Assembly: GCA_017617415.1 (NCBI GenBank)
Contig: JAFZWH010000093.1
Location: 26,218-90,217, forward strand
From: Victivallales bacterium
GTDB lineage: Bacteria; Verrucomicrobiota; Lentisphaeria; Oligosphaerales; Oligosphaeraceae
Reading direction: 5' to 3'
DNA length: 64,000 nucleotides
Shown here: positions 1 to 64,000 of the stretch, in pieces
How the letters are laid out: each line of letters starts with the position of its first letter
Position numbering within the stretch: position 1 is the first letter of the stretch
The notes under the pieces: generated by a model
Told to the model about the DNA's origin: nothing
The model's input: only the letters and a program-made list of their open reading frames with translations
The model's database searches: none
Translations under genes and position numbers: made by a program

Positions 1-6
1 CCATCG

Positions 7-957
7 TTATAGGCCGGGCGGTGGCGGGACGGGACGCTGCACCTGACGAGGCGGGGGCTCCGGTTCTGGCATCGGCGAACCATATTCCTGCGGGGCCGGG
101 TTGTCGTAATAGCCTGGAGCGGGCGCGCCGTAGTCCATTGGAGAAGGGACAACTTGCGTAGGTGAAACTGTCTGCACGATGACCGTGGGAGCCGGTGCCG
201 GAGCGGACTCTTTCTCCTGCGTGGCGGCCTCCTGCGCGGCGGCTTCCGAGGCGGTCAGCAATGCGCTGAAGAGGTCCTCCGAGTAGAGTTCCAGGTTGTT
301 GATGATGTCATTGATGGCCCGTACCGAGAAGTTGTTAGCGAAGATGGCAGGGATGGCCACGACGAGGCCGACGACCGTGGTCAGCAGCGCGCTCGCGATG
401 CCGGGACCGACCGTCGCGATGTCCGGACGGCCGCTGTGTCCGATGGCCATAAAGGTTGACAGCACGCCCCAGACCGTGCCGAAGAGTCCCATCATCGGCG
501 CCAGCGAGATGATGGTTGTCATCATCGTCAGGCCGCTTTCCAGTTGGATGACCTGCTGGGTCAGCTCGCGGTTCAGCGTCGCCCGCAGGGCATCCAGTTC
601 GGATTGCTTCAGCGGTCGCGGCAACACGCCCTCTTCCAGCAGTTTCGACCGCTGGATGCTGTCCAGTTTCAGGGTGGCCACCAGTGTCTCGCGCACCGCC
701 TTGGTCAGCGCCGCCAAGGGGCCGGTGACCTTCTTGTTGGTGTCCAGCTCGCCGAAAATCCTCAGCGCTGCGGAGAACTTGTGCTTTCCGAAAACCGTCA
801 GGAATTTCTTGCACTGCGAGACAATCGAGCTGGACTCCCAGCGCTTGTTCAGCACAATCGTGCAGCAGAGGCAGTTGGCGAAGACCAGGATGATCACAAT
901 GGTCTTCCCTACGATGTCGCTTGCATTGAAGGCCTCGACCAAGAATGCTAAACTCAT
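7..957 (-). CDS. MotA/TolQ/ExbB-family proton-channel protein with proline-rich C-terminal tail
   Basis: 316-aa ORF. Family-typical TM core (LAPMMGLFGTVWGV, GPGIASALLTTVVGLVVAIPAIFANN). The last ~80 aa are low-complexity and P/A/Q-rich. Confidence 0.8.
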   Translation of the reverse strand: MSLAFLVEAFNASDIVGKTIVIILVFANCLCCTIVLNKRWESSSIVSQCKKFLTVFGKHKFSAALRIFGELDTNKKVTGPLAALTKAVRETLVATLKLDSIQRSKLLEEGVLPRPLKQSELDALRATLNRELTQQVIQLESGLTMMTTIISLAPMMGLFGTVWGVLSTFMAIGHSGRPDIATVGPGIASALLTTVVGLVVAIPAIFANNFSVRAINDIINNLELYSEDLFSALLTASEAAAQEAATQEKESAPAPAPTVIVQTVSPTQVVPSPMDYGAPAPGYYDNPAPQEYGSPMPEPEPPPRQVQRPVPPPPGL

Positions 958-989
958 TATAACTCCTTTGTTGTTAAAAATTTATGTAA

Positions 990-1829
990 TTAGAACTGGG
1001 CCATCGTCAGATATTGTCTCGGCGAGATGTCCTCGGCGCGGACCGTTTCTGGCAATCCGAGCTGAGCTAAGGCGTTGTTCCAGTCCACATTGGGTGCAAC
1101 GCCAGCCAGGAGCCTCCTTGCCTGTTTGCGGCGTTGCGCGAAAGCCGCGTTTATCAGTGTGTCAGCGCGTTTCAGCGCTTCTCGTGTTGTTTCTTGGGGA
1201 AGTCGTGTCATTCGCAGGAATGCGGAGTCGATTTCGGGCGGGGGGAAGAAGACTCCGTGGGGTACCCGACGCACAATGGATGACGCATAACGCATCGCCA
1301 GCCGTGCGGTCAGACTCCCGTACTCCTTGGTGCCGACATTTGCTGTAAGGCGTTCTGCCATTTCTAATTGCAGCAGAACATGCAAGGTGACAGGCGAATT
1401 AACCAAGTCAGCCAATTTCGCCAGGAGAGGTGAAGCGCACGAATATGGGAGATTCGCAATGACCCGAAAAGGCGTGCCGACGGGAAAAAGCTCTGCATAG
1501 TCCACTCGGCAGGCGTCGGCGTGGATGAGCCGTAGTCTTTTCTCCCCTAAGAAATTCTCTTGCAAAAAGGAATAAAGCCGCGAATCAAACTCAATCGCGG
1601 TAACCTGACATCCAGCTGCCAGCAGTCGTTCGGTGAGCACGCCAGTTCCAGGTCCAATCTCCAGCACCGCTTCTCCGGCGAGCGGGTTGGCCGCATGAAT
1701 CAGTGCCTCCAGGCAATTTTCGTCCAACAGGAAATTCTGTCCCAGCGTGCGGCTGGGATGCAATTCGAGCCTTTCCAGGATTGCCAGGAGGTCAGTCTTT
1801 CGCATGGCTATTCGTGGCAAAATAGCCAA
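990..1829 (-). CDS. rsmA: 16S rRNA (adenine-N6,N6)-dimethyltransferase RsmA/KsgA
   Basis: Motifs LGQNFLLD, EIGPGTGVLT (SAM site) and NLPYSCASPLL. The start may be the internal Met at 1805, because 1829 overlaps the upstream HPr gene by 38 nt. Confidence 0.9.
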   Translation of the reverse strand: MAILPRIAMRKTDLLAILERLELHPSRTLGQNFLLDENCLEALIHAANPLAGEAVLEIGPGTGVLTERLLAAGCQVTAIEFDSRLYSFLQENFLGEKRLRLIHADACRVDYAELFPVGTPFRVIANLPYSCASPLLAKLADLVNSPVTLHVLLQLEMAERLTANVGTKEYGSLTARLAMRYASSIVRRVPHGVFFPPPEIDSAFLRMTRLPQETTREALKRADTLINAAFAQRRKQARRLLAGVAPNVDWNNALAQLGLPETVRAEDISPRQYLTMAQF

Positions 1830-2076
1830 CGACAGCCGCCCCTGCCGCCTCGGCGTCCGTCCCCTCGGCCAAAACTTCCAGTTGCGTTCCGCATGTTGCC
1901 TCCAGTGTCAGCAGGGCGAGTGGGCTGGCGACATCGGCGACCGAACCATTGGCCCGGCTGAGCTTGACCTTGGCCTGGAATGGGCGACACAGCCTGGTCA
2001 ATTCACTGGCGACCCGTAGGTGTAGCCCATGGGGATTCTGAATGATGATGGCGCCCTTGAAAGTGGGGGAGGACAT
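1792..2076 (-). CDS. ptsH: HPr-family phosphocarrier protein
   Basis: 94-aa ORF with an HGLHLRVAS active-His region and a VASPLALL Ser46-like region. Size and layout are typical of HPr. Confidence 0.8.
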   Translation of the reverse strand: MSSPTFKGAIIIQNPHGLHLRVASELTRLCRPFQAKVKLSRANGSVADVASPLALLTLEATCGTQLEVLAEGTDAEAAGAAVVGYFATNSHAKD

Positions 2077-2249
2077 ACGAAAGATAATTTCTGGTGGCAG
2101 AACGATTCTTTAATGTAATGCCAAAAAACCAAAAAGTTGCTTGCCAAAAGCAAAAAAGCCGCCACCATGTGGGGCAATTGCAAACGCATTTGTTCCCCAT
2201 GAGGGTGCCTAACGGCAGAATTTTAAGTTTAGCTATGTTCCACACATAG

Positions 2250-2333
2250 GGCACCTAACTAAGCCGAGGTTTCAAACCGCAGGGGTGCGGGGGCTGCAAC
2301 CCCCGTAGAATTGTAGAAGTGCAATTAGGTACC
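2250..2333. repeat. Conserved ~80-nt element, copy 1 (candidate structured RNA or regulatory element)
   Basis: Shares blocks GGCACCTAACT, GCAGGGGT(G/A)CGGG and TAGAATTGT(A/T)GAAGTGC..TTAGG with 61220-61293. It has an internal GC hairpin (CGGGGG-CTGCAA-CCCCCG). A partial extra copy (TTCCCCATGAGGGTGCCTAAC) lies at 2192-2212. Confidence 0.5.
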
Positions 2334-2640
2334 TTCTCAGGGAAGCATTAAGTTTAAGTTCACAGCTGTCCGGTAAAACTGCCGCCCCAAGGCAAAAATG
2401 ATAGGAAAACTAAGATTCTGTTTCCTTTCCTGACAAGGGACTTGCAACCGGCCGAAATCGCATTACATTACTATCGTAGGGGGTGGGGGCATGCCTCCCT
2501 ATTTGGTCGCGCATGCGCGTTTCACGCAAAAAAACGCTGTCGCTACCGGCTTGGCTAAAATCGTCCTCCTGTCAACATAACATTACCTTGTTTCTGCGCA
2601 AGGCCCCGTTTTTACCGGACATCAATGTTGCCTCGCATAT

Positions 2641-3879
2641 TTATTTCCACCGGACGCCAATCCGCAGAAGTGGTCCGAAGCGCAGTATGCGGCTTTGGGC
2701 GGGTACCATGGGGGTGTCGTCTTCGTCAGCCAGCGAAGTCTGCCGCGTTCCCAAAAGGGTCCCCAGCAATATGAGAATCGACATGGTAAAGGAACCGCCG
2801 TAGGAGAGGAGAGGCAGCGGTAGCCCAATCACAGGAACAAGCCGGACAGTCATCCCGACTCCGACCAAGATATGCACGAATAGCAGCATCGTTCCTGCTG
2901 CCAGGAGGTTGAGATCCAGGCGGCAAGCCACGTCGGTCGCGCGATGCAACAATAGCCCGATGAGCAGTGCGTAGAGAAGAAGCACTGGTACGACGCCAAA
3001 AAGCAATCCGCCCTCTTCGGCGATCACCGCGAAGATGAAATCCGTGGGGGCGACGGTGCGAGGCAGGAATCCCAGTCGTTTCATTGTGCCATTGAGGTAT
3101 CCTTTGCCAGTCAAGCCACCACCAGCCACTGTGATCAGCGACTGCTGCTCATTCCAGTCGCCTTCTGGAGAAAGGAAAGCCCTAAGCCGCCGTAGATGGT
3201 ATCCACGCAGAAATCCCCGACCGCCCTCCACAACCATCGACACTTCCTGCGCTTCTGGCGGCTGGCTACGCAGTTGGAAGACACAATATGCGCCGGCCAA
3301 CAGGCATGCCACCAATGCCATTAGGCAGATTCGCCATAACCAATTGGGGCAAAAACGGATGCCTAATATGGTCAGCAGGCAGGGCAGAAGTGAACAGGCG
3401 TTGCCGTAGGAGGGCTCCAGCAGAATCAGCCCGAAAGGCACGGCAAAGCACAATAGCGTCCAGCCAAGTTCCTGACGTCGGTTTTTGCAGACATCTCCGG
3501 AAAGGAGCAGAGATCCCGCCAGTATCGTGAATACTTTTGCAAATTCGGCTGGCTGGAGGAGAAAAGGCCCCAATGCCAGCCAGCGCCGCGCCCCGCCGAT
3601 TTCGCGTCCGCACAAAAGCACTACCGCAAGCAATAAAACACTGACGCCGTAGCCAGTCCAGACCACAGTCCGCCATAGTGTCCCCCGGTTGTCCAGCCGC
3701 GCCATCATGGTTGCCGCGATGGTTCCGAGTCCAAGAAAGGCGCATTGTCGCAACCAGTTGGGTCGAATGGGATAAGAGGAGCCCAGGTAGCCTGTGCTGA
3801 AGATGTAGCAGACCCCGAAGGCGGCCAGCAACACCATGACCAATATGGTCAGGACTCGGCTGGGAGAGGTTTCGGTCAT
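2641..3879 (-). CDS. FtsW/RodA/SpoVE (SEDS) family peptidoglycan polymerase
   Basis: 412-aa polytopic ORF with family motifs (PTDFIFAVIAEEGG, GLPLPLLSYGGSF). Confidence 0.85.
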   Translation of the reverse strand: MTETSPSRVLTILVMVLLAAFGVCYIFSTGYLGSSYPIRPNWLRQCAFLGLGTIAATMMARLDNRGTLWRTVVWTGYGVSVLLLAVVLLCGREIGGARRWLALGPFLLQPAEFAKVFTILAGSLLLSGDVCKNRRQELGWTLLCFAVPFGLILLEPSYGNACSLLPCLLTILGIRFCPNWLWRICLMALVACLLAGAYCVFQLRSQPPEAQEVSMVVEGGRGFLRGYHLRRLRAFLSPEGDWNEQQSLITVAGGGLTGKGYLNGTMKRLGFLPRTVAPTDFIFAVIAEEGGLLFGVVPVLLLYALLIGLLLHRATDVACRLDLNLLAAGTMLLFVHILVGVGMTVRLVPVIGLPLPLLSYGGSFTMSILILLGTLLGTRQTSLADEDDTPMVPAQSRILRFGPLLRIGVRWK

Positions 3880-4078
3880 TCGGCAGATTTTCAGCGATTG
3901 AGAAATGGGGGTGTCAAGACCACCGCCATGCTCTTTTCGGTTTCGTTTTTTTTACATGTCAATGCATATAATTTATTCGCATTTCCTTGAGTTTCGCGAA
4001 AAATCCATTATATTACATGATGTTACTGTAAGATTCGCACGGCGGACGAAGCGGATCTCCCAATCCCCAGATCGAAAT

Positions 4079-4107
4079 GCGGGTCTGTGCCGGCCCGCTT
4101 TTTTTTT
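4079..4107 (+). terminator. Intrinsic-terminator-like hairpin plus T9 in the nusA leader
   Basis: GCGGGTC-TGTGCC-GGCCCGC forms a 7-bp stem including one G-U pair, followed by nine T. It ends 66 nt before the nusA ATG, and no plus-strand gene lies upstream of it. Confidence 0.5.
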
Positions 4108-4173
4108 GCTTTCGGAGATGTTATAAAGCATCTCCAGTGGCATTCCAACACTCAACAAGAGGAGGACCCCACA

Positions 4174-5427
4174 ATGAGTTCTGAAATGATGCAAGATGTC
4201 GAATATCTCGCCAAAAATCGCGGCCTCAGCAAAGAGGACATCATTGAGGCAATGAAGAACTCACTGCGGGAGTCTGCCAAGAAGTCGGTGGTCGCCGGCT
4301 TCCAGAATGTCGAGGTGGATTTTGACGAGAAGCGCGGCAATTTCACTTGCTATGCGAAGCTGGTCGTGGTTGAGAAGGTTATGGATGCCCGCGTCGAGAT
4401 TTCTCTGGCAATGGCCCGCACCCAGGTTCCCAATGCCCAGCTGAAAGAAGAGATCAAATGGAAAATCGACCCGGCCACGCTCGGCCGGATTTCCGCTTCC
4501 AACGCCCAGCAGTATCTCGACAATGCTCTTCGCGAGCTGGAAAAGAAGCACATTCTCACCCATTATCAGGGGTTGGAAGGCCAGCTTCTCAGTGGCGTGA
4601 TCAGCCGTATTGACCGTAACGGAGTCTATGTCAGTTTTGACAACGCGGAAGGGCTGATGACCCATAAAGACTGCATCCCCGGCGAGCGTCTGGAAGTCAA
4701 CGATCCCATCACTGTGCTCTTGAAGGCGCTCAACAAGGACAAGCAGGGACCATGCCTGCAGCTCACCCGCACCAGCTCCCTCTTCGTGCAGCGGCTCTTC
4801 GAGCGCGAGGTCAGCGAGATTTCGGATGGCACGGTGGTGATCAAGGCGATCGCCCGTGAACCGGGCTACCGAACCAAGATCGCCGTCGCCACCGGTGAGC
4901 AGAAGGTGGACCCCATCGGCGCCTGCGTCGGAAAGCGCGGAATGCGCGTGCGGACCATCATCAGCGAACTGGGCGGGGCCGAAAAAGTCGATATCATCAA
5001 ATGGGACGAGGATCTGAAGACCTACGTCGCCAATGCCCTCAAGCCGGCAGAACTGGCCCAAGTGCAGATTGACGAGAAGACCCACCAGCTCAATGTCAAG
5101 GTGACCGACGAGATGTTCTCACTTTCCATCGGGAAGAAAGGTCAGAACTCCCGCCTCGCGGCACGGCTTTTGGGCTGGAACATCAACATCGACCGCTATG
5201 TCCCCGCCGTCACTCGTGAACTCACGATGCAGGAGCAGATCCAACAGGCGGTCGAGCTCTTTGTGAAGGGGCTTGGAATTGATGAGGCGCTCGCCCAGGC
5301 GCTCGTCGGCAGTGGATACCACTCGATGGACGGGCTACGCGAGGCTACATTGGATGACTTGATGGCGGTCGAGGGCATGTCCCCCGAACTGGCTGCCAAG
5401 ATATCTGCATCGGCCCAGGCAAATTGA
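4174..5427 (+). CDS. nusA: Transcription termination/antitermination factor NusA
   Basis: N-terminal, S1 and KH-domain layout, with IGACVGKRGMRV and LSIGKKGQNSRLA KH motifs. ATG at 4174 is preceded by AGGAGG. The ORF-track start at 4087 is an upstream GTG extension. Confidence 0.9.
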   Translation: MSSEMMQDVEYLAKNRGLSKEDIIEAMKNSLRESAKKSVVAGFQNVEVDFDEKRGNFTCYAKLVVVEKVMDARVEISLAMARTQVPNAQLKEEIKWKIDPATLGRISASNAQQYLDNALRELEKKHILTHYQGLEGQLLSGVISRIDRNGVYVSFDNAEGLMTHKDCIPGERLEVNDPITVLLKALNKDKQGPCLQLTRTSSLFVQRLFEREVSEISDGTVVIKAIAREPGYRTKIAVATGEQKVDPIGACVGKRGMRVRTIISELGGAEKVDIIKWDEDLKTYVANALKPAELAQVQIDEKTHQLNVKVTDEMFSLSIGKKGQNSRLAARLLGWNINIDRYVPAVTRELTMQEQIQQAVELFVKGLGIDEALAQALVGSGYHSMDGLREATLDDLMAVEGMSPELAAKISASAQAN

Positions 5428-5527
5428 TACAAAACGATGGTTGAGGAGCGCGCGGCAGGGCCGCGCTGGGAAGTCGCCCGCAGGGACGCAGAGATTTTCA
5501 CCGACATTTCAGCAGGAGACAGGCAAG

Positions 5528-7606
5528 ATGAGCGAAAAGAAACGAGTTTACGAATTGGCGAATGAACTGGGAATGGCGGCGAAGGATGTGTTGGAGATTC
5601 TCAAGAGAGAGGGCTATGACGTCAAGACGACCTCAAGCAGCCTGCTGAAGAGCGACGCCGATCTGGTGTTCAGCCAGATTATGGCAGACACCAAGAAGAA
5701 AGAAGCCGCCGCAAAGGCCGCCCCGGCTGTGCCGCCACCACCGCCGCCCGTACCAGTAGCGACACCAGCCCCGGCGTCTGCGGGAAGTGCGGAGGGCGAG
5801 GACGGCGACGAAGTCCATTTGAAGTCGCCAATCACCGTCCGCGACCTCGCCCAGGCGCTGGATCTCAAGCCCAATGCGGTGATTTTGCAGCTGATGGGGT
5901 TGAATATCTTCGCCGCCATCAACCAGGTGCTGGAACTCGACATCGTCGAGAAGATCTGCGCCAAGAACGGCAAGCGCTTTGTGCAGGAGCGCCGCGAAAA
6001 GAGCAACCATCCGGTCTTCGAGCGCAAGCCCAGCGCGGTCGCTGCTGCCGAGGCCAAGCGCCAGGGGCGTCCGCAGCGCAAAGTCGGTCGTCCGCCAGTG
6101 GTGGTCTTCATGGGGCATGTTGACCACGGCAAGACCACGCTTCAGGACTATATCCGCAAGACCAAGGTCGCGGCCGGCGAGGCCGGTGGCATCACCCAGG
6201 CCATCGGCGCCTCCGTTGCGCAATATGGCGACCAGACGATTACTTTCCTTGATACGCCCGGCCACGCCGCATTCACCGCCATGCGCGCCCGTGGTGCCAA
6301 CGCCACCGATATCGCCGTGCTGGTGATTGCGGCCACCGAGGGCATCATGCCCCAGACGGTCGAGGCAATCCATCACGCCCAGGCCGCCAAAGTGCCGATT
6401 ATCGTCGCCGTCACCAAGATCGACCTGCCTGGCGCCGACCCGGACAAAGTACGCCGCCAGCTCCAGGAGAATGGCATCCAGCCGGAAGACTGGGGTGGCA
6501 ACACCGCAGTCATCCCGTGTTCCGGCATCACCGGCGAAGGCGTGGACGACCTGCTGGAGCGAATTCTCCTTGAGGCTGAAATGCTCGAACTGGCCGCCGA
6601 CCCCGATGCGCCCTTCGAGGGACTCGTCATTGAGGCGCAGATGGAGTCCGGCATGGGACCGACCGCGAACATCCTTGTGCGCAATGGCACCCTGCGTATT
6701 GGCGACTGGTTCTCTTGCGGCGCCACCTACGGAAAGGCCAAGGCAATTTTGGACACCCATGGGAAGCGCCTTGCCAAGGCAACCGCCTCGACTCCGGTTA
6801 AGATCATGGGCTACACCGGCGTGCCGGAGGCCGGCGAGACCGTTGTCTGGCAGCCGGATGAAAAGGCCGCCAAGGCGGTCGCCGATGAAGAACTTGCCAA
6901 GCGTCGTGCCGAAGAACTCGCCCCCAAGCGCGCCGCGCTCACCTTGGAGGACATCAATTTGCTCTTCAAGAACGAAGCGGCCTCTGCCAGCCTTCCCGAA
7001 CTCAATCTGATTCTCAAGACCGACGTGCGCGGTTCCCTGGAAGCCATCAGCGAGTCCATCAACGGCATCAAGTCCCAGAAGATCACCTGCAAGGTCATCC
7101 ATTCTGGTGTCGGTGAAATCACTGAAAACGACGTGATTCTCGCCACTGCCTCCAAGGCAATCATCATCGGCTTCCATGTGAGGGCGATGCCTGGCATCAA
7201 CAAGATCGCCAAGAACAAGGGTGTCGAAATCCGCCTCTACTCCATCATCTATGAACTGCTGGACGACCTGCGCGACGCGATGCGCGGACGCCTCACCCCC
7301 GAGACCAAGGAGGTCCTGCTTGGCGAGGCCGAAATCATGCAGGTCTTCAACATCACCAAGGCCGGTAAGATCTGCGGCTGCCGCGTGAACTCCGGCTCCG
7401 TGCGCGTGAACCTCAAGGCGAAGGTGTACCGTCAGAAGGAACTCATCTACTCCGGACTGGTCGCCTCGCTCAAGCACTTCAAGGAGGACGTCCGCGAAAT
7501 GAAGGCCGGGCAGGAATGCGGTATCAAGCTGGACAACTTTGAGGACTTCGAAGTCGGCGACCGCATCTCCGTCTTCCAGACTCAGCAGATTGCCCCTGAA
7601 TTATAG
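5528..7606 (+). CDS. infB: Translation initiation factor IF-2
   Basis: GTPase motifs [15 protein letters not shown] and TKID, with an N-terminal A/P-rich linker. It follows nusA as in the conserved nusA-infB operon. The start is taken at the [11 protein letters not shown] Met. Confidence 0.95.
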
Positions 7607-7668
7607 ACAATTCGCAATTCGTGAGCGCCAACATTGAGTCCCATTTGCCCTATTGCTAATTACTAATT

Positions 7669-8073
7669 ATGAGCACCGACCGCCTCACCCGCCTGAATGC
7701 CCAGCTCCAGCGTGAGCTGGGAGTCCTTTGCGAGAGCCACATTCGTCCGGCGATGCCTGGTGTGCTCATCACTGTCACGGGCGTTGAAATTGCGTCGAAC
7801 CTCCGCAATGCGAATGTCTTTGTGAGCGTCTATGGTGCTCCAGGAGACGACCAGCGCGCACTGGCGCTATTGCGGAGCCAGCGCCACCTTCTGCAAGCCG
7901 GACTTGCCCAGAAGGTGATTATGAAATATACCCCTGTCCTGAATTTCAAGCTGGACGGCACCGCCGCGCGCGCTGACCGCGTGATGAATATCCTCAAAGA
8001 ACTCAACCTCCCTGACGATGCGGAAGCCGGCGACAACAATGCCGGCGTTCCAGCGGAACCTGCAAACGAGTAG
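7669..8073 (+). CDS. rbfA: Ribosome-binding factor A
   Basis: 134-aa ORF directly downstream of infB with the RbfA-typical N-terminus (R..R.N..LQRELG). Confidence 0.9.
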   Translation: MSTDRLTRLNAQLQRELGVLCESHIRPAMPGVLITVTGVEIASNLRNANVFVSVYGAPGDDQRALALLRSQRHLLQAGLAQKVIMKYTPVLNFKLDGTAARADRVMNILKELNLPDDAEAGDNNAGVPAEPANE

Positions 8074-8090
8074 TCCGCCGCCGCGACCGG

Positions 8091-8882
8091 CTACGGATAA
8101 ACCTCGTGTTCGGCGCAGGCTTGGAGCATCTGCTTGCGCACATATTGTTTCAAGGCGTAAGCCGATGGGAAACGGCATATTGTTGCGACATCGACCGGTG
8201 GTAGCAGATGGAAGTGTATTCTGCCGCATTGTAAGCGAAAGTGACGGGTGGGGTTCTGTTCGTTGCCAGTGATGACGCCTGGATAGATTTCCACGCCAAG
8301 TTCGCGGGCGATTCGGAAGATTCCACTTTGAAAAGGCAGCATCTCTTTGGCACCAGAACGGTGCCCTTCGGGAAAGCTGATGATTGACACGCCGTGTTCC
8401 AGATGCTCGCGGATGATCTGTTGCGTTTCACCATAACTTGAAGCGGTAGTGTCCAAATAGCCGGCCTGTCGTGCAACGAAGCCTAAGAGCGGAAGTCGCA
8501 TGGGCCAGCCATTGACCGCCTGAATCATCGGGCGTTTCATCGCGGAGACCAAGAAGGCATCCGAACCGGAGCGATGGTTGAATACATAGATGGCTGGCTT
8601 GGAGCCAGGTTTTACGCCACTGACGGTGACCCGGATGAATGGCCAGACGCCGATGCGCGTGGCCACGATTCCCCAGCCCAGTACAATCCAGCGGAGCATT
8701 GCTCGGCGAGGCCACTTGGGCAGACAGAGGGCGCCGAGAAAGGGCAGGGCGACGAGGGCGAAATACAAAAGCGACCAGAGGCCCAGCCAGCCATAGATGA
8801 TTGCGTTGACCAGGTAGTCGCTGATCGTTGGGCGGGCTTTATTTTCCAGCGGAGTGGATTTCCTCGGGATGCTCACGGGCAT
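8091..8882 (-). CDS. Lysophospholipid/1-acyl-glycerol-3-phosphate acyltransferase family protein
   Basis: HX4D motif (NHRSGSD) and FPEGHRS motif, with two N-terminal TM helices. The start is set to the internal Met because the 5' part of ORF 8091-9077 overlaps the ACP gene in another frame. The start is uncertain. Confidence 0.7.
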   Translation of the reverse strand: MPVSIPRKSTPLENKARPTISDYLVNAIIYGWLGLWSLLYFALVALPFLGALCLPKWPRRAMLRWIVLGWGIVATRIGVWPFIRVTVSGVKPGSKPAIYVFNHRSGSDAFLVSAMKRPMIQAVNGWPMRLPLLGFVARQAGYLDTTASSYGETQQIIREHLEHGVSIISFPEGHRSGAKEMLPFQSGIFRIARELGVEIYPGVITGNEQNPTRHFRLQCGRIHFHLLPPVDVATICRFPSAYALKQYVRKQMLQACAEHEVYP

Positions 8883-9117
8883 ATTTTTCCAGGAAGTCAT
8901 AGACATCACCAAGGGTCCGCACATTGCGGATCTCCTCGTTGTTGCGCAGGGCGACGCCGATGCTCTTGTGGAGCTCAACCAGCAGATCCACAATGTCCAG
9001 GCTGTCCAGTCCCAGGTCGGTGAAGAGCTGGGCGTCCGGGACCAGTCGCGTCTCCTCGATTTCAAATTGGTCGACAAAGACGGCGTTGACGTGCTGGATG
9101 ATTTCTTCGCGAGTCAT
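8839..9117 (-). CDS. Acyl carrier protein
   Basis: 92 aa with the LGLDSLD phosphopantetheine-attachment motif. It sits between a KAS and an acyltransferase. Confidence 0.85.
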   Translation of the reverse strand: MTREEIIQHVNAVFVDQFEIEETRLVPDAQLFTDLGLDSLDIVDLLVELHKSIGVALRNNEEIRNVRTLGDVYDFLEKYAREHPEEIHSAGK

Positions 9118-9122
9118 GAGAT

Positions 9123-10376
9123 CTACAATTCCACGGCTGATGGCATTTCACCAATGAGAACTGCGTTGATGCCTCCAAAGGCAAAGCAGTCCTTGACAAA
9201 ATAACGCAAGGCGGAGTGGCGTGGTGCCTGGAGGAGGTCGAGACCGGCGCACGCCTCGTCCGGTGCAGCGAGATTGGCGGTGGGCAGCAAGGTGTTGCGA
9301 CGAGCCATCTCCAGCGTAACGGCGAGCTCCAGTGCGCCAGAGGCCCCCATGGTGTGCCCAAGTTGCGCTTTCAAGCTCGAGACGGGGACGGCATTACCGA
9401 AAATCCGCGTGAGCGCGGCGGCCTCGGCTGCGTCGCCCTGGCGAGTTCCGGTGGCATGCGCACTAATATAATGGATATTGGCGGGTTGCAAGGATGCTTC
9501 GCGCAAAGCGGCGGTCAGACAACGCTCGATGGCTTCGGCGTCGGACTGGCTGGTCTGGCGCCCGCTGGCATTGGTGGCGTAGCCGCAGATCTCCGCCAGA
9601 ATCCGTGCACCGCGTCGAAGCGCGTGGACGCGCTCTTCCAAGACGAGAACGGCTGCTCCCTCGCCGACTGCCAGTCCGCTGCGGTTTACGTCAAAGGGTC
9701 GGATTGCCTCGGCGGCGTTCTGGCCGGTTGCAGGGTGTGCGAGTGCAAAGAGCTGTTCGAAGGTTCCTGCGACTTCGGGCGTCGCCTCGTCCGTTCCGCC
9801 GGCGAGCATCACGGTTTGGCGTCCGAGGCGAATTTCATCGTATGCCACTCCGATGGCCTGGAGTCCAGAGGCGCAGGCCGAGCAGGGCGCCAGCAGGGCC
9901 CCAGTCAGCCCAAAGACATTGGCCACGTTGAAGGCGGCGGTGTGCGATACGCTCTTGAAGAACTGCTGTGCAGGCATGTTTTCCAGGCCGGAGTCGTGGA
10001 AGAGTCGCATTGTCTCATGGATAGCGCTTGGGCTGCCGAGGGTGGAGCCGATGGCGCAGCCTGTGGTGCCATTGGTGAGTTCTTCGTCGGACAGGCCACT
10101 TTCGGCGATGGCGTCTCTGGTGGCAAGTGTGGCGTAAATTGCGACCGGAGCCATTGACCTCCGCAACTTGCGGTCCAGCGAGAGGATTTTCTCGTGTGGC
10201 AATTCCAGCGGAGCGGCCAGGAGTTCGCCCGTGGCTCCGGGCAGTTCCCACTCTGGCATCACGCGAATGGCGCTTTCGCCGGCCAGCAGGCGCTCAAAGA
10301 GCGTGGCACGGTCGAAACCCAGCGCGGAGACCACGCCACAGCCGGTGATGACAACTCTGGGGAAATCACTTGCCAT
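9123..10376 (-). CDS. Beta-ketoacyl-ACP synthase (FabF/FabB-like KAS)
   Basis: 417 aa with an active-site Cys context (APCSACASG), His motifs (ISAHATGT, QLGHTMGASG) and C-terminal GFGGINA. Confidence 0.9.
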   Translation of the reverse strand: MASDFPRVVITGCGVVSALGFDRATLFERLLAGESAIRVMPEWELPGATGELLAAPLELPHEKILSLDRKLRRSMAPVAIYATLATRDAIAESGLSDEELTNGTTGCAIGSTLGSPSAIHETMRLFHDSGLENMPAQQFFKSVSHTAAFNVANVFGLTGALLAPCSACASGLQAIGVAYDEIRLGRQTVMLAGGTDEATPEVAGTFEQLFALAHPATGQNAAEAIRPFDVNRSGLAVGEGAAVLVLEERVHALRRGARILAEICGYATNASGRQTSQSDAEAIERCLTAALREASLQPANIHYISAHATGTRQGDAAEAAALTRIFGNAVPVSSLKAQLGHTMGASGALELAVTLEMARRNTLLPTANLAAPDEACAGLDLLQAPRHSALRYFVKDCFAFGGINAVLIGEMPSAVEL

Positions 10377-10379
10377 GAT

Positions 10380-10778
10380 TTATTCCAGCCAATTTTCGAG
10401 TTTGAGTTTCGGCACCCGCGCGAAATGCGTGATGTTGTTGGTGACCAGCGTCAGGTGCTCAGCCAGCGCGGCCGCCGCGATCAGCATGTCCATCGCGCCA
10501 ATTAACTTGCCTTGTTCTTCAAGGTATGTGCGCAATTCCGCGTATGCTTGGACAGCATTGCTGTTCCAGGCAAGACAAGGCATCGCCCGACAAAACTCAT
10601 CGACTTTCTCGATGAGGCGCTGGTTTTTCCGGCGCAGCGCCTCATGGCGCAATTCTGCTTCGGTGAGACAACAAATGCACACGGCATCAAGATACTTGGC
10701 GAACTTTGCCGTGGCATTCGGATAACGGTTGCTGATGATATACGATGCCGTATCCGTATCAAGCATATATTGCAACAT
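10380..10778 (-). CDS. vapC: PIN-domain toxin VapC
   Basis: 132 aa. N-terminal LDTD acidic motif, central EL..G and C-terminal TNN..HF are typical of VapC. The start codon overlaps the vapB stop by 1 nt (TAATG). Confidence 0.85.
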   Translation of the reverse strand: MLQYMLDTDTASYIISNRYPNATAKFAKYLDAVCICCLTEAELRHEALRRKNQRLIEKVDEFCRAMPCLAWNSNAVQAYAELRTYLEEQGKLIGAMDMLIAAAALAEHLTLVTNNITHFARVPKLKLENWLE

Positions 10779-11008
10779 TAGAAAAGATCCCGTTCTTGAA
10801 TGGTTTGGGCATCATCACGAGGAACCTCGAAATCTGGAAAGGCCGGTCCTGACAGGAATTTCTCCAGCAGTTTTTTCCGGTCGATGGGCGAGAGGATGAT
10901 TTTGTTGCCCTTCTTCTGGATTTGTACTTCCGATGTGTTGAAGCGATATTTCTTTGGGATGCGCACGGCCTGCGAACGGCCAGTCATGAACACTTTTGCA
11001 GTTTCCAT
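10778..11008 (-). CDS. vapB: AbrB/SpoVT-type antitoxin VapB
   Basis: 76 aa. The N-terminus (AKVFMTGRSQAVRIPKKYRF) matches the swapped-hairpin AbrB/VagC-type antitoxin fold. It lies directly upstream of the PIN gene. Confidence 0.8.
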   Translation of the reverse strand: METAKVFMTGRSQAVRIPKKYRFNTSEVQIQKKGNKIILSPIDRKKLLEKFLSGPAFPDFEVPRDDAQTIQERDLF

Positions 11009-11081
11009 TATCAGCCTCCTGGATTGGTATGTATCATTGATATGTATTTTTTCGGGGAAAAGTATGCATCATTAATATATA

Positions 11082-12548
11082 TCATTTTTCACAAATGGCA
11101 ATGGCTGAGAGCAGTTTTTGATAAGATTCTTCGCCCAGGACCTGCCGGGTGACGAGGAAGGAACTCAGGAGGGTTCCGACGATACCTGGTGCGAAGGCGT
11201 TCTCGCCAATGCCGTAGAAATTCCGGACGGGGAGCCGCCCCATCAGGCGTGGCGCGTTGGTGGTCATGCGCACGCCGTAGGCACCGTGGCCAGGCGGGAC
11301 GAATCGTGCATAGGTGTGTGGAGTGGCTGCGGCTTCGAGGCGGAGATGCCCTTTGAGTTCCGGCCAGCCTTCGTAGGCATGGGTCAGGACGGTCTGGGTC
11401 ATTGCCTCCTTTTCGGCAGGAGAAGGCTTGGCGGTGCAAGACGGCGCAGGGGCCGGTGCCAAAAGGATGAGGCACTGCACGGGCGTGCCGTCCATGCGGG
11501 TGTCATGAGAGAGGATGGCGCCAGTGCTGAGGAACGGCTCGTCGCGGTCGGGACGCAGGATTTGGTTGAAGTCCAGGCTTCGAAGGTATGAGGTCAGATG
11601 TGGCGGACAGGGCAGGGCATTGTCCACTGTCGCGAAAACGGTAAAGAAACCGCAGGTGTCTTGGAGGGGTGCGCAGAGGCGCTGGAAGCCGCGCTGCCGT
11701 TCAGGGGGGAGGAGCGGGAGGAGTTCGGCGGGATGGAGGGAATTGAAGAGGTCGTCGAAGGCGAGCGTGGTTCCGTCGGAGAGTTCGGCGGCGTGGCAGT
11801 GCCCCGCATCGTCGAAGGATTGGAAGGCAATAATGTGGGTGTTCGTGCGGACCTCGACACCAAGACGCGCGAGTTCACGGGTGAAGTTGGCTATCAGCGC
11901 GTCCCCGCCACTTTTCAAGCGGATCATCTCCTCCTCGAAACCGTAGCTTACGCGGAAATGGCGCGCGGCAGGGACCTCCTCTGGCGGTGCGCCATGGAAG
12001 AGTGCGGGCGAGGCCAATGTGGCAGCGAGTTCCGGCGAGAAGCCCAACTGCTGAAAAAGCGTGTCCAGCGTAAGCTGGTCCAATTCACTGAAGGCAGTCA
12101 GGGCATCGCCGATGGGTGCCCGCAAGTCGAACATCGGCGTGTTCCGAAGCACCTCAGTCTCCAGCTCTTGGTAACGGCGGAGCGAGGCAGTCTCGCGGGG
12201 GAACTCCTGCGCGAGGTAGTCGTAAAAGGCGTCGCGGCCGCAATTCGGGAAGTGGAGATGATGACCGTCCGGAAGTTTTAGGCTCCAGGGGAAGGAGTCG
12301 GCCTCGATTCCGTCAATACTGTCCAGAACTGTCAGCATTTGTCCAAGAATGCCGACGAGACTGCTGGTGAAATGCAGACCGGTGTCGAAAGGGACGCCCT
12401 GCCGGCGGAAGCGTGTGAGTCTTCCGCCGACGGCAGGGGTCTTTTCCAGCAGGGTGACGTGGCGGCCGGCCTTGGCCAGAAGGATGGCCATGGAGAGACC
12501 GCCGGTGCCGGCGCCCAGCACTACGGAATGTCGGGGAGGGTCAGGCAC
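11082..12548 (-). CDS. FAD-dependent oxidoreductase (phytoene desaturase/RetSat-like)
   Basis: N-terminal dinucleotide fold (VVLGAGTGGLSMAILLAKAGRHVTLLEK..VGGR) and an FDTGLHF block. It is a paralog of 18743-20143. Confidence 0.8.
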   Translation of the reverse strand: MPDPPRHSVVLGAGTGGLSMAILLAKAGRHVTLLEKTPAVGGRLTRFRRQGVPFDTGLHFTSSLVGILGQMLTVLDSIDGIEADSFPWSLKLPDGHHLHFPNCGRDAFYDYLAQEFPRETASLRRYQELETEVLRNTPMFDLRAPIGDALTAFSELDQLTLDTLFQQLGFSPELAATLASPALFHGAPPEEVPAARHFRVSYGFEEEMIRLKSGGDALIANFTRELARLGVEVRTNTHIIAFQSFDDAGHCHAAELSDGTTLAFDDLFNSLHPAELLPLLPPERQRGFQRLCAPLQDTCGFFTVFATVDNALPCPPHLTSYLRSLDFNQILRPDRDEPFLSTGAILSHDTRMDGTPVQCLILLAPAPAPSCTAKPSPAEKEAMTQTVLTHAYEGWPELKGHLRLEAAATPHTYARFVPPGHGAYGVRMTTNAPRLMGRLPVRNFYGIGENAFAPGIVGTLLSSFLVTRQVLGEESYQKLLSAIAICEK

Positions 12549-12563
12549 AAATGCAGTGGGCAG

Positions 12564-12806
12564 TTAGAGCCATTCCTTGGTGCCGTTGATGTAGGTGCTC
12601 TCGAACTCGTCGTCGGATTTGGTGAGGTAGATGATTCCCTCGATGAGTCCGAAAATACCGCCGATGCCGCAGACGAGTCCGAGAATCAGCTGGATGATTC
12701 CGGCCTTGATGTAGCCGAGGTAGAACTTGTGTGCGCCAAGCCAGCCGAGCAGAATTGCGAGGACACCGGCGACGATTTTCTTGTTTTTCGCTTCTTCGCT
12801 TGCCAT
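12564..12806 (-). CDS. TM2-domain small membrane protein
   Basis: 80 aa with two TM helices and TM2-like LLGWLGAHKFYLG and GIGGIFGLIEGIIYL segments. Confidence 0.7.
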   Translation of the reverse strand: MASEEAKNKKIVAGVLAILLGWLGAHKFYLGYIKAGIIQLILGLVCGIGGIFGLIEGIIYLTKSDDEFESTYINGTKEWL

Positions 12807-12847
12807 GTTGTTTTCTCCTTGGTTTTGGGGTGGGTTGGGGGCTCGCC

Positions 12848-12909
12848 TTACAAGTCGAAGGTGAGCTGGTTGGGGTCGTGGTAGGGGCTGCGACGCCCGC
12901 GGCGCTTGG
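12848..12909 (-). pseudogene. Displaced duplicate of the mutS 3' end (last 20 codons plus stop)
   Basis: 60/62 nt identical to 13673-13734. It would encode KRRGRRSPYHDPNQLTFDL-stop, the same as the MutS C-terminus. No upstream mutS body is attached. Confidence 0.85.
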
Positions 12910-12922
12910 ATGGAAGGGGGAT

Positions 12923-13393
12923 TTATCCGGGGGCGACCAGTGGGCTTATCGAAGCCTGGGAGTTAAATTGTTCGAGAGTGACGACTTGGATTTCCGGCAG
13001 GGTTTGGAGTCTTTTGTCGTTGGTAATAAATGCCTTGCACTTGGTTATGATGGCGGTTGCCAGATGGAGCGCATCCAAGGCTTTAAGTGCCTCGTGACAC
13101 GCTCTTAGGCGTGCGGCCTCCAAGGCAATCTCTTGGTTGACAGAGCAAATGGAGACATTCATTCCCGTCAGGAATGTCTTGAAATTCTCGATGGATTGCA
13201 AGTCATGATTGGCATACGGATATGTGCAATATTCTTCAAGAGTGACTGCGGAGGTGACCAGCGGCATTTTTTGATAGCAGTGCCTGAAAAATACTCGGGC
13301 AGGATGGAAAAACAGCGAACTATGCTCCAAGTAGTATATGAACAAGGCGGTATCCACATACATTCTGGCAACGCCGTTCTTAAATTCGGTCAT
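12923..13393 (-). CDS. PIN-domain toxin
   Basis: Motifs YVDTALFIY (N-terminal Asp), TLEE, DALHLATA and FITNDKR. The start is set to Met at 13393, a 14-nt overlap with the antitoxin stop. The longer ORF-track start at 13525 would run through the antitoxin gene. Confidence 0.8.
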   Translation of the reverse strand: MTEFKNGVARMYVDTALFIYYLEHSSLFFHPARVFFRHCYQKMPLVTSAVTLEEYCTYPYANHDLQSIENFKTFLTGMNVSICSVNQEIALEAARLRACHEALKALDALHLATAIITKCKAFITNDKRLQTLPEIQVVTLEQFNSQASISPLVAPG

Positions 13394-13601
13394 AGTCTCT
13401 GATCTCCCGAATATATTCGTCGGCGCGGTTTGCGCGTTCGGTGTGTCGAACCAGTTTGTCAAAGGCGAAGGCTTCCTGTTCTTCGCTATGCTTGTCCTTC
13501 TCTTCCATTTCCCGAATGAAATCAAGGATCAAGAATACCTTCTGATTCGGCAACACATCGATGAGCGTCTTTGCCAATTCTTTAGGAGTAGTCGTTTCCA
13601 T
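13380..13601 (-). CDS. Putative antitoxin (DUF2281-like small acidic protein)
   Basis: 73 aa, overlapping the downstream PIN gene. The LPNQKVFLILDFIREMEEK segment resembles antitoxins that pair with PIN toxins. The family call is by eye only. Confidence 0.6.
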   Translation of the reverse strand: METTTPKELAKTLIDVLPNQKVFLILDFIREMEEKDKHSEEQEAFAFDKLVRHTERANRADEYIREIRDYDRI

Positions 13602-13633
13602 TGCCTTCCTTGCCTCCTCTTTTCATAAGATAC

Positions 13634-13654
13634 TTGCAAAAATGAATTTTGCAA
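13634..13654. promoter_or_regulatory. Palindromic operator-like site upstream of the antitoxin gene
   Basis: TTGCAAAA-ATGAA-TTTTGCAA has perfect 8-bp arms. It lies 33 nt upstream of the antitoxin ATG on the minus strand. Confidence 0.35.
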
Positions 13655-13672
13655 ATATCTCTGTTATGACTT

Positions 13673-16231
13673 TTACAAATCGAAGGTGAGCTGGTTGGGG
13701 TCGTGGTAGGGGCTGCGCCGCCCGCGGCGCTTGGTTTCGGCGAGCTTCGGGCGCTTGGCGTCCTCTTCGTCGAATTCGTTGTTCTCCAGATTCGTGAGCA
13801 CCTGGTCGGCGCGGTCGATGACGATTTTCGGGATGCCGGCGAGCCGTGCGACGTGGATGCCGTAGCTCTTGTCAGCGGCTCCGGGCACGATTTTGCGCAG
13901 GAACATGATGCTCTCGCCCTCTTCCTTCACCAGCACGTTGTAGTTCTTGATGCCAGGCTTGGTGAGCGGGAGGTCGGTGAGTTCGTGGTAGTGCGTGGCG
14001 AAGAGGGTGCGGGCCTTGGCGGACGGGGTGTCGTGGAGGTATTCGGCGATGGCCCAGGCGAGCGAGAGGCCGTCGAAGGTGGAGGTGCCGCGGCCGATTT
14101 CGTCCAGGATGATGAGGCTCTGCGGGGTGGCGTGGTTGAGGATGTTGGCGGTCTCGACCATCTCGACCATGAAGGTGGACTGCCCGCGCGAGAGGTCGTC
14201 CGCCGCGCCGACGCGGGTGAAGATGCGGTCGGCCAGGCCGATAGTGGCGCTTGAGGCGGGAATGAAGGAGCCCATCTGCGCCATCAGGACGAGCAGCGCG
14301 ACCTGCCGGATGTAGGTGGATTTGCCCGCCATGTTGGGGCCCGTGATGAGGCCGATCTGCTGGTCGGTGGTGTTGAGCACGCAGTCGTTGGGCACGAAGG
14401 CCGAGCCCTCGGCGTGTGCGTCCAGCACGGGGTGCCGACCGTCCCGGATTTCGAGAATCGGCGTCTCGGCGATGGCGGGGCGGGTGTAGTTGTAGCGGAT
14501 GGCGTCCTCGGCGAGGGCTCCCAGGCAGTCGATGTTGGCGAGGGCGCGGGCGGTGGTCTGAATCACCGCAATCTGCTTCACGACGGCCTCGCGGAGCTGC
14601 CCGAAGAGCTCGAATTCGAGCGCCTGCGCCTTCTCGTCCGACCCCAGCACCTTGTCCTCGATTTCCTTGAGTTCGGGGGTGATGAAGCGCTCGCCGTTCA
14701 CGATGGTCTGCTTGCGCATGTACTCCGGCGGAACCAGGTCCAGGAAGGACTTGGAGATCTCGATGAAGTATCCGAAGACCTTGTTGAAGCGGACCTTCAG
14801 GGACTTGATGCCAGTGCGCTCCTGCTCCTTGAGCTGGTAGTTGGCAATCCAGTCCTTGCCCTCGGTGGAGGCTCTCCGCAGGAGGTCGAGGTCCGCATTG
14901 AAGCCGTCGCGAATCATCCCGCCGTCGTGGACGGCGACGGGCGGCTCGTCCACCACCGCCTTGGCGATGAGCTCCACCAGCTCGGGCTGTTCGGAGAGCT
15001 TCTCACATTCGTCCAGAAGCAGTCCCGCATGGGCGTTGTGCAGGATGGCCTTGAGGCCGGGGAGCTCCTCCAGACCGCGCCGCAGGACGATGAGGTCGCG
15101 GGCGGAGGCGTTGGTGCCCACGCTGAGGCGGGTGACGGTGCGCTCGATGTCGCGCACGGCGGAGAGAGTCTCGCGCAGTTCGGAGAGGAGCATCGGCTGT
15201 CCGGCGAGGTCCTCCACGGCATCCAGCCGCGCCTCGATGGCGGGCTTGGACTTCAGGGGACGCAGGACCCACTCGCGCAGGAGGCGTGCGCCCATGGGGG
15301 TGATGGTCTTGTCCAGCACGGAGATGAGGGTGTTGTCCTTGCCGTCGGCGAAGATGGGATCCACCAGCTCGAGGTTCCGCTGGGAGATGCGGTCGAGCAC
15401 GAGGCAGTCGTCGGACTGGTAGGAGGCGATGGCGGTGAGGTTCGCGGCGTCCTTGCGCAGGGTGTTCTGGGCGTAGTGGAGGATGGCGCCGGCCGCGCCG
15501 ATGGCGGGTTCGTAGCCGCGGCAGCCATAGCCGTCCAGAGACGCGACCTGGAAATGGCGCAGGAGGTCGCTTCGTGCCAATTCGACGTCAAAATGCCAGT
15601 CCTCCACGCTGGTCCAGACCAGCTGCTGCGGGAGGTCGGCAGGGAAGCCTTCGTTCTGCCAGCGCGAGAGCAGACTGGCGGGGGCCAGGCATTCGGCGGG
15701 CTTCAGGCGGTTGAGTTCGACCTCCAGCGCTCCGACGCCCATGGGGATTTCGGTGATGCGAAACTCAGCGGTGGAGAGGTCGAGCGAGGCCAGCCCCCAG
15801 CGGTTTTTCATCGGCAGAAGCGCCACGAGGTAGTTGCTGCGGTTGGACTCCAGCAGCGTGTCCTCCATCATCGTGCCAGGCGTGATGATTTCCGTGATGT
15901 CGCGCTTCACCAACCCCTTTGCCAGCTTCGGGTCCTCAATCTGGTCCGCCAAGGCGACCTTGTAGCCGCCCGCCAGGAGCTTCGGGACATACTGCCGAAC
16001 CGCGCGGTAGGGGATGCCGCACAACGGCGCGCCCGCTCGGCTGGTCAGCACGACGTCCATCAGCGGAGCGGCGATTTTGGCGTCCTCGAAGAACATCTCG
16101 TAGAAGTCGCCCATCCGGAACATCAGCAGCGTGTCCGGCGCGAGCTGGCGCTTCGCCTCGGCATACTGACGCATCCCCGGCGTGAGTTCGCCCGACAGGC
16201 TGGCGTTTTTGGTTGGTTTGGATTCAGACAT
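13673..16231 (-). CDS. mutS: DNA mismatch repair protein MutS
   Basis: 852 aa with TPGMRQY..FRMGDFYEMFFEDA at the N-terminus, Walker A GPNMAGKSTY, and DEIGRGTSTFDG. Confidence 0.95.
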   Translation of the reverse strand: MSESKPTKNASLSGELTPGMRQYAEAKRQLAPDTLLMFRMGDFYEMFFEDAKIAAPLMDVVLTSRAGAPLCGIPYRAVRQYVPKLLAGGYKVALADQIEDPKLAKGLVKRDITEIITPGTMMEDTLLESNRSNYLVALLPMKNRWGLASLDLSTAEFRITEIPMGVGALEVELNRLKPAECLAPASLLSRWQNEGFPADLPQQLVWTSVEDWHFDVELARSDLLRHFQVASLDGYGCRGYEPAIGAAGAILHYAQNTLRKDAANLTAIASYQSDDCLVLDRISQRNLELVDPIFADGKDNTLISVLDKTITPMGARLLREWVLRPLKSKPAIEARLDAVEDLAGQPMLLSELRETLSAVRDIERTVTRLSVGTNASARDLIVLRRGLEELPGLKAILHNAHAGLLLDECEKLSEQPELVELIAKAVVDEPPVAVHDGGMIRDGFNADLDLLRRASTEGKDWIANYQLKEQERTGIKSLKVRFNKVFGYFIEISKSFLDLVPPEYMRKQTIVNGERFITPELKEIEDKVLGSDEKAQALEFELFGQLREAVVKQIAVIQTTARALANIDCLGALAEDAIRYNYTRPAIAETPILEIRDGRHPVLDAHAEGSAFVPNDCVLNTTDQQIGLITGPNMAGKSTYIRQVALLVLMAQMGSFIPASSATIGLADRIFTRVGAADDLSRGQSTFMVEMVETANILNHATPQSLIILDEIGRGTSTFDGLSLAWAIAEYLHDTPSAKARTLFATHYHELTDLPLTKPGIKNYNVLVKEEGESIMFLRKIVPGAADKSYGIHVARLAGIPKIVIDRADQVLTNLENNEFDEEDAKRPKLAETKRRGRRSPYHDPNQLTFDL

Positions 16232-16233
16232 AT

Positions 16234-18738
16234 TTAGGTGAAGTACTCCACGTCGGGATTCAGGAATCCATATTCGTAGATTTGTGGAAGGAGCTTTTCA
16301 CGCAGGGCGTCGTGCGCGGACTTCAGTGCTGCGAGTTCGGCATTGGCAAGTCCAGCGGCCTTAAGGGCCTGGCGGACTTGGTAGATGCCGACGTCCCAGG
16401 TCTCGATATGCCAGTCCATCCACTGCGTGTTGCAGAGTTGCTCGTAGAAGACCTGGTAAAGTTCCTTGGCGGCGTCCAGGAGTGCCTGCGCCTCGGAGGA
16501 GAGAGCATGCGCCTTCAGCCATTTGGCCAGAAAGCGGTCCTCGTTGGCGGCGGAAAGCTGCAGCGTGAGGTCTGACAGGCCGCATTTCCATTTGCGTATT
16601 TCACTCAACTGGAATGGAAACAGCTGATTCTGGATTTGCCAGACACTGTCTTGGTATTGGACATTGCGCAACGAGACCGCGTAGTTGGAGGGCGCGAAGG
16701 CACTCCAGACCACGCAATCGGTCACGAACTCCTGCGGCAGTTCGGCCGTGGGTGCATAGAAAGAGTCTTTGTTGTTGGTCCAAGTCAATTGAGGTATTCG
16801 TTTGACGGTATGGACGACCATCGCGTACTCGTAATTTTCCTTGGTGACGGAGAAGGCTCCGGCGTTTGCGTATGGTGCCGAAAGAAGACAGGTGGCACCT
16901 TGATTCTGCATGTCATCACCTTTGCTTACCAGAGAAAAAAGGAATCCTTCTGCCACATGGTTACGCTGATCGCGGTTGTTTGTCATCAGGTTGAAGGGAC
17001 TCACAAAGGTGGGCATGATAGACTTGCCATCCCACTTGGGGCGCGGACACCACTTGTTGAGCATCGCTGTGCGTTTGACGGACGAGAGCTGTTTTTTTCC
17101 TAGCTTTTCATTGACATTGTTAAAGATGTCGAAAGAAATCTTTTGTCGTTCAAGATGCCGATGCTGAGCAAGATTCCAAATTAAGAAACTAACTGCAAAT
17201 TGTCCTTTGGCGCCATAGAAGTTTTGTGAGGAAAACGCAAAGCCGCGCCTATAGACATATTGGAAGAAACCATCGCGGACTTTCTGATCGTTGTTGGAAT
17301 TAATGTACTTTAGTGGTGAATATAGGCAAAGCCGTGCGTCTTTTCCCTCGAACTCCTTTGAGATGCGGAAGAGAAATTGGGTGAAGAGTTCACGGCTGGC
17401 CTCGCCATAGTCTTCGTCGTTCATCCATTCGCGGATGGCGGTCATAGAGACGTTGTCCTTGGAACGCTTGCCGGTTTCGCCGCTTTTGGTGTTCGCGGTG
17501 GCGAAGGGAGGGTTGATGAAGACAATCCACTTAAGCTTGGGATTCGCCAGGTCAGTCGCCAGATTCGCCGGCATTTTGCGTTTCGTGCCGTAGGACAGTT
17601 GCCCCGCGAGCAAGCCGACATCATCATTGAGATAGTCATATTGGAAACAAGTCGCTCCAGGGAAAATCTTCTCGCAGTATTTTGCATCGTCCTCCTCCAT
17701 GGTGGAGATGTAGCAATATGGCAATGCGGAGCTGGGCAGATTGAACTCCAGATTTCCGGTGCCGGCGGCCATGTCCCAGAAGCGCCATTCGCCAGATTTC
17801 CACCACTCCTTGCCAATTTCGCGCTCAAGATATTGAAGGCCTTTGGCGGCGAACTCGATAGGCGTGTAGAACTCGCCGGTGAAGCGCCGACGGTAGTCCT
17901 CGGTGAGGCGGTCGGCTTTCTGTCGCATCATCGCCATCTCCTCTGGCGGAATGCGTTCGAAATTTTGCCAGAAATGCTGATAAAGGGTTGGTTGGACGGA
18001 CTTTCGGATGAAATTGCCATCGCCCGTGACATCAAAAAGCACCTCGCCTTTGGGGCGAAGGACAGATTTCCCCTGTTCCAAGTCGGCGAAGAAATACTCG
18101 GAGACCTTGCGGCCGTTGTGGACATATTTGCCGAAGAGCTTCTCCCAGTAGTCATAGACCTCCAGGAAGTTCTGTTCGGTGATGACCTTCTTGTCGAGGT
18201 CGGTGAAAAGCGACGGGGTGAAATTCCTGCGTTCCTGTATTTTCTCGATGAATTGCTTTTCCTCCTCTGGAAGCGTCCAGTCATAAACATGCAGTTTTTT
18301 GCAGCATTCGCATTTGGCGATGGCCGCGCAGAGTTTTGGACAGGGTGTGGAGGGGGCGCGATCCCAGTCATAACGGTCGTCCTGCTCGGCATAGAATTTT
18401 GCGAATTTGCTGGTGCGAAGCAGGAAGCCGGACTTCTTATCTGCAATGCAAATATTCGGCGGGAGCGGCGACTTTACGACGCTGAACTTCAATCGCCGTG
18501 CGTAGTACATCGTCTGGGCGATGGCTTTGGCCCGCTCGTCGAGGTTCTGGAAGTTCCGCTCATATTTGAACTCGTAGAGAATCGCTTCGGTGTAATGGTC
18601 AATTGCACCAAGCGCATTGAGCTTCATCCCGAAGAATCTGCAGAACTCGGCCTTAATTTCCTCTTCCTTTTTGCAGGCTTGAAGTGCTTGGTAGAGGCCG
18701 TTTTGGGGGATTTTTGGGGATTTTACCATGAGAAACAA
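16234..18738 (-). CDS. Fused N6-adenine DNA methyltransferase, type IIG restriction-modification-like
   Basis: 834 aa with gamma-class motif order: FYTP (aa 290), DMAAGTGN (aa 322) and NPPF (aa 409). The N-terminus carries a D47-X8-E56-X-K58 nuclease-like motif and a Cys cluster (CPKLCAAIAKCECC). A ~400-aa C-terminal region lacks recognisable motifs and is a putative target-recognition region. The gene is visibly AT-richer than its flanks. Confidence 0.7.
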   Translation of the reverse strand: MFLMVKSPKIPQNGLYQALQACKKEEEIKAEFCRFFGMKLNALGAIDHYTEAILYEFKYERNFQNLDERAKAIAQTMYYARRLKFSVVKSPLPPNICIADKKSGFLLRTSKFAKFYAEQDDRYDWDRAPSTPCPKLCAAIAKCECCKKLHVYDWTLPEEEKQFIEKIQERRNFTPSLFTDLDKKVITEQNFLEVYDYWEKLFGKYVHNGRKVSEYFFADLEQGKSVLRPKGEVLFDVTGDGNFIRKSVQPTLYQHFWQNFERIPPEEMAMMRQKADRLTEDYRRRFTGEFYTPIEFAAKGLQYLEREIGKEWWKSGEWRFWDMAAGTGNLEFNLPSSALPYCYISTMEEDDAKYCEKIFPGATCFQYDYLNDDVGLLAGQLSYGTKRKMPANLATDLANPKLKWIVFINPPFATANTKSGETGKRSKDNVSMTAIREWMNDEDYGEASRELFTQFLFRISKEFEGKDARLCLYSPLKYINSNNDQKVRDGFFQYVYRRGFAFSSQNFYGAKGQFAVSFLIWNLAQHRHLERQKISFDIFNNVNEKLGKKQLSSVKRTAMLNKWCPRPKWDGKSIMPTFVSPFNLMTNNRDQRNHVAEGFLFSLVSKGDDMQNQGATCLLSAPYANAGAFSVTKENYEYAMVVHTVKRIPQLTWTNNKDSFYAPTAELPQEFVTDCVVWSAFAPSNYAVSLRNVQYQDSVWQIQNQLFPFQLSEIRKWKCGLSDLTLQLSAANEDRFLAKWLKAHALSSEAQALLDAAKELYQVFYEQLCNTQWMDWHIETWDVGIYQVRQALKAAGLANAELAALKSAHDALREKLLPQIYEYGFLNPDVEYFT

Positions 18739-18742
18739 TCCA

Positions 18743-20143
18743 CTATTTCAGAATTCGATTGGCGGCGAGGACGCCAGAGAGCAACGCGCCGACAATGCCC
18801 AGGAGACCCTGGTCGGTGCCGGCGAGCGTGAGGTTTGGGACGCCGGTCGCGCCGTCCGCGAATTTGTCCGGCGAGCCGTAGATGGCGCCGTTGGCGTGTC
18901 CGGTGAAGCGGCAGAAGGTATGCGGCGTGTAGAGGTCGAGGAATTTCGCGTGACCGGCGAGGCGAGGGTAGTAGGCACCCAATTGCGCCAAGAGCGTCTG
19001 CGCCAAGATGGACTTGATGCCAGGAGACATTGCGTCTCGACAGAGGTCATTATGGAGCGGTCCCAGACTGGCGATAGGCGCACTGAGGCGGAGCATCCGA
19101 GTCGGTGTCACACCGACGTAGTTGTCTGGCACGCAGACCAACAGGGAGTCCGTCGGGGCAGTCGCCGACATCGGTCGGAAGGCGAAATTCGACTCCAGCC
19201 CAATGAACTGCATGCAGTCGGTGAGGCCGTAGACCGCAGGAGCGTCGTCCAGTTCAAAGAACGATTCAACGAACTGCACCTCGCCAGGCTGGGCATTTGA
19301 CAATGGCGCGGGAGCGTCGGCGTCGCCGAGCAGTTTCCGCGTCTCCACGGCGCCAATGGTGGAAAGACAACAGTCGGCAGTGAAAATCTGTCCTGAATTT
19401 TCCAGAATTGACTGAAATTTTCCAGAATTGTCCAGGTTGATTTTCGTGACGCCACAGCCCAGGTGAAGTTTGGCGCCGGTTTCCAGAAGGCGTGAAGTCA
19501 GATGTTCAATGACGGGCCGCATGCCATCCTGTGGCCGTGCGAAACCTTCGATGAAGATGCTCTTGAAAAGCGTCGCAAAGGCACTGAAGGGCATCTGGTC
19601 ACCCCAGGCATTGCCGAAGAAGAAGACGGGGAGGCAGAGCAGGTCATGCAACCGCTTGGATTTCAAATGCTCGGCGAGAACCTTGCGGGCGGGATGCTCG
19701 GATGCTGGCGCATCCGCGTAGGCGCATTGCTCGATGCGCTCCACGAGTGCCTCGAAGCCCTTGCGGTCCTCTGGGAATTGCGTAGCGATGCGTTTGCGGA
19801 AGCCCGCGAAGTCGTTATCCAGCGGGAGTTCCGTGGTTCCGCAACGGATGAGCGAGTGGCTCTGCGGGCAAAGGTGGAGGTCTTCACGACGCAGCCGCAG
19901 CTGCCGCAGGGTGCGGTTGAGCGGCGCGGCGGTGTCCGCAGGGGATGCGAAGTTGGTGAAGGCGTGCAGCCCCGTGTCGAAGACACGTCCGTCGCGCTCG
20001 TACCAGGAGTTCAGCCCACCGGCCTTCGTGTGCGACTCGAAGACTCCCACGCGCTTCCCAAAATGCGCAAGACGGATGCTGGCGGCGAGCCCCGAAAGTC
20101 CCCCGCCAATCACCACGACATCGTATTTTGAGTTGAAAGTCAA
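18743..20143 (-). CDS. FAD-dependent oxidoreductase (phytoene desaturase/RetSat-like)
   Basis: YDVVVIGGGLSGLAASIRLAHFGKRVGVFES..AGGL dinucleotide fold and an FDTGLHAF block. The ORF-track start is TTG. Confidence 0.8.
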   Translation of the reverse strand: MTFNSKYDVVVIGGGLSGLAASIRLAHFGKRVGVFESHTKAGGLNSWYERDGRVFDTGLHAFTNFASPADTAAPLNRTLRQLRLRREDLHLCPQSHSLIRCGTTELPLDNDFAGFRKRIATQFPEDRKGFEALVERIEQCAYADAPASEHPARKVLAEHLKSKRLHDLLCLPVFFFGNAWGDQMPFSAFATLFKSIFIEGFARPQDGMRPVIEHLTSRLLETGAKLHLGCGVTKINLDNSGKFQSILENSGQIFTADCCLSTIGAVETRKLLGDADAPAPLSNAQPGEVQFVESFFELDDAPAVYGLTDCMQFIGLESNFAFRPMSATAPTDSLLVCVPDNYVGVTPTRMLRLSAPIASLGPLHNDLCRDAMSPGIKSILAQTLLAQLGAYYPRLAGHAKFLDLYTPHTFCRFTGHANGAIYGSPDKFADGATGVPNLTLAGTDQGLLGIVGALLSGVLAANRILK

Positions 20144-20184
20144 AAGGTTAAAGGTGAGAGTACTGCTGGCGCCTCGCCAGCAGA

Positions 20185-20275
20185 GAGGTTAGAGGTTAGA
20201 GGTGAAAGGTGAAAGGAGTTTAAAGGTAAAAGGTAAAAGTGCAGGTCTCAAATCTCAGATCTCAGGTCTCAGGTT
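20185..20275. repeat. Degenerate 7-bp-periodic array (13 heptads)
   Basis: GAGGTTA x2, GAGGTGA, AAGGTGA, AAGGAGT, TTAAAGG, TAAAAGG, TAAAAGT, GCAGGTC, TCAAATC, TCAGATC, TCAGGTC, TCAGGTT. It lies just upstream of the oxidoreductase start at 20143. Confidence 0.8.
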
Positions 20276-20368
20276 CCACCAGGAAGGTGAGAGGGTAAAG
20301 TCCCGTCTGTCCCAGAGGTCCCGCCTGTCCCGGGTACCAAGTAAACTTTACCCTTTACCCTTTCAACT

Positions 20369-21589
20369 TTAGACTTTCTTCGCCGCGGCGATGAAGCTGG
20401 CGCGGGAACGCTCGATGACCGCCTTGTCCACGCAGATGGCGATGCGGAAGTATCCAGCATAGCCGAAGCCGGAGCCGGGGACGGCGAGGACGCGCTCGTC
20501 GGCGAGTTTCTGGACAAAGGTCACGTCGTCCATGCCGTGCGGGGCCTTGGGGAAGAAGTAGAAGGTCCCGGCGGGCATCTGGAATTCGATGCCAGCCTCG
20601 GTGAGGATGTCCGCCATGATGCGTCGACGCTCGGCGTAGATGGCAAGCTGGTCGCTCTGGAGCTTGAGGGCGAGCTGGATGTCGGCGAGTCCTCCGATGA
20701 TGAGCTTCTGGCCGATGCAGGGTGAGTTCACGTAGCCGAGGATGCGGTTGGTGAGGATAAGTCCGGAGACCAGCTGCGCTGCGTCCTCTGTCCCCATGGC
20801 GGGGTTCACGGCGATGTAGCCGATGCGCTCGCCGGCGAGTCCGAGGTTCTTGGAGAAGGAGGAGCAGACCACGGAATATTCGTAGCGCGGAAGCACGGAG
20901 GGGACAGAGCATCCGTCGTAGGCCAGGAAGCGGTACGGCTCGTCCGCGATCAGCAGGATGGGCCGACCGTACTTCTGACTGGCCTTGCGGAGGATGGCGG
21001 CCAATGCGTCGATTTCGTCAGCGGTATAGACCACGCCGGCGGGGTTGTTCGGGGAGTTGATGAGCAAGGCGCGGGTCTTTTCGTTGATGGCCTCCGCAAT
21101 GCCTTCGATGTTCAGTTTGAAGGTGCCGGGCGCGGACTTGACGGGCTTGAGCACGCCGCCGTAATTTCCTACATACGAGCCGTATTCCACGAAATAGGGC
21201 GAGGGGCAGATGACCTCTTCTCCGGGCATCAGAATGGCACGGAAGATGCAGTTAAGTCCGCCGGCCGCGCCGACGGTGATGATGATGTTCGAGGCGGTCA
21301 TTGGCGCGCCCTGTTCGGCTTCGGTCCATTTCGCCAGCGCCTCGCGGGCGGCGGGGTAGCCCGCATTGGGCATGTAGCCCAGTCCGGCGGGGACATCCAC
21401 CTGGTCGGCGAGTCCACGCAGGGTGTCGATGACGGTGGCGGGCGGGTTGAGGTCTGGACTGCCGAGGCTGAAGTCATACACATTTTCGGCGCCGAATTGT
21501 TTTTTCATCTCGATGCCCGCCTCGAACATGCGGCGAATCCACGAGGAGCCCTTCTGGGCATTCAGAATTTGGTCGGAAACCAGTTGCAT
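20369..21589 (-). CDS. Class I/II pyridoxal-phosphate-dependent aminotransferase
   Basis: 406 aa with the SFSKNLGLAGERIGY PLP-lysine motif and NSPNNPAG. Confidence 0.9.
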   Translation of the reverse strand: MQLVSDQILNAQKGSSWIRRMFEAGIEMKKQFGAENVYDFSLGSPDLNPPATVIDTLRGLADQVDVPAGLGYMPNAGYPAAREALAKWTEAEQGAPMTASNIIITVGAAGGLNCIFRAILMPGEEVICPSPYFVEYGSYVGNYGGVLKPVKSAPGTFKLNIEGIAEAINEKTRALLINSPNNPAGVVYTADEIDALAAILRKASQKYGRPILLIADEPYRFLAYDGCSVPSVLPRYEYSVVCSSFSKNLGLAGERIGYIAVNPAMGTEDAAQLVSGLILTNRILGYVNSPCIGQKLIIGGLADIQLALKLQSDQLAIYAERRRIMADILTEAGIEFQMPAGTFYFFPKAPHGMDDVTFVQKLADERVLAVPGSGFGYAGYFRIAICVDKAVIERSRASFIAAAKKV

Positions 21590-21595
21590 TGTCGT

Positions 21596-23185
21596 TTATG
21601 GTTGAATTGGAGTTGGTTGGAATGGAAGTCGCTGAAGCAACCGCGCGAATTTCGCGTTGCGATGGTAAATCTTTGGGTAGTTGGGACTGCGCATGAAGGA
21701 TGGTTCCTCGCCGGTCTCGGCCTCCTGCTCCATCAGAGGCGCAATCTGCGCGAGGAATTGAGGATGTTCCTCACGTAGCAGAGAGGCGTGGGACTCAAGA
21801 AGCAAGATGGTGTTGTCGATTTTCTGAAGGCTCAGGCGTGGACTTCCCAAGTTGCTGCGGTGCTGCCGGATGAGACTAACGACATAATCCAGGTCGTGGT
21901 CGTCGTCGCGGATGAGCGCGTCATTGGCGGCGACCTCGAAGACTTTTGGATTTACGCGCTCGTTCCGCGCGATGAGGGTGTGCCAGAAGGTCTGGGTGTC
22001 GTGCCAGACATGCAGGTTCAGTTGCGTGGCTAACATCATCAACGCGATGAGGAAACATGCGACTAGACGGGTGGTATGGTTCTCCGGGATGATGAGGGAC
22101 AGACCGACGACTGCCACGACGGAGACGAGGTAGTTATAACGGTCGCAGTAGTCGAAGTTGGTGTAAACCCACATTCCAAGGACAGGGAGCATCGTCCCGC
22201 CCAGGATGAGTGCGCCGCCCAGCAACTTCGTCCAGGGAATGTGGCGGATGGCAAGCGCATACCAAAGCAGAGTGCCCAGGAGAAGCACGCCAATTAGGTA
22301 GAGTAACCAGTATTCCTTGAATCCCACAATATTGGGGTAGATGGGATTCACCCCGAAATTCGGCAGGACGGCGGTGAGCGGATACCAGAAGAGGTTGTGA
22401 AGCGGCACCGCCGGGGACCACGAGAAGATGCCTGGATTGGTCTGAGCGGTCATGTATGCCGACCAAACAGTCGCGACTAGACCGCAGAGCACGGGGATGA
22501 GTTGATCGGGACGCCACTTTCGCAAGGTGAGCGCATAGACCATGTAAATGCCTGCCAATGGCGCGGCGGCGGGTTTGGCGAAAATCGCCAGCGTGGTCAA
22601 AATTCCGCAAATAATACTATAACTAATTTGTTTCCAAACTGTTATAGTATCTATTAAAAAAAGGAACAGCAAGAATGCTGAAAAGGTGAAGAGACCGCAT
22701 AGGACATCTTTGCGTTCCGTAATCCACACCACGGACTCGCTTTTTTGTGGATTCACGCTCCAAAGCAACGCGGCGAGGAATGCCCAGGCGGGCGAGAGCT
22801 TGAGTTTGCGTGCGATCCAGTAGAGAAGTGCAGCGCAGAGCAGATGCAACGCAAGATTGTGGAGGTGGTAGGGAAGGGGAGTCGTGTGCCCGAAAAGAGC
22901 ATTGTCCGCCATAAGCGAGTACATCGGCAGTGGCGTGTAGAGGTCTTGAAAAGGGCGTGTGGCGTAGCGCCGAAGGTTCTTGGCGGTCCAGGAAAGATGT
23001 TGGTTCTCAAGGATAAAAATACCGTCATCCCAATGATCCAGAAATGGATAGTTTATCGCACGGACGAAATTCAGCGTGGTGATGAACAGTAGCGCCGCTA
23101 ACAAAAGAACCTCGCTCCGAACTCTGTGCCCGACCGCTGGCGGGGACGATGCAGTGTTCTCAGTTGTGGCATTGGCAGTTGGCAT
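21596..23185 (-). CDS. Polytopic membrane protein, TMTC/PMT-like GT-C glycosyltransferase candidate
   Basis: 529 aa with more than 10 TM helices. The first loop has FLDHWDDGIFILEN and NPQKSESVVWITERKDVL blocks resembling DUF1736/TMTC-type O-mannosyltransferases. The call is by eye. Confidence 0.6.
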   Translation of the reverse strand: MPTANATTENTASSPPAVGHRVRSEVLLLAALLFITTLNFVRAINYPFLDHWDDGIFILENQHLSWTAKNLRRYATRPFQDLYTPLPMYSLMADNALFGHTTPLPYHLHNLALHLLCAALLYWIARKLKLSPAWAFLAALLWSVNPQKSESVVWITERKDVLCGLFTFSAFLLFLFLIDTITVWKQISYSIICGILTTLAIFAKPAAAPLAGIYMVYALTLRKWRPDQLIPVLCGLVATVWSAYMTAQTNPGIFSWSPAVPLHNLFWYPLTAVLPNFGVNPIYPNIVGFKEYWLLYLIGVLLLGTLLWYALAIRHIPWTKLLGGALILGGTMLPVLGMWVYTNFDYCDRYNYLVSVVAVVGLSLIIPENHTTRLVACFLIALMMLATQLNLHVWHDTQTFWHTLIARNERVNPKVFEVAANDALIRDDDHDLDYVVSLIRQHRSNLGSPRLSLQKIDNTILLLESHASLLREEHPQFLAQIAPLMEQEAETGEEPSFMRSPNYPKIYHRNAKFARLLQRLPFQPTPIQP

Positions 23186-23303
23186 GACACCATACTTTAA
23201 TACCTAAAACCAATATACTATTGTGGCGACGGCCAATTTCCTCGTCGCATTAGTCCATTTCGAATAGAAACCAGATTTTGATACACGTGACTGTTTTGGC
23301 GTG

Positions 23304-23400
23304 GTCTGTCCCCGTGCTTTGATACACGTGACTGTTTTGGCGTGGTCTGTCCCCGTGCTTTGTGGTGCGCCGCGTTGGTCTGTCCCCGTGGTCTGTCCCC
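23304..23400 (+). repeat. Array A of decamer GTCTGTCCCC (4 direct copies)
   Basis: Copies start at 23304, 23345, 23378 and 23391, each preceded by TG(G). The first two lie in a perfect 41-bp tandem duplication (23280-23320 and 23321-23361). Confidence 0.9.
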
Positions 23401-23542
23401 TGAAAATCTCCTTGGGTAAGGACCAGCCTTTTCGTAAAAGCAATCGCTCGACACGCACAACAATGTGCGAAATCTGTGTTACATTGTGAGAAAGTTCTTT
23501 TTCATTGCCATAATCTACTTTTTCCATATCTGGAGATTCTTC

Positions 23543-25309
23543 ATGACCAAACTCGACCCGACCAAATTGGCTGACTGGCAGATTGCCGAGGCTGCCGAAG
23601 CCACCATGCTTGCCCCGCAACAACTCGCTGACAAGCTTGGACTTCTACCAGAAGAACTCATTCCCTGGGGACGCCAGCTCGCCCGCGTGGACCAACAGGC
23701 CATCCGCGCCCGCCTCGCCAACGCACCGCAGGCCAAGTACATCGATGTAACCGCTATCACCCCCACGCCACTTGGCGAAGGAAAGACCACCACCGCTATC
23801 GGACTGATTGACGGCCTCGCCAAGCGTGGACACCGCGTCTCCGGCGCCATCCGCCAACCTTCCGGCGGTCCCACTTTCAACATCAAGGGCTCCGCAGCCG
23901 GCGGCGGCTTGGCGCAATGTATCCCGCTGACCACCTTCTCCCTCGGCATGACCGGTGATATTGACAAGATCACCAATGCCCACAATCTCGCGATGGTCGC
24001 CCTCACTGCACGCATGCAACACGAGCGCAACTACGATGATGCCAAGCTAGCCGCCCGTGGCCTAAAGCGCCTTGACATCGATCCCGATCGCGTCGAGATG
24101 AAGTGGGTCATGGACTTCTGCGCCCAAGCGCTTCGAAATATCACCATCGGGCAGGGCGGCAAGATGGACGGCGTGCCGATGCAATCCGGCTTCGCCATCT
24201 CGGTTTCCAGCGAAATCATGGCAATTCTGGCTTTGGCACAGGACCTAAGAGACCTCCGCGAACGTATTGGACGCATCGTGGTGGCCTTCAGCCGCAGCGG
24301 CGCTCCAATCACTACCCATGACCTTGAGGTCGATGGCGCAATGACCGCATTCTTGGTGGACAGCCTGAACCCGACCCTTATCCAGACCCTCGAGGGGCAA
24401 CCCGTCCTCGCCCACGCCGGTCCCTTTGCGAATATCGCCATCGGGCAGAGTTCCGTAATCGCCGATCAGATTGGCGTGCGGACAAGCGAATACCATGTCA
24501 CAGAGAGTGGATTCGGCGCCGACATCGGTTACGAGAAATTCGTTAATCTCAAATGCCGTGCCTCCGGACTACGACCGGACGCCGTGGTGGTCGTGGCGAC
24601 CATCCGTGCCCTCAAGATGCATGGCGGTGGCCCCACGGTGAAGCCTGGCGCGAAGCTGGACGACGTCTATGTCCACGAGAATCTTCCGTTGTTGGAGAAG
24701 GGCTGCGAGAATCTCCTGGCGCACATCGAGATCGTGAAGAAGACCGGCATTCAGCCGATTGTTTGCCTCAACCACTTCTACACCGACACCCCCGAGGAAC
24801 TCAAGCTTGTTCGCAAGATTGCCGAGGCGGCAGGCGCCCTGGTGGCGGTCTCTCAGCACTGGCTGAAGGGTGGCGAGGGTGCGCTGGAGCTGGCAGAGGC
24901 GGTTGAGGAGGCCACTCGTCGGCCGCACGCCTTGAAGTTCATTTACGAGAATACGCAGCCAGTGAAGGAGCGCATCGCTGCGATCGCCCATGAGGTCTAT
25001 GGCGCCGGCGAAGTCACCTACTCGCCCGAAGCCGAGGCGAAACTCCAGCTCATCGCAAACGACCCCGCGCTGGCCAAGCAGTGCATCTGCATGGTCAAGA
25101 CTCACCTGAGTCTCTCCGCCGACCCGGATGTGAAAGGTCGTCCGCGAGGCTTCACCCTCCCCGTGCGAGACATCCTGCTCTATCAGGGCGCAGGCTTCAC
25201 CGTGCCGGTCACCGGCGACATCAAGTTGATGCCCGGCACCTGCTCCGACCCCGCCTTCCGGCGCATCGACGTTGATGTCGTGACTGGCAAGATCAAGGGA
25301 ATGTTCTAA
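23543..25309 (+). CDS. fhs: Formate-tetrahydrofolate ligase
   Basis: Motifs [23 protein letters not shown] and HGGG, with length about 588 aa. The start is taken at MTKLDPTKL (ATG 23543). Confidence 0.95.
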
Positions 25310-25312
25310 ACT

Positions 25313-25696
25313 GTGAACTGGCTTCTCTGCGATATCAACGAGACCCTCGCATTTCAGTCAGAGGGCGTGGACTGGCATACCGACTGGTGGAAGGTGCTCA
25401 TCATTGCCTTCGCGGCATTGCTCTTCCTGGCCTTGCTATTGCGTCTCTCCCTCTACATCATGCGGATTGTCGGCGTCGCCCTCTGCGTTGCGGTAGGGTG
25501 CGCCGGCGGCTGGATCGCCAAGGGACTGCTCAGTGAAGTCATCGCACAGAACCTTCCTGAATCCGCCGAGCCGTATGCACCGCTCGCCAGCGGACTCATC
25601 GGATTCCTGCTCTGCTTTGGAATTGCAGCATTTATCATGACGCTTATCCGCCGAACCGCCCGTCCGCAGCCCAAGCCCAAGACGGAGGAGAAGTGA
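25313..25696 (+). CDS. Hypothetical small membrane protein (3 TM)
   Basis: 127 aa with three hydrophobic helices. It starts 4 nt after the fhs stop and overlaps the yigZ start by 4 nt, which suggests operon coupling. No family was recognised. Confidence 0.55.
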   Translation: MNWLLCDINETLAFQSEGVDWHTDWWKVLIIAFAALLFLALLLRLSLYIMRIVGVALCVAVGCAGGWIAKGLLSEVIAQNLPESAEPYAPLASGLIGFLLCFGIAAFIMTLIRRTARPQPKPKTEEK

Positions 25697-26289
25697 AGGC
25701 ACTTGTCTCCGCCACTCCATTCACGCTGATCGTCAAGAACTCGCGCTTTATCGCCGAGCTCTTGACGGCGGACTCTGCAGAAGTGGCACGAGCACTCCTG
25801 ACCACCCAGCGAGAAAAATACCCCGATGCCTCGCATGTGGTTCATGCACTATCAATTGGTCCCACCGCCGGGGTGCTGGGATGCTCCGATGACGGCGAAC
25901 CTGCCGGCACCGCCGGGCGGCCGGTTCTGGAGATCCTCAAGGGATCTGGCACCACCAATGTCTTGCTGACAGTCACTCGCTGGTTCGGCGGGACCAAATT
26001 GGGGACCGGCGGGCTGGTCAAGGCGTATGGCGATGCCGCGAAGGGCGTGCTGGCAACTGCGGTCACCTGCGAGATTGTCGATATGGCGCAATTCGCTTTT
26101 ACCCTGCCATACCCCATCCTGGAGGCCGGCAAACGACTGCTGCGTGACAATGCCTTCGTCATCCGGACGGAGACCTATACCCCCGAAGGAGACGCCATTC
26201 AAGGTGAACTTCCAGCCAGTCAAGGGGATGCGCTCATGCGCCTTCTTGCCGACCTCTCCCGCGGACAAATCGCCATCGAACGAAAATGA
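25693..26289 (+). CDS. yigZ: YigZ/IMPACT-family protein
   Basis: KNSRFIA, DDGEPAGTAGRPVL and TRWFGGTKLGTGGLVKAY are hallmark UPF0029 motifs. Confidence 0.85.
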   Translation: MKALVSATPFTLIVKNSRFIAELLTADSAEVARALLTTQREKYPDASHVVHALSIGPTAGVLGCSDDGEPAGTAGRPVLEILKGSGTTNVLLTVTRWFGGTKLGTGGLVKAYGDAAKGVLATAVTCEIVDMAQFAFTLPYPILEAGKRLLRDNAFVIRTETYTPEGDAIQGELPASQGDALMRLLADLSRGQIAIERK

Positions 26290-26446
26290 ATGGTCGCCCC
26301 GGTGGAGAATTTCCGAGGATTTCCTGCAAAAATATGCGCCTTGTACTGGAAATTCCTCGAAAATCTATTACTGTACAAATAATTCTATCATTTCCTAGAA
26401 AATTCTTGGATTTTTCCGGCGGCCGCCCGGATTTTTCTGCATTGCC

Positions 26447-28012
26447 ATGACCACCCTGACCGTTGATAGCCATGTCTTCAGCAAGCTCATTTATGAGCGC
26501 TCGGTGATTTTGGTGTCCACGGCGGATCGAATGCTGACCGGTGGGGCGGAAGCCTTCCAGCTTACTAGGCCGCTTCTGGGCGTGCTGCTCCAGGAGTCTA
26601 CCCAACTGGAAGAACTATTGGATGCATACGGCGCACGTATCAACCAGCAATGGTTCCCCTTCCGGCTGCATGTGGCTACTATTAAGAACTTCAGTACCGC
26701 TGGCTACGAGCTGCTGCACCTGCGGTCCACCATCCAGAATTATGACTTCCAGGGCACGCACCCGCATTTCCGTAGTGCCACGGAAGACGCCATCGATTTC
26801 GTGGCTTCTTTCATCTTCTGCTCGCTCCATGGATTGCTGGAAGATACCAAGCAATTTGGATGGCCGCCGCCTGAGGCGCTTCATGGATATGACTTTACCG
26901 AGAATCTCCCGGCCGGCCGGCTCCCTAAAAATCGCACTATCACCAGCCCCACCTCCGCCCAGCAGCTGGTCATCAACCTCGCGACCGATTTCCTCAACAA
27001 CACCGAGGATGCCAAATTCCTTGACAATGCGGACAAATGCCGCGCCCCCGACTGGAATGGGCTCAACTTCGACCTCCTTACCGAAACCACCTTTCTCATT
27101 CTGGAGGGAAAGTTCCACACCATGCAGTCGCTATACGACACCTATATTTCATTCAGCGACATTGAGGGCGCGGACACCTCTTTGCGTGCTCTGCGCGGAC
27201 ACATCAGCGTGGTGCTCCACCTCCTGAAGATCGCGACGATTTTTATCCATTTCTACGAGCGCCACCTCAAGGTGCAAAGCCATGAGCTCTTTTGCCACGA
27301 ACACTGCGTGCTGGAAGGGAATTGGTATATGGAGGTGCTTACCCACTACCTCTGCCATTACGCATACGAATTCCTGACCAGTGCCCGCGGACTGTGCCAG
27401 CACATGCTGCAACACTATGCGGTCATTGAGACCCGCGAGGTGCCTGTTCCACCCTACTTCGGTTTCCACGTGCGACCTTCCGCCCTGGTCTCTGCCATTG
27501 TACGTCACTACGGGGGAAAAGTCATGCTAATCCTTGATCGGGAGTATGATGCAGGAGCACCGATGAATCTTTTCCTTGTCAACGAGTGGGTGAATCAGCT
27601 TAAGCGCCAGCACGTCGGAGAGGAACTACACAAGATGGACGAGCTTCTACGGGAGACACAGACGCAGCTCGACAGTGGCAAAATCACAAAAGTCACTGCC
27701 GTACGCAATATCATACGTGCGCTGGCGCAACACGATGTCATCAACGTCCTAAAATACCCGTTGAATGTCGAACCCATCATCAATAGCTCCAGCGCACCCA
27801 CTCTGCTGGAACTCATGCAGACTATCGTGGCAACCTTGCTGGCCCAGCGTGAACTCAATATCATCTACCCTATCAAAGTCAAGTTCCGCGGTGATGCACG
27901 AGTTCTTAAGGACATTGAAATCCTCGCCGCTAACGGCTATGGGGAAAACGAGACGGGCTCCAACATCCCGTTGCCGCCGGAACTTACCTATTTGACCTTT
28001 TCGCGAGGATAA
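26447..28012 (+). CDS. Hypothetical 521-aa protein with C-terminal interrupted HPr-like domain
   Basis: Residues ~330-380 (PYFGFHVRPSALVSAIVRHYGGKVMLILDREYDAGAPMNL) match the HPr N-terminal half, including the active His. Residues ~476-500 (IKVKFRGDARVLKDIEILAANGYGE) match the HPr C-terminal half. About 90 aa are inserted between them. The N-terminal ~330 aa are unrecognised and His/Cys-rich. Confidence 0.55.
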   Translation: MTTLTVDSHVFSKLIYERSVILVSTADRMLTGGAEAFQLTRPLLGVLLQESTQLEELLDAYGARINQQWFPFRLHVATIKNFSTAGYELLHLRSTIQNYDFQGTHPHFRSATEDAIDFVASFIFCSLHGLLEDTKQFGWPPPEALHGYDFTENLPAGRLPKNRTITSPTSAQQLVINLATDFLNNTEDAKFLDNADKCRAPDWNGLNFDLLTETTFLILEGKFHTMQSLYDTYISFSDIEGADTSLRALRGHISVVLHLLKIATIFIHFYERHLKVQSHELFCHEHCVLEGNWYMEVLTHYLCHYAYEFLTSARGLCQHMLQHYAVIETREVPVPPYFGFHVRPSALVSAIVRHYGGKVMLILDREYDAGAPMNLFLVNEWVNQLKRQHVGEELHKMDELLRETQTQLDSGKITKVTAVRNIIRALAQHDVINVLKYPLNVEPIINSSSAPTLLELMQTIVATLLAQRELNIIYPIKVKFRGDARVLKDIEILAANGYGENETGSNIPLPPELTYLTFSRG

Positions 28013-28827
28013 AGGTTGGCATCGACGATTGACGCGGTGGACTCCGAGCCTGACGATTGACGCCTTTCATACCATATAGCATAGGTTTGACTGCAGAGGT
28101 CCAATGACCACAACGGGTCACCTTCATGGTCAAGTCCAAGATAACGGCTATAGGAATATTGTCCACGTTTTCGCAGACGTTGCTTCAAAAGGCGTATTTC
28201 GTTCTGGGTTCCTAACGCAAAATGACCGGAATACTTGACACTGTGGCTGGCCGCAACTATCGCTCTTCGCCCCTGTTGACGTTCCATCAGTTTCCGCTGC
28301 CAATCCAAGAACTCTTTGATGGACTGCATTTTGAGTGTATTCACAAGTAGCGCACGATCCACAATGGATACTTCGGCATCGCAATTTTGCAATTCATGGT
28401 AGGAACAGTATTTCCAGTGAATTGGATCCATGCCTTGTTGATGGTTGAGGGCATTTGCATCAATATAGGATATGACATTCTTGAAATGTGATGATGTGCC
28501 GATATGCGTAGAAGAAAATCGGTCGCGCCAAAAGTGCCCTTTTATCCCATTTACTCGGTTGAAGTGCTGGGCCATCCGGCCAGCCAGAGATTGCATTGCA
28601 CGACTGACCCGAGTAACATCGGCTCCGACTTTGACCAGTAAGTGAATATGGTTCTTCATAATGCAATAACCAAGAACAAGCAGACCGAATTTTGCAATGA
28701 CCTCCTTGAGCAACCAAAGATAGTATTCACGCATTTCTTCACTCTCGAACAGAAATTTCTGCCATTCGCATTGCTGGGTGATGTGGATGAAACTCTCGCT
28801 TTGCAGATTGCGCGCACGTCGTGCCAT
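27988..28827 (-). CDS. IS200/Y1-transposase-like protein (RAYT-like)
   Basis: HUH motif NHIHLLV, a GHFWRDRF block and a Tyr motif YIDANAL, as in REP-associated tyrosine transposases. There is an extra ~100-aa C-terminal extension. The gene is AT-richer than its surroundings. Confidence 0.7.
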   Translation of the reverse strand: MARRARNLQSESFIHITQQCEWQKFLFESEEMREYYLWLLKEVIAKFGLLVLGYCIMKNHIHLLVKVGADVTRVSRAMQSLAGRMAQHFNRVNGIKGHFWRDRFSSTHIGTSSHFKNVISYIDANALNHQQGMDPIHWKYCSYHELQNCDAEVSIVDRALLVNTLKMQSIKEFLDWQRKLMERQQGRRAIVAASHSVKYSGHFALGTQNEIRLLKQRLRKRGQYSYSRYLGLDHEGDPLWSLDLCSQTYAIWYERRQSSGSESTASIVDANLYPREKVK

Positions 28828-29096
28828 ATGACCTCCTTTTATTACGAGACTGCTTTAGGCAAATTCGTCACCTTAGTTATTGCAAACCAGACCATCTATA
28901 GGTATCCATTCTGGTAAGAATCAAAACAATGATTGATTAGCCAAATGAATGGACTACCGCAAAAAGTGGGCATTTGGGAAAACTATATCTTTCCCCTTGA
29001 AAAAAGCTATTTGCTCCAGCGCAAATCTCTGAAATTGAGAATCGTTATAAATTTATATATAAGCATTGGAGAAATTATAAAAACAGCAATGGCTTG

Positions 29097-29291
29097 GGGA
29101 CAGACGCAAGGAGCCAGTCGTTTCCCATGGGGACAGACGCCAAAATATGGCGACAGACAACAGGTGGGGATAAACCTCGAAATAGACACCGAAAACATCA
29201 ATTTGTCTCAGCATCCTATCTCTCTCAATCGTACCAAGTTGAGATAGGGACAGACATCGAAAGGGGAAAGGACGAAATAAGGGGGACAGAC
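29097..29291 (-). repeat. Array B of decamer GTCTGTCCCC (read as GGGGACAGAC on plus strand; 5 copies plus degenerate ones)
   Basis: Plus-strand GGGGACAGAC at 29097, 29129 and 29282. GGCGACAGAC at 29149. AGGGACAGAC at 29246. Weaker AATAGACACC-type copies occur near 29181 and 29299. Confidence 0.9.
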
Positions 29292-29458
29292 GCCCCAAAA
29301 TAGACACCCCAAAATAGCATGAATAACATAGGGCGGTCTTTCCGCACAATATGTTTGCTCCATGCGATAAAGTTGTCCAAAGTTGTCCAAAGGTTTCTAA
29401 AATTATGCTATATTATACAAATTACAACAGTTTTGTCTATTTATAAGGAAAAACAACT

Positions 29459-31555
29459 ATGAATCGTACTGTTACTTTGGACAAAGTCCGAAATATCGGC
29501 ATTATGGCGCATATCGACGCGGGCAAGACGACCTGCACCGAACGCATTCTTTATTATACGGGGCGCACGCACAAGTTGGGCGAGACGCATGACGGCTCGG
29601 CGACGATGGACTTCATGCCGGAGGAGCGCGAGCGCGGCATCACCATCCAGAGTGCGGCCACGACCTGCGTCTGGCACGAGAACATGATCAACATCATCGA
29701 CACTCCCGGCCACGTGGACTTCACCGTGGAGGTCGAGCGCTCGCTGCGCATCCTGGACGGCGCGATCGGGCTCTTCTGCGCGGTCGGCGGCGTGGAACCG
29801 CAGTCCGAGACGGTCTGGCACCAGGCCACCAAATACAACGTCCCCCGCATCTGCTTCGTGAACAAGATGGACCGCACCGGCGCGGACTTCTTCGCGGTCG
29901 TGGAGCAAATCCACGATGTGCTGGGCGCCAATGCAGTGCCAGTCTGCATCCCGATGGACCAGGGACCCGATTTCCACGGCATCATCGACCTGGTCAAGAT
30001 GTGCCAGGTGCGCTATGTCGAGGACCCCAAAGGCACCTATCCCGTGGACGAACCGCTTGCGGAAGATTACCGCGACTACGCCGAGAAGTGGCGCAAATAC
30101 CTCATCGAGGCCGCCGCCGAACTTGACGACACGCTGATGGACAAGTACCTCTCCGACGAACCCATTGAGGAGTCCGAACTCATCGCGGCCGTCCGTCAGG
30201 GCACCCACCAGCAGAAAATTTTCCCCGTGCTCTGCGGAACCGCCTTCCGCAACAAGGGCATCCGCAGGTTGCTCAATGCGGTGGTGGACTACCTCCCCAG
30301 CCCGCTCGACCTCCCCGCCGCCACCGGCACCCTCCCCGACGGCTCGACCGCCGAGCGTCCTGCCGACGACAATGCGCCAACCACCGCGCTGGCCTTCAAG
30401 GTCGTCAGCGACAACGCCGTGGGCAAACTGGTCTATGTGCGCGTCTATTCGGGCAAACTCGAATCGGGGACCTATATCTACAACTCCACCAAGAAGAAGC
30501 AACAGCGCATCGGGCGCATCTTCCGGATGCACGCGAACCACCAGGAGATCATCGACACCCTTTTCGCGGGAGAAATCGGCGCACTCGTCGGGCTTGCGGA
30601 CACCGTGACCGGCGACACCCTCTGCACCGAAGACGCCCCCATCGCGCTGGAGAACATCTCCTTCCCCACGCCCGTCATCTCCATCGCCGTCACTCCGAAG
30701 TCCCATGCGGACCGCGACAAACTGATGATCGCCTTGGGCAAACTCGCCGAAGAGGACCCCACCTTCACCGTGCGCGTGGATCCCGAGACCGAGGACACTG
30801 TGATTTCGGGCATGGGCGAACTGCATTTGGACATCATCCTCACCCGCCTGAAGCGCGAGTTCAAGGTCGAGGTCGTCTCCGGTGCCCCTGAAGTCGCCTA
30901 CCGTGAGACCATCGGCAAGAAGTACTCCCACGAAGAGCGCCTCAAGAAGCAGACGGGCGGTCATGGGCAATTCGCGCACATCCTCTTTGACATCGAACCG
31001 CAGGAGCCCGGCGCGGGCTACGAGTTCGTCAACGAGGTCAAGGGCGGCGACATCCCGAAGGAATACATCCCCGCCATTGAGAAGGGCTTCAAGGAGGCGA
31101 TGGAGGCTGGTCCCAAGTGCGGATGCCCCTGCGTGGACTTCAAGATCACCCTCACCGATGGCTCGTTCCACCCTGTGGACTCCTCCGAGATGGCCTTCCG
31201 CGCCTGCGCGGTCGCGGGCTTCAAGACCGCCTTCGCGAAGGCCGACCCCGTGCTGCTGGAGCCGATCATGAAACTCACCGTTTCCACACCGGAGGAATAC
31301 GCCGGCTCCATCACTGGAAACCTCTGCGGGCTTCGCGGGCAGGTTCAGGGCATGGAGAAGGTCGGACGCAACCAGCAGATTCACGCGCTCGTTCCCCTCT
31401 CAAACCTCTTCGGCTATACCAGCATCCTGAGAAATATGACCCAAGGCCGCGCCGGCTTCAATATGGAATTCGCCTACGATGCGCCCGTGCCCGCCGCTAT
31501 TGCCGAAAAGGTCGTCGAAGAACGCCGCAAGCAACGCGCCGCGCAAGGCAAATAA
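29459..31555 (+). CDS. fusA: Elongation factor G
   Basis: 698 aa with [17 protein letters not shown] and NKMD, plus full EF-G domain-length collinearity. It stands alone, with no rpsL/rpsG/tuf neighbours. Confidence 0.95.
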
Positions 31556-31603
31556 CCTGGGAATGTATTGTAAGACATTCGTGGGGGTGGTATATTATGC
31601 TTT

Positions 31604-32119
31604 ATGCGTTTCAATCCGAAAAGTCTATATGCCGTCCTGCTCTGCGGAGTGCTTTTTCTGAGCGGTTGCGATGATTCGCACGAGAATCGTATGGCGTGCA
31701 TAGCCGGCAACATGTCAAACACACAGCGTGCTTTGCAGGACATCGCGGAGGAGCATGACGGCATCCTCCCGACGGCTGACAATTGGCGGCAGACAGTCCT
31801 TGACTTTCTAGGTCCAGACTGGAACGACATCACTATATGTCCAATAGATGGCTCGCCCTACCAATATTACGGGAGTGGAGTTAACCTGAAACAGTATGAC
31901 GACCCGCTTGATATGCACAATCGGATTCTACTGGTCTGCCCCCGCGAACACTGCCGCAATCAACTGCATGTCGTTTTCGTCGATGGACATTGGTCATATG
32001 TTCCCAAGGAATTGGTGAAAAAGGCTGTGCAGGAATGCGCATCAGGACAACTTCCCCGCATGAACCCGCCAACCGAGGAATTGCCCACCACGGAAATCAT
32101 CAATTGCGGGGATGAATAA
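31604..32119 (+). CDS. Hypothetical lipoprotein
   Basis: 171 aa with a signal peptide and lipobox (LFLSGC). No family was recognised. Confidence 0.55.
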   Translation: MRFNPKSLYAVLLCGVLFLSGCDDSHENRMACIAGNMSNTQRALQDIAEEHDGILPTADNWRQTVLDFLGPDWNDITICPIDGSPYQYYGSGVNLKQYDDPLDMHNRILLVCPREHCRNQLHVVFVDGHWSYVPKELVKKAVQECASGQLPRMNPPTEELPTTEIINCGDE

Positions 32120-32146
32120 GCGCGTCCCCACGACATCGCGTTTCAA

Positions 32147-33037
32147 TTATTCCAGAACAATATCGTCGGTGTTCCGGAACTGTCGTTTCACGCCGAGTTC
32201 CTGCATCCAGCATTTCACATAATTCGTCTGCCAGGAACCAGAGCCGGGGCCACCGCCGTTGTCGTTGTCCCACAGCCAGTTCGGCGTCTGCCAGATGGCG
32301 ATTTCGGGCGCGACCTTCTCGTAGAACTGGCGGCTGGCGCCGTTCTGACCGTGGTGGGAGAGGACCACGATGTCAGCCTTGAGGCCGTCGCCATATTCCT
32401 CCACCAGCACGTTGGCCATCTCCACGCCGATGTCGCCAGGGAAAATCAGCCGCCGCCCGCCCAGCCGGAGCGAGAAGACCAGGCTGGAGTTGTTGCAGGA
32501 GTTCGGAGTCATATTCAAGTCGTAGAAGTTCAGGACGTCGATGGCGGCGCCGTCAACCTCGAAATGGTCGCTCTTGCGGAGTTCGACCTGTGACCAGGGC
32601 AGCGCGGCCACGCCCGTGCAGACCGCGCGAGTCTCGTCCTTCGACCAGGTCTCCGTCTCGGCCAGCCACTGCTGAGGCGGGAAGGCGTAGAGGACTTTCG
32701 CGATTTTCAATGCGTCCGGGCGTTTTTTGGCGAGTTCGATGATGGCTCCGCAGTGGTCGTCATGCGCATGGGAGAGGAACCAGTAGTCCACCGTGTCGCC
32801 GTATTGCAGGATGACCTCGGCGAGATGGTCGGCGTCGGCGCTGTGACCGCCGTCAAAGACAATCACATGGCGGTTGGGAGTCACCGCCACCACCGACTCC
32901 ATGATGGAATTCCGGGACGACCTGGGGAAAATCATCCGCACGCCGTCCGAAAAGTATTTCACGGCGGCGGGTTCGGCGGAATGGCAGAGGCTGACCGTCA
33001 GGCACATGGCAAGGATGGAAATGAAGATTTTATACAT
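32147..33037 (-). CDS. Secreted MBL-fold metallo-hydrolase
   Basis: Signal peptide, HxHxDH motif (SHAHDDHCG) and a later SHHG motif. Confidence 0.8.
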   Translation of the reverse strand: MYKIFISILAMCLTVSLCHSAEPAAVKYFSDGVRMIFPRSSRNSIMESVVAVTPNRHVIVFDGGHSADADHLAEVILQYGDTVDYWFLSHAHDDHCGAIIELAKKRPDALKIAKVLYAFPPQQWLAETETWSKDETRAVCTGVAALPWSQVELRKSDHFEVDGAAIDVLNFYDLNMTPNSCNNSSLVFSLRLGGRRLIFPGDIGVEMANVLVEEYGDGLKADIVVLSHHGQNGASRQFYEKVAPEIAIWQTPNWLWDNDNGGGPGSGSWQTNYVKCWMQELGVKRQFRNTDDIVLE

Positions 33038-33086
33038 AACTATTTATATATAAGCAAGTTATGTAGATAGCACGGCCGATGCGGTC

Positions 33087-33800
33087 TTATTTCCGTTTGC
33101 CCATCAGTCTCACCAGATAGAGGAAGAGATTGATGAAGTCCAGATAAAGTCCGAGAGCCGCCAGGACCGCCAGCGTGCCATTTCCGTTGCTGGCCGCGCC
33201 GAAGCGCCGGATCTGCTGGCTGTCGTAGGCGACCAGTCCGGTGAACACCAGCACGCCGATGCAGCTAACGACGAACTCCATCGTCTCGCTGCGCAGGAAG
33301 ATGTTCACGATTCCAGCCAGAATCAACCCGAAGAGCGCCATTATGCAAAGACTTCCCATGGAGGTCAGGTCGCGTTTCGTGAACGTCCCGTAGAGGCTCA
33401 TCACTCCGAAGATACCGCCGGTAACGGCGAATGCCCCCGCCAGCGACTCCTTGGTGTAAACCAGGAAAATCACGGAAAGCGTGAAGCCGTTGAGCGCCGC
33501 ATAGAGGAGCATGGCCAGTTCCGCCAGCAGCGCCGGCAGTTTGTGCGCCAGAAAATTCAGCGCCAGCACCACCACGAGTTCTGCAATCATCGCGGGCCAC
33601 ATCCACGCGACGATCTTCTCCGGCGAAAGCGTAGTGACAGTCCACCACGAACAGCCTGCCGTGACCAGCAGCGCAAAGCACATCAGGGCATAGACCTTGT
33701 TGACAAACGAGGTCACGGTCGCCGTGCGCTCCGGCGCCATGCCGAACTCGTCGTAGTTTTCGACATTCTGCTGGTATTCTTCAGGAATCTGGATTTTCAT
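33087..33800 (-). CDS. Bax inhibitor-1/YccA family membrane protein
   Basis: 237 aa with 7 TM helices and the family-typical C-terminus (LYLDFINLFLYLVRLMG). Confidence 0.85.
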   Translation of the reverse strand: MKIQIPEEYQQNVENYDEFGMAPERTATVTSFVNKVYALMCFALLVTAGCSWWTVTTLSPEKIVAWMWPAMIAELVVVLALNFLAHKLPALLAELAMLLYAALNGFTLSVIFLVYTKESLAGAFAVTGGIFGVMSLYGTFTKRDLTSMGSLCIMALFGLILAGIVNIFLRSETMEFVVSCIGVLVFTGLVAYDSQQIRRFGAASNGNGTLAVLAALGLYLDFINLFLYLVRLMGKRK

Positions 33801-33880
33801 GGACTTTTCTCCTTATATAAATGGAAGTGATATCGACAAAATGTAACTGTTTCCCTGCAAATTTGCGGAGATACTTACAA

Positions 33881-34567
33881 TTACACCAATTTCGCAAGAA
33901 TTCTTTCGGCGATTGCCGCCATTCCGGCATTGCCGGGATGCCCCGCTACACCGCTGTGCTCGAAGAGTCCAATCGCCTTCATTTCGTCCTGCGTGCCCAA
34001 GTCTGCAAGATGCACCAACGGCGCACCCAACTCGGTGGCGGCCTCCGCCAAAATCCGCTCTTTTTCCGCATTCGGCCAGAAGACATCCGTGACCAAGATT
34101 TTCGCCTGGTCGCCCGCAAAGAACCGCACCATCGTCACAAAATGCGGCAGTAGAGGATATTGCGCCATTGCCTCGGAACGGACATTCTCGCCAAGTCGCA
34201 CAATCACCAGGTCCGGACGCCAGTCGGCGGCCTCCTGATAAACATCGTGGAGAATCGCATCGTCCCAGAAGTTCAGTTCCCAGTCGCCAATCTGCGCAAT
34301 GCAGCCCACGGCAGGACGCTCGGCGGACAAGCCCTTCAGAACCAAATGCACATAGTCGTGCTCGGGGTCTGAGGCCGCCATTCCGCAGTCGCCACGCAAC
34401 CAGCCAATCTGCGGGCGATAGCCGTGCAAGGTAATCGAGTTGCCGACGAAGAGCACCCGGCGACCCGGAGCGTCTTTCGGCTGTAAAAAGAAGACATGTT
34501 TATCGTCCACCATCTGGCGGGCGGCGGGAACCGTGTTTTCTGCTTCGTAATTGCGTTCTGGAGTCAT
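33881..34567 (-). CDS. SGNH/GDSL-like hydrolase
   Basis: GNSIT block I, LGENV block III and a C-terminal GHPG block. The start is set to ATG 34567 because the ORF-track GTG start at 34687 lies inside tRNA-Pro. Confidence 0.6.
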   Translation of the reverse strand: MTPERNYEAENTVPAARQMVDDKHVFFLQPKDAPGRRVLFVGNSITLHGYRPQIGWLRGDCGMAASDPEHDYVHLVLKGLSAERPAVGCIAQIGDWELNFWDDAILHDVYQEAADWRPDLVIVRLGENVRSEAMAQYPLLPHFVTMVRFFAGDQAKILVTDVFWPNAEKERILAEAATELGAPLVHLADLGTQDEMKAIGLFEHSGVAGHPGNAGMAAIAERILAKLV

Positions 34568-34648
34568 AAGATTCTCCGATAAAGGATATATGTCCCAAAA
34601 GGGGAACATGAAAAAATCCCACGGCCTGAATGGTCGTGGGATTTCAAA

Positions 34649-34728
<80 letters not shown>

Positions 34729-34841
34729 AAAGTAATTGGATGGGAAGTGCGTTTAATGTAGCGTGTCAAACGCAAACTTCAAGCGTGCGGCGGGGAAATT
34801 CTGCGTGAAATAACCCCGCCGTTTACGATGATTTTCCCTTG

Positions 34842-37598
34842 CTATTGGGCAGCCTCGACCTGTTTGGCAGCCTTTTTGGCCTGTTTGGCGGCGCGGGCAG
34901 CCTTGCGGGCTTCAGAAAGCTCATTGCCGTCTTGCTTGGTATGCTTGTGCCAATGGGCGACAATTGCCGTGGCGATGAAGATGGTGGAATAGGTGCCGGA
35001 GATCAGGCCGAAGAACATCACCAGCGCGAAGTCACCGACCGCACCGCCGCCGAAGATCAGCAGACTGACCACCACAAACAAGGTGGTGATGGTGGTGAGG
35101 ATGGTTCGGGAGAGGGTGTTGTTGATGGCGAGGTTCATCAGTTCGCGGTAGGTAATGTCGTTGCGCTTCTCCTGGGTTTCACGCACGCGGTCGAAGATGA
35201 CGATGGTATCGTTGAGCGAGTAGCCGATGATGGTCATCAGCGCGGCGATCACGGTCAGCGAAATCTGTCCGCCGAAGAAGACCACGAAGATGCCTGCGGA
35301 GACAATCACGTCATGCAACACGGCGGCGACGGCGGCGACGCCATAGCGGAACTCGAAACGGAATGCAAGATAGACGATGATCGCGATGAAGGCCAACAGC
35401 GCGGAGACGATGGAGTCCTTGCGGAACTTGCTGCCGACGGAGGGACCGACCTGGTAAATGGAGGTCTGGGAGATTTTGCACTCCGGGAACTTGCTGTCCA
35501 AGGAGTCGCTGAACTCGTTGGCATCTTCTTTGAGCGCGGAAACCACGATTTCAAGTTCCTTGGCACCGGACTGTCCGCGTTTGTAGCCGACCTTCACGTC
35601 GTCATAGCCCTTGTCATTGGAGAGGAATGCACGGACGGCTGCCACGTCGGGTTCCGCCCCGTCGCAGGAGTAGGTCATCTGGGTGCCGCCGGCGAAGTCG
35701 ATGCCCATCACTGCGCCGGACTTGAAGAGCGGTCCAAGAAGCCCGATGAGGATAAAGAGGGCGGAGAGGCAGAAGGCGGGCTTCATCCACTTGAAGAAGT
35801 CGATTTTGGTATCCGCCAGGAACTTCAGACGCATCATCGAGATTTTCTTGAGCCAGTTGTTATAGGTGAAGAGGTCGAAGATGGCGTGGGTCATGAAGAG
35901 GGCGGTGAACATCGAGGAAACGATACCAAAGGCGAGGGTGACTGCGAAGCCTTGAACCGTGCCGGAACCATACTTATACAGGAAGAAGCAGGTCAGCAGA
36001 GTGGTCAGGTTGGAGTCAAAGATCGCCCAGAAGGCCTGCGCATAGCCATCCTTGATGGCATTCGTCAGCGCCTTTCCAGTGGAGAGTTCCTCGCGGATGC
36101 GCTCGAAAATCAGGATGTTAGCGTCCACAGCCATACCAATGGTCAACACCATACCGGCGATGCCAGGAAGGGTGATGGTCGCCTTGGTGAGGGACATCGT
36201 GCCCAGCACCAGAACCGTGTTGACCAAAAGCGCCAAGTCGGCGACGATGCCGCAGAAACGGTAGTAGATGACCATGAAGACGAAGACCAGGACCAGACCG
36301 AGCAATCCCGCAAAGAGGCCGCTCCGCACGGAGTCGGCACCCAGCGAAGGCTCCGTGCCGAACTCGGAGGAGATGTCGATGGAGACCGGCAGGTTGCCGG
36401 AGGAGATCACGCCGGCCAGACGGCGGGCCTCTTCGTAGGTGAAGGAGCCGGTGATTTCGGCATTGCCGCCGGTGATGGCGGTGTTGATGCGGGGCGCGGA
36501 GTACACCGTGCCATCCAGCATGATGGCCAGCAAGCGTCCGACGTTGGCACCAGTGACTTCACCGAAAGCGGCCGCGCCGCGGTCATTGAAGCTCAGGGCG
36601 ACCGTCCACTGGCCATATTGGTTCACATTGGCATAGGCGGCTTTGACATCCGCTCCGCGCACGGCAGTGGGCTGGCGCTCCAGGAAGAGGGTCTCGGTGG
36701 TCTCTTCGCCATTGCGCTCGCTCATCACTTCGACGCGCATTACATCGGCCGGCGGCACGAAATTCGGGTCAGCAAGATACTGCTGGACCAGCGTGGCGTT
36801 TTGGGTGCTTACCAGGTAGAACTCCAGTTTCGCGGCGTCCTTGATGGTATTGCGGATGCCGGTCTTGTCCGCCTCGTCCACAGATGGCATGCGGATGGAG
36901 ATGTCGGTCTCGGAAATCGCCTTGATTTCGGGTTCGGTCACGCCAGACTTGTCCAGGCGGTTGCGGAGAATCTCAAGAATCTGGTCCCGAACGATTTCAA
37001 TGGGGACGTTCTCTGCCACCTTGCCCTTGTCGAAGGAAATGACGAACTCGGTGCCGCCCTGGAGGTCAAGTCCCAGGTGGAGCTTGCCGGCGGTGCGATT
37101 GCGCACATAACGCAGAACAGTCTTGTTGTTGGCGTGGGTGGTATGGGGGACCTTGATGAAATTGCAGAGACGAATTGAGCGATGCTCGTTGTCGCCCCGC
37201 CCCGCCAGTTCGACAATTTGATAAGGAGAAAGGGTGGTTCCCTCCGGCAACGGGTTCCCGTTAAAATCCTGCCCATTGGAGAGTTTTTCAATGCGGGCTG
37301 AGAGTTCCTTCCAATTGTCCAGTGCGACGCTGGGCGCCTCGCCAGTTTCGGCGGAGATATTCTTGATGTCGTTCTGGAGCGCCTCGTAGTCTTTGCCGCT
37401 CTTGTCAGTGATGGCGTCAAGCTTTTGCTGAAGCACGACGGCCTTCTCGGCATGCTTTTCCAGCGTGGCAATGTTCTTTTTGCTCAGGCGGGTGAACTCG
37501 TCGAGGAAATCGTGATCCTTGACAGGGAAGATGGAATAGCACCATCCGCCGACAATCACGAGGATGATGATCCAACGAATCAGGAGGGATTTTTTCAT
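34842..37598 (-). CDS. secDF: Fused protein translocase subunit SecDF
   Basis: 918 aa. A SecD-like periplasmic domain plus 6 TM helices is followed by a SecF-like repeat (LTLPGIAGMVLTIGMAVDANILIFERIRE, then IGYSLNDTIVIFDRVRE). Confidence 0.9.
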   Translation of the reverse strand: MKKSLLIRWIIILVIVGGWCYSIFPVKDHDFLDEFTRLSKKNIATLEKHAEKAVVLQQKLDAITDKSGKDYEALQNDIKNISAETGEAPSVALDNWKELSARIEKLSNGQDFNGNPLPEGTTLSPYQIVELAGRGDNEHRSIRLCNFIKVPHTTHANNKTVLRYVRNRTAGKLHLGLDLQGGTEFVISFDKGKVAENVPIEIVRDQILEILRNRLDKSGVTEPEIKAISETDISIRMPSVDEADKTGIRNTIKDAAKLEFYLVSTQNATLVQQYLADPNFVPPADVMRVEVMSERNGEETTETLFLERQPTAVRGADVKAAYANVNQYGQWTVALSFNDRGAAAFGEVTGANVGRLLAIMLDGTVYSAPRINTAITGGNAEITGSFTYEEARRLAGVISSGNLPVSIDISSEFGTEPSLGADSVRSGLFAGLLGLVLVFVFMVIYYRFCGIVADLALLVNTVLVLGTMSLTKATITLPGIAGMVLTIGMAVDANILIFERIREELSTGKALTNAIKDGYAQAFWAIFDSNLTTLLTCFFLYKYGSGTVQGFAVTLAFGIVSSMFTALFMTHAIFDLFTYNNWLKKISMMRLKFLADTKIDFFKWMKPAFCLSALFILIGLLGPLFKSGAVMGIDFAGGTQMTYSCDGAEPDVAAVRAFLSNDKGYDDVKVGYKRGQSGAKELEIVVSALKEDANEFSDSLDSKFPECKISQTSIYQVGPSVGSKFRKDSIVSALLAFIAIIVYLAFRFEFRYGVAAVAAVLHDVIVSAGIFVVFFGGQISLTVIAALMTIIGYSLNDTIVIFDRVRETQEKRNDITYRELMNLAINNTLSRTILTTITTLFVVVSLLIFGGGAVGDFALVMFFGLISGTYSTIFIATAIVAHWHKHTKQDGNELSEARKAARAAKQAKKAAKQVEAAQ

Positions 37599-37671
37599 AA
37601 CGGGGTTAGGTTGTTCAGTGGACTATGGTAGAAAATGCCATGGCGTTTTTCAAACAAATTGAAAATTCGCC

Positions 37672-38049
37672 TTATTGTTTCTTCGCGGCGCCTTCCTCGG
37701 CTTTTTCTTCCGGGATGATTTCCGCGATTGCCGCACGCACGAAATCCACCTCGACAGTGGAACTGAAGGCAACGCGGACTGTCTTCTCCGAGACTTTCGT
37801 GATGGTTCCCAGGGCACCCGAATTGGTCATCACCCGATCTCCGACCTTGAGTTGGCTAAGCATCTCCTGAATTTGTTTCTGCTTTCGTTGCTGCGGACGA
37901 ATCATCAGGAAATACATGATTCCCAAAATCGGCAGGAAAATCCACAGGCTTCCCAGACCGCCCCCGGCAGGGGCGCTCTGTTGTGCGGCAGGTGCGGCAT
38001 CGGCAAAGGTCAAAAAGGCTTGGAAAATGGTATTCACGGCTGCTCCCAA
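37672..38049 (-). CDS. yajC: Preprotein translocase subunit YajC
   Basis: Single TM helix then RPQQRKQKQ..L..GD.V.T..G motif. It lies immediately upstream of secDF. Confidence 0.85.
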   Translation of the reverse strand: MGAAVNTIFQAFLTFADAAPAAQQSAPAGGGLGSLWIFLPILGIMYFLMIRPQQRKQKQIQEMLSQLKVGDRVMTNSGALGTITKVSEKTVRVAFSSTVEVDFVRAAIAEIIPEEKAEEGAAKKQ

Positions 38050-38200
38050 AAAGCATTGTATGAGTTCGGCCTATTCGGTAGGCTCAATCGCAAATAGTTA
38101 AATATAATTCATTTTTCCATATTTTCAAGTAGCTTGAAGCGTCTCACGCCGGGCTGGCCCGCAAGATTCATAGAATTTTGCGAGCCAGCTCAATATATAT

Positions 38201-39184
38201 TCAAGGCTTCCAAAGTCCCCGTTCATAGAGGGTATTGAAAGCCACGGAGGCACCCGCCAGTTCGCCAATGCGCAGTCCAAGTCCAGAGAGCTCGATGGCG
38301 CAGTGGTCGGAGAACTCGCTCCAGGTGAAGCGCGGAAGGTAATACATCAGCGGCTTGAGCATCAGGTCGCCGGCATAGAAGGCGGTGGTGCCCAAGGTAA
38401 TCAGCTCAGGGTTGAAGGCCGCCAGCGCCACGCCGATGCCCTGGGCAAGCCGGAATGCAATCTCATCCATCATCTCGAGCGCCAGCGGAATCTTCGCCTT
38501 GCAGCCGGCAATCAGCGCGGGGAAGCCGAGTTTCTCCAGGTCGCCGGCGACCGCGGGGAGACGCAGGATGGCGTGATCTGGACGACACCGAAGAATATCC
38601 TGCATCCGCAGTTTCAACGAACGACCACCGCAGTATGCCTCGACGCATCCGCGTAGACCGCATCCGCAAATGGGTCCGTCAGGATTCAATACCACATGCC
38701 CTAACTCGCCTGCGTTTCCCGTAGTGCCGGTAATGAGGTGACCGCCGGAAACGATGCCGCTGCCCACGCCAGTGCTCATGGTCAGGTAGATGACGTCCTT
38801 CTTGCCTTTGCCTGACCCGAAGAACCACTCGGCCAGGACGCCGGCATTCGCATCATTCTCCAGCGCGACTGGCATGCCGAGTTCCTTTTCGAGGTCGGCG
38901 CGAATCGGGACCTTGTCCCAGTGCATGTTTGGAGAGCGCAGCAACAGTCCGTTCTTCAGATCCAGCGGTCCTGGAGCGCAAATGCCGCATGCAGACACCG
39001 CCGTCTGATCCAAACCAGCCTCGGCGAGCAATTTCCGCACAAGCTCCGCGACCTTCGGAAATACTTCGCTGTATTCACCTTGCATTGGGATGCGGTCACT
39101 GGCCAAAACCTCGCCTTGCTCATTGGCCAAGCAGACTGCGACCTTGGTGCCGCCGATGTCGATGCCTAAAACGTGGATGCTCAT
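38201..39184 (-). CDS. ROK-family sugar kinase (glucokinase-like)
   Basis: GIDIGGTK ATP motif, the ROK zinc motif CGCGLRGCVEAY, and GELGH. Confidence 0.85.
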   Translation of the reverse strand: MSIHVLGIDIGGTKVAVCLANEQGEVLASDRIPMQGEYSEVFPKVAELVRKLLAEAGLDQTAVSACGICAPGPLDLKNGLLLRSPNMHWDKVPIRADLEKELGMPVALENDANAGVLAEWFFGSGKGKKDVIYLTMSTGVGSGIVSGGHLITGTTGNAGELGHVVLNPDGPICGCGLRGCVEAYCGGRSLKLRMQDILRCRPDHAILRLPAVAGDLEKLGFPALIAGCKAKIPLALEMMDEIAFRLAQGIGVALAAFNPELITLGTTAFYAGDLMLKPLMYYLPRFTWSEFSDHCAIELSGLGLRIGELAGASVAFNTLYERGLWKP

Positions 39185-39276
39185 CTTCTCAAGTTGATAG
39201 TCAAAAAGTTAAGGGTTACAACCTTATTCCCAGACGGTTGTCTGCTCAGAGTGGACGCAATGGCCGGCTAAGCCAA

Positions 39277-39570
39277 TTAGTAGCTGCCGCCAAACATGGG
39301 ACCGGAGGGGCCGTCCTGAAACATGGGGCCGGATGGACCGTCCTGAAGCATGGGGCCGGATGGGCCGTCCTGAAGCATGGGGCCGGATGGGCCGTCCTGA
39401 ACCTTGCGTTTGCGGAGCGCCTTTTCATAAGGTGATGGACATGAGTGTTTTTTGGAAGAAACGAAGGTCTTTTGTGCGCCGACTTTACGGGCAGTCGGCT
39501 TTACGGTAACAATGAGATGCTGCGTTTCGCCCAGTTCAAACAGCGCTAAATCACGTGGGACATTCAACAT
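39277..39570 (-). CDS. Small protein with four nonapeptide repeats (x-QDGPSGPM)
   Basis: 97-aa ORF. Its ATG overlaps the stop of the upstream GT4 gene (ATGTTGA). The 27-nt repeat units are in frame, and the differences inside the units are synonymous in this frame. Confidence 0.5.
   Translation of the reverse strand: MLNVPRDLALFELGETQHLIVTVKPTARKVGAQKTFVSSKKHSCPSPYEKALRKRKVQDGPSGPMLQDGPSGPMLQDGPSGPMFQDGPSGPMFGGSY
39295..39402. repeat. 4 x 27-bp tandem repeat
   Basis: Units CATGGG(A/G)CCGGA(G/T)GG(G/A)CCGTCCTGAA(A/G/C) at 39295, 39322, 39349 and 39376. Confidence 0.9.
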
Positions 39571-40619
39571 GGGTCAAATGATTGGAAGGAATTGGGGAAA
39601 TGAATTGCGTCTGGTGCATAATATCCACCATCACGGTGAATTTTCCAGATGTAGGAGAGATATTCGCGGTATCGCGGGGCAACTGCCGCTACAGAAAAAC
39701 GCTCAAGTGCTCGAGCGCGGATGGCGGCGCGATCCAACTCTCCGCAGGCTCGAACGGCCGCGACGAATTCGGCTTGGGTTCGGCAACGGAAACCATTGAA
39801 GCCATTTTGGATGAGTTCCGGAAACGCCCCCCAGTCCGTGGCAATAACCGGTGTGCCGCAGAACATTGCCTCAATCGCGACATATCCAAAGGGTTCCAAA
39901 TAGAGCGTGGGCATGAGCACCGCTTTCGCGCGCCCCAGCAGCCGAGCCTTGTCGATTCCGCCCACGCCATGAAAAATCGCCTGAAAGGAGATTCCGGATG
40001 CCTGTGCAACCTCGCGGGCGATGTCCACGCCCTTATCCACGGCGTCTCGTCCAAGGTAGAGAAGTCCCTCGCGTTCCGCCTTTGGCACTCCAAGCGGATA
40101 ATCATCGGGGTTCACAAAGTGCGGGATGACAGTGTCGAAAAAACGGTCTTTTCGTGTTTCCGCCTGTCGGGTATAGATGAAAGCCTGATGCGCATACGAG
40201 GGGAAGACGCGATAGTGGGTCCAGCAAGTCCCGTAGCCAAGCATTGGCTCGAAGACTGGAAGGCTATGCGGGATGGCGGACAAATCGCATTGGGCAACTC
40301 CATAGATGGAGGCTATCCATTCGGGGGCACCATCATCGTTGACAGATTTCTTCAGTGCTTCGTCAAGTCGTTTTGTATAAGTGAGATGCCAGTGATTTCG
40401 GAAGGACCATTTGCTGGTTGCCTTGCCCAGTTCAACCACTGTGCCGTGGTTGCCGGGCGGCAACGAGGAGCCGGTCAGACCATAGTACGCATAGTCGATG
40501 CCCAGCAGTTCCGCCAACTGGCAGAAGTTCCAGCAGTTGAAGAGCTGGGAGTCTTCCGGGTGGATAGCCAGATCCAGCGGCAAACTTGGATGACCTAAGA
40601 TGTGCAGGCGAATGGACAA
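39564..40619 (-). CDS. GT4-family (GT-B fold) glycosyltransferase
   Basis: C-terminal EPFGYVAIEAMFCGTPVIATDWGAFPELI..GFNGF (the E-x7-E region). The only in-frame start candidate is a TTG embedded in a heptad repeat. Confidence 0.8.
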   Translation of the reverse strand: MSIRLHILGHPSLPLDLAIHPEDSQLFNCWNFCQLAELLGIDYAYYGLTGSSLPPGNHGTVVELGKATSKWSFRNHWHLTYTKRLDEALKKSVNDDGAPEWIASIYGVAQCDLSAIPHSLPVFEPMLGYGTCWTHYRVFPSYAHQAFIYTRQAETRKDRFFDTVIPHFVNPDDYPLGVPKAEREGLLYLGRDAVDKGVDIAREVAQASGISFQAIFHGVGGIDKARLLGRAKAVLMPTLYLEPFGYVAIEAMFCGTPVIATDWGAFPELIQNGFNGFRCRTQAEFVAAVRACGELDRAAIRARALERFSVAAVAPRYREYLSYIWKIHRDGGYYAPDAIHFPNSFQSFDPC

Positions 40620-40667
40620 TGGACAATGAGGGATGAGGGATGAGGGATGAGGAATGAGGAATGACTT
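40612..40667. repeat. 7-bp-periodic tandem array (8 heptads) overlapping the GT4 start codon
   Basis: ATGGACA x2, ATGAGGG x3, ATGAGGA x2 and ATGACTT on the plus strand. Confidence 0.85.
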
Positions 40668-41057
40668 AAAAGCCTTCAGTCAACCTTCTTGCCCGCGTCC
40701 CAACCAGCGGGATGAGAGATTTACCAGCCATGAAACGATCAGACGACTTTTCCAGCAAGTTGCGAAGCGGCGGTCATTGCCGCGCGGCATCACGTGCCTC
40801 GCAGACCGAGGCTGTCAGCCACATTTTCCCTGTTAGATCTCGCGTCAAACATGCACCCCTACCTCAAGGCAGAGGCAAAAATCATCAAAAAACTGAGCTT
40901 CCTTTGGATTTAACAGACATCCGCTTGACAAAAGAGAAACCGCACGCATTTTATGGTGGGTGGCGGCGGGGGTGGTGGGCCCGCACAAGAGAAGCGAATG
41001 TTCTTGGTTCTTTATTATATGTGATTAACATATTTATTTTCAAATAGTTAATCACAA

Positions 41058-41918
41058 TTATTTTGCAATCAGCCCGGCCGCGACCTTGCCAGCCATCTGC
41101 GCTGCGGTGGTCATCGCTTCGCGGTAGCCTTCGCCCCGCAAGCGTGAAGCAACGAACGCTGCCGTGAAGGCATCTCCGCACCCGACCGTATTGCGAACCG
41201 GTCCGAAATTGGCCGCAGGCACATCAAAGCGCCGGTGGCGGTCAAAGAATGTCGCGCCATCCTCGCCCCGAGTGAAAACAATTGCCTGCAAACGATAGGC
41301 CCGCAGGAGATTCTCCATCCAGCGCGACTCATCCAATTCCAGCAAACGGAGCATCTCAGGCATTTCCTCGGCCGAGACCTTGAGGATGCTACAGCGCTTC
41401 AGGGATTCCTCAATGACCTCGCGGTCGTAGAAGGGTGCCCGCAGATTCAAGTCCAAAATGCGCATGCAGTCCGGCCGAAGGCTGTTCACAAACTCCCGAA
41501 TGGTCTGGCGCGAGACAGCATTGCGTTGTGCCAGCGTGCCAAAGCAGACCGCCGCCGCCTTGCGGGAGATCGTCTGCAAATCTGTGCATGGCCGGAGAAA
41601 ATCCCAGGCGGCAGGCTCGGCGATGGCATACCGCGGAACTCCGCCTTCCCCCAATTCGACATTTACCAGCCCGGTCGGCGCTTCCGTGGTTCGCACCACC
41701 AACCGACTGGTGATATCCATTCGTCGGAGGAGTTCCTTCACCTGGGCGCCATCCGCATCCTCCCCCACTGCGGAGACCGGCACGGCAGTCATGCCGCAAT
41801 GCTGGGCAAAGCGGGAAAAATTGAATGGCGCGCCTCCCAGACGCTTGCCGTCCGGAAGACAGTCAAAGAGAATTTCGCCGATTCCGACGACGATGGGTGA
41901 TGATTCGGTGTATGACAA
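41058..41918 (-). CDS. PfkB-family carbohydrate kinase (fructokinase-like)
   Basis: N-terminal GEILFD..GGAPFN and C-terminal NTVGCGDAFTAAF motifs. Confidence 0.85.
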   Translation of the reverse strand: MSYTESSPIVVGIGEILFDCLPDGKRLGGAPFNFSRFAQHCGMTAVPVSAVGEDADGAQVKELLRRMDITSRLVVRTTEAPTGLVNVELGEGGVPRYAIAEPAAWDFLRPCTDLQTISRKAAAVCFGTLAQRNAVSRQTIREFVNSLRPDCMRILDLNLRAPFYDREVIEESLKRCSILKVSAEEMPEMLRLLELDESRWMENLLRAYRLQAIVFTRGEDGATFFDRHRRFDVPAANFGPVRNTVGCGDAFTAAFVASRLRGEGYREAMTTAAQMAGKVAAGLIAK

Positions 41919-41983
41919 TTGTGCTGGAAATGTGAGGGTTACAGAGTGCTACGCAGAGTTCAAGGACCTGCCTGCATTACGCA

Positions 41984-43228
41984 TCAGGTCCGGTAATCCG
42001 CATTGATGTTCACGTATTCATGGCTGAGGTCGCAAGTCCACAACACAAAACGGCCTGGACCGGTGCCGACCTGGAGATTGACCTGGAAGGAACGCTTTTT
42101 GAGGACAGCAGTCTGCGCTTCCTCATCCGCGTTTTCCACTGCCAGACCATTACGCACCACCGGCACGTCGTCAAAATCGAGATTTACCTGGGCGGGCTTG
42201 AAAGGAATCTTGCTGTAACCAGCCGCACAGAGGATCCGTCCCCAATTTGCATCCGCCCCATACCATGCGGTCTTGCAGAGCGGCGAGCGCGCGATTGCCT
42301 CGGCGATCTGGCGTGCGGAGGCGTCATCCACTGTGCCGGAGACATTGATTTCCACGAATTTAGTCACACCCTCGCCGTCCAGCACCATCGCTTGGGCAAG
42401 TTTGGTAGCACAGAAACGCAATGCCTCCACGAACTGATACCATTCCGGTGTATCTTCGACAATGGGGTCGTTGCCCGCCATCCCGTTGGCCAGGATCACC
42501 ATGGTGTCATTGGTGGAGGTGTCGCCGTCCACGATGATGCGGTTGAACGATTGGTTCAGCGCCACGCCAAGGGCGGCACGCAGCGCCTCGCGGCCAATGG
42601 CTGCGTCCGTGGTAAAATAGGAGAGCATGGTGGCTTGCTTCGGGCGGTTTCGGCACAGAACCATCTGCGGAGCAATCATTCCCGCTCCCTTGGTCATCGC
42701 GCCGATTCGAACTGTCTTGCCCGACAACTCGAATTCGACCGCCACGCGTTTCTGCACGGTGTCCGTTGTCATGATCGCCTTGGCGGCATCCTCTCCGCCG
42801 TCCACCGACAACCCCTTGACTGCCAAGTCGATGCCATGGCGAATAATGTCCATCGGCAACAACTTGCCAATCACTCCCGTTGACGAAACCAGCACCTCTG
42901 AGGCAAGGATCCCCAGCCTCTCGGCAGTATAGGCAGCCATTGCCTGGGCATCCGCCGCCCCTTGCTGACCGGTGCATGCGTTCGCCACACCGCTATTGAC
43001 CACCACGGCGCGAATCGGCGCACCGCCCCGAAGGACCTTGCGATCCCATTCCACCGGAGCAGCGGCGAAGAGATTGCTGGTGAATGCACCGGCTGCCTCG
43101 GCAGGGACATCGCTGACCAACAGAGCCAGGTCTGGCTGCCCGCTTGGTTTCAAACCTGCCGTGACGCCTGACGCACGAAAACCCTGCGGCGTCGTCACGC
43201 TACCGTTTTCCAGTTCAATGAAATTCAT
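41984..43228 (-). CDS. argJ: Bifunctional glutamate N-acetyltransferase/amino-acid acetyltransferase ArgJ
   Basis: 414 aa with the autoprocessing-site context ATMLSYFTTDA and KGAGMIAPQM. Confidence 0.9.
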   Translation of the reverse strand: MNFIELENGSVTTPQGFRASGVTAGLKPSGQPDLALLVSDVPAEAAGAFTSNLFAAAPVEWDRKVLRGGAPIRAVVVNSGVANACTGQQGAADAQAMAAYTAERLGILASEVLVSSTGVIGKLLPMDIIRHGIDLAVKGLSVDGGEDAAKAIMTTDTVQKRVAVEFELSGKTVRIGAMTKGAGMIAPQMVLCRNRPKQATMLSYFTTDAAIGREALRAALGVALNQSFNRIIVDGDTSTNDTMVILANGMAGNDPIVEDTPEWYQFVEALRFCATKLAQAMVLDGEGVTKFVEINVSGTVDDASARQIAEAIARSPLCKTAWYGADANWGRILCAAGYSKIPFKPAQVNLDFDDVPVVRNGLAVENADEEAQTAVLKKRSFQVNLQVGTGPGRFVLWTCDLSHEYVNINADYRT

Positions 43229-43263
43229 AGTAACAATTTAATTATTAATCAGTTATGTTATTA

Positions 43264-43908
43264 CTAATTACCAAATCCGGCAGACCGAAGCAAATCATCG
43301 GTAACGCGCGAGGCAGGAATGTAAGGCTCCAGCATTGAAGCCACGTAGCGACCGATGATGTCGGATTCCAGATTCACGCGGTCGCCGACGGCCAAATCGG
43401 CCAATGCGGTGTGGTTCCAGGTATGGGGAATGATGCAAACGGTCACCGTGTTCTCGGTCAATTCCGCAACCGTCAAGGAGATGCCGTTGATGGCGATGGA
43501 GCCTTTTTCCACCACTGGAAACTCCCGATGAGAAGGACGACATAATGTGACGGAGCGGTCGCCGGAGCGATTTTGGACCGCCAGCACCTTTGAAACCGTA
43601 TCGATGTGCCCCTGAATCAGATGTCCGCCCAAGCGGTCACCCATGCGCAATGCAGGTTCGATGTTCACCCGCCGTCCCGTGCAGTAGTCGCGGAACGTGG
43701 TGCGTTCCAACGTCTCATGGAGGGTGTCAAAAGTGCATACGGCTCCATTCAACTTGGCGATGGTCTGGCAACAGCCATCCACGGCAATGCTGTCTCCCAA
43801 CGACAGACAGTCTGGCGATAGACCAGTATCGACAATCAGTCGGCCCCCGGCCCCGGTACTTTGGAAGGAGATGACTTTTCCGATGGCTTGTATGATTCCC
43901 GTAAACAC
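43264..43908 (-). CDS. ribE: Riboflavin synthase alpha chain
   Basis: MFTGIIQAIGKV N-terminus and an internal duplicated barrel (SIAVDGCCQT, then SIAINGISLTV). Confidence 0.9.
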   Translation of the reverse strand: MFTGIIQAIGKVISFQSTGAGGRLIVDTGLSPDCLSLGDSIAVDGCCQTIAKLNGAVCTFDTLHETLERTTFRDYCTGRRVNIEPALRMGDRLGGHLIQGHIDTVSKVLAVQNRSGDRSVTLCRPSHREFPVVEKGSIAINGISLTVAELTENTVTVCIIPHTWNHTALADLAVGDRVNLESDIIGRYVASMLEPYIPASRVTDDLLRSAGFGN

Positions 43909-43922
43909 TTGTAAATGAAAAC

Positions 43923-44960
43923 CTACAAATTGTTTGGATATCCGATGTAGAGCAGATCCTCGCCGACGAACTGCGTCTTGATCCGTTCGAGATGCAGCGC
44001 CTCTTCCAGCGAGGGCGGAGCCTCGCCGCCAACTGCCGTGGCAGACCCGCGCCCTCCGATGATCATCGGGGCAATAAAGAACTGCACTTGGTTCACGACG
44101 CCGCAGGCGAGCGCATTGGCAGCCAGCTCGCCGCCACCTTCCAGCAACAACATACTGACTTCCTTTGCACCCCAGGATGTTAAAAACTGATTCCAGGCTT
44201 CAGAAGTGGCGGGCTTAGCCACCACCACCTCGCGTTTGGAATCGCCTTTCAATTTCAATCCGGCCGGCAAGGGCTGGCTGGTCCATACCGCCGGAATGGG
44301 CTGACGTGGCCAGTCGGCCGGCTCGCGGACCTTCAACTCCGGATCGTCCAGCCGCGCCGTGCGCCCGCCAACCATCACCATGTCCGCAAGTTGTCGCAAA
44401 CGCTGGACATGACTTCGTGCGGCGGCGCCGGTAATCCACTGCGAACGCCCGTCCGGCAAGGCAATCTTGCCGTCCAAAGACATTGCCATTTTTAAGATCA
44501 CCCAGGGCTTCCGATGCGTGATCCACCAGAAGAAATGCTCGTTGAGCCGCTGGCACTCTTCCTCCAACACGCCCGTAACGACTTCGATGCCTGAAGAACG
44601 AAGACGCTCCACTGCCGCACCTGCATGGCGCGGATTGGCGTCCAGACATCCGATGACCACCCGTGCGAACCCGGTCTTTTGGATTGCCTCGCAACACGGC
44701 GGGGTACGTCCATACGTGCTACATGGTTCAAGAGTGACATAGAGCGTCGCCTGATGCAGATCCACGCCGGGAGAAACACTCTCCAAGGCGTTGATCTCCG
44801 CATGGTTGTGCCCTGCAAGCTGGTGGTGGCCCAGCCCGAGCAACTGACCGTCGCGGACAATCGCTGCACCGACCATCGGATTGGGAGAGCAGAGCCCCCA
44901 GCCCTTTTGCGCTTCAGCCAGCGCCATCCGCATCCATTTTTCGTGCCCCAGTTCCGTCAT
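43923..44960 (-). CDS. ribD: Bifunctional riboflavin biosynthesis deaminase/reductase RibD
   Basis: Deaminase zinc motifs HAEINAL and PCSTYGRTPPC, followed by a reductase domain. The start is set to MTELGHEKWM (ATG 44960). Confidence 0.9.
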   Translation of the reverse strand: MTELGHEKWMRMALAEAQKGWGLCSPNPMVGAAIVRDGQLLGLGHHQLAGHNHAEINALESVSPGVDLHQATLYVTLEPCSTYGRTPPCCEAIQKTGFARVVIGCLDANPRHAGAAVERLRSSGIEVVTGVLEEECQRLNEHFFWWITHRKPWVILKMAMSLDGKIALPDGRSQWITGAAARSHVQRLRQLADMVMVGGRTARLDDPELKVREPADWPRQPIPAVWTSQPLPAGLKLKGDSKREVVVAKPATSEAWNQFLTSWGAKEVSMLLLEGGGELAANALACGVVNQVQFFIAPMIIGGRGSATAVGGEAPPSLEEALHLERIKTQFVGEDLLYIGYPNNL

Positions 44961-45167
44961 TGATAATAATATAAGGATTTTTTTGCAAAAAGTTCTCTGT
45001 GCCACGTCAGACAAGTTTTTTTCACTCTGCTGCGACTTTTTTGCAGATTGTTGCTGGAACACTAAGAAAGTTGGGCTATATTGCAGATGTTTGTCGTTTT
45101 TTCCTTTAATAAAGAGGATAAAAACTCTCACTCCTCTTCAAAGATTTCCCCAACCGGAGACTTTATT

Positions 45168-46913
45168 GTGATCGGTCAAGAAGAATTCATCGTAGATCTG
45201 CTCATCTCCCGCGGTGTGATCACCAACGAGCAAGTCGAGGACGCCAAAAAGAAAATGGCAGAGGGGGACGAAGATTCCGTCCTGAACGCCCTCTATGCCC
45301 TGCGCATCATTACGGAACAGCAAGTCATGCGTGTGCTGGGCGACGAGTACGGGATGGAGACCTATGACTTCGACAGCGCCAAGCAACATGTGCCAGAGCA
45401 GATCATCGCCATGATCCCCAACCAGATTGCTCTGCGCTACCACATGGTTCCGCTCTCCTTCGCAAATGGCATCCTCAAGGTCGCCATGTCCGACCCCGCC
45501 GACATCGAGTCGCTGGACGCCGTGCGACATCTGACTGGACTGGACGTCGAAGGCGTCCTGACTCCCCAGCGTCAGTTGGAGCGCGCCCTGGAGTTCTACT
45601 ACAAGCGTGAGGACGCCACGGACATCCTCCAGGAAGTCACCGAAACCACCACCGATGTCACGCTTGCCTCGACCACCGACTCCACGATGGACGCCACCCA
45701 AGACGCCACCCAGGACGCAACCATCGACTCCGACGGCAAGAACTCAAACGACATTGCCCCCATCATCCGCTATGTCTCGCTGGTCATCATCGAGGCATTC
45801 CGTTCCCGCGCATCGGATATCCATCTGGAACCCCTGGAGAAGAAATTCCGCGTGCGCTACCGCATCGACGGCGTGCTCAACGAGGTCGAAGCACCGCCCA
45901 AGTATCTCCAGAACAAAATCCTGTCGCGCCTGAAGTTGATGAGCGGCATGGATTTGTCTGAGCATCGAATCCCGCAGGACGGGCGAATCCGCATCACCGC
46001 GATGGGTCGTGACCTGGACTTGCGTGTGTCGGACATCCCCTGCACGCACGGCGAATCCATCGTCATGCGTATCTTGGACAAAAGCGGCGTCATGCTGGGT
46101 ATCGGAGAATTGGGATTCATGCAGGACGACCAGGATCTGATCTACAAAATCCTACAGATGCCGGACGGCATCTTCCTGGTCACCGGCCCGACCGGTTCCG
46201 GCAAGACCACCTCGCTGTACTCCTTCCTGCACGAACTCAACCAGCCCACCCGCAAGATCATTACCGCCGAGGACCCGGTGGAATACGAGCTCTCCGGCAT
46301 CAACCAGGTTCAGGTGAACACCGATGTCGGCCTTACCTTCGCCGCCGCGCTGCGCGCCATGTTGCGTCAGGCCCCGAACATCATCATGGTCGGTGAAATT
46401 CGTGACTCGGAGACTGGCTCCATCGCCATCAATGCGGCTCTGACGGGGCACTTGGTCTTCAGCACCCTGCACACCAACGACGCGCCGTCCGCCATCACCC
46501 GTCTGATCGATATGGGCATCAAGCCCTTCCTGGTCGCCTCTTCCCTGCGCGCCATCATGGCGCAGCGACTTGTCCGCCGCCTCTGCAAGCACTGCAAGAA
46601 GGAGCACATTGTCACCGAATCCGAGATGCAGGGGCTGGACATCACCCCCGAATACGTGGCGAAGTCCACCTTTATGGAGCCAGCGGGCTGCTCCGAGTGC
46701 AACAAGGGCTATCGCGGACGTATGGGCATCTACGAAATCTTCATGCTCGATCCCGAGGTCGAGAACATGATCTACCAGAAAGCGGACGCCGGTGTTATCG
46801 CCCGCCACGCCCGCTCCCATGGCATGCGCAACTTGCGCGACGACGGAATCCGCAAGGCCGCCATGGGCATCACTTCCATCAACGAGGTGCTTCGCCTCAC
46901 CGTCTCCGAATAG
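45168..46913 (+). CDS. GspE/PilB-family secretion ATPase, copy 1
   Basis: T2SSE_N-like N-terminus, Walker A GPTGSGKTTSL and a tetracysteine CKHCKK...CSECNKGYRGR. A T/D-rich linker (TTTDVTLASTTDSTMDATQDATQDAT) is present. The start is proposed at GTG 45168, with GGAGA 7 nt upstream. ATG 45081 is the alternative. Confidence 0.85.
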   Translation: MIGQEEFIVDLLISRGVITNEQVEDAKKKMAEGDEDSVLNALYALRIITEQQVMRVLGDEYGMETYDFDSAKQHVPEQIIAMIPNQIALRYHMVPLSFANGILKVAMSDPADIESLDAVRHLTGLDVEGVLTPQRQLERALEFYYKREDATDILQEVTETTTDVTLASTTDSTMDATQDATQDATIDSDGKNSNDIAPIIRYVSLVIIEAFRSRASDIHLEPLEKKFRVRYRIDGVLNEVEAPPKYLQNKILSRLKLMSGMDLSEHRIPQDGRIRITAMGRDLDLRVSDIPCTHGESIVMRILDKSGVMLGIGELGFMQDDQDLIYKILQMPDGIFLVTGPTGSGKTTSLYSFLHELNQPTRKIITAEDPVEYELSGINQVQVNTDVGLTFAAALRAMLRQAPNIIMVGEIRDSETGSIAINAALTGHLVFSTLHTNDAPSAITRLIDMGIKPFLVASSLRAIMAQRLVRRLCKHCKKEHIVTESEMQGLDITPEYVAKSTFMEPAGCSECNKGYRGRMGIYEIFMLDPEVENMIYQKADAGVIARHARSHGMRNLRDDGIRKAAMGITSINEVLRLTVSE

Positions 46914-46958
46914 CCCCCGACTCTCACACTCCAAAAACTACGCGGAGAAGAATTTCCC

Positions 46959-48689
46959 ATGCCTAACGAAAACAGCATCGCGATTTCCCCGAATGTCAGT
47001 ATGATCTGGCAAATCCTGCTGCGCAAGAAAATCACCACGGAAGACGAACTCGAGGAAGTCCTGGAGGAAAGTCACAACAACGGCCAGCCCTTCGAGACCG
47101 TCCTCTACAACTATGAAATCATCACCGAGGACAAGCTCCTGGGGCTCATCGCCGAGGAACTCGGCACCGATTTCGTTGAAATCCATCCCGGCTCCATCAA
47201 CGAAGACCTCGTCAAACTCATTTCGGGCGAAACTGCACGCACCTACAACATCATCCCCATTGCCGAGGATGACGATGTCATTACGTTGGCGACGGACAAC
47301 CCGTTCGACACCAAACTGATTGACGAACTGCATTTCGTCATCAACAAGGACTGCCGCATCGTCGTCGCCCGCCCCCGCGAGATTGCCGAGGCGCTGGACA
47401 CCTTCTACCCGGAGCACGGCGGCACCGTCTCCGATGTCATCCAGGAGCTGGTCAGCGAGCACGACGCCTCCTCCAAGGAAAAGGACTTCTCGAAGATGAC
47501 CGAGGAGGAACTCCTCAGCGCCGCCAATGACACCCCTATCGTCAAATTTGTCAACGTCATCCTCCAGCAGGCGATCAAGGACAAGGCCTCTGACATCCAT
47601 TTCGAGCCGTTCCAGGACGAGTTCCGCATCCGCTACCGTATTGACGGCGCGCTCTACGAAATGACCCCTCCGCCGAAGCACCTTTCCATTCCGGTAATCA
47701 GCCGCATCAAGGTCATGAGCTCGATGAACCTCTCCGAACGGCGTATTCCGCAGGACGGACGCATCGAGCTCCATGTCGGGAAGAACCCCGTGGACCTGCG
47801 TGTGTCCAGTCTTCCTACCCGCTACGGCGAGTCCGTGGTGCTGCGTGTGCTCGACCGCTCCGTCGTCAATCTGAACCTCGACAGCCTGGGCATGCAGAAG
47901 GATATGGTCGCTACTGTCCGCAAGATGATCAGCCGGCCGAACGGCATCTTCCTGGTCACTGGTCCGACCGGTTCCGGCAAGACCACCACGCTCTACTCTG
48001 GCGTCAAGGAACTCAACAAGCTGGAGGACAAGCTCCTGACCGTGGAGGACCCGGTGGAATACGACCTGGAAGGCATCATGCAGGTGCCCGTCCGCGAACA
48101 GGTTGGCATGACCTTTGCCAATGCCCTGCGAGCCTTCCTTCGTCAGGATCCCGACCGAATCATGGTCGGGGAAATCCGTGACAAGGAGACCGCCGACATC
48201 GCCGTGCAGGCTTCCCTGACCGGACACCTGGTTCTCTCCACCCTCCACACCAACGACGCCGCCGGTACCGTCACCCGTCTGATCGACATGGGCATCGAGC
48301 CGTTCCTGATCTCCTCCACCCTTATCGGCGTTCTCGCCCAGCGGCTCATCCGACGCGTCTGCCCAGTCTGCAAAGAGGCCTACACGCCGGACGATGCGGA
48401 ACTCGAGGCCTTCGGCATTACCCGCGACAAGATCGGGAACCAGCAATTCTGGCGCGGCACCGGCTGCGATAATTGCAATGGCTCCGGATACCGCGGGCGA
48501 GTCGGAATCTTTGAACTCCTGTCAGTGACGTCGGAAATCCAGCAACTCATCAACCGGCGCTGCCCTACGCAGGAAATCAAGGAAATGGCGATGAAACAAG
48601 GCATGGAGACACTCCGCATGGACGGTTTCAAGCAAGTCGTCCAGGGTGTCACTACTGCCAAAGAAGTCATCCAGTACACTTTTGCCTGA
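46959..48689 (+). CDS. GspE/PilB-family secretion ATPase, copy 2
   Basis: Walker A GPTGSGKTTTL, VGEIRD and a tetracysteine CPVCKE...CDNCNGSGYRGR. Confidence 0.9.
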   Translation: MPNENSIAISPNVSMIWQILLRKKITTEDELEEVLEESHNNGQPFETVLYNYEIITEDKLLGLIAEELGTDFVEIHPGSINEDLVKLISGETARTYNIIPIAEDDDVITLATDNPFDTKLIDELHFVINKDCRIVVARPREIAEALDTFYPEHGGTVSDVIQELVSEHDASSKEKDFSKMTEEELLSAANDTPIVKFVNVILQQAIKDKASDIHFEPFQDEFRIRYRIDGALYEMTPPPKHLSIPVISRIKVMSSMNLSERRIPQDGRIELHVGKNPVDLRVSSLPTRYGESVVLRVLDRSVVNLNLDSLGMQKDMVATVRKMISRPNGIFLVTGPTGSGKTTTLYSGVKELNKLEDKLLTVEDPVEYDLEGIMQVPVREQVGMTFANALRAFLRQDPDRIMVGEIRDKETADIAVQASLTGHLVLSTLHTNDAAGTVTRLIDMGIEPFLISSTLIGVLAQRLIRRVCPVCKEAYTPDDAELEAFGITRDKIGNQQFWRGTGCDNCNGSGYRGRVGIFELLSVTSEIQQLINRRCPTQEIKEMAMKQGMETLRMDGFKQVVQGVTTAKEVIQYTFA

Positions 48690-48727
48690 CACAAAATTAA
48701 CCATAATTCAATAGCGGAGAATTAATT

Positions 48728-49837
48728 ATGCCTAAATTAGAAATGGCCGACCTCCTGGACTTGGTGCTGCAGGAAGGTGCCTCCGACCTTCATTTGCCCT
48801 GCTTCTCCCCGCCGGTTTTGCGCATCCACGGCGAACTCACTCCGCTGGATGTTCCGCCGATGCAACCGGAGGACACCGAATACCTGATGAAGTCCATCAC
48901 CTCCGAGGCCAACCAGCAAAAACTCCAGCAGGACGGTACGGTGGACTTCGGCTTCGCCTTTGGCGAACGCGCCCGTTTCCGTGTTTCCGCTTTCCGTGCC
49001 CGTGGCAACATCGCGATGGTTCTGCGAACCATTTCCAACGACCTGCTCACCCTGGAGCAGATTGGTTTGCCCAATGCGTGCAAGGACATCCTTTTCCGGC
49101 CTCGCGGCCTGGTTTTGGTCACTGGACCTACTGGCTCCGGCAAGTCCACCACTCTTGCCTCGATGATCGACGTCATCAACCATGAGAAGAAAGACCACAT
49201 CATCACCATCGAGGACCCGATTGAGTTCTACCATTCCAGCGTCAACTGCGTCATCACCCAGCGCGAGGTACACAACGACGTGCCTTCCTTCGCAGACGCC
49301 ATCCGCCGCGCATTGCGACAGGACCCCGATGTCATCCTGGTCGGTGAAATGCGTGATAACGAGACCATCTCGGCCGCCATCACCGCCGCCGAAACCGGTC
49401 ACTTGGTCTTTGGCACCCTGCATACCACTGGCGCCGCCGAAACCATCGACCGTATCGTGGACTCCTTCCCCACCAACCAGCAGGCGCAGATCCGTACCCA
49501 GCTGGCCTCCACGCTGATCTGCGTAATCTCGCAGTTGTTGCTCAAGCGCAAGGACAAGAAGGGGCGTATCGCGGCTTTTGAAATCATGGTCACCACGCCG
49601 TCCATTCAGGCACTAATCCGCGATGGCAAGACCTTCCGAATCACCTCTGACATCCAGACCGGTGCCAAATACGGCATGAATACGCTGGACACGCACCTCA
49701 TCCGCCTCTACAACGAAGGCAAGATCTCCTATGGTGACCTGATCACCAAGTCCCGCGACCCGGAAGGCGTTCAGCAGAAACTGCACCAGATGCTCATGGA
49801 GCAGGGCGCCGTCGGCGGGCAGCAAGTCAAGAAATAA
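48728..49837 (+). CDS. pilT: PilT-family retraction ATPase
   Basis: 369 aa with [22 protein letters not shown] and [10 protein letters not shown]. It lacks the GspE N-terminal domain. Confidence 0.9.
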
Positions 49838-49871
49838 TCATTCCCTGGGCATTTCCTGAAAGGAGGTTCCA

Positions 49872-51116
49872 ATGGCAAAATTCCAATACACTGCATACGA
49901 CAGCGAAGGCAAGCTCAAGAAAGGCGTTCTGGAAGCTGACGACGAGCAGGCGGCGACCATCCAGTTGCGCAACCAGTCCCTGGCGCCGACCAGCTTGACC
50001 ACCATCGGCGGCGGAAGCAAAGGGAAGGGCGCGGCCGCTGGCGCTGGTGCGCTTTTCGGCATGCCGAAAGTCAAGACCAAGGCGCTATGTACCGCCACCC
50101 GGCAGCTCGCCACCCTGATTGAAGCCGGTCTGCCGCTGGTGCGCGCATTGCGCACTCTCGAACGTCAGGCCAAAGGCAGCCAGCCAGCCTTATATAAGGT
50201 AATGGGCAATCTGGCCGACTCCGTGGAAGGCGGCTCGACCTTCTCCGAAGCACTGGCCAACCACCCGAAGTCTTTCAACAAGCTCTATGTCTCCATGGTT
50301 CGCGCGGGCGAGGCATCTGGTGCGCTGGATGTGGTTCTGAACCGTCTGGCCGAATTCATGGAGAAGGCACAGCGCATTGCCGGCAAGGTCAAGTCCGCGA
50401 TGGTGTATCCTATCGCGGTGCTGATCATGGCCATGGGCATCACCGCCGCGCTGATGATCTTCATCATCCCGAAGTTCGGCGCGATGTTCATGGAAATGCT
50501 CCCTGGGGAATCCCTGCCGGGCATCACCCTCTTCGTCATCAACGCCTCCAATATGCTGAAGGACCATGCACTCACCGTGCTGGCGTGCATTGTCGGCGGC
50601 ATCTTCGTCTTCAAGTTGCTGCTGAAGACAAAACCTGGCGAATACTGTTGGGACTTGTTCTGCATTAAAGTCCCCAAAATCAGCGGTCTGGTGGTCAAGA
50701 ACATCTCCGCGCGATTCGCAAGAACCTTGGGAACCCTGATGGGTTCCGGCGTCGCCGTCCTGTCCGCCCTTCAGATTGTGCGCGACACCGCCGGCAACGA
50801 AATCTTCGCCCGCGCCATTGACACCGTGCACGACTCCGTGAAGGAAGGCGAAGGCATGACCAAGCCGCTGGAGAAGTCCGGCGTCTTCCCGCTGATGCTC
50901 TGCTCCATGATCGAAGTCGGCGAGGAGACCGGTGCGCTGCCTGACATGCTCAACCGTGTCGCCATCGTCTATGAGGAAGAGGTCGACCGCGCCGTCGAGG
51001 GTCTCACCGCACTGATCGAGCCGTTGATGATTATGTTCCTGGCCGGCGTCATCGGCACCATCGTCATCGCGCTCTTCGCCCCGCTGGTCAAGATGATCGA
51101 CAAGCTTGGCGGCTGA
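49872..51116 (+). CDS. GspF/PilC-family inner-membrane platform protein
   Basis: 414 aa with a duplicated T2SSF domain (LATLIEAGLPLVRAL and LGTLMGSGVAVLSAL). Confidence 0.9.
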   Translation: MAKFQYTAYDSEGKLKKGVLEADDEQAATIQLRNQSLAPTSLTTIGGGSKGKGAAAGAGALFGMPKVKTKALCTATRQLATLIEAGLPLVRALRTLERQAKGSQPALYKVMGNLADSVEGGSTFSEALANHPKSFNKLYVSMVRAGEASGALDVVLNRLAEFMEKAQRIAGKVKSAMVYPIAVLIMAMGITAALMIFIIPKFGAMFMEMLPGESLPGITLFVINASNMLKDHALTVLACIVGGIFVFKLLLKTKPGEYCWDLFCIKVPKISGLVVKNISARFARTLGTLMGSGVAVLSALQIVRDTAGNEIFARAIDTVHDSVKEGEGMTKPLEKSGVFPLMLCSMIEVGEETGALPDMLNRVAIVYEEEVDRAVEGLTALIEPLMIMFLAGVIGTIVIALFAPLVKMIDKLGG

Positions 51117-51143
51117 TCGCCGATCCTGCATTTCCCACCTACG

Positions 51144-51192
51144 ACACCGCGCCGCCGTCACCGGAGTTTGTCCCGGCGGCGGCGTGTTTTTT
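51144..51192 (+). terminator. Intrinsic terminator after the pilus ATPase/platform block
   Basis: ACACCGCGCCGCCG ... CGGCGGCGGCGTGT forms a long GC-rich stem. It is followed by TTTTTT, 28 nt after the pilC-like stop. Confidence 0.55.
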
Positions 51193-51238
51193 CCGGCGCA
51201 AGAAAAGCCTGTAAAATTCTCCCTGTCCTTTTTCGCCA

Positions 51239-52165
51239 GTGATTTCCTCCTCGCTCATCGCTAAAATTCGCCAGAATGACCTGCCGGCCATGGCCGAGCT
51301 GGACGCGATGGGCATTTCTCCCTCCCCCGCCGAAACCGCAACGCAATTCGCGGATCGTCTGGAGGCGTTGAACCTCAATTTTGCAAAGATGGAGGACTCG
51401 CTTCACCATACCGGCGAATATACCGTCGAAGGCGTCACCGTGAAGAGTCCCGCACGCATTCCCGAGGAGGTCTTTGCGGAGCCGATGGAGCGCACGAGCC
51501 AGCTCTTCGGCTTTCGGTGCGATTGGGTTCCGGGATTCTTCTTCCCGGCCAGACCGCTGAGCTTCTTTGGTGGCTATGCCTTCTACTTCTTTCCGGAATT
51601 CTTTGCCATGTTCTTGGCACGCGCCGAATTCCGCAAGCGCCCTAAATGGCTTTTCATCGAGCGGAACGAGCTGGTCGCTCACGAGATGTGCCATATCGCA
51701 CGCGCCGCCCTGGAATCCCACGCCTACGAGGAGCTCTTCGCCTACCAGACTGCAACCACCGCCTTCCGGCGGTTTACCGGCGGCATCTTCCGCGAGCAGA
51801 TTGATTCTTTCCTGTTTCTCGGCGCCACTTTCCTTCTGCTTTTCTGGCAAATGGCACGCGCCTTCGCCTTCCCACAACTTCCTGCTTGGCCTGGATGGGC
51901 AGTGCTGGCCGCCGATTTCACCTTCTTGCTCGTGCGTCATTGCCTCACCTACCGACGCTTCACCATCGCACGAGACAAATTGACCCGCCTCTACGGCGAC
52001 GATGCCGTCGCCCGCGCAGTGCTGTTCCATGCCAGTGACGCCGAAATCCCCTTGCTTGCCGGCACGCGGAATCCCGCTATGCTTTTGGACGAGTGGTCCA
52101 AGACCCAGCTTCGTTGGCAAATCGTCCAGCTACGCTTTCCCTGGAAGCCTGCAGCTCCGCAATGA
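51239..52165 (+). CDS. Hypothetical membrane protein with HExxH metallopeptidase-like motif
   Basis: 308 aa with LVAHEMCHIA followed by E-rich ESHAYEE, and 3-4 hydrophobic helices. The stop overlaps the next gene start (ATGA). No family was recognised. Confidence 0.5.
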   Translation: MISSSLIAKIRQNDLPAMAELDAMGISPSPAETATQFADRLEALNLNFAKMEDSLHHTGEYTVEGVTVKSPARIPEEVFAEPMERTSQLFGFRCDWVPGFFFPARPLSFFGGYAFYFFPEFFAMFLARAEFRKRPKWLFIERNELVAHEMCHIARAALESHAYEELFAYQTATTAFRRFTGGIFREQIDSFLFLGATFLLLFWQMARAFAFPQLPAWPGWAVLAADFTFLLVRHCLTYRRFTIARDKLTRLYGDDAVARAVLFHASDAEIPLLAGTRNPAMLLDEWSKTQLRWQIVQLRFPWKPAAPQ

Positions 52166-52956
52166 ACTCCGTACTGCTCAAACGCCTCCGGCAATTCGCG
52201 GCCAGCCGTCACAACCAGCGCAAAGCGCCCTTCTTCGTGGTTGAGGGGCTGCGTTGCTGCCAGGAGGCGCTGACCCGTCGTCCCCAATGGGTGGAGGCGG
52301 TCATCCTCGCCGATGACATCGCGGAAACACCGAATGGGCGGGATTTTGCTGAATCCTCCCGACGAGCGGGCATTGCTCTGGATGTCATTTCAGCCGGTGA
52401 ATTTGCGCAACTGGCGATGACCGAAGGCCCGCAGGGGATGCTCTGCGTGATGCGCAAACCGGAAGCAACCACGCCAACTTGCTTGGATTCCACCTGCACG
52501 CTGATTCTTGATCAACTCCGGGAACCCGGAAATGTCGGAACCATTCTGCGTACCGCATGGTCTATTGGATTGTCACAAGTCTGGTTCACTGAAGGCAGTG
52601 CGGATCCGTGGTCGCCCAAGGTCATCCGAAGCGGAATGGGTGCGCAATTTGCCATAAATGTCCATAGTTTCCCAGACTTGTCCAATGCTGTCAGGCATTT
52701 TCATGAATTGGGCGGAGAGTGCGTCTGGTGTGCGATGATGCAATCACCTGTCACCATCTTCTCCAATGATTTTACCCCCTGTGGCTCGGCGCTCATTTTG
52801 GGCAATGAGGGCCACGGCATCTCCCAACCAGAGCTCGGCAAGGCAGTGACCATCCCGATGCCCGGACAAGCCGAGTCCCTCAACGTCGCCCAAGCCGCCA
52901 CGCTATTGCTCTACGAGGCACTACGGCGACAACCCAAAGGAGACATCTCCCCATGA
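52162..52956 (+). CDS. TrmH/SpoU-family RNA 2'-O-methyltransferase
   Basis: Motifs PGNVGTILRTA, LILGNEGHGIS and IPMPGQAESLNVAQAA. The start is set to the ATG overlapping the upstream stop. Confidence 0.8.
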   Translation: MNSVLLKRLRQFAASRHNQRKAPFFVVEGLRCCQEALTRRPQWVEAVILADDIAETPNGRDFAESSRRAGIALDVISAGEFAQLAMTEGPQGMLCVMRKPEATTPTCLDSTCTLILDQLREPGNVGTILRTAWSIGLSQVWFTEGSADPWSPKVIRSGMGAQFAINVHSFPDLSNAVRHFHELGGECVWCAMMQSPVTIFSNDFTPCGSALILGNEGHGISQPELGKAVTIPMPGQAESLNVAQAATLLLYEALRRQPKGDISP

Positions 52957-53861
52957 CTCATCGAAATACTACGCTTCTTTTTGCCGTGCTGGCGCTGGCC
53001 ATGATGGCCTCCCGTCTCTCCGCGCAAATAGCCTTGCAGTTTGAGACTGAAAAACCACGCTACCTGTGCTATGAGCCAGTCCATGTCCATCTCACTGTCT
53101 CCAACCTCTCTGGCAACACGCTGATCTTTGATGGCGATACCCCTGCCACCCAAGGAAGCATCTTCTTCAAGATAGAATGCGCCTCCGGCCGCCACTGCAA
53201 GGCCACCACCAGTTTGGGCAACCCGGCCAATGGACTCCGGCTCGCCCCTGGGGAAAGCAAGAGCCTCGACATCATTCTCAACCAGTTCTACAATCTCCAG
53301 CGCGAGGATGTCTATAATGTCACCGCTTTCCTCAACCACGGACGCCTCCCTCGCACGCATGTCTCGCAACCCATCCAGATCGCCGTGCAGGACGGGTTGC
53401 CCATCCTCACCAAGAACATCGGCCTGCCCTCCGAAAACGGCGAGAATACGGTAATCAAGTCTGTCCAGTTAAATTTATTACGGTTTGCCGATATCGACGA
53501 GGACATCTACGCTTTGCGCGTTGAGGACACGGAGAATGTCTATTCAACTTTCCGGCTCGGTTCCTTCATCGACGGTGAAAAACCCCAAGTCGAGGTTGAT
53601 GGCAACAGCCTGGTTCACATCCTCTTGCAAATCCGCCCGCGACTCTTTGTTTACTTCGTCTTCGGATTCCGCAACCGAAATCTCCAGTTGATGCAAAAGC
53701 GCTTCTATACCTCCTCTGACGGTGCGCCGCCCACGCTCTCCAAAGCCACCGGATACTTCCGCATCGAACATGGCCGGGTCGCCCGCGAAGGCGTGGACTA
53801 CATCGAACGCCGTGAAGACATCCAGACTGACGACTCACGCCGCAATATTCCGGAAAACTGA
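52953..53861 (+). CDS. Hypothetical secreted protein
   Basis: 302 aa with a signal peptide (LLFAVLALAMMASRLSA). A 4-nt overlap with the upstream stop suggests coupling. No family was recognised. Confidence 0.5.
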   Translation: MTHRNTTLLFAVLALAMMASRLSAQIALQFETEKPRYLCYEPVHVHLTVSNLSGNTLIFDGDTPATQGSIFFKIECASGRHCKATTSLGNPANGLRLAPGESKSLDIILNQFYNLQREDVYNVTAFLNHGRLPRTHVSQPIQIAVQDGLPILTKNIGLPSENGENTVIKSVQLNLLRFADIDEDIYALRVEDTENVYSTFRLGSFIDGEKPQVEVDGNSLVHILLQIRPRLFVYFVFGFRNRNLQLMQKRFYTSSDGAPPTLSKATGYFRIEHGRVAREGVDYIERREDIQTDDSRRNIPEN

Positions 53862-53864
53862 CCC

Positions 53865-55019
53865 ATGGAAAACTCCTCCGACATCCCCGAAGCGATTCCC
53901 GTCTCCCCGCTGCCCAATTCGACCCCGGAGCCGCCACCGCCGCCACCGCCGCCACCAAGTGGAAATACCTACAAGGGCTTTGCGTGGGGCTGTTTGGTTT
54001 CGGCCATCTTCATGTTCGTGGCAGTTGTCCTCGGCATCGGCTCCTGTGTCTCTCTCGGAGTCATCGGCATCGCCGCGGCCAAGACCAACAACCTCGCCGA
54101 AGCTACTGATACGGCAAATCCAAATCCAACGCTCACCCTCTTGCGTCCAGGCGACGGCAACCGCAAAATCGCCGTCATCGCTGTCCACGGCACCATCATG
54201 TTCTCCAGCGACTCTACCAGCCTCTTCGGCGAGGAGACTGGCGCCGCTGCACAGCGCATCTGCCGAGAATTGCGCGCCGCACGGCTGGATGATGACGTCG
54301 CTGCAGTCATTCTGGATATGAACACGCCCGGCGGAGAAGTCGTTGCCAGCGACGAAATCCGCTCCGCCGTGGATGCGCTTCGGGCCTCTGGAAAGCCCGT
54401 GGTGACCTGCATGCACACTCTGGGTGCCTCCGGCGGATACTTCATCGCCTCCGGCTCCGACTGGATCATCGCCAATCGCCTCACCATGACCGGCTCCGTC
54501 GGCGTGATTATGCAGTCCGTCGAGGCTTCCAGATTCATGGCCATGATTGGCGTGCAGCCCCTCACCTACCGCTCTGGAAACTTCAAGGACATGCTCAGCC
54601 CCATGCGTCCATCCACCCCTGAGGAGGACGAATACCTCAACGCGATGGTGAAGCAGGATTTCCGTGAGTTCTGCCAGGTCATCGCCAACGGCCGACCGGA
54701 GCACTTCCCCACCGTCGAGGACGTCCTCAATGCGCCATTCGCCGATGGGCGGGTGGTCTCCGGCGCCGACGCCTTGGAGATGCACCTCATTGACCAGCTC
54801 GGAGATTTCGACGACGCCGTCGCCAAGGCCCGCAAACTCGCCCACGCCAACGACGCGCCCGTCTATGGCTATTCGCTGCGACGCGACTGGAAGTCCTGGC
54901 TGCTGTCCATGGCCGCCCAGCGCACGCCCATCGAGGTCAAGGGACTCGACCATGTCCTGCCCGGCACTGCTCTTCAGCCCGGCGTGCGCTACTATCTCCT
55001 TCCCCAGGCCGCGAAATAG
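53865..55019 (+). CDS. sppA: Signal peptide peptidase SppA (36K type)
   Basis: NTPGGEV and GASGGYFIASGSD (catalytic Ser context). The N-terminus has a poly-Pro stretch followed by a TM anchor. Confidence 0.85.
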   Translation: MENSSDIPEAIPVSPLPNSTPEPPPPPPPPPSGNTYKGFAWGCLVSAIFMFVAVVLGIGSCVSLGVIGIAAAKTNNLAEATDTANPNPTLTLLRPGDGNRKIAVIAVHGTIMFSSDSTSLFGEETGAAAQRICRELRAARLDDDVAAVILDMNTPGGEVVASDEIRSAVDALRASGKPVVTCMHTLGASGGYFIASGSDWIIANRLTMTGSVGVIMQSVEASRFMAMIGVQPLTYRSGNFKDMLSPMRPSTPEEDEYLNAMVKQDFREFCQVIANGRPEHFPTVEDVLNAPFADGRVVSGADALEMHLIDQLGDFDDAVAKARKLAHANDAPVYGYSLRRDWKSWLLSMAAQRTPIEVKGLDHVLPGTALQPGVRYYLLPQAAK

Positions 55020-55183
55020 GGGGATGCTGAGAGGGATGCGTGCCAGCGCGGCCTGTGTGAGGTTTGACGAAACGCGCAAATATCAAGTTAACCTTGTCCT
55101 GTTTCAGCGTTGGAATTGATGGGAGGACATGTATTTGTCATGAGCCGGAAAATCCTCCAGGCCATCCACGACAGCCAACAGCC

Positions 55184-56668
55184 ATGAGTCGCTCCCTATC
55201 CCTGATGACCTTTCGTCGTCCAAGCTATTCCCAAATACTTCTCGGGTTGGCTTTTATGCTATTTCTGGCATTGAGCGGGCTGGGCACATGGTTTCACGAA
55301 CCATGGTCGGATGAACTCCAGGCGTGGCTTATTGCGCGCGACTTGTCTATCCCCGCCATCTGGAATATCATGGCGGTCGAAGGTCATTTCATGCTTTGGC
55401 ATCTATGCATCCTCCCGCTCGCCAAAAGCGGTCTCCCGCCGGAATCGATGTGCTGGCTGGCATGGTGTCTGAATGCCTTCACCGGCTGGATGATGCTTTA
55501 TCGCACGCAACTTCCACGCTGGTGCCGCGTTCTGATGCTCTTCTCTGCACCCATGCTATATTTCTACGCCTGTACCGCACGCCCATACGTCCTATTGCCA
55601 CCGCTTCTGCTGCTGACGCTAAATCTGTATCCCAAACGTGACATCCATCCGTATCTTTATGGACTGCTGATCGCCCTCGTCGCGCAAATCCATGTCTTTT
55701 GCGAAGGCATCGCCGCGGCATTGTTCCTGGAATGGACCTGGGCAATGCGACATGAACTTAAGACTCGCAATGTCTTGGTTTTTCTTCTTCCGCCGTTCAG
55801 CGCATTGCTCGCCTTTCTTCAGGTCGCAGGCGCCTTCAGACGTTCTGCCTGGACCAGTATGATCCCCGCACAGGGTACATCCTTTGGATTCGGGCATAGA
55901 CTCCATGCCCAGTTGTCGGAAATGTCAGGCTTCTGGATGGACTTGCCGATGTTATGGACTGGTGCCATCCCCATTGTCCTTCTCCTATGCTTCACCTTTG
56001 CAGTCATCTACGATAAGCGACATCGCCCGATACTGATGATATGGCTCGTCAGCACATTATGGATGTTCGCCTGCACGGTTTTCCTCTGGATGTGGGCTTC
56101 GCAACGTACAGCACTGCTTCTTTATCTGGCGTTCTTTGTCGCTGCGCTGATATACCTTTTGCACCCGCCCCAAGGTCGTAATTCACTCGTCATTCCTGTG
56201 ACGTTGTCGTTGCTGTTCTTTTCCACCTACTGGACTGGATTTCACTGGCTTTGGAAAGACATCCGGCGACCGGCGGCGAGTTTCCAGCAAGTCGGACGAT
56301 TCCTCCAGAAAAACTATCCCCCTGGGCAGATTGTCATCTGCCATCCAGGGCTCTGCACTCAGCTTAGCGCATTTGCCCCAGAACTCGCCTTCTACAATTT
56401 GCAAAATGGCGAACGGCGAACCTATTACGATGCCAGCAAGGAAGCACTCCAGCTGCCATCAGTCCCCGTCAATGAACTGATGCCAATTATCTTGGAGAAA
56501 GATTGCCCGCTGGTCTTCAACCGTCTCAGGCTACCTCAGTTCGCCCAGCGCTTCCCAGGGCATTTTCCAGACCTGAGACTTGAATGCGTCGTGCCATTCC
56601 AGAATACGCTATACCAACCCGACGACCTCTGTGTACTTGTCGTCCGGCCATTGCTCCCCTCCCAATAA
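55184..56668 (+). CDS. Polytopic membrane protein, GT-C-like candidate (paralog of 61324-62922)
   Basis: About 12 TM helices. It shares with its paralog HEPW(S/R)DE..AW, FSAPMLY(F/W)Y, LYPKR..HP..YGLL.AL.A..H...EGI. The start is set to MSRSLSLM (ATG 55184). Confidence 0.55.
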   Translation: MSRSLSLMTFRRPSYSQILLGLAFMLFLALSGLGTWFHEPWSDELQAWLIARDLSIPAIWNIMAVEGHFMLWHLCILPLAKSGLPPESMCWLAWCLNAFTGWMMLYRTQLPRWCRVLMLFSAPMLYFYACTARPYVLLPPLLLLTLNLYPKRDIHPYLYGLLIALVAQIHVFCEGIAAALFLEWTWAMRHELKTRNVLVFLLPPFSALLAFLQVAGAFRRSAWTSMIPAQGTSFGFGHRLHAQLSEMSGFWMDLPMLWTGAIPIVLLLCFTFAVIYDKRHRPILMIWLVSTLWMFACTVFLWMWASQRTALLLYLAFFVAALIYLLHPPQGRNSLVIPVTLSLLFFSTYWTGFHWLWKDIRRPAASFQQVGRFLQKNYPPGQIVICHPGLCTQLSAFAPELAFYNLQNGERRTYYDASKEALQLPSVPVNELMPIILEKDCPLVFNRLRLPQFAQRFPGHFPDLRLECVVPFQNTLYQPDDLCVLVVRPLLPSQ

Positions 56669-56850
56669 ATTTCTTTCTCCTCTCGGGCAGGTTGAAAAAC
56701 CATTTCTCTGGGTGGCTTGCAGGAGCCATGCCCGGAGATGGGCTCTTATTCCTCTTGCTCAACGGAGCGGGCGGTTGCGCCTTTTCTGCATTATAGTACT
56801 TTCGTAGCCCGAAAAATCGACAAACGAGAGCAACCATTGTGGCAGCAACT

Positions 56851-58599
56851 ATGCGAAACGTTCTCCTGTTATTTCTGAGCCTCTGGCTGACCGTAGCAGT
56901 GGCTGACACCTTCTATCCGCTTCCCGACTGGAGTGAACGACCCGACCCGGCGGCTGCGCCAGAGGAGGCGTTGCCCAGCCAGACGCTCACCGAGTACCTG
57001 GGACCCTCGCCCAAAAGTCTGAACTACTATCTGGACAACAATATGATGAGCGCACAGGTCTTCGGACTGCTCTACGAGTCGCTCTTGAGCCGCGACCCCG
57101 CCACGCTCGAATATGTCCCGCAGTTGGCAAACCGCTGGAGCATCTCCGAAGACCGTCAGACTTTCACCTTCTGGCTGGATCCCAATGCACGGTGGAGCGA
57201 TGGCAAGCCCGTCACCGCAGAGGATGTCATCTGGACCTATGACACGCTCCTGGACCCCAAAAACCTCACCGGCCCCGTGCGATACTCGCTGGAACGCCTG
57301 GAGCGTCCCGTGGTCACCGAGGACGGTGGCATCCGCTTCCGCGCCAAGTCCCTGCATTGGGAGAATCTCTCCGCCGCCAGTGGATTCAGCATCCTTCCGA
57401 AGCATGCCTACGGAAAACTGGACTTCAATCTCATCAATTTCGAGTTCCCGGTGGTCTCTGGCCCCTACTGCGTCAAGGAGCTCCAGGAAGGCATCTGCCT
57501 GATACTCCAGAAGCGTGCGGACTGGTGGCGTAAAAACTACCCTGCCGCCCAAGGCATCTACAACTTCCAGGAACTGCGGTTACGCTTCTTCGAGGATCAG
57601 CAGAACGCCTTTGACGCCTTTAAGAAAGGTGAAATCGACTTTATGACCATCTACACCGCATCGCAATGGCATGGCATTGAGGATGCGGTGTCCGCAGTGC
57701 GCAACCATTGGATTGTCAAGCAGGAAATCCACAACCGCGCGCCCACTGGCATGCAAGGTTTTGCCATCAACCTGCGACGACCGATCTTCCAGGACCTGCG
57801 AGTGCGTCAGGCGTTGGCGCATCTCCTCGATCGCAAGTTCATGAACCACTCCATGATGTTCGATGCCTATTTCCTCCACCGCTCCTATATGGAGGACCTC
57901 TACGACGAAGCTCATCCCAACCCCAATCCCGAATACGACTACGATCCCGCCAAAGCCCGCCAGCTCCTCGCTGAGGCTGGCTGGTCCAACAACCCTCAGA
58001 CCGGCCGGCTCGAAAAGAACGGCCAGCCCTTCGAGTTTACCTTCCTTAATCGCGGAACTGCCAACAAGTTCCTTGCGGTTTACAGCGAGGCGCTCAAGGA
58101 CGTCGGCATCACCATGAACATCGTCACGGAGGACTGGTCCGCCTGGGCAAAGGACATGGCCGAATACAACTTCGACATGACCTGGGCGGCATGGGGGGGT
58201 TCGCTTTTCCATGACCCGGAGCAACTCTGGAGTTCCCGCGAAGGACAGCGCAAGGGCTCCTCGAATATCACCGGCTTCGCAGACCCCGAGGTGGACCGCC
58301 TCATCGAGGAGCAGAAGCCCGTCTTCGATATTCAGGAACGCAACGAAATCAACCGGAAGATCGACCAGCTCATCTACGCGCAGGTTCCCTATATCCTCCT
58401 CTGGAATATCGACTACATCAGACTCCTCTACTGGAATAAATTCGGCACCCCGACCACCGTCCTCGGAAAATACGACGGCGACTCCTCCGCCACCGCCCTC
58501 TGGTGGATTGACCCCGACCGCGCCGACGAACTCGCCGAGGCAATGGAGGAGAACTCGCCCCTGCCCGCCGCTCCCGAAAAGATCTACTGGAAAGAGTAG
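56851..58599 (+). CDS. ABC transporter substrate-binding protein, family 5 (peptide/oligosaccharide type)
   Basis: Signal peptide and about 580 aa, with family-5-like blocks (RWSDGKPVTAEDV, FNLINFEFP). The start is set at ATG 56851 inside the ORF-track GTG extension. Confidence 0.8.
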   Translation: MRNVLLLFLSLWLTVAVADTFYPLPDWSERPDPAAAPEEALPSQTLTEYLGPSPKSLNYYLDNNMMSAQVFGLLYESLLSRDPATLEYVPQLANRWSISEDRQTFTFWLDPNARWSDGKPVTAEDVIWTYDTLLDPKNLTGPVRYSLERLERPVVTEDGGIRFRAKSLHWENLSAASGFSILPKHAYGKLDFNLINFEFPVVSGPYCVKELQEGICLILQKRADWWRKNYPAAQGIYNFQELRLRFFEDQQNAFDAFKKGEIDFMTIYTASQWHGIEDAVSAVRNHWIVKQEIHNRAPTGMQGFAINLRRPIFQDLRVRQALAHLLDRKFMNHSMMFDAYFLHRSYMEDLYDEAHPNPNPEYDYDPAKARQLLAEAGWSNNPQTGRLEKNGQPFEFTFLNRGTANKFLAVYSEALKDVGITMNIVTEDWSAWAKDMAEYNFDMTWAAWGGSLFHDPEQLWSSREGQRKGSSNITGFADPEVDRLIEEQKPVFDIQERNEINRKIDQLIYAQVPYILLWNIDYIRLLYWNKFGTPTTVLGKYDGDSSATALWWIDPDRADELAEAMEENSPLPAAPEKIYWKE

Positions 58600-58631
58600 C
58601 AACTGAAATTGCTAATTGCTAATTTACAAAG

Positions 58632-59525
58632 ATGTCCGCAGAAATCATTGATGGCAAGAAAATTGCTGCTGAAATACGCGCCGAGCTGAAAGCGAAAGTC
58701 CAGGAACTGAAAGCCAGCCGTGGTATCACGCCGGGGCTGGCGGTCATCCTGGTCGGCGAAGATCCCGCTTCGCAGTCCTATGTGACTGCCAAGGAACGCG
58801 CTTGCGCCGAAATCGGCATCTTCTCGGACGACAATCGGCTCCCCGCCTCAACCACCCAGGCGGAACTGCTGGAACTCATCGCCAAGAAGAACGCCGACCC
58901 GCGTATCCACGGCATCCTCGTGCAACTCCCAGTCCCCCGACACATCGACACCAATGCGGTCATCGCAGCCATCGCCCCGTCCAAGGACGTGGATGGCTTC
59001 TCGCCGATCTCACTGGGCAAGCTGATGCTTGGACTGCCTACCTTCATCTCCTGCACCCCCCATGGCATCGTGCAACTGCTGATGCGCTCCGGCGTTAAGC
59101 TGGCTGGCTCACATGTGGTAGTCGTCGGTCGAAGCAACATCGTGGGCAAGCCGGTGGCGAATCTGCTCAGCCAAAAAGCCGCGTATGGCGATGCGACCGT
59201 GACCATCTGCCATAGCCGGACGCCGAATCTGGCGGACTTTACCAGGCAGGCGGATGTCCTCATCGCGGCGGTGGGGCATGCCCACACCATCACAGCGGAG
59301 ATGGTCAAGCCTGGCGCAGTGGTCATCGATGTCGGAGTGAATCGCATTGAAGACCTTGCTGCCCCAAAGGGTTATCGTCTAAAAGGCGACGTGGATTTCG
59401 AAGCGGTCAGCCAGGTCGCCTCCAAAATCACGCCAGTCCCCGGCGGCGTAGGCCCCATGACCATCACCATGCTGCTGTATAATACGGTACAGAGCGCCAG
59501 CCTGACGATGGCGAACTGCAATTGA
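58632..59525 (+). CDS. folD: Bifunctional methylenetetrahydrofolate dehydrogenase/cyclohydrolase FolD
   Basis: Motifs VGEDPASQSYV, ILVQLPVP, GRSNIVGKP and TPVPGGVGPMT. Confidence 0.95.
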   Translation: MSAEIIDGKKIAAEIRAELKAKVQELKASRGITPGLAVILVGEDPASQSYVTAKERACAEIGIFSDDNRLPASTTQAELLELIAKKNADPRIHGILVQLPVPRHIDTNAVIAAIAPSKDVDGFSPISLGKLMLGLPTFISCTPHGIVQLLMRSGVKLAGSHVVVVGRSNIVGKPVANLLSQKAAYGDATVTICHSRTPNLADFTRQADVLIAAVGHAHTITAEMVKPGAVVIDVGVNRIEDLAAPKGYRLKGDVDFEAVSQVASKITPVPGGVGPMTITMLLYNTVQSASLTMANCN

Positions 59526-59562
59526 ACCCATCATGTGGTAACCCAAGGGTTGCGATTCCCCC

Positions 59563-60969
59563 ATGAAACCATCGGAAAAAAAGAGCGACCGTCCAATGGC
59601 GGTCACACGGGTCATCACCCAGGCCCGTACGACTTCACAGTTTGTCCTCCAGGCGCTGCTGCGTTCCCTGCTGGAACACACTCCCGCCGACCGCTGTCTG
59701 CGTGATATCTTTGGCGACAACCACCAGCTTGGTTCGCGGGACCGGCGAATCATCGGCGAGACCCTCTTCTCTGTTTTGCGTTGGTGGGGCTGGCTCCGCA
59801 AGCTCGCGCCAGCGTACTTTCTCACGGCGCTGGAAGAAGGCAAGACTGCTGCGCCGCTACATGTCGCCGACTGGAACGGCGTCTTCTCCGCCGCCTGGCT
59901 ACTGGAAAACCGCTTTGACCTCCCGCCGTCAGTGATGTATTGGCTCCGCGAAGCCGGACTTTACCCCGAACTCTTTGAGGACACGCCGTCAGACACCCCC
60001 GTCGCCCAACGCCGACGCTATCTGCGGCCATTTTTCCAGAAGGCAAAGCTCGACATGCCGCCGCTCACCCTCGAGGAGTTGCTCCCCGAATGGGCACAGG
60101 AACGCATTGCCCCAGAAGAAAATGTGGACTACAAGAAGCTCGTTGAGTGGCTGCAACAACGCCCGCCCGTCTGGATCCGTGCTCAGGTCACCGACCAAGA
60201 CCGCCTTCGTGCCGAAATCGAACGCGACAGCGAGGACGCCGTTCATCCCATCAGCCACAAATGCCTCCGCGGCGCCCTCTGCATCCGGCACACGGGAACC
60301 AATCTCCGCGCACTGCCGGCCTTCCAGGATGGCAAATTCGAGATCCAGGACCTGGCCTCGCAATGCGTCGCCTTCGTCTGCGCACCCAAGCCTGGAGAAC
60401 AGTGGTGGGATGCATGCGCCGGCGGCGGTGGGAAAGCCCTCCATCTGGCATACTTGATGCACAACCGTGGCATCGTGGACGCCAGCGACTTGCGGGAATT
60501 CAAACTTCAGGAGTTGCGTCTGCGCGCCCGGCGGGACCACTTCAACAACATCCACACCCGTGTATGGAAAGGCACCACGAAGGATGTCCCGAACGACCGT
60601 TATGACGGTGTGCTCGTGGACACGCCATGCTCCTGTTCCGGGACTTGGCGGCGCGCCCCTGACGGCCGCTGGAACACCTCGCCCGAAAGCATCGAGGAGT
60701 TCACCGTCCTTCAGAAGCAACTGCTGGATGCGGCGGCGAAGGCGGTCAAGCCTGGCGGCACGCTGGTTTATTCTACCTGCTCGATGTTCCGCGCCGAGAA
60801 CCAAGGTATCGTCGAGGCGTTTCTGGAGACCCATCCGGAATTCATTCTTGCCCGCCATATCAACCCCCTTGATGGCACGGAGTCCGACGGTATGACCCAG
60901 ATCTGGCCCTGGCATGGGGATTGCGATGCGATGTTCACCGCAAAATTCACCCGGCGGAAAACTCAATAG
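59563..60969 (+). CDS. RsmB/NOP2/Sun-family rRNA cytosine-C5 methyltransferase
   Basis: NusB-like N-terminus, SAM motif DACAGGGGK, and catalytic Cys motifs DTPCSCSGTWRR and YSTCS. Confidence 0.8.
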   Translation: MKPSEKKSDRPMAVTRVITQARTTSQFVLQALLRSLLEHTPADRCLRDIFGDNHQLGSRDRRIIGETLFSVLRWWGWLRKLAPAYFLTALEEGKTAAPLHVADWNGVFSAAWLLENRFDLPPSVMYWLREAGLYPELFEDTPSDTPVAQRRRYLRPFFQKAKLDMPPLTLEELLPEWAQERIAPEENVDYKKLVEWLQQRPPVWIRAQVTDQDRLRAEIERDSEDAVHPISHKCLRGALCIRHTGTNLRALPAFQDGKFEIQDLASQCVAFVCAPKPGEQWWDACAGGGGKALHLAYLMHNRGIVDASDLREFKLQELRLRARRDHFNNIHTRVWKGTTKDVPNDRYDGVLVDTPCSCSGTWRRAPDGRWNTSPESIEEFTVLQKQLLDAAAKAVKPGGTLVYSTCSMFRAENQGIVEAFLETHPEFILARHINPLDGTESDGMTQIWPWHGDCDAMFTAKFTRRKTQ

Positions 60970-61115
60970 GCTGCGCGGGTGCGCGGGACAGAACCGGGGG
61001 ATGATGGAAAACCGCAGTCGTCCGTCCTACCCCGGTTTGCAAATCCCATAAATTATGCTAAATTAAATAGAATTTCCTTTTTAGAGGCAATTTTTAATAA
61101 ATTGACTCTTTTCCA

Positions 61116-61189
61116 GCGGGTGTAGCATAATGGTAATGCATCGGCTTCCCAAGCCGACTACGCGGGTCCGATTCCCGTCACCCGCTCCA
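61116..61189 (+). tRNA. tRNA-Gly (anticodon CCC)
   Basis: Manual cloverleaf: acceptor GCGGGTG/CACCCGC, D arm GCAT/ATGC, anticodon stem TCGGC/GCCGA with loop TTCCCAA, and an encoded CCA. The T loop reads TCCGATT, not the canonical TTCGATT, and the T stem has a G-T pair. Confidence 0.8.
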
Positions 61190-61219
61190 TTTTATTTTAA
61201 AGCTATTATTCCCCGTGAT

Positions 61220-61293
61220 GGCACCTAACTCAGTTGTTCTCATGTAGCAGGGGTACGGGTGCTCCCATAGAATTGTTGAAGTGCCGTTAGGGA
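61220..61293. repeat. Conserved ~75-nt element, copy 2
   Basis: It has the same three sequence blocks as 2250-2333. It lies 31 nt after tRNA-Gly and 31 nt beyond the stop of the minus-strand gene at 61324. Confidence 0.5.
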
Positions 61294-61323
61294 CATAGCC
61301 TATTAAAATGAAGTCGGGGAACC

Positions 61324-62922
61324 TTACGGTGGAAGCAGGATAATGAAATCGTCGTCAGTAAGAACGGTGTCGGGACTTTCGTAGATTTGTGTGTATCCGT
61401 ATTGCTGGATGAAGAAGTCAGACATTTTTATCTCAGCGCTCTTCTCAAAAATCAGAATTTCGTGATTCTGGAGAATGACCGGCAGCGTCTCTGAGAGTGG
61501 CTGCGAGTCAAAAGTGCTCATCAGATTGCCAGGGTCGTAGGAAAGTTCTATGCCATATTGATAAAGGCGGATTGGACGACGCGTATAGGCAAAAAGATGA
61601 GGCGAGCTGGCATCTAAATACACGATTGCCAATTGCTGGCTTGGAGCGATGTGCTCTTGAATGTATTGAGCACAATGTCCGAGATCGGAAAAGCGATACT
61701 TCCAGTCATTATATACATCAGAAGTGGAACAAACTAACATCAAAAACAGCAACGGACTGCAATGCAACATGAAAGAAGACAAATTTTCAGAATGGCCTTG
61801 CTTATGTGTGATCCACGCAAAAAATACCGCATATAGAGGCAATAAATAAACCCGCTGGGGAAGGAATGGCACATAGCCAAAAACGAGTAGAAGAAGCCAT
61901 CCCATGGAAAGAATTATGCCAGTCACGTGACGCCAATTGCAGCCAGGAAAAACACAAAGGAGGATGGCGAAAGGGAATACTGGCAATAGCCACCATGATG
62001 AATAGTGGCTGATGGCCAAACCGATGACGACAAAAAGGACAACTGACGAAAAGACAACGGTTAAGATTTCCGCTCGGCGACGGAAAGATGGTTTACGAGA
62101 CAGGAAAAAGAGATATCCCAGCGCGAAAAGCGCAAGCAGCAGGGCTGGTAGCAGCCGACCCATGAAAAAAACTCTGAATCCAACATAATGTCGGGCAAAT
62201 TCAAGACATTGCGCATTGATCCAAATATGTTTGGCGATATTGTTTTTTGTCCAGTCCGAATTGGTCAGCGAACGAAATGTGGTGAGAAATGCGACCAATA
62301 CGCCCAAAAGTGTAATGGCGGGAGCAACAAGCATACGCCGCCGTCGGAGCGGGGATGATGAGGCCTGATACAGAGCGATGAGGTCAAAGACAAAAAGTGC
62401 AAGCACAATGCCTTCTGCAACAATATGGGTATTGGCAAGTAATGCGACAAGAAGACCATACCAGATAGGATGCTCTGCTCTTTTGGGATAAAGGACTGCG
62501 ATGGCAAAAAGCAACGGAAGCATCAACGCATAGTTTCGGCTGACAACCGGATACCAGTAAAGCATTGGGGCTGTGAATAAAAAGAGCAGCCGGAACCATG
62601 TGCGGAAAGGCGCCTTGAAAAGCCATAGCATGGCTGCGGGGAAACATAATAGCCAGCTCGCCAAGGGCAAGCCGATGGAAAGCGGAAAGCCCACAAAGAT
62701 TTTCAGCCAGACATACCAAAGAATGGGGTGGGCATCATATTGCATGGCGTTGACCACCTGGAAAAGCGTGAGCTCTCGCGTCAGAATCCAGGCACGCACC
62801 TCGTCGCGCCAGGGCTCGTGGTAGAAAAGCATGGCAAGCGAGATGACACTCCAGAGCACCAAAGCACAGTACTCCCATTTACGCTGTTGAATATGAGAGC
62901 GAATTTGTTCGGAATAAATCAT
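61324..62922 (-). CDS. Polytopic membrane protein, GT-C-like candidate (paralog of 55184-56668)
   Basis: 532 aa and about 12 TM helices, with the same conserved loop and helix blocks as its paralog (YHEPWRDEVRAWIL, FTAPMLYWY, LYPKRAEHPIWYGLLVALLANTHIVAEGI). Confidence 0.55.
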   Translation of the reverse strand: MIYSEQIRSHIQQRKWEYCALVLWSVISLAMLFYHEPWRDEVRAWILTRELTLFQVVNAMQYDAHPILWYVWLKIFVGFPLSIGLPLASWLLCFPAAMLWLFKAPFRTWFRLLFLFTAPMLYWYPVVSRNYALMLPLLFAIAVLYPKRAEHPIWYGLLVALLANTHIVAEGIVLALFVFDLIALYQASSSPLRRRRMLVAPAITLLGVLVAFLTTFRSLTNSDWTKNNIAKHIWINAQCLEFARHYVGFRVFFMGRLLPALLLALFALGYLFFLSRKPSFRRRAEILTVVFSSVVLFVVIGLAISHYSSWWLLPVFPFAILLCVFPGCNWRHVTGIILSMGWLLLLVFGYVPFLPQRVYLLPLYAVFFAWITHKQGHSENLSSFMLHCSPLLFLMLVCSTSDVYNDWKYRFSDLGHCAQYIQEHIAPSQQLAIVYLDASSPHLFAYTRRPIRLYQYGIELSYDPGNLMSTFDSQPLSETLPVILQNHEILIFEKSAEIKMSDFFIQQYGYTQIYESPDTVLTDDDFIILLPP

Positions 62923-63543
62923 GGATTACGCAGATACCGATGCTTTTTCAAAAAAGGTCTTGGAAGGCTTGGCGAAAATGGACCCGGGACAATCGGTCTC
63001 GCCAGGCCGTCAGGTTTGCAGGTTTTAGGCAGGCTGTTAAGTGTCCAGTTGGGAGACATGGCAGTGATTAAATTAATAACTTGTTGTTAATCAACATGTT
63101 ATCTAATTAATTCGTCCCCGGTTGCAAGATGACAAACGCTTCGCCCAAAGTTGACACCATGCTTAGCTGGAGAATGGGAAACCTTATAATCACACATCCA
63201 AGAATGATGCTACAACAAGTTGGACAAAAGCAAGAACTGACACTTTTTCCTACAGACGGGAATCGACATGAGAGACCAAGCCATTGCGGACTCACAAAGA
63301 GCGAAATCACAGTGCATTAAAAAACACGACCACGCGATGAAGCTATCGCCCAGAACTGTCAGGCCGGCTGAGATGATGGGTTTGCAAGTGACTCATGAAA
63401 TGCGAAGAGGCACAAAAGCAAGCATCCAATGGTTTTTGTGTCATATCCTTGAACAAAACTATACAATATAATCTTTTCCCAGCTTTTCAAGTTCATCGCT
63501 CATACCTCGACCTCGATTAAGAATTCAGCGTCAAGAATTCAGT

Positions 63544-63827
63544 GTCTGTCCCCGTTGAAAGGCGTCTGTCCCCATGTCCCGAGAAAATGTTGATGGTCTG
63601 TCCACATGGATAAAGACTGTCCGGCGGAAAGGCGTCTGTCCTCATGTCCCGAAAGGCTTTTTTGCGTTCCACCCCCTATTGTTGGCGTCTGTCCCCACTT
63701 CAAGATGATACGTTTGAATGACTTGAGGCAAATGGGACACTGAGACAAGTGATGTATTTTGGGTGTCTGTCCCCACTTTCACCCCACTTGTTTCCGGTGT
63801 CTGTCCCCGCTTCAAGTGTCTGTCCCC
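63544..63827 (+). repeat. Array C of decamer GTCTGTCCCC (8 direct copies plus 1 degenerate)
   Basis: Copies start at 63544, 63564, 63596 (..CCAC), 63634 (..CCTC), 63687, 63765, 63799 and 63818. A degenerate GACTGTCCGG lies at 63615. A 25-nt sub-repeat AAAGGCGTCTGTCC(C/T)CATGTCCCGA occurs at 63558 and 63628. Confidence 0.9.
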
Positions 63828-63975
63828 GATGGGGCATTGAAATAGGTTTGACAGGCGTAGATTTCCGGTGCTGGACCAGGCACTTTTGAGTTTTGGGGTT
63901 GCAAATTGCTTTTCAGCAACTATATTAAGAAACTTGCTGTTATCAATTACCGCAACAATTGAGGAAATAACGACC

Positions 63976-64000
63976 ATGAAACGTACTTACCAACCGCACA
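63976..64000 (+). CDS. rpmH: 50S ribosomal protein L34, 5' fragment (runs off window)
   Basis: ATG preceded by GAGGAAA. It encodes MKRTYQPH, the near-universal L34 N-terminus. Confidence 0.7.

Follow-up and report, generated by a model that had tools for sequence, protein, structure and literature searches.

A low-GC module of 763 bp that encodes a putative toxin-antitoxin pair lies at the 3' end of mutS, between two copies of the last 62 bp of that gene, and its presence in some related assemblies and precise absence from others make it a real insertion polymorphism, a discrete unit of gain and loss. The stretch of DNA analysed (the window) is 64,000 nucleotides long, and its mutS gene (13673..16231, minus strand; 852 aa) specifies a protein that matches all five MutS Pfam domains, MutS_I to MutS_V, with E values of 1e-23 to 1e-84. 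The functional tail copy (13673..13734, minus strand) is the true mutS 3' end, and the second, orphan copy (12848..12909, minus strand) still has its 19-aa peptide and stop codon intact. A repeat search placed these 62-nt direct repeats 825 nt apart with 60 of 62 positions (97%) identical, and a 29-nt core of the repeat has exactly two occurrences in the window, where shuffled sequence would be expected to give 0. Both mismatches, CGG/CGT (Arg) and GAT/GAC (Asp), are at third codon positions and synonymous, as the first-pass annotation of this DNA had stated. That annotation also gave the repeat as the last 20 codons of mutS plus the stop; the stop is indeed included, but the coding part consists of the last 19 codons (KRRGRRSPYHDPNQLTFDL) and only 2 nt of the preceding one, followed by TAA. 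The orphan adjoins the TM2-domain gene (12564..12806, minus strand; Pfam PF05154, E=8.6e-17), the native downstream neighbor of mutS, and lies, as had been noted, 41 nt upstream of its start at 12806. Those 41 nt are the native mutS-TM2 intergenic sequence (12807..12847, minus strand), which begins GGCGAGC, the same start that follows the mutS stop codon in relatives with an empty site.

Since the inserted unit brings the full last 19 codons and the stop codon, MutS is still made with its normal C-terminus. The consensus for β-clamp binding in the C-terminal region of MutS is QL[S/D]LF (PMC5027486). The window's MutS has QLTFDL at its extreme C-terminus, inside the duplicated segment, and the MutS proteins of relatives have QLSLFEL, QPWLFEM, QPMLF, QPSLFD or QLTLF at the same place. 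QLTFDL is thus probably the MutS β-clamp-binding motif, which would give the tail a role in contacting the clamp. The mutS gene is itself mosaic among the three closest lineages.

The base composition of the cassette is foreign (~47% GC against ~64% in its flanks). Its larger gene (12923..13393, minus strand) encodes a putative VapC-like PIN-domain toxin of 156 aa that matches Pfam PF01850 at E=7.6e-13 (49.6 bits, cut-off 23.6) and has the acidic residues D14, E53, D107 and D126; the family is rare, with 12 homologues among 5.8 billion proteins. Overlapping this gene by 14 nt is an ORF for a putative 73-aa antitoxin (13380..13601, minus strand), which gave no match to Pfam or NCBIfam even at E<=10. 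A small upstream ORF is nevertheless kept beside PIN homologues of 85%, 56% and 38% identity, and the partner of the 38% homologue alone has a sub-threshold match to Unstab_antitox (E=0.006). Between the window and the related locus L107, dN/dS is ~0.16 for the toxin gene and ~0.24 for the 73-aa ORF, ratios that point to purifying selection on both. We therefore regard the module as a putative type II toxin-antitoxin system of the PIN/VapC-like class.

Little else lies between the tail copies. A non-coding segment of ~40–47% GC (13602..13672, minus strand; AAGTCATAAC...) starts directly after the mutS TAA, is identical to the L107 cassette at 65 of 71 positions and presumably carries the promoter of the antitoxin gene and its ribosome-binding site. 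Within it, at 13633..13653 (no strand assigned), is an operator-like palindrome with 8-nt arms, TTGCAAAA and TTTTGCAA, around a 5-nt spacer; both arms are conserved in L107, and the spacer there differs by one base. At the other end a 13-nt linker (12910..12922, minus strand) joins the PIN stop codon to the orphan tail and holds the two in one reading frame. In that frame the PIN stop is followed by five codons, made up of the linker and the repeat's first 2 nt; compared with L107 they show differences at 5 of 15 nt and no indel.

The host is an uncultured gut Victivallales bacterium. Related Victivallales assemblies contain precise empty-site alleles of five kinds, each with one tail copy. 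Alleles L121–L123 have the full gene order of the window with the cassette absent, L106 and L116 read mutS-TAA-GGCGAGC-TM2, L113/L114 read mutS-TAA-AAGCCGTCAAG-vapBC-OEP, L111/L112 have mutS-TAA, 14 nt and OEP, and the L120 allele carries a degraded vapBC remnant. The region downstream of mutS thus occurs in TM2, OEP, vapBC and degraded vapBC states in this clade. The first-pass annotation had proposed a search for alleles in which the mutS stop is followed directly by TM2, and L106, L116 and L121–L123 are such alleles; it had also named a tail duplication lacking any cassette as evidence against insertion, and there was none among the related assemblies. It had suggested that relatives be searched for further copies of the cassette, and in L107 the same module with two tails is found in a second downstream context. 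That context is shared by L107–L110, in which the sequence after the orphan is exactly that found after the single tail in L113. Filled and empty junctions therefore match in each of the two contexts, identical to the base, from which we infer a breakpoint inside the tail. Because relatives lack the cassette at the precise site, it is a real element of gain and loss, and the matching alleles in two contexts indicate that a toxin-antitoxin operon of less than 1 kb can act as a discrete unit of this kind. The insertion is old, since divergence of the cassette between window and L107 (dS of 0.15–0.29) is close to that of mutS (0.19). The two filled lineages are related and could be accounted for by one gain plus one precise loss (L113), followed by a single recombination into a new context, so mobility may be rare.

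The orphan tail is not decaying. Its four variants across lineages have 7 variable sites, all of them synonymous third positions (P = 3e-5 to 2e-4), and 6 of the 7 have both alleles in common with functional tails. Neutral change would be expected to leave 9.6–11.7 differences between the window and L107 orphans, which have 3. The orphan peptide is invariant, whereas two residues (Y/C/S and H/N/D) are variable in the functional tails of relatives that lack the cassette. Between the L008 and window orphans there are 3 SNPs within 13 nt, with the rest of the 686-nt L008 contig almost identical, and an AGC codon common to both window copies is AGT in close relatives, including the L008 orphan. 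In our own reading of the allele table (11 sequences), all four combinations of alleles are present at several pairs of sites; these could also result from recurrent mutation where a site is two-fold degenerate, but the SNP mosaic of the tails as a whole suggests variable crossover points and conversion tracts. It appears that the orphan either keeps recombining with functional tails or is selected. The first-pass annotation took the synonymous mismatches to mean that both copies had evolved as coding mutS sequence, presumably in different lineages; the restriction to synonymous change is borne out, but the mosaic alleles and the shared AGC codon point instead to continuing exchange.

How chromosomal toxin-antitoxin loci move is poorly understood. 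The explanation that we favor, with roughly even confidence, is that the cassette has been gained, lost and moved by recombination in the 62-bp tail, most likely by the homologous recombination system of the host. Starting from a cassette already joined to a mutS tail, the 825-bp inserted unit, that is, the toxin-antitoxin module plus one 62-bp tail copy, would enter at the mutS end, and the displaced second tail copy would come to lie after the toxin gene. The unit would pass between chromosomal backgrounds by a crossover inside the tail, either as a Campbell-type single crossover of an 825-bp circle or as a double crossover with mutS for its long arm and the orphan tail for its short one. 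Gene conversion between the tail copies would keep the orphan resembling coding mutS, and loss by deletion between the direct repeats would presumably be penalized by the toxin-antitoxin pair, if it has the stabilizing role we suppose. A RecA-type agent is probable here and a site-specific recombinase acting in trans less so, even though, at 62 bp, the tail is a short substrate for recombination of the former type. Such a duplicated gene end, if it acts as a homology arm that is portable, would explain in a simple way how loci of this type move, and this would be a unit with no recombinase of its own, bounded solely by the duplicated end of an essential gene. A crossover between the repeats would, in addition, restore or reshuffle the region with which MutS probably contacts the sliding clamp.

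It is possible, but in our estimation unlikely, that an integrase element of the tyrosine or serine type, with the mutS 3' end in its attP, once integrated here and that the cassette is what remains of it or its satellite, either decayed to its addiction module or moved in trans as an 825-bp unit. The first-pass annotation had pointed to an attL/attR-like geometry in which the element carries its own copy of the target's 3' end, and the geometry does match: repeats of a conserved gene's 3' end up to its stop, foreign cargo downstream and single-copy empty sites are classic attL, attR and attB, and in both contexts the junctions agree to the base. The SNP mosaic, however, is explained by host homologous recombination at least as well as by a decayed island or movement in trans, and alleles shuffled between copies at several positions fit poorly with one fixed crossover point. 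Searches of the cassette and of 37 of the 49 main window ORFs for integrase and transposase families gave a single hit, an IS200-like ORF 15 kb away, and gene calls and Pfam marks in the related mutS loci fetched include no integrase; these domain searches uphold the earlier description of the cargo as lacking a recombinase and consisting of a palindrome beside a PIN toxin and its small partner ORF. There is no significant dyad in the repeat (its folding is no better than that of shuffles, z=-0.52), and no tRNA or known RNA was found at the insertion site. No tail duplication around a different cargo was seen at this site, and the cassette ends were already extremely compact before the lineages split (71 nt and 13 nt of non-coding DNA, with no pseudogene debris).

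Genomic islands and prophages that integrate at the 3' end of a tRNA, tmRNA or protein gene carry a copy of that end, so that, as at the window's mutS, the gene is made whole again on integration and its native end is displaced. The insertion here differs from them in having no integrase, no tRNA and a single toxin-antitoxin operon, and in a block of identity that stops exactly at the stop codon. Closer in size are the Xer-dependent pdif modules of Acinetobacter plasmids and the toxin-antitoxin cassettes of chromosomal integrons, ~1-kb units whose enzyme is encoded elsewhere; like the window's cassette they can contain nothing but a toxin-antitoxin operon and the promoter that belongs to it, between short sites for recombination. 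The pdif and attC sites are dedicated, non-coding and have a characteristic dyad, whereas the site here is the coding end of a housekeeping gene. An integron gene cassette was considered and rejected, given a repeat with no attC-like dyad and the lack of an integrase or intI gene in the window ORFs scanned.

The concept of CIMEs, cis-mobilizable remnants of ICEs or IMEs that keep flanking att sites and have lost integration and transfer genes, is established (PMC5704250). They resemble the window in their att-like direct repeats that take in the target gene's end, their recombinase-free cargo and their precise empty sites. CIMEs are, however, recognized through a cognate integrase-bearing ICE or IME at the same site, often in tandem (PMC5704250), and none was found in the window ORFs scanned or the related mutS loci fetched; the window's SNP mosaic, moreover, suggests variable crossover points. 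Integrase elements that replace an end of mutS and leave the host's own end orphaned have been described at its 5' end (Chu et al. 2017, mBio; PMC5296598). Like the window's cassette, these elements target mutS and supply a replacement gene end such that MutS stays functional, with an orphaned host gene end on the far side, direct-repeat similarity at their ends and a presence that varies among relatives. They differ in inserting at the N-terminal HTPMMQQ motif, in their size (4 to >150 kb), in encoding their own integrase and in supplying a promoter and start codon; the cassette here has 763 bp of cargo and no integrase, at the extreme 3' end. Excision circles have been demonstrated for them (PMC5296598), whereas the window's cassette is known from assembled sequence. 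We do not place it in their class, given its insertion at the last 19 codons, away from the HTPMMQQ site, and the lack of a related integrase. The annotation's suggestion that the mutS 3' end is an undescribed integration site stands insofar as our literature search found no report of mobile elements there, but mutS as a target of mobile elements was already known from its 5' end (PMC5296598). The cassette is thus of a broadly familiar kind, a gene-end-duplicating insertion; what is new is the mutS 3' end, to which it extends the link between mutS and mobile DNA.

We think it distinctly unlikely that the insertion was an ancient one-off event and is now static, having arisen by illegitimate or replication-slippage duplication, with the two contexts produced by ordinary rearrangement and large-segment exchange and with empty relatives in which the cassette was never present or was lost a single time. 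Co-divergence of the cassette with mutS, the close relationship of the filled lineages, the general instability of DNA downstream of mutS in the clade and a PIN family too rare to reveal spread beyond it are all compatible with such a history. A static orphan should nevertheless decay neutrally, yet it has no non-synonymous and too few changes beside linker codons that diverge freely; it shares alleles with functional copies, and the sequence after it equals the empty-site junction in both contexts, which requires a breakpoint in the tail. The enterobacterial mutS-rpoS region is likewise polymorphic, and mismatch-repair genes there are mosaic (PMC4209514 and work cited there). The portions of that account used here describe, as in the window's clade, a hotspot of gain and loss of foreign segments downstream of mutS and a mosaic mutS, but in other organisms and with other cargo, and mention no duplication of the terminal mutS codons.

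It is improbable that the orphan is kept because it is used, either as a readthrough tail that takes the toxin toward the replisome or with the tail pair as a dedicated, portable attachment site. The latter would define a class of toxin-antitoxin cassettes, minimal and with no recombinase, for which the clamp-binding end of mutS is the homing site. Translation of the orphan, by occasional readthrough of the PIN stop (TAA) into a toxin with a MutS clamp-binding tail kept by direct purifying selection, seems to us very improbable; such a tail would direct a toxin of RNase fold to the replisome. The reading frame is kept in the window/L008 and L107/L109 types across a linker with no indel, and an invariant peptide with 7 of 7 synonymous sites, against two variable residues in cassette-free functional tails, is what such selection would leave. 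But an in-frame arrangement has a chance of 1/3 and is common by descent, TAA with A as the next base is not known to be leaky, the amino acid is changed in 3 of 5 linker codons, there is no start codon from the PIN stop to the tail, and alleles in common with functional tails account for the pattern with no need of translation.

An artefact of assembly or scaffolding, which several contigs of other samples ending within the orphan might suggest, can for practical purposes be discounted, as the first-pass annotation had required for its interpretation, because the copies differ at 2–3 positions, a diverged lineage has the same structure, and independent contigs (L001, L100, L107 and L108) from several samples and two assemblers, with contigs built at k=141, which exceeds the repeat, cross the two-copy structure. 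The breaks of contigs at the orphan copy in several samples may instead hint at co-existing alleles or excision.

The repeat search returned two 62-nt direct repeats in the window, at 12848-12909 and 13673-13734, which are identical at 60 of 62 positions and lie 825 nt apart start to start; a 29-nt core of the repeat can be matched at exactly two places in the 64 kb, versus never in 100 shuffles. The mutS ORF (13673..16231, minus strand, 852 aa) carries five of five MutS Pfam domains and ends at 13673, and the right copy is therefore the true end of mutS, as the first-pass annotation had proposed, although it comprises 2 nt of a Thr codon, 19 codons (KRRGRRSPYHDPNQLTFDL) and TAA rather than the last 20 codons. 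The left copy, on the same strand, is an orphan: 13 nt separate it from the stop codon of a PIN-domain ORF upstream, and 41 nt from the ATG of a TM2-domain gene (12564..12806) downstream. The two differences between the copies (CGG/CGT and GAT/GAC) are both synonymous, so that the repeat, its silent mismatches and the position of the orphan are all as that annotation described them. The 763 bp between the copies are about 47% GC, compared with about 64% in the flanks, and hold on the minus strand the PIN-domain ORF (12923..13393; PF01850, E=7.6e-13) and a 73-aa ORF (13380..13601) that shares 14 nt with the start of the PIN ORF and had no match in a family search. A palindrome (13633-13653; arms TTGCAAAA and TTTTGCAA, 5-nt spacer) lies inside the 71 nt that separate the mutS stop from the 73-aa ORF. 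The duplication is not an assembly artefact, a possibility that had been raised at the outset: the structure is spanned by contigs assembled independently, with different assemblers, from several ruminant-gut metagenomes (L001, L100, L107 and L108), among them k=141 contigs that run from the mutS end through the cassette and the orphan copy. Within the repeat, a GC-rich hairpin was no better than those of shuffles, three terminator-like matches were on the strand opposite to the genes and no more numerous than in shuffles, and no sigma-70 consensus promoter was found by search.

MutS proteins of the nearest reference and closer metagenomic relatives end in QLSLFEL, QPWLFEM, QPMLF, QPSLFD or QLTLF (the nearest reference relatives are from Lentisphaeria/Victivallales, at 55-62% identity among the matches listed for six query peptides, some of which are broadly conserved MutS motifs). 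These ends agree with the bacterial beta-clamp-binding consensus QL[S/D]LF, which in the C-terminal region of P. aeruginosa MutS mediates clamp binding (PMC5027486), and the window has QLTFDL at the same place. On this motif and its position, the duplicated 62 bp probably encode the clamp-binding tail of MutS, and an insertion so near the end of mutS would sever that tail unless the insert brought a substitute. A metagenome scan with the strict degenerate tail pattern YHDPNQLTFDL gave no matches; most lineages have N or D-N at the window's H. With a relaxed pattern, two useful loci came up, along with four unrelated low-GC contigs. Unrelated AT-rich reading frames on the low-GC metagenome contigs L118 and L119 also end DPNQLTFDF or NPNQLTFDF, which suggests that this clamp-binding-type C-terminal motif recurs in other, possibly phage, proteins.

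Source names and NCBI protein names place the window in a Victivallales bacterium known from ruminant gut metagenomes. We read the allele states at this site from the contigs of the 23 members of a MutS cluster formed at 90% identity or more. Empty alleles in which the mutS stop leads directly to TM2, which an insertion at this point predicts, are present in L106, L116 and L121-L123. The last three (mutS 90% identical in nucleotides) have the order amine oxidase, mutS, TM2, amine oxidase, vapBC, KAS, ACP, which is that of the window minus the cassette, and a single tail copy; L106 and L116 read mutS-TAA-GGCGAGC...-TM2, with the same seven bases that stand 3' of the window's orphan copy. A second context has an OEP efflux gene downstream. 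In L113/L114 (MutS 99.1% identical in amino acids, mutS 96.9% in nucleotides), which also have the window's 834-aa gene upstream, mutS-TAA is followed by AAGCCGTCAAG, 152 nt in total to a vapBC pair and then OEP; L111/L112 have 14 nt between mutS-TAA and OEP, and L120 has a degraded vapBC remnant there, and all of these are empty. Further cassette copies do exist among the relatives: in L107-L110, whose PIN protein is about 89% identical to the window's, the cassette lies between two tails and is followed by AAGCCGTCAC/AAG-vapBC-OEP, an arrangement equal to that of L113 plus 825 bp. Thus the cassette occupies two downstream contexts, each with a base-precise empty counterpart, and under any history one or more recombination breakpoints must have landed within the 62-bp tail after the first insertion. 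A single tail copy goes with every empty allele and a pair with every filled one, and no relative carries the duplication without the cassette. In the OEP context the similarity of the two copies runs about 7 nt beyond TAA (AAGCC.T), and from this the cassette-borne tail copy may have its origin in a capture from a context like that of L113; a duplication that seemed to run about 60 nt past the stop codon there was rejected as not significant (shuffle p = 0.17-0.5), only about 7 nt being common. In several samples contigs (L003, L005, L007, L009 and L012) end within the orphan tail or right at its end (window 12848-12877), and in one sample two contigs that meet at the orphan tail overlap by only 14 nt; alternative junctions that co-exist in those populations may be the cause. 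In L002/L011 (ENA ERZ28653804 scaffold_2363) the gene calls make mutS look interrupted by a 436-aa antisense ORF, but this is an artefact produced by a 10-N scaffold gap within the gene and no insertion. The contigs of the closest PIN homologues (L103, and L104 with adapter at its end) are truncated or too short to show flanks.

The four distinct orphan sequences (window, L008, L107 and L109) encode an identical 19-aa peptide; they vary at seven sites, all seven of them synonymous third positions in the mutS frame, a result with a chance probability of 3e-5 to 2e-4, according to the transition bias. Between the window and L107 orphans there are 3 differences in 57 sites, where neutrality would predict 9.6-11.7, and the five codons from the PIN stop to the tail differ between the same two at 5 of 15 nt. 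Functional tails also segregate for both alleles at six of the seven variable sites, and several site pairs in the tail-site table show all four allele combinations, which could come from recurrent mutation at two-fold degenerate sites and are read from few sequences. Both window copies have AGC at a codon that reads AGT in close relatives, among them the L008 orphan, which lies in the same context. The L008 and window orphans differ by three SNPs within 13 nt, and the rest of the 686-nt L008 contig has only three, all in the PIN gene. The orphan variation thus carries signs of gene conversion or repeated crossover among tail copies at variable positions. The first-pass annotation had concluded that both copies evolved as mutS coding sequence, presumably in different lineages. 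This view is too simple: the synonymous-only changes, the allele sharing and the AGC in both copies point to ongoing exchange between them and not to two tails that evolved apart.

Divergence between the window and L107 is dS 0.19 and dN 0.009 for mutS, dS 0.15 for the antitoxin gene, and dS 0.29 and dN 0.045 for the PIN gene; the high GC3 of mutS (0.90) may depress its dS and weakens the comparison with the cassette, which we do not use to decide between one gain and two. Judged by these values, the cassette, with a divergence about equal to that of its host gene, is no recent arrival, and both of its genes are under purifying selection. Each filled lineage differs from the empty L111 by a dS of about 0.38-0.40. 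Among the three closest lineages mutS is a mosaic, in which the first 600 nt join the window with L113 (informative sites 14 versus 1) and the remainder is unresolved or leans to a grouping of the window with L107; such a pattern indicates that mutS has undergone homologous exchange. The history may have been two gains, or a single gain with one precise loss (in L113).

We favor, with middling confidence, an account in which an 825-bp unit (cassette plus one tail) would be gained, lost and moved between backgrounds through recombination in the tail, the most probable agent being host homologous recombination. The route could be a Campbell-type crossover of a circle, or a double crossover in which mutS provides the long arm and the orphan tail a short one; conversion between tail copies would keep the orphan mutS-like, and the toxin-antitoxin module would penalise direct-repeat deletion. 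The main rival, weaker though still plausible, is that the tails are the attL and attR sites of a site-specific integrase that left them behind or still acts on them in trans, as in CIMEs, which are recombinase-less, att-flanked remnants (PMC5704250). The junctions, identical base for base, and the gene-end geometry suit this reading, which was that of the first-pass annotation, but the extreme compactness of the cassette does not, and SNPs shuffled between tails are explained more simply by homologous recombination than by an enzyme with one fixed crossover point. Nor was an integrase found: the cassette encodes no recombinase, as had been noted; Pfam scans of 37 of the 49 main window ORFs gave a single mobility-type match, an IS200-like Y1 transposase ORF (27988..28827, minus strand, 279 aa; PF01797, E=2.5e-14; low GC3, 0.50); and the gene calls of the related mutS loci fetched include no integrase family and no other cargo bracketed by tails. 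No tRNA, tmRNA or Rfam family was found at the insertion site. A static, one-off insertion is improbable, since the orphan does not decay and the cassette lies in two contexts. Readthrough of the PIN stop into a clamp-tailed toxin is a speculation to which we give very little credence: stop, five linker codons and orphan tail share one frame in both lineages, but this has a chance of 1/3, and allele sharing accounts for the conservation without translation.

Small modules that carry only a toxin-antitoxin pair and are bounded by short sites are known, as pdif modules and integron cassettes. The PIN family found here is very rare (12 homologues in 5.8 billion proteins); its relatives on cyanobacterial plasmids are only 25-33% identical, and no relatives of the family or of the cassette were found in phage records. 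Mobile elements of 4 to >150 kb that target mutS do so at the 5' HTPMMQQ motif, with integrases and demonstrable excision circles, and like the window cassette they supply a substitute gene end and leave the host end orphaned (PMC5296598). In enterobacteria the region 3' of mutS is known as a mosaic hotspot, and mismatch-repair genes are known for recombinational mosaicism (PMC4209514). A literature search of incomplete coverage turned up no described toxin-antitoxin cassette that lies between duplicate copies of the mutS 3' end; to that extent the 3' end is, as first suggested, not a described integration site, but mutS itself is a known target at its 5' end. The cassette is a well-documented, real polymorphism, and the recombining, non-decaying orphan copy is the detail of interest.

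Two other features near mutS vary among these relatives, and neither has a flanking repeat, which rules out bracketing like that of the cassette. A second, canonical VapBC module of the tRNA-fMet endonuclease type (NCBIfam) occupies a low-GC islet at 10380-11008 (minus strand); copies about 73% identical in nucleotides are present in L107 (5698-6326) and L113 (6211-6839), with a degraded remnant in L120 and none in L111. Its end lies 3 nt before the next start codon both in the window, where KAS follows, and in the unrelated context of L107/L113, where OEP follows, and toxin-antitoxin pairs appear to enter the mutS neighborhood repeatedly. The 834-aa ORF (16234-18738, minus strand, lower GC), directly upstream of mutS with a 2-nt gap, is present in L113 and L001 and missing at the same position in L107, L111 and L121, and thus adds a second insertion polymorphism next to mutS; neither Pfam nor NCBIfam gave a match for it, and at residue 409 it has an NPPF motif as in N6-adenine methyltransferases. 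Upstream of the amine-oxidase gene that adjoins this ORF, a short array at 20130-20246 consists of four copies of about 31 nt with degenerate GGT(T/G)A(A/G)AG-type repeats.

Follow-up and report, generated by a model that had tools for sequence, protein, structure and literature searches.

Gene content and composition of the locus

The gene analyzed here lies on the reverse strand of the window (the whole stretch of 64,000 nucleotides that was analyzed), between a flavoprotein gene and mutS, in the following arrangement.

18743..20143, reverse strand: FAD amine-oxidase/CrtI-like oxidoreductase (flavoprotein); upstream neighbor, outside the system
16234..18729, reverse strand: complete gene with stop codon, encoding 831 aa from the ATG at 18729
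13673..16231, reverse strand: mutS, 852 aa, with Pfam MutS domains I-V; starts 2 nt downstream of the gene; neighbor, outside the system

The open reading frame (ORF), the low GC content and the tight spacing claimed in the earlier note are all real, and both neighbors were correctly named there: mutS contains the Pfam MutS domains I-V, and the upstream gene encodes a CrtI/amine-oxidase-like flavoprotein. Begun at the in-frame TTG at 18738, the ORF (16234..18738, reverse strand) encodes 834 aa. The likely start, however, is the ATG at 18729, because both the database protein P0004 (831 aa, 100% identical to the window protein) and the sister-species gene begin there. The gap between the oxidoreductase stop codon and the gene is 4 nt when counted from the TTG and 13 nt when counted from the ATG. 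At the other end, the TAA stop codon is followed by the dinucleotide AT and then by the mutS ATG at 16231, and this spacing of 2 nt makes co-transcription of the gene with mutS plausible. The GC content is 52.0% in the gene, 64.9% in mutS, 60.5% in the oxidoreductase gene and 57.5% in the whole genome, which places the gene at the 6th percentile of 2.5-kb windows of this genome; the deviation is real but modest. The dN/dS ratio against the sister-species ortholog is 0.23.

Scans of the window protein against Pfam, NCBIfam and PADLOC gave no matches; in particular, the profile search of the N6_Mtase type proposed in the earlier note found no match to the Pfam model (PF02384). Distant relatives show sub-threshold matches to Pfam N6_Mtase, the best with 18.9 bits against a gathering cut-off of 20.4. 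Searches of the PDB sequences, MmeI included, with the protein (phmmer) and with the family profile (hmmsearch) recovered nothing, phage records searched with tblastn contained no match, and no description of this family was found in the literature searched.

Domain architecture and the methyltransferase

The predicted parts of the protein and the motifs within them, in the direction of transcription, are as follows.

18214..18729, reverse strand: putative PD-(D/E)XK (RecB-like) endonuclease domain, aa 1-172, predicted alpha-beta-beta-alpha-beta topology
18565..18600, reverse strand: putative catalytic motif D44-HYTEAILY-E53-F-K55, coordinates confirmed by translation
17869..18213, reverse strand: spacer or connector, aa 173-287, predicted mixture of helices and short strands, with strong conservation
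17158..17868, reverse strand: gamma-class N6-adenine methyltransferase, from family-invariant motifs and Foldseek matches
17860-17871, reverse strand: FYTP (motif X type), aa 287-290, translation checked
17752-17775, reverse strand: DMAAGTGN (motif I), aa 319-326, translation checked
17503-17514, reverse strand: NPPF (motif IV), aa 406-409, translation checked
16576..17157, reverse strand: putative target-recognition domain (alpha/beta), approximately aa 525-718, following the methyltransferase core; boundary from AF2 secondary structure
16237..16575, reverse strand: C-terminal helical bundle, aa 719-831; AF2 helices 719-819, pLDDT 90-98

The FYTP, DMAAGTGN and NPPF motifs were said to occur in canonical order, and this holds: all three are invariant in the family, and the order X, I, IV is that of the gamma class. 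A single 831-aa ORF thus contains both the endonuclease-like and the methyltransferase motifs, a combination kept across the family; with conservation of 90% or more, up to invariance, among 58-70 diverse homologs, they are far more than chance occurrences.

The full-length AF2 model is of moderate quality (pLDDT 74.6, pTM 0.61). In a Foldseek search with the whole model, the type IIG enzyme BpuSI comes first (E 2.9e-6), followed by the type IIL enzyme MmeI (5.6e-5); further matches are CamA, HsdM, the type ISP enzymes LlaBIII and LlaGI, and M.TaqI, with probabilities of 0.97-1.0 for the M.TaqI, HsdM, CamA and M.BseCI folds. Every significant match is a DNA N6-adenine methyltransferase with a recognition domain. 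NPPF and NPPY motifs are present also in rRNA m6A/m2G and glutamine-N5 methyltransferases, and many members of the family occupy operon-like positions among core genes, as might be expected if the enzyme methylated RNA or protein in a housekeeping capacity. We give next to no credence to this reading, against which stand the uniform nature of the significant fold matches, the motif X of FYTP type together with the co-linear MmeI match (see below), both of which point to DNA enzymes, and the distribution of the gene, which only 11 of 401 genomes in the phylum carry and which has crossed domains by transfer.

The C-terminal region of about 400 aa, for which no motif had been recognized, is resolved in the AF2 model into the remaining part of the methyltransferase fold, a putative recognition domain and a bundle of helices. 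Alignments of 554-767 columns were obtained with BpuSI and MmeI in Foldseek. The AF2 model has an alpha/beta region at approximately 525-718, and the putative recognition domain follows the methyltransferase core as it does in M.TaqI, MmeI and BpuSI. Textbook specificity domains are hypervariable; across this family, by contrast, the putative recognition domain is conserved to about the same degree as the methyltransferase core (column entropy 1.33 and 1.30, respectively). The spacer, modeled with pLDDT 84-92 for aa 181-270 in the N-terminal AF2 model, occupies the position of the helical spacer of MmeI (residues 156-300, with the C-terminal helical bundle of MmeI at 826-919; PMC4833311).

When the family profile was compared with 16 MmeI-family proteins using hhalign, a single co-linear but weak alignment was obtained (25-640 against 14-646, P=0.0018, probability 15%) in which D44, ExK and Q72 fall on the MmeI catalytic core, FYTP on HYTS, DMAAGTGN on DPACGCGN, and NPPF on NPPF. 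Taken together, the MmeI/BpuSI layout, the best fold matches to these same two enzymes and the conserved nuclease-like motif bear out the single-chain, type IIG-like reading of the earlier note.

The nuclease-like N-terminal domain

The pattern initially described as D47-X8-E56-X-K58 in the TTG numbering corresponds to D44-X8-E53-X-K55. It is conserved and in register with D70/E80/K82 of MmeI, which are catalytic (PMC4833311). Among the 58-70 diverse homologs, E22/E23/K26, D44, E53, K55, Q72 and Y76 are conserved to 90% or more, some of them without exception; specifically, D44 is invariant in the family, and E53, K55 and Q72xxxY76 reach at least 90% conservation in members from different phyla. 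The N-terminal domain is modeled with pLDDT 85-97 across most of aa 1-172, and its AF2 elements come in the order helix 22-32 with the EE pair, D44, strand 50-54 with ExK, helix 63-82 with QxxxY, and strand 92-96. The core of the PD-(D/E)XK superfamily is alpha-beta-beta-beta-alpha-beta, with conserved acidic and lysine residues, and the motif together with the predicted order of secondary structure elements fits this core.

In the comparison of the N-terminal fold that the earlier note had proposed, the motif and the secondary-structure order fit, but the Foldseek search of the N-terminal 300 aa against the PDB produced no significant nuclease match (the best were DrdV at E 0.3 and RecU at E 2.6) and did not recover BpuSI. 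Against BFVD, the N-terminal region matched two relatives only, a 739-aa 'N-6 DNA methylase' and a 196-aa stand-alone domain, both of the gene's own family. When 70 N-terminal fragments of the family were compared with Pfam, the result was noise apart from one fragment that matched PDDEXK_9 at E 0.009. In hhalign, the family aligned with the MmeI nuclease core at E 0.06-0.12, or 0.0018 with a broader profile; D44 and E53-x-K55 are thereby placed on the 'IDLFW...ExKS' columns of the MmeI family, with statistics that are weak throughout this range (E 0.0018 to 0.12).

Some relatives are devoid of the whole N-terminal domain, and in homologs L100 and L102, as read by eye from a print of the first 60 residues, 'YVFRR' replaces the 'EFK' of the family. 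The loci of L100, L102 and L094 have PHP and HAD neighbors in common.

These observations bear on whether the protein could be an orphan N6-adenine DNA methyltransferase with a non-catalytic DNA-binding or regulatory N-terminal domain, which marks DNA without restricting it. The failure of aa 1-300 to match a solved nuclease fold significantly, the nuclease-less and ExK-less members of the family, the appearance of the solitary enzyme CamA among the fold matches and the housekeeping contexts of the gene all agree with such a role. Nevertheless, we consider it unlikely, given that D44 never varies and that E53/K55 and Q72xxxY76 show conservation of at least 90%, in register with proven catalytic residues of MmeI, and that sporadic spread, horizontal transfer, loss in a congener and a cassette swap (all described below) fit a conflict-driven gene better than a regulator.

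The CxxxC...CxCC cluster noted earlier is present in the window protein, but it lies where insertions vary, and outside the sister species it is not conserved. The possibility of an Fe-S or Zn cluster was considered here and rejected: four Cys residues are invariant in close relatives, but only C94 is conserved in the broad alignment.

A widespread family without conserved neighbors

The family comprises approximately 1,860 clusters at 50% identity, from many bacterial phyla, archaea and small plasmids, and is labeled 'hypothetical protein' in RefSeq. Full-length homologs with 41-67% identity are found in Firmicutes, Bacteroidota, Proteobacteria, Spirochaetes, Cyanobacteria-like lineages and methanogens, and they group by habitat, not by taxonomy; more distant copies are cargo of 9-16 kb plasmids. 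Of 41 relatives, 4 carry a homolog, as do 11 of 401 genomes in the phylum. These comparisons show rampant horizontal transfer within the family. Cultured carriers include Butyrivibrio sp. WCD3002, Thiobacillus denitrificans RG, Rhodanobacter sp. B05, Neglectibacter caecimuris and Ligilactobacillus salivarius UCC118 (megaplasmid).

The absence of a partner gene, also claimed in the earlier note, was confirmed within the window and extended to approximately 75 related loci, among which there is no conserved neighbor. Most of these loci sit among unrelated housekeeping genes, not in defense islands; nuclease-bearing homologs of MmeI have no conserved neighbor either. The same genome encodes one distant paralog and one true MmeI-family gene, and an MmeI_N search of this genome matched loci C3 and C110 but not the window gene.

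The protein might instead be the methyltransferase or specificity part of a multi-gene defense system (BREX PglX-like, DISARM-like or type I-like) whose partners are encoded elsewhere. Indeed, PglX and YeeA-type proteins are relatives of MmeI that need partners, and the distant paralog and the true MmeI-family gene in the same genome could be taken in the same sense. We regard this as very unlikely in view of the lack of a conserved neighbor across the loci, the zero PADLOC matches and the fact that the partner-dependent relatives of MmeI are devoid of the nuclease motif, which the window protein keeps.

History of the locus and the exchanged cassette

Comparison with congeners supports the recent acquisition proposed in the earlier note and supplies the synteny asked for there. 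An intact gene is present at the oxidoreductase-mutS site in two of the four species of the genus (G000 and G002). In G001, only 6 nt separate the oxidoreductase gene from mutS and nothing of the gene is present, whereas G003 retains a remnant that corresponds to the following segment.

16237..16353, reverse strand: 3' end kept as a remnant in G003, 117 nt, directly upstream of mutS

The remnant shows 85% aa identity over aa 793-831, contains one TGA stop and keeps the same 2-nt spacing to mutS. No integrase, repeat or target-site duplication was seen at the borders of the insertion. Judged from the empty site and the horizontal mobility of the family, the window gene is a horizontally acquired one: a bare ORF would have entered a Victivallales lineage at a 6-nt oxidoreductase-mutS gap, where it probably rides on host operon transcription, and it would later have been largely deleted in one congener. 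A likeness between the first codons of the gene and the 5' end of mutS was examined as a possible trace of duplication; this origin was rejected because P0006 has the same N-terminal extension away from mutS.

The position of the gene invites the alternative that the methyltransferase is coupled to MutS, for example in strand discrimination during mismatch repair, and was placed 2 nt upstream on purpose. The spacing and shared orientation suggest co-transcription, the G003 remnant keeps the same mutS junction, and one homolog lies 3 kb from mutL. The tie to MutS that the earlier note had entertained nonetheless does not survive comparison: the gene adjoins mutS in no fetched locus outside the genus of the window; in G001, mutS directly follows the oxidoreductase gene; and mutS is present in all 15 relatives searched, 12 of which have no homolog of the gene by protein search, with G003 contributing only its remnant. 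The genome furthermore lacks MutH (the E. coli control was positive), and the enzyme is of the gamma class with its own recognition domain, not Dam-like. Synteny largely refutes the coupling, to which we attach scarcely any weight; most likely, the position beside mutS is an accident of insertion, with no functional link. For this genome, a tempting but wrong connection between a methylase and mismatch repair is thus removed, and the mutS borders prove to be an insertion hot spot.

Between the gene and its G002 ortholog, divergence is concentrated in one internal segment.

16750..17379, reverse strand: swapped internal cassette, aa 451-660, covering the last methyltransferase strands and the first half of the recognition domain

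Nucleotide identity is 52-79% in aa 451-660 and 98-100% on both sides, and aa identity is 70% in this segment compared with 98% elsewhere. The contrast indicates an exchanged recognition cassette because dS is 1.69 in aa 451-660 against 0.065 in the rest. One of the two sister species has thus had a cassette of about 630 nt replaced, probably with altered specificity. A search for recurring insert modules outside the gene found a few 23-27-nt matches only.

Proposed function and implications

Considering sequence and modeled structure together, we think it probable that the product of the gene is a restriction-modification enzyme of type IIG/IIL-like character that acts alone, as one polypeptide, and belongs to a large unannotated family. 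Its enzymatic activities, recognition of a specific site and defense role are inferred. Points that speak against this reading are the failure of the N-terminal domain to match a solved nuclease significantly, the weak profile link to MmeI, the unexpectedly even conservation of the putative recognition domain, the zero PADLOC matches, the mostly housekeeping surroundings and the moderate quality of the full-length model. The recognition domain and the methyltransferase core would clamp an asymmetric DNA site, and when the incoming DNA is unmethylated, the N-terminal PD-(D/E)XK domain (D44, E53, K55), held away by the spacer, would cut beside the site. Double-strand cleavage probably needs two enzyme molecules because there is one catalytic center per chain.

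A broader and more doubtful possibility, which we put forward tentatively, is that the family forms an unannotated lineage that branched off deeply as a sister of the MmeI-type enzymes, whose members might enter housekeeping operons as bare ORFs at junctions of almost no length, without integrase, repeats or flanking DNA, borrow host transcription and be re-targeted when family members exchange a cassette of about 630 nt. If so, the two sister-species alleles would be a natural pair that differ only in specificity, and as a pair they would give those who engineer recognition sequences a new scaffold. To developers of enzymes, the protein would be one more single-chain scaffold beside MmeI, with the sister alleles as a ready-made specificity swap. 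None of Pfam, NCBIfam and PADLOC detects this family of about 1,860 clusters, and therefore censuses of restriction-modification and defense genes undercount it. In the methylomes of carriers, unassigned m6A motifs may belong to this family.

Comparison with known systems

Mobile restriction-modification genes and mutS-associated insertions are comparable in that here, too, a foreign gene lies at a mutS boundary; in this case, however, mutS is intact, and there is no integrase, repeat or target duplication. CamA of Clostridioides difficile (PDB 7LT5), likewise solitary, matches the methyltransferase core and the C-terminal recognition domain (E 2e-4 to 1e-3) but differs in having neither an N-terminal nuclease-like domain nor a spacer and in being conserved within one species, not patchy. 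The type IIL enzyme DrdV (PDB 7LO5), about 200 aa longer than the window protein, is the sole restriction enzyme found with the N-terminal 300 aa, at E 0.3-0.8, which is not significant.

The type IIG enzyme BpuSI (PDB 3S1S, 878 aa) is the top whole-model match (E 2.9e-6, 554 aligned columns), is of similar length and likewise unites in a single polypeptide an N-terminal nuclease, a connector, a gamma methyltransferase and a recognition domain. The resemblance is limited by 13% identity over the aligned part, TM-scores of about 0.2 and the lack of a sequence-level match.

MmeI (type IIL, PDB 5HR4; MmeI_N, PF20464) is the other close parallel. Members of the MmeI family modify one strand only and cut about 20/18 nt away from the site. 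Morgan et al. in 2009 reportedly delimited the MmeI family by BLAST at E<1e-20. No whole-length similarity to the Pfam models MmeI_N, MmeI_hel, MmeI_Mtase, MmeI_TRD and MmeI_C was found, and neither HMM nor phmmer searches matched the window protein to any MmeI model or MmeI PDB sequence. The window protein is also about 90 aa shorter, has D-X8-ExK where MmeI has D-X9-ExK, and its spacer is predicted to be mixed alpha/beta whereas that of MmeI is purely helical. In both, five parts follow one another identically along a single chain: according to the AF2 models and the co-linear hhalign alignment, the MmeI-family succession of nuclease, spacer, gamma methyltransferase, recognition domain and C-terminal helices is found in the window protein, with D...ExK and QxxxY in register and motifs X, I and IV co-linear. 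Like MmeI, the window protein comes without a companion methyltransferase or conserved flanking genes. Both families include nuclease-less relatives, and in both the members share a recognizable scaffold of the recognition domain.

The gene and its neighbours

Sequence and structure models together indicate that the minus-strand gene between an oxidoreductase gene and mutS probably encodes a solitary restriction-modification enzyme of the type IIG/IIL kind, built as a single chain and gained by horizontal transfer. The reading frame was confirmed. Its start is taken as ATG 18729 (831 aa), where a database protein of identical sequence and the orthologue in the sister species also begin; residues are numbered here from this ATG (the numbering of the earlier note minus 3).

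Genes and motifs (motifs checked by translation)
13673-16231, mutS, encoding a complete MutS; downstream neighbour
16234-18738, minus strand, open reading frame of the gene
18743-20143, FAD amine-oxidase/CrtI-like flavoprotein (oxidoreductase) gene; upstream neighbour
D44-X8-E53-X-K55, motif in the N-terminal domain
aa 287-290, FYTP
aa 319-326, DMAAGTGN
aa 406-409, NPPF

All the motifs named in the earlier note are thus present, and its report of a GC content below that of both neighbours also holds: 52.0% in the gene, compared with 64.9% in mutS, 60.5% in the oxidoreductase gene and 57.5% in the whole genome. Since the gene lies at the 6th percentile among 2.5-kb windows, the dip is real but modest. 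The whole-gene dN/dS of 0.23 indicates purifying selection. The stop codon is 2 nt from the mutS start, and co-transcription of the two genes is plausible.

Protein family and domain architecture

The family of this protein is large despite the lack of matches in Pfam, NCBIfam, PADLOC and PDB sequences, either for the protein itself or for a 62-member family profile. A word-indexed search returned 1,774 matches, none of them named, and an exhaustive profile search yielded 1,859 representatives at 50% identity, 675 of these below 1e-30. AlphaFold2, run with family alignments, modelled the full protein at pLDDT 74.6 and, with better quality, aa 1-300 at pLDDT 85.3; a five-part division is predicted from these two models.

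Predicted domains (AlphaFold2 models)
aa 1-172, compact N-terminal domain
aa 173-287, conserved connector
about aa 288-524, Rossmann-type methyltransferase core
about aa 525-718, alpha/beta region, putative recognition domain
aa 719-831, helical bundle

The domain order is the same as in MmeI, namely nuclease 1-155, spacer 156-300, methyltransferase 301-620, recognition domain 621-825 and helical bundle 826-919 (PMC4833311). In Foldseek, the whole model matched type IIG BpuSI best (E 2.9e-6), followed by type IIL MmeI (5.6e-5) and, lower, by CamA, type I HsdM, type ISP LlaBIII/LlaGI, M.BseCI and M.TaqI. The initial single-chain type IIG-like reading agrees with this domain order and these fold matches.

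Among 70 homologues (32-99% identity), D44, Q72, Y75, D121 and W122 are invariant, and conservation reaches 90% or more at E22, E23, K26, E53, K55 and Y76. The predicted order of elements fits a RecB-like PD-(D/E)XK core.

Predicted elements of the N-terminal domain
aa 22-32, helix bearing the EE pair
D44, between this helix and the following strand
aa 50-54, strand bearing ExK
aa 63-82, helix bearing QxxxY
aa 92-96, strand

In the nuclease core proposed earlier, the motif is conserved and falls on the MmeI core in profile alignments, but a Foldseek search of this domain against PDB gave no significant match (DrdV, E 0.3; RecU, E 2.6). In the BFVD fold search, the sole returns were two relatives from the same family, and Pfam PDDEXK_9 is matched by one of the 70 members. 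The nuclease assignment is graded as probable. By-eye reading of the first 60 residues finds 'YVFRR' at the position of the family's 'EFK' in two homologues (L100 and L102), and in several relatives, 555-606 aa long, the N-terminal domain is missing altogether; members without the nuclease motif or domain likewise occur in the MmeI family. The N-terminal domain also contains the motif 'YDWD(R/L)APS.P' (here YDWDRAP, aa 120-126, 18352-18372), which includes the invariant D121 and W122 and has no assignable counterpart in PD-(D/E)XK nucleases.

Low-complexity stretches are inserted in frame into several Kiritimatiellae homologues (L008, L010, L028, L031, L035, L038 and L041), at four or five fixed positions in loops (counted on the window protein, after aa ~137-146, ~661-663, ~741 and ~790-797). 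The window protein itself has no such insert. Identical peptide modules, such as 'QTDLLTPNGVRD..VSRVSGEQIRL', 'KERKEHKDFA..', 'GPASVPAMDGTEPVPP' and 'LLSLRGDSE.RSLGE', recur at differing sites in differing homologues, one of them at three sites in L041, and have a few exact matches (23-27 nt) outside the genes. These inserts resemble small repeat elements of the host that surface loops can accommodate.

Distribution and genomic context

Of 41 relatives, 4 carry a homologue; across the phylum, the count is 11 of 401 genomes. Full-length homologues (41-67% identity) are found in Kiritimatiellae, Ruminococcus, Butyrivibrio, Treponema, gut Alphaproteobacteria, Gastranaerophilales, Methanobrevibacter, Methanoregula, Bacteroidota, Acidobacteriota, Thiobacillus, Rhodanobacter and others, and their tree clusters by habitat (gut or rumen vs environmental), not by taxonomy. 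More distant full-length relatives, annotated as 'hypothetical protein', are carried by plasmids of 9-16 kb; no copy was found in deposited phage genomes. Near-identical copies in Oscillospiraceae (L050, a Firmicute MAG) and Treponema (L051, a spirochaete MAG), and a Methanobrevibacter copy (L060) nested among rumen bacterial copies (Butyrivibrio, L065), represent either very recent cross-phylum gut transfers or binning errors.

The absence of a partner gene, noted previously, is borne out by clustering of the ORFs in about 75 loci, where the most common neighbour occurs in at most 5. ABC transporters, oxidoreductases, PHP and HAD proteins and ClpB recur. The sole defence-like neighbour is a YhcG/DUF1016 PDDEXK nuclease, in three loci (L023:3720-5931, beside protein P0006; L074:8800-9849; L096); together with a DUF4145 protein gene, also in L023, it provides the only hints at a defence-island context. 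Around an identical 825-aa homologue (P0092) in L024 and L025/L033, the downstream genes are the same, and upstream lies, depending on the locus, either ClpB or MutL with two unknown genes; the switch falls in a gene-free stretch of ~0.8-1.1 kb before the gene, which is thus a rearrangement breakpoint.

History of the mutS site

Among the fetched loci, none outside the genus has the gene beside mutS. Within the genus, it is intact at this site in the window's genome (G000) and its sister species G002, and is a remnant in G003.

The mutS site in congeners (MutS identity to G000)
G002, 98.9%: oxidoreductase, the gene, mutS
G003, 96.5%: oxidoreductase stop, ~200 nt of filler, remnant (final 117 nt of the gene, 85% aa identity, one TGA), 2 nt, mutS
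G001, 95.3%: oxidoreductase stop, 6 nt, mutS start

The G001 junction, with no trace of the gene, answers the synteny question raised earlier; in G006, from a different genus, an oxidoreductase homologue also precedes mutS. In the simplest history, the gene would have been inserted after G001 split off and then deleted in G003. The insertion borders show no target duplication or repeat. The G003 filler (L006:3699-3905, between the oxidoreductase gene and the remnant) is made up of a strongly folding hairpin repeat of ~70 nt; at least 8 copies (78-94% identity) are scattered on G000 contigs, along with a second repeat piece. Deletion in G003 may be linked to insertion of this repeat.

The functional tie to MutS that had been raised is rejected because the adjacency is confined to the genus among the fetched loci, the G001 site is empty and the genome lacks MutH (the E. 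coli control was positive).

A swapped cassette

Between the G000 and G002 orthologues, the backbone (aa 1-450 and 661-831) shows 98-100% nucleotide identity, 98% amino-acid identity and a dS of 0.065; in the cassette (aa 451-660, 16750-17379), the respective values are 52-79%, 70% and 1.69. At 70%, the G002 cassette is no closer than that of any Kiritimatiellae homologue. Synonymous divergence from the G002 locus (L007) is very uneven in the adjacent core genes (dS 0.423 in the oxidoreductase gene, 18743-20143, and 0.121 in mutS, 13673-16231, beside 0.065 in the backbone of the gene). Identity is 0.885 over 18958-18759 and 0.995 over the next stretch, 18758-18559, so that the shift lies close to the stop codon of the oxidoreductase gene (18743). 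This unevenness suggests a recent recombinational exchange of the gene between lineages, perhaps including mutS.

In the models, the cassette would take in the final strands of the methyltransferase fold together with the front half of the putative recognition domain. When under phage pressure, restriction enzymes replace recognition modules by recombination, and by analogy the replacement would be the strongest indirect sign here that a specific, important sequence is recognized. Across the family, the region is not hypervariable overall; specificity may rest on a few residues, as in MmeI.

Relationship to MmeI

The comparison set consisted of true MmeI-family genes of the phylum, gathered with Pfam MmeI_N (59 of 301 genomes). 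N-terminal profiles of the two families align exactly on the catalytic core (E 0.06-0.12), and a broader family profile matches the MmeI family at P=0.0018. At a relaxed threshold, a single co-linear alignment (window family 25-640, MmeI family 14-646) pairs D44/ExK/Q72 with the MmeI D/ExK/Q, FYTP with HYTS, DMAAGTGN with DPACGCGN, and NPPF with NPPF. We read these alignments as showing a protein that is distantly homologous to enzymes of the MmeI kind but lies outside the MmeI family. The 3.2-Mb G000 genome encodes at least three single-chain nuclease-methylases, including a second, distant superfamily member cut by a contig end (C28:3-1277, L005; 'IDF...WAEAK' nuclease motif, 38% identity over aa 251-331) and a true MmeI-family gene split across two contig ends (C3:174-704 and C110:8-229).

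What is useful here is the annotation gap, that is, a large family that has no name in current libraries, and the natural cassette swap. The biology of the enzyme is of a familiar kind: by analogy, it is predicted to act like MmeI or BpuSI, though it lies outside their sequence families.

Follow-up and report, generated by a model that had tools for sequence, protein, structure and literature searches.

Short repeats that gather in several intergenic regions of one genome may be independent clusters of a common word or copies of a single family of elements, and where one cluster adjoins a gene for a RAYT-like transposase, it can further be asked whether that protein is the partner of them all. 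Both questions are raised by a 64,000-nt stretch of contig JAFZWH010000093.1 from a Victivallales bacterium, which we call the window and by which we always mean the whole stretch that was analyzed. An earlier note, made from its letters alone, had described a minus-strand decamer array between a RAYT-like gene and fusA, had judged it homologous to an array beside rpmH, and had suggested that the decamer is associated with the transposase. Here we examine the arrays, the protein, the occurrence of both in other genomes, and the variation of the locus among its relatives.

Results

Three intergenic arrays of one decamer

When one mismatch is allowed, the word GTCTGTCCCC occurs 24 times in the window, compared with 4.27 ± 1.99 times in shuffled windows; the shuffled maximum was 11, and 0 of 100 shuffles reached 24. 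All 13 exact copies lie within three intergenic arrays (A, B and C), and at up to two mismatches 20 of 74 matches fall inside 2,042 nt (3.2% of the window). Single matches inside genes (at most one mismatch) number seven, as many as chance predicts. When the literature was searched for the decamer as an exact word, eukaryotic primers and promoters were all that came up.

Array A (23277–23400, plus strand) consists of four exact decamers 5′ of fhs and contains a perfect 41-nt tandem duplication (23277–23317 and 23318–23358, plus strand). Array B (29096–29291, minus strand) occupies the intergenic region from which the Y1_Tnp gene (27988–28827, minus) and fusA (29459–31555, plus) diverge, and carries five head-to-tail copies on the minus strand, three of them exact (29096–29105, 29129–29138 and 29282–29291) and two with one mismatch each (29149–29158 and 29246–29255). 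It is accompanied by two degenerate copies of GTCTATTT: one, GGTGTCTATTT (about 29180–29190, minus), lies inside the array and has an intact decamer as its counterpart in the alignment with array C, and the other, GGTGTCTATT (about 29299–29308, minus), lies at its fusA-side edge. Array C (63544–63827, plus strand) has eight decamers, six of them exact, and is found 5′ of the rpmH promoter-like site in an intergenic region of 1,054 nt that includes an AT-rich stretch; a terminator-like hairpin in the same region (63867–63884) has a T-rich tail to about 63894. In all the arrays the copies are direct and head to tail, with irregular spacers of 13–97 nt, and the orientation of the arrays alternates from A (plus) to B (minus) to C (plus). 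The form GGGGACAGAC contains GGGGACAG, which matches the consensus GGGGWSAS.

Arrays B and C share a long unit

In the earlier note, the first three copies of array B were read on the minus strand as starting at 29158, 29138 and 29106, which gave the same spacing of 20 and then 32 bp as in array C. The first two starts and the step of 20 hold, but the third copy starts at 29105, and the second step is therefore 33 in array B and 32 in array C. The inter-copy sequence quoted there, TGTCTGTC(G/C)CC-N10(..GGC)-GTCTGTCCCCATG, is indeed found in both arrays as a 34-nt module with two decamers and 79% identity (B, 29159–29126, minus; C, 63543–63576, plus).

Formal alignment of the arrays revealed a homology between B and C that is longer than this module and located elsewhere. 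The best alignment (score 54) joins a composite unit at 29124–29255 (minus) in array B to 63687–63833 (plus) in array C. In both, a decamer is followed by an imperfect hairpin, this by a CTGAGACAA-TGATG-TTTT block, and the block by three more decamer positions. Shuffles of the spacers only scored 35.3 ± 4.6, and 2 of 500 got to 54. This spacer homology, seen both in the alignment and against the shuffles, indicates that the arrays are related by descent rather than being independent clusters of a word: arrays B and C are related copies that share a unit of about 140 nt. The view that they are homologous thus stands, but not the size of about 70 bp that had been given to the shared unit, which comes to about 130–147 nt, with the 34-nt module in addition.

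A single Y1 gene adjoins array B

The window contains one Y1 gene, a RAYT/TIRYT-like HUH tyrosine (Y1) gene (27988–28827, minus) that encodes 279 aa with a match to Pfam Y1_Tnp at E = 2.5e-14. One of the three arrays, B, adjoins it; the other two lie 5.7 kb and 34 kb away from array B. Array B has the orientation of the gene and ends 269 nt from position 28827, in agreement with the distance of about 270 bp upstream of the start noted before. Between them is a promoter-like block (29020–29082, minus) with a −10-like hexamer, CATAAT/TATAAC, which is largely conserved and recognizable in 4 of 4 orthologous loci. As had also been observed, there is no array beyond the other side of the gene, where positions 27700–28100 contain zero copies at up to two mismatches. 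The 3′ end of the gene overlaps a convergent gene of 521 aa, and the missing downstream array can be attributed to a lineage with this overlap. Synteny of the Y1 gene with the 521-aa, Impact_N and fhs genes is kept in relatives at 86% and 66% identity.

The NHIH motif (residues 59–62) and Y121 are intact, and N59, H60, H62 and Y121 are invariant among aligned relatives. The best match of the family profile in the PDB is 4er8, E. coli TnpA-REP (E = 1.1e-7), and the same structure (4er8_A, E = 1.1e-7) is the top Foldseek match of an AF2 model, whose pLDDT rose from 55 with an alignment of 10 sequences to 86 with 34 sequences. The NCBIfam model REP_Tyr_transpos (NF047646) gave 53.8 bits, under its cut-off of 80. 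A ..LG(S/T)..F/I.. block is part of the conserved tail, about 150 aa long, with which the protein ends. The C-terminal half of the protein (about residues 140–260, conserved) has no Pfam match at E up to 1 and no known fold among the Foldseek PDB matches listed. Pfam searches of the tail for Bac_DnaA_C, HTH_23 and HTH_28 found none of them, and no HTH protein is among the Foldseek PDB matches listed for the window protein; in the tails of homologues, HTH_23 gave a weak match in the Collinsella homologue only (E = 0.062). The motifs of the window protein are NHIH, FWRD and YIDANA, and its nearest relatives outside Victivallales carry YIDLNMVRAG.

Gene and decamer are associated in both directions

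We searched for the association from the side of the motif and from the side of the protein. The motif-first scan covered one genome per species and required two exact decamers 3–33 nt apart, which yielded at least 120 loci; homologues were detected in 8-kb loci by iterative protein search. A homologue of the window protein was present in 29 of the 120 decamer loci listed, and in 19 of these 29, among the matches listed, the gene is bracketed by inverted decamers, with GGGGACAGAC upstream and GTCTGTCCCC downstream in the direction of the gene. Many of the 19 are related Collinsella, and the others include Solibacter, Halioglobus, Ectothiorhodospiraceae, Noviherbaspirillum, Vibrio and two sulfur-oxidizing symbionts (among them Thiodiazotropha). 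The proteobacterial homologues found through the decamer have NHVH, WE and YIELNP, the exact signatures of subclass 2.1 (see below). The scan also recovered long head-to-tail arrays: more than 25 copies with a period of 22–23 nt in Treponema, an array with a period of 21 nt in Stieleria, and others in Muribaculaceae, Coriobacteriia, Chthoniobacteraceae and Burkholderiales.

The protein-first set consisted of 80 metagenome loci chosen solely by a peptide pattern and tblastn. At these loci GGGGWSAS occurs at 1.27/kb in forward orientation within 500 nt upstream and at 0.88/kb in reverse orientation downstream, compared with 0.14–0.15/kb in distant DNA, an enrichment of 6–9 fold in the flanks, and with 0.37/kb and 0.13/kb in the wrong orientations. 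The top k-mer found de novo, upstream and as its reverse complement downstream, was GGGACAG (25 of 80 loci), followed by GGGACAGA, GGGGACAG and GGACAGAC. This core is conserved across phyla although the proteins are only about 25% identical. Since the tests in both directions agree, the decamer of the window can be identified with the conserved flank core of the family. The link between the RAYT-like gene and the decamer, which the earlier note had suspected, is real and a family-wide property.

The motif changes in concert among relatives

Orthologous loci of the Y1 gene were taken from other metagenomes. Two of them (L121 and L122), of the same species as the window, are 99.8–99.9% identical to it, yet the 41-nt unit of array A, present twice in the window, is present once in L122. 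In another species, three samples have a 24-nt unit 2, 5 or 3 times 5′ of the gene between flanks that are 100% identical. Unit number therefore differs between near-identical strains, the kind of polymorphism that the earlier note had proposed to look for.

Relatives carry several arrays per 10–13 kb, and each related species has its own motif variant in all its arrays. The variant GTCTGTCCCC is found in the window, L128 and L216; GCCTGTC[CA]CC is found in L123/L124, in four arrays within 12.8 kb; and GACTGTCACC is found in L127, both 5′ of the RAYT-like gene and 5′ of fhs, where the counterpart of GGGGACAGAC is GGTGACAGTC. Such concerted motif change argues for an active homogenizing process or for co-evolving recognition, and genome-wide concerted change of repeats is likewise seen in REP/RAYT systems. 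The examined relatives with syntenic arrays, among which the motif co-varies with the species, all keep the RAYT-like gene; syntenic arrays without that gene, which the earlier note had named as evidence against the association, were absent among them. The orientation of the array relative to the gene is not conserved: array and gene point the same way in the window, in L128 and in L216, but in opposite directions in L124 and in L127. We also considered that A and B could be the ends of a five-gene transposon, which is unsupported: the flanking arrays of L127 are direct, not inverted.

Synteny breaks at the arrays

Breakpoints of synteny with sister genomes coincide with all three arrays of the window. 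L128 aligns forward over positions 20285–23246 of the window and then in reverse from 29084 to 24435; for L216 the forward part covers 21091–23244 and the reverse part runs from 28837 to 26716. In both, an array stands where the two parts meet. The sequence left of A is thus fused to the RAYT side of B in both loci, and their alignments indicate that the 5.8-kb segment between A and B (23246–29084), which begins with fhs and ends with the RAYT-like gene, has the reverse of its orientation in the window. L213 connects the sequence left of C, where a 532-aa gene lies, through an array to the fhs leader right of A. In L214 and L215, two assemblies with a fusA of 93% nucleotide identity, the divergent genes rpmH and fusA are 188 bp apart, with no decamer between them, so that the right flank of C meets the distal flank of B there.

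Two inversions between inverted arrays would call for just such an alternation as that of A (plus), B (minus) and C (plus). The sequences of the relatives are metagenome contigs built from short reads, which can be mis-joined at repeats; however, the junction of the A/B inversion is present in two independent assemblies with different array sequences, and the array-free junction between rpmH and fusA holds no repeat. Such rearrangements could also arise from ordinary homologous recombination between the repeats, for which the protein is not needed.

The units have no stable hairpin

In keeping with the earlier description of the motif as non-palindromic, array B folded as single-stranded DNA gave z = −1.53 and −1.50 on the two strands, neither of which is significant, and single units of the window had a median z of −0.26. 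Across the family, the sites had a median z of −0.43 vs −0.04 in controls, and a stem of at least 4 pairs spanning the core was possible in 66% of family sites, 45% of controls and 65% of window units. Folding of single units showed a weak mini-stem, GGxG-ACAGA-CxCC, and counts of pairing in a fixed register over 79 family sites gave no clean helix. Because the units have no convincing hairpin, a hairpin-dependent mechanism like that of IS608 is not supported. The start-to-start spacings of the decamers peak near 23, 33 and 43 nt, in steps of about 10 nt, in a histogram that is bounded by the search pattern (13–43 nt) and dominated by related Collinsella genomes. The mini-stem would suggest recognition of single-stranded DNA and the 10-nt steps recognition of double-stranded DNA; the two point in different directions, and neither is strong.

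Discussion

Taken together, these results lead us to propose that the three arrays are probably clusters of the cognate DNA element of the adjoining single-copy HUH/Y1 protein. By analogy with IS200/IS605 and TnpA-REP, the protein would recognize the motif and nick and rejoin DNA there, possibly on single strands at replication forks, as in those systems. This activity would give rise to new copies and keep the repeats of any one genome alike, local slippage would then expand or contract the arrays, and oppositely oriented arrays would serve as substrates for inversion of the intervening DNA. Protein bound beside its own promoter may, in addition, autoregulate the Y1 gene.

Three studies are of particular relevance to the class of the system. 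Di Nocera et al. 2013 (PMC3733652) described RAYT-like genes flanked by terminal inverted repeats (TIRs) instead of GTAG REPs, many of which share GGGGWSAS, and named the proteins TIRYT and the units TIRtrons; the repeat families were moderately abundant, with their members in dimers or in clusters. Quentin et al. 2018 (PMC6006769) assigned most TIRYTs to TnpAY1 subclass 2.1, which equals the RAYT Group 1 of Bertels, found no REP-like structures around the genes of this subclass, and described the subclass with the consensus GGGG[AT][CG]A[CG], which they remarked is unlike the DnaA box despite DnaA_C-like tails of the proteins. Bertels et al. 2017 (PMC5581495) reported that 16-mers flanking Group 1 genes have about 12 copies genome-wide; as the repeat core described here is 10–13 nt long, a 16-mer search would largely miss such repeats. 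Biochemistry of Group 1 or subclass 2.1 is reported in none of the three (PMC3733652, PMC6006769, PMC5581495).

The window system is of this TIRYT or RAYT Group 1 type, which is new to the phylum Lentisphaerota. Like a TIRtron, it combines a RAYT-like Y1 gene with non-GTAG repeats that have the GGGGWSAS core GGGGACAG, its repeats form a moderately abundant intergenic family with further clusters dispersed beyond the gene, and inverted copies bracket the gene in homologous loci (19 among the matches listed). Unlike a TIRtron, the window gene is not bracketed, its one array being on the 5′ side, array B is reversed relative to the canonical upstream repeat, the copies are direct with variable spacers (13–97 nt) rather than one long inverted repeat, and the host belongs to Lentisphaerota (Victivallales). 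With subclass 2.1 and Group 1 the protein shares a long chain (279 aa vs a median of 238), an NH[VIYF]H HUH motif, a conserved C-terminal tail, a single gene copy and largely vertical inheritance with synteny kept. The signatures of the subclass are NHVH or NH[YF]H, W[EQ] or FQ, and YIELNP or Y[IV]HLNP, from which the window protein departs in having YIDANA for Y...NP and WR for W[EQ], and its tail differs in giving no match to Bac_DnaA_C, HTH_23 or HTH_28.

The fit to the TIRYT/TIRtron class, by its GGGGWSAS core and Y1 protein, implies that the repeats are not canonical hairpin REPs, and it also accounts for the non-palindromic motif and the weak hairpin, since it is this class that has such repeats (PMC3733652, PMC6006769). 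There are, nevertheless, likenesses to the REP/BIME and REPIN systems with their RAYTs: the nearest solved structure is that of TnpA-REP (4ER8), a domesticated Y1 gene in single copy has a family of dispersed intergenic repeats as its partner, the species-specific repeat variant changes along with the protein, and the repeats gather in composite arrays. However, the repeats of the window have neither an imperfect palindrome of 20–40 nt nor a stable hairpin, they have the core GGGACAG in place of a 5′ GT[AG]G tetranucleotide and hairpin foot, and the copies within an array are direct and not alternating. The setting also differs, as REPs lie mostly 3′ of genes (PMC3733652), whereas the window arrays lie in 5′ divergent regions. 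IS200/IS605 elements (the TnpA proteins of IS608 and ISDra2) have the HUH/Tyr Y1 catalytic fold in common with the window protein, which is, however, twice as long and encoded by a single-copy gene with no tnpB and no subterminal hairpin ends.

An explanation that overlaps partly with the cognate-element proposal is that the arrays work like operators or enhancers, as groups of binding sites in double-stranded DNA that tune the adjacent promoters of fhs, rpmH, the RAYT-like gene and fusA, with unit number as a variable dial, the domesticated Y1 protein itself or another factor as the binder, and dispersal and rearrangement as side effects. All three arrays lie in divergent intergenic regions that contain promoters, although these are called from consensus matches only, and they stand 5′ of promoter-like sites, namely those of fhs (23486–23514) and rpmH (63899–63926) and the −10-like block at 29020–29082. 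Because of this placement, and because array B is beside a conserved block, a regulatory or autoregulatory role is a live rival. It would fit with L127, which keeps a co-oriented array 5′ of fhs despite its different motif variant and a different outer neighbor, with the conservation of GGGACAG across phyla in the face of proteins about 25% identical, and with the start-to-start spacings near 23, 33 and 43 nt, about 10 nt apart, although the latter come from a range limited to 13–43 nt and mostly from related Collinsella. Regulation of the neighboring genes would not, on the other hand, lead one to expect that the orientation of the array relative to the RAYT-like gene is not conserved, that arrays of L123 also lie between convergent and co-directional genes, or that the rpmH–fusA region of a close relative works without an array, and on balance we consider this explanation unlikely. 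It is, in our judgment, quite unlikely that the Y1 protein has ceased to be a transposase that spreads repeats and is a sequence-specific DNA-binding or nicking factor whose core GGGACAG has been frozen across at least 8 phyla and that the arrays are functional chromosomal sites, acting both as variable-number operators upstream of promoters and as sites of programmed recombination at which pieces of the chromosome are flipped, for instance the 5.8-kb cassette from fhs to the RAYT-like gene.

Readings of the arrays as parts of an origin, as RNA or as CRISPR are disfavored. The gene rpmH is a classical neighbor of oriC and dnaA. Its position beside array C, in an intergenic region of 1,054 nt with an AT-rich stretch, together with a copy, CTGTCCACA, that matches TTATCCACA at 7 of 9 positions, could make array C the replication origin or a group of DnaA boxes, with secondary clusters of such boxes in arrays A and B. 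Yet dnaA is absent from both flanks of rpmH up to 8.5 kb beyond the window, the GC skew of the window just follows gene orientation, and the close relative has rpmH adjoining fusA with no array; the motif, moreover, is specific to the Y1 gene family, whose genes it flanks in many phyla, and GGGG[AT][CG]A[CG] is unlike DnaA boxes according to Quentin et al. (PMC6006769), which makes this reading barely credible. We find it very improbable that the arrays give rise to transcripts with a role of their own, such as that of a sponge or of a structured leader. A near-consensus promoter-like site, TAGACA-16-TATAAT (29439–29412, minus), is aimed into array B, and array C is bracketed by a promoter-like site (63438–63467) and the terminator-like hairpin at 63867–63884; but an Rfam scan of the window matched two tRNAs only, neither strand has a significant fold, and inverted flanks around the gene of a DNA-processing enzyme point to recognition at the level of DNA. 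A CRISPR is likewise disfavored, as it needs repeats of 24–48 nt with regular unique spacers and cas genes, whereas the core here is 10 nt, the spacing is irregular (13–97 nt) and spacers are common to different arrays.

If the arrays are clusters of the protein's cognate element, the core GGGACAG, here GGGGACAGAC, offers a testable DNA partner for the largest and least understood RAYT group, for which two surveys had described no partner of the REP kind. The TIRYT repeat class is extended to Lentisphaerota (Victivallales), and its arrays are tied to strain-level copy-number variation and to inversion breakpoints near the housekeeping genes fhs, fusA and rpmH. As a practical point, such arrays break short-read assemblies and can mislead the analysis of synteny. 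Long head-to-tail arrays of one and the same core are found, in addition, in spirochaetes, planctomycetes, Bacteroidota and Coriobacteriia.

Direct arrays and palindromes of the decamer

The form taken by the decamer, the 10-base word repeated in arrays A, B and C of the window, differs among the bacteria in which it was found. In Treponema sp. Kf353_bin92, a metagenome-assembled genome (MAG) of a termite-gut spirochaete, very long arrays lie on several contigs (L073, 4650-5380; L033, 7000-7340; L021, 340-580). Copies of GAGGTCTGTCCCC(G/T)TTTAG..., numbering over 25, follow one another head to tail at a period of 22-23 nt, and no Y1 gene was found in the 8 kb examined around them. In a Burkholderiales MAG (L104, 3250-3450) and at L065, the decamer occurs as perfect palindromes, GGGGACAGACC-N4-GGTCTGTCCCC, which are true REP-like hairpins. 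Therefore, the core serves both as a hairpin and as a direct repeat, depending on the lineage. Symmetric copies were also found among the relatives of the Victivallales bacterium: in the species represented by L127, some copies (3012-3031 and 6042-6061) read GGTGACAGTCACC, a perfect 13-nt palindrome, and one GGTGACAGTCACC copy falls within the region of the Impact_N and 521-aa genes. This symmetry hints that a dimer could read the site as a symmetric duplex.

Genes and signals around the arrays

The RAYT-like gene beside array B (27988-28827, minus strand) is convergent with a 521-aa gene (26447-28012, plus strand), whose product has no match in Pfam or NCBIfam. The two genes overlap by 25 nt in the window and are separated by 8-55 nt in three relatives (L127, L128 and L216); in a further relative (L123) the pair is broken, and an Mrr_cat gene comes next instead. 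The 521-aa gene is also part of a fixed block that includes the Impact_N gene, fhs and a gene for a 127-aa membrane protein.

On the other side of array B, a tandem TTGTCCAAAG TTGTCCAAAG (29381-29400, plus strand) stands directly 5' of the TATATT -10-like box preceding fusA, and is kept as TTGTCA-N5-TTGTCA in the relative L214 (4930-4950); it may be a promoter or operator element of fusA. A near-consensus sigma-70-like site, TAGACA-16-TATAAT (29412-29439, minus strand; 11/12 positions), adjoins the fusA start and is directed across array B to the RAYT-like gene. Array C is bracketed by a promoter-like site (63438-63467) and a terminator-like hairpin followed by T-rich sequence (63867-63894, plus strand), the latter lying between the array and the promoter-like site of rpmH (63899-63926), and these two signals could be the limits of a transcript spanning the array.

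Other repeats and paralogues in the window

A 27-nt tandem repeat, AAACATGGGGCCGGATGGGCCGTCCTG, is present in 4-5 mostly ~91% identical copies at 39292-39426, an area of overlapping ORFs, and may encode a 9-residue repeat. A 62-nt direct repeat beginning TTACAA (12848-12909 and 13673-13734; 97% identity, 825 nt apart) lies at the ends of two ORFs, and appears to be a C-terminal coding end common to these neighbouring genes. Tandem genes carry three paralogous segments for a Walker-A ATPase (46160-46552, 47936-48328 and 49099-49184; identity 72-85%, then 65%), which are similar to the ATPase paralogues of type II secretion or type IV pili.

Follow-up and report, generated by a model that had tools for sequence, protein, structure and literature searches.

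Decamer arrays upstream of rpmH, fhs and fusA in a Victivallales bacterium are probably repeat clusters of a RAYT-like Y1/HUH gene

Three clusters of one short repeat, the decamer GTCTGTCCCC, are present in the 64-kb stretch of DNA from a Victivallales bacterium that was analyzed here as a whole (the window), and our results suggest that these clusters, arrays A, B and C, most probably belong to the RAYT-like Y1/HUH homolog encoded at 27988-28827. Gene and repeats would then be of the TIRYT/TIRtron kind, which is related to RAYT group 1 and to TnpA-Y1 subclass 2.1. The repeats do not occur at random, and their physical linkage to Y1 genes, with a fixed polarity, holds across phyla. Diverged relatives retain them at the same intergenic positions, with decamers that are conserved while the spacers drift. 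The features on which the analysis rests are the following.

23304-23400, plus strand: array A, four exact copies, ending 143 bp before the fhs ATG
27988-28827, minus strand: RAYT-like Y1/HUH tyrosine-transposase homolog of 279 aa (Pfam Y1_Tnp, 2.5e-14), the presumed cognate protein of the repeats
29096-29291, minus strand: array B, located between the Y1 gene and fusA, with three exact copies and two that have one mismatch
63544-63827, plus strand: array C, eight copies of (G/A)G(C/T)GTCTGTCCCC, six exact and two with one mismatch
63867-63894, plus strand: terminator-like hairpin with a T run, consensus match only
63899-63926, plus strand: sigma-70-like promoter match TTGCAA-16-TATATT, consensus match only

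An earlier note on this DNA had described eight same-strand copies of the decamer upstream of rpmH, and this was reproduced, with all copies on the plus strand. The exact copies start at 63544, 63564, 63687, 63765, 63799 and 63818 and the one-mismatch copies at 63596 (GTCTGTCCAC) and 63634 (GTCTGTCCTC), giving the same start-to-start spacings as reported before (20, 32, 38, 53, 78, 34 and 19 bp), and a three-mismatch degenerate remnant, GACTGTCCGG, is found at 63616-63625. The sub-repeat with a 70-bp period within the array is real as well (26 nt, 63557/63627, 96% identical). A degenerate inverted copy, CAAATGGGACACTGAGAC, is located between copies 5 and 6 (63729-63747), and its CAAATGGGAC part is kept in the related locus L129 (see below).

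The non-coding gap of about 1 kb before rpmH measures 1054 bp (62923-63976) and is divergent, with a 532-aa gene on one side and on the other rpmH, whose identity was confirmed (44-aa L34, followed by rnpA, yidD, yidC and jag). The distances given earlier from the arrays to the start codons were also borne out, i.e. 149 nt from the end of array C to the rpmH ATG (63977), 143 bp from the end of array A to the fhs ATG (23543) and 168 bp between array B and the fusA ATG (29459), and each array is situated in a divergent intergenic gap 140-170 bp upstream of start codons. Since the terminator-like hairpin and the promoter match both fall between array C and the rpmH ATG, the array is placed upstream of the likely rpmH promoter. 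A likely fhs promoter is found downstream of array A.

Thirteen exact copies of GTCTGTCCCC were present in the 64-kb window as compared to 0.17 expected from dinucleotide-preserving shuffles, none of which (0/100) reached 13, and with one mismatch allowed the count was 24 vs. 4.3 expected. All 13 exact copies are intergenic and confined to the three arrays. This agrees with the earlier observation that the same decamer is arrayed at 23304-23400 and 29097-29291 and is rare outside the arrays, and within the window its frequency is above that expected from composition. The flanking context given in the earlier note is corrected here to (G/A)G(C/T) in front of the decamer. The decamer had been called non-palindromic; with this context included, the whole site is a degenerate palindrome (GGCGTC-T-GTCCCC), and in some relatives the extended site is fully palindromic (GGTGAC-T-GTCACC).

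A tandem duplication of 41 bp (23279-23319 and 23320-23360) is present in array A. Array B runs antisense to fusA, and its orientation relative to the Y1 gene is the reverse of the usual layout described below; a strong promoter-like match (11/12, 29439-29412, minus strand) would transcribe it in the same sense. Downstream of the Y1 gene no copies were found at up to two mismatches, the only adjoining array being the reversed array B upstream of it, while arrays A and C are located 5 kb and 35 kb away. Array B also contains a second short repeat, AAATAGACACC, which occurs twice (29180-29190 and 29297-29308), and a tandem 10-mer, AAGTTGTCCA, is present twice about 70 bp upstream of fusA (29370-29389).

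The AlphaFold2 model of the window Y1 protein (pLDDT 82.5) has as its best PDB match 4ER8, the E. coli REP-associated transposase, and an identical protein is annotated as 'transposase [Victivallales bacterium]'. Against the NCBIfam model REP_Tyr_transpos the protein scores 53.8 bits, which is below the cut-off of 80. Its HUH motif is NHIHLL and its Tyr motif YIDANALNH, and at the C-terminus it has an alpha/beta extension, for which the whole-protein structure search returned no fold match, and neither an HTH nor a DnaA-C domain was detected in the C-terminus by Pfam or NCBIfam at E<=1. The signature of subclass 2.1 comprises NHVH or NH[YF]H, W[EQ], YIELNP or Y[IV]HLNP, an SS tail motif and a C-terminal HTH/conserved extension (Quentin 2018, PMC6006769). 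At the corresponding positions the window protein has NHIH, FWRDRF, YIDANALNH and CSY, whereas proteobacterial Y1 proteins beside the same decamer have the exact 2.1 signature (NHVH, WE, YIELNP, SS). Judged by these motifs, the window protein appears to be a divergent, Victivallales-specific relative of the subclass 2.1-type proteins.

RAYT-like genes flanked by terminal inverted repeats were described by Di Nocera, De Gregorio & Rocco in 2013 as 'TIRtrons' encoding 'TIRYTs' (BMC Genomics 14:522; PMC3733652). Many of the TIRtron repeats share the sequence GGGGWSAS and form moderately abundant families that occur as singles, dimers and clusters, and Rhodopirellula, a PVC member, is named among the TIRtron-rich genomes (PMC3733652). 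Quentin et al. (2018, PMC6006769) equated the TIRYTs with subclass 2.1 and with Bertels' RAYT group 1, reported HTH or DnaA-C-like tails for them and did not find REP-like sequences for this subclass; the 16-mers flanking group 1 genes are only modestly repeated (Bertels et al. 2017). Our decamer fits this class, as GGGGACAG matches the GGGGWSAS consensus (PMC3733652; PMC6006769) and GGGGACAGAC is the reverse complement of GTCTGTCCCC. The exact decamer was not found in the searchable literature, where the only matches were unrelated eukaryotic primers. The earlier statement that no described element has this motif is nevertheless contradicted, because GGGGACAGAC fits the published core of the TIRYT-flanking repeats (PMC3733652), and this fit together with the Y1 gene in the window makes the arrays a new example of a published class and not a new element.

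The likeness to TIRtrons extends to the adjoining Y1/HUH RAYT-like gene with its HUH motif and catalytic Tyr motif, to a gene that is single-copy and vertically inherited, and to repeats that share the GGGGWSAS-fitting core, are dispersed as clusters within the 64 kb analyzed and are not classical REP hairpins. The window arrays differ in that they are unidirectional, with up to 8-9 irregularly spaced copies, and all lie upstream of genes; inverted flanking on both sides of the gene, seen in other phyla, is absent in the window (one side, reversed), and the window protein has no HTH or DnaA-C-like tail.

With a single genome taken for each bacterial species, we scanned for pairs of decamers separated by 3-33 nt and obtained at least 120 loci, in Proteobacteria, Actinomycetota (many Collinsella), Bacillota, Spirochaetes, PVC groups, Acidobacteriota, Bacteroidota, Latescibacterota and one CPR genome. 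By our own estimate chance alone would give about 34 two-copy matches in 596 Gb, so some of the two-copy loci are noise. Among the matches listed, a Y1 homolog abuts the copies in 29 of 120 8-kb tiles, and the usual layout is GGGGACAGAC upstream of the Y1 gene and GTCTGTCCCC downstream of it. Inverted dimers that lack the gene have the same polarity (24:1 among the matches listed) and form long perfect palindromes, e.g. aaataGGGGACAGACcacgttttcc...ggaaaacgtgGTCTGTCCCCtattt. The cross-phylum flank consensus among the matches listed is aaaNcGKG-GTCTGTCCCC, and with this flank the full site is a near-palindrome. Across the listed non-Collinsella loci, which are non-independent, the spacing peaks at 22-23, 33 and 43 bp, with a periodicity of ~10.5-11 bp (R=0.25). 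In Treponema sp. Kf353_bin92 (L075, L035, L023, L118) and in Stieleria (L057, L074) 10-25 exact decamers follow one another in a single direction with 21-23 bp periods, forming very long arrays; these occur on several contigs per genome and are the most extreme expansions among the matches listed. At least two decamers, in several cases as inverted dimers, are also found on 19 IMG/VR contigs (L134-L152), and no Y1 homolog was detected in the stretches examined of these contigs.

Within the Victivallales each Y1 homolog goes with its own motif variant, i.e. the motif co-varies with the protein. The homologs, with their identity to the window protein, are as follows.

P0004 (L123-L125), 66%: arrays of GGGGACAGGC, whose 24-bp unit is present 2, 5 or 3 times in the three assemblies
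P0005 (L128), 66%: GGTGACAGTCAT, beside the Y1 gene and upstream of fhs
P0009 (L127), 60%: about 10 upstream copies of GGGGACAGAC
P0035 (L132), 46%: GGGGACAGTCACC, with palindromic GGTGACTGTCACC copies beside the gene

In L127 and L132 copies are found on both sides of the Y1 gene, inverted only in L127 and there with one-mismatch copies only, and L132 has arrays in a convergent gap and at gene ends as well. The P0004 arrays (L123:2676-2790, L124:2676-2790 and L125:2724-2790, with 2, 5 and 3 copies of the 24-bp unit) differ in copy number while the encoded protein is identical, which shows that copy number changes on short time scales.

Locus L128 is syntenic with the window in the order Y1 – 521 aa – Impact – 132 aa – fhs, and its fhs array is built from GGTGACAGTC in the same orientation and at the same distance of ~140 bp as array A. 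Between the two, fhs is 97.8% identical in protein and 81% in DNA with a third-codon identity of 48%, which means that the genomes are deeply diverged, while the 521-aa protein is 87% and the Y1 protein 66% identical (27988-28827 vs. L128:3284-4108). A 'rapid' switch of motif between the window and L128 was considered and withdrawn in view of this divergence. At array B the synteny is broken, the neighbor being fusA in the window and other genes in L128. In L129 an ortholog of the 532-aa gene (78% identical) is accompanied by the orthologous array C, in which decamer and orientation are unchanged, and the two arrays are 80% identical at decamer positions vs. 45% in the spacers. Evidently, the arrays beside fhs and the 532-aa gene are in place in the orthologous intergenic regions of Victivallales relatives, a comparison the earlier note had proposed. 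The comparison of L129 (1-140, reverse strand) with positions 23400-23549 and 63818-63830 of the window showed that the fhs promoter and the first bases of fhs (ATGACCA) follow straight on the orthologous array C and that the contig ends there. In the window arrays A and C are direct repeats 40 kb apart, and the junction is either a real rearrangement through these two arrays or an assembly join through repeats.

The spacer in front of array C contains one further conserved feature.

63380-63513, no strand assigned: 134-bp block that adjoins array C on its upstream side and is 86% identical to L129

Over its other 400 bp the spacer cannot be aligned to L129 (22%). In the block there are a hairpin, GGCACAAAAG...TTTTTGTGTC, whose G-U/A-U difference favors the plus strand, and promoter-like matches on each strand. 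A small ORF of 33 codons on its minus strand was considered; as compared to L129 its substitutions are mostly non-synonymous and the stop codon has moved, and by our reading it is therefore probably non-coding.

A similar picture of inheritance is seen outside the Victivallales. In nine Collinsella species (L011, L019, L029, L032, L033, L037, L055, L072, L097) the Y1 element occupies one chromosomal locus, and its flanks are 93-99% identical as compared to 85-92% for the element itself (98% in one pair). Together with the Victivallales identities this indicates vertical inheritance of the Y1 gene in two phyla, in both of which it evolves faster than the sequence around it.

The system resembles the REP/BIME/REPIN elements and their RAYT (TnpA-REP, PDB 4ER8) in the fold of the protein, for which 4ER8 was the top structural match, in having intergenic, genome-specific repeats that co-evolve with a single-copy domesticated transposase, and, with regard to REPINs, in the inverted dimers that the units form in other genomes. 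It differs from them in that no GTAG or CGTC tag stands beside the window copies, the cross-phylum flank consensus being aaaNcGKG, in that the window copies are direct repeats and REPs alternate, and in that the window arrays lie upstream of genes while REPs are mostly downstream. When array C was folded as single-stranded DNA its hairpin potential was z=+0.64 (76 of 100 shuffles fold as well) and no significant inverted repeats were found in it, and a REP-type hairpin, which is formed by an imperfect palindrome of 20-40 nt, was therefore rejected for the window array. The earlier view that the motif is not a hairpin and is unlike REP accordingly holds in the window but not beyond it, since the same unit forms long perfect inverted dimers in other genomes. 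That the array is too short and irregular for a CRISPR was confirmed, with a core of 10-13 nt vs. repeats of at least 23 nt and an irregular spacing of 19-78 bp. Rfam 15 at the gathering threshold gave two tRNAs only in the 64-kb window and no match for the array.

HUH Rep proteins bind direct repeats as duplex DNA, as in the AAV Rep-binding element, the geminiviruses and the pMV158 iterons. The window arrays share with these sites the short repeats in the same orientation, by analogy only, and differ in that the window has no replicon, no nick-site hairpin and no Rep helicase context.

The earlier note had offered as candidates (i) a landing pad for a DNA-binding protein, (ii) iteron-like sites and (iii) a repeat family linked to the RAYT-like gene. 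The cross-phylum Y1 adjacency, the co-variation of motif and Y1 protein in Victivallales and the literature favor the last of these. The first two are not separate from it, as the most plausible identity for the DNA-binding protein is the Y1/HUH protein.

The strongest rival to repeat clusters that belong to a TIRYT-like gene is a regulatory role in the host. The phased sites upstream of the core promoters of rpmH, fhs and fusA would here be a platform through which the domesticated Y1 protein, or another factor, controls transcription or local chromosome structure. Each of the three arrays occupies a divergent intergenic region and precedes a start codon by 140-170 bp, with the likely rpmH and fhs promoters just downstream, the position and orientation of the fhs array are kept in L128 and L129 where neutral sites are near saturation, the Y1 gene is vertical at a fixed locus in Victivallales and Collinsella, and the spacing is helically phased. 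The orientation relative to the downstream gene is, however, inconsistent, array B being antisense to fusA, the L132 arrays lie also in a convergent gap and at gene ends, and in other phyla, as is typical of repeats derived from transposons, the units are found flanking the Y1 gene or as palindromes without a gene. We regard such a platform as unlikely, and we give no higher standing to the possibility that the Y1 protein and the arrays are a long-lived, co-evolving, host-used system, in which helically phased duplex sites are fixed upstream of fhs, of rpmH and its neighbor, and of fusA, have their sequence rewritten along with a fast-evolving, vertically inherited HUH protein, and act on transcription or local chromosome structure, not on transposition. 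Some of our results do weigh against the preferred explanation. Only one side of the Y1 gene in the window has an array, which is in an unusual orientation, the encoded protein is without the HTH tail and the exact subclass 2.1 signature motifs, and the phasing statistic comes from non-independent loci. In addition, each of the three arrays is situated in a divergent gap that bears promoters, and two of them keep their position over deep divergence, which could mean a host function and not a passive element.

It is considerably less probable that the repeats act as RNA, e.g. as a multi-site sponge or a leader with eight GUCUGUCCCC motifs transcribed from a promoter in the conserved block, at 63438-63467, to the terminator-like hairpin at 63867-63894. 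The promoter-like and terminator-like matches that bracket array C on the plus strand, the match that reads array B in the same sense, an RNA fold z-score of -1.93 and the conserved 134-bp block are consistent with a transcript. Such consensus matches occur at near-background frequency, though, no promoter/terminator bracket is present at array A, Rfam gave no match, the spacers are not conserved, and the inverted layout around Y1 genes and the palindromic dimers point to the DNA level. A replication-origin feature, i.e. a variant DnaA-box cluster or iterons, is still less credible and was rejected. rpmH is a classical neighbor of oriC, and array C, which adjoins rpmH-rnpA-yidC-jag, resembles such a cluster in its multiple non-palindromic 9-10-mers and loosely in sequence (CTGTCCCCA matches TTATCCACA at 6/9 positions and one copy reads TGTCCACA); some Y1-family relatives also have a DnaA-C-like tail. 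Against this, neither dnaA nor dnaN is adjacent, the neighbors being the 532-aa gene and rpmH, boxes within one mismatch of TTATCCACA are not enriched (9 vs. 7.9 expected in the window, and none in 62923-63976), the motif differs between close relatives, unlike DnaA boxes, and the same arrays are found at unrelated loci such as fhs and flank Y1 genes. The GC skew tracks gene orientation and gives no origin signal: over the window (1-64000) the sense strand is C-rich and A-rich and the sign of the skew switches near 23 kb, 33 kb and 42 kb together with the direction of the genes, and the skew is therefore uninformative on replication. We give equally little weight to neutral local slippage or duplication without a cognate protein. 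Tandem duplications are found inside the arrays and copy number varies between strains, but one decamer is common to three separate arrays, it is conserved while the spacers have diverged, it recurs across phyla beside Y1 genes, and in relatives the motif changes in concert at separate loci, all of which contradicts this reading, and it was rejected.

If the arrays are repeat clusters of a TIRYT-like gene, as we favor, the decamer would be the conserved core of a recognition site of ~13-25 nt, GKG-GTCTGTCCCC, which is a degenerate palindrome. The Y1 protein may bind these sites, and would probably do so on a single helical face of duplex DNA, a mode that is favored by the lack of hairpins in the window arrays together with the ~10.5-11 bp phasing. 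The palindromic dimers in other genomes could also act as single-strand hairpins, as in REPINs. The arrays would grow and shrink by local tandem duplication, and copying mediated by the Y1 protein, or else gene conversion, may keep the copies matched to the specificity of the protein. Any effect on the expression of rpmH, fhs or fusA would be secondary.

RAYT group 1, or subclass 2.1, is the largest and most widespread group of domesticated Y1 transposases, and to our knowledge there is no binding or cleavage experiment for any TIRYT and no biochemistry for the group. For annotators, our results mean that such arrays are not CRISPRs, origins or regulatory novelties. They seem worth following for a decamer core that is nearly universal, for a motif that co-varies with the protein in Victivallales and for positions near promoters that stay stable. 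Taken together, a decamer core common to many phyla, a motif that co-varies with the protein and arrays that persist amid drift constitute a natural experiment, by which the recognition code and the function of the group 1/subclass 2.1 proteins are made directly testable.
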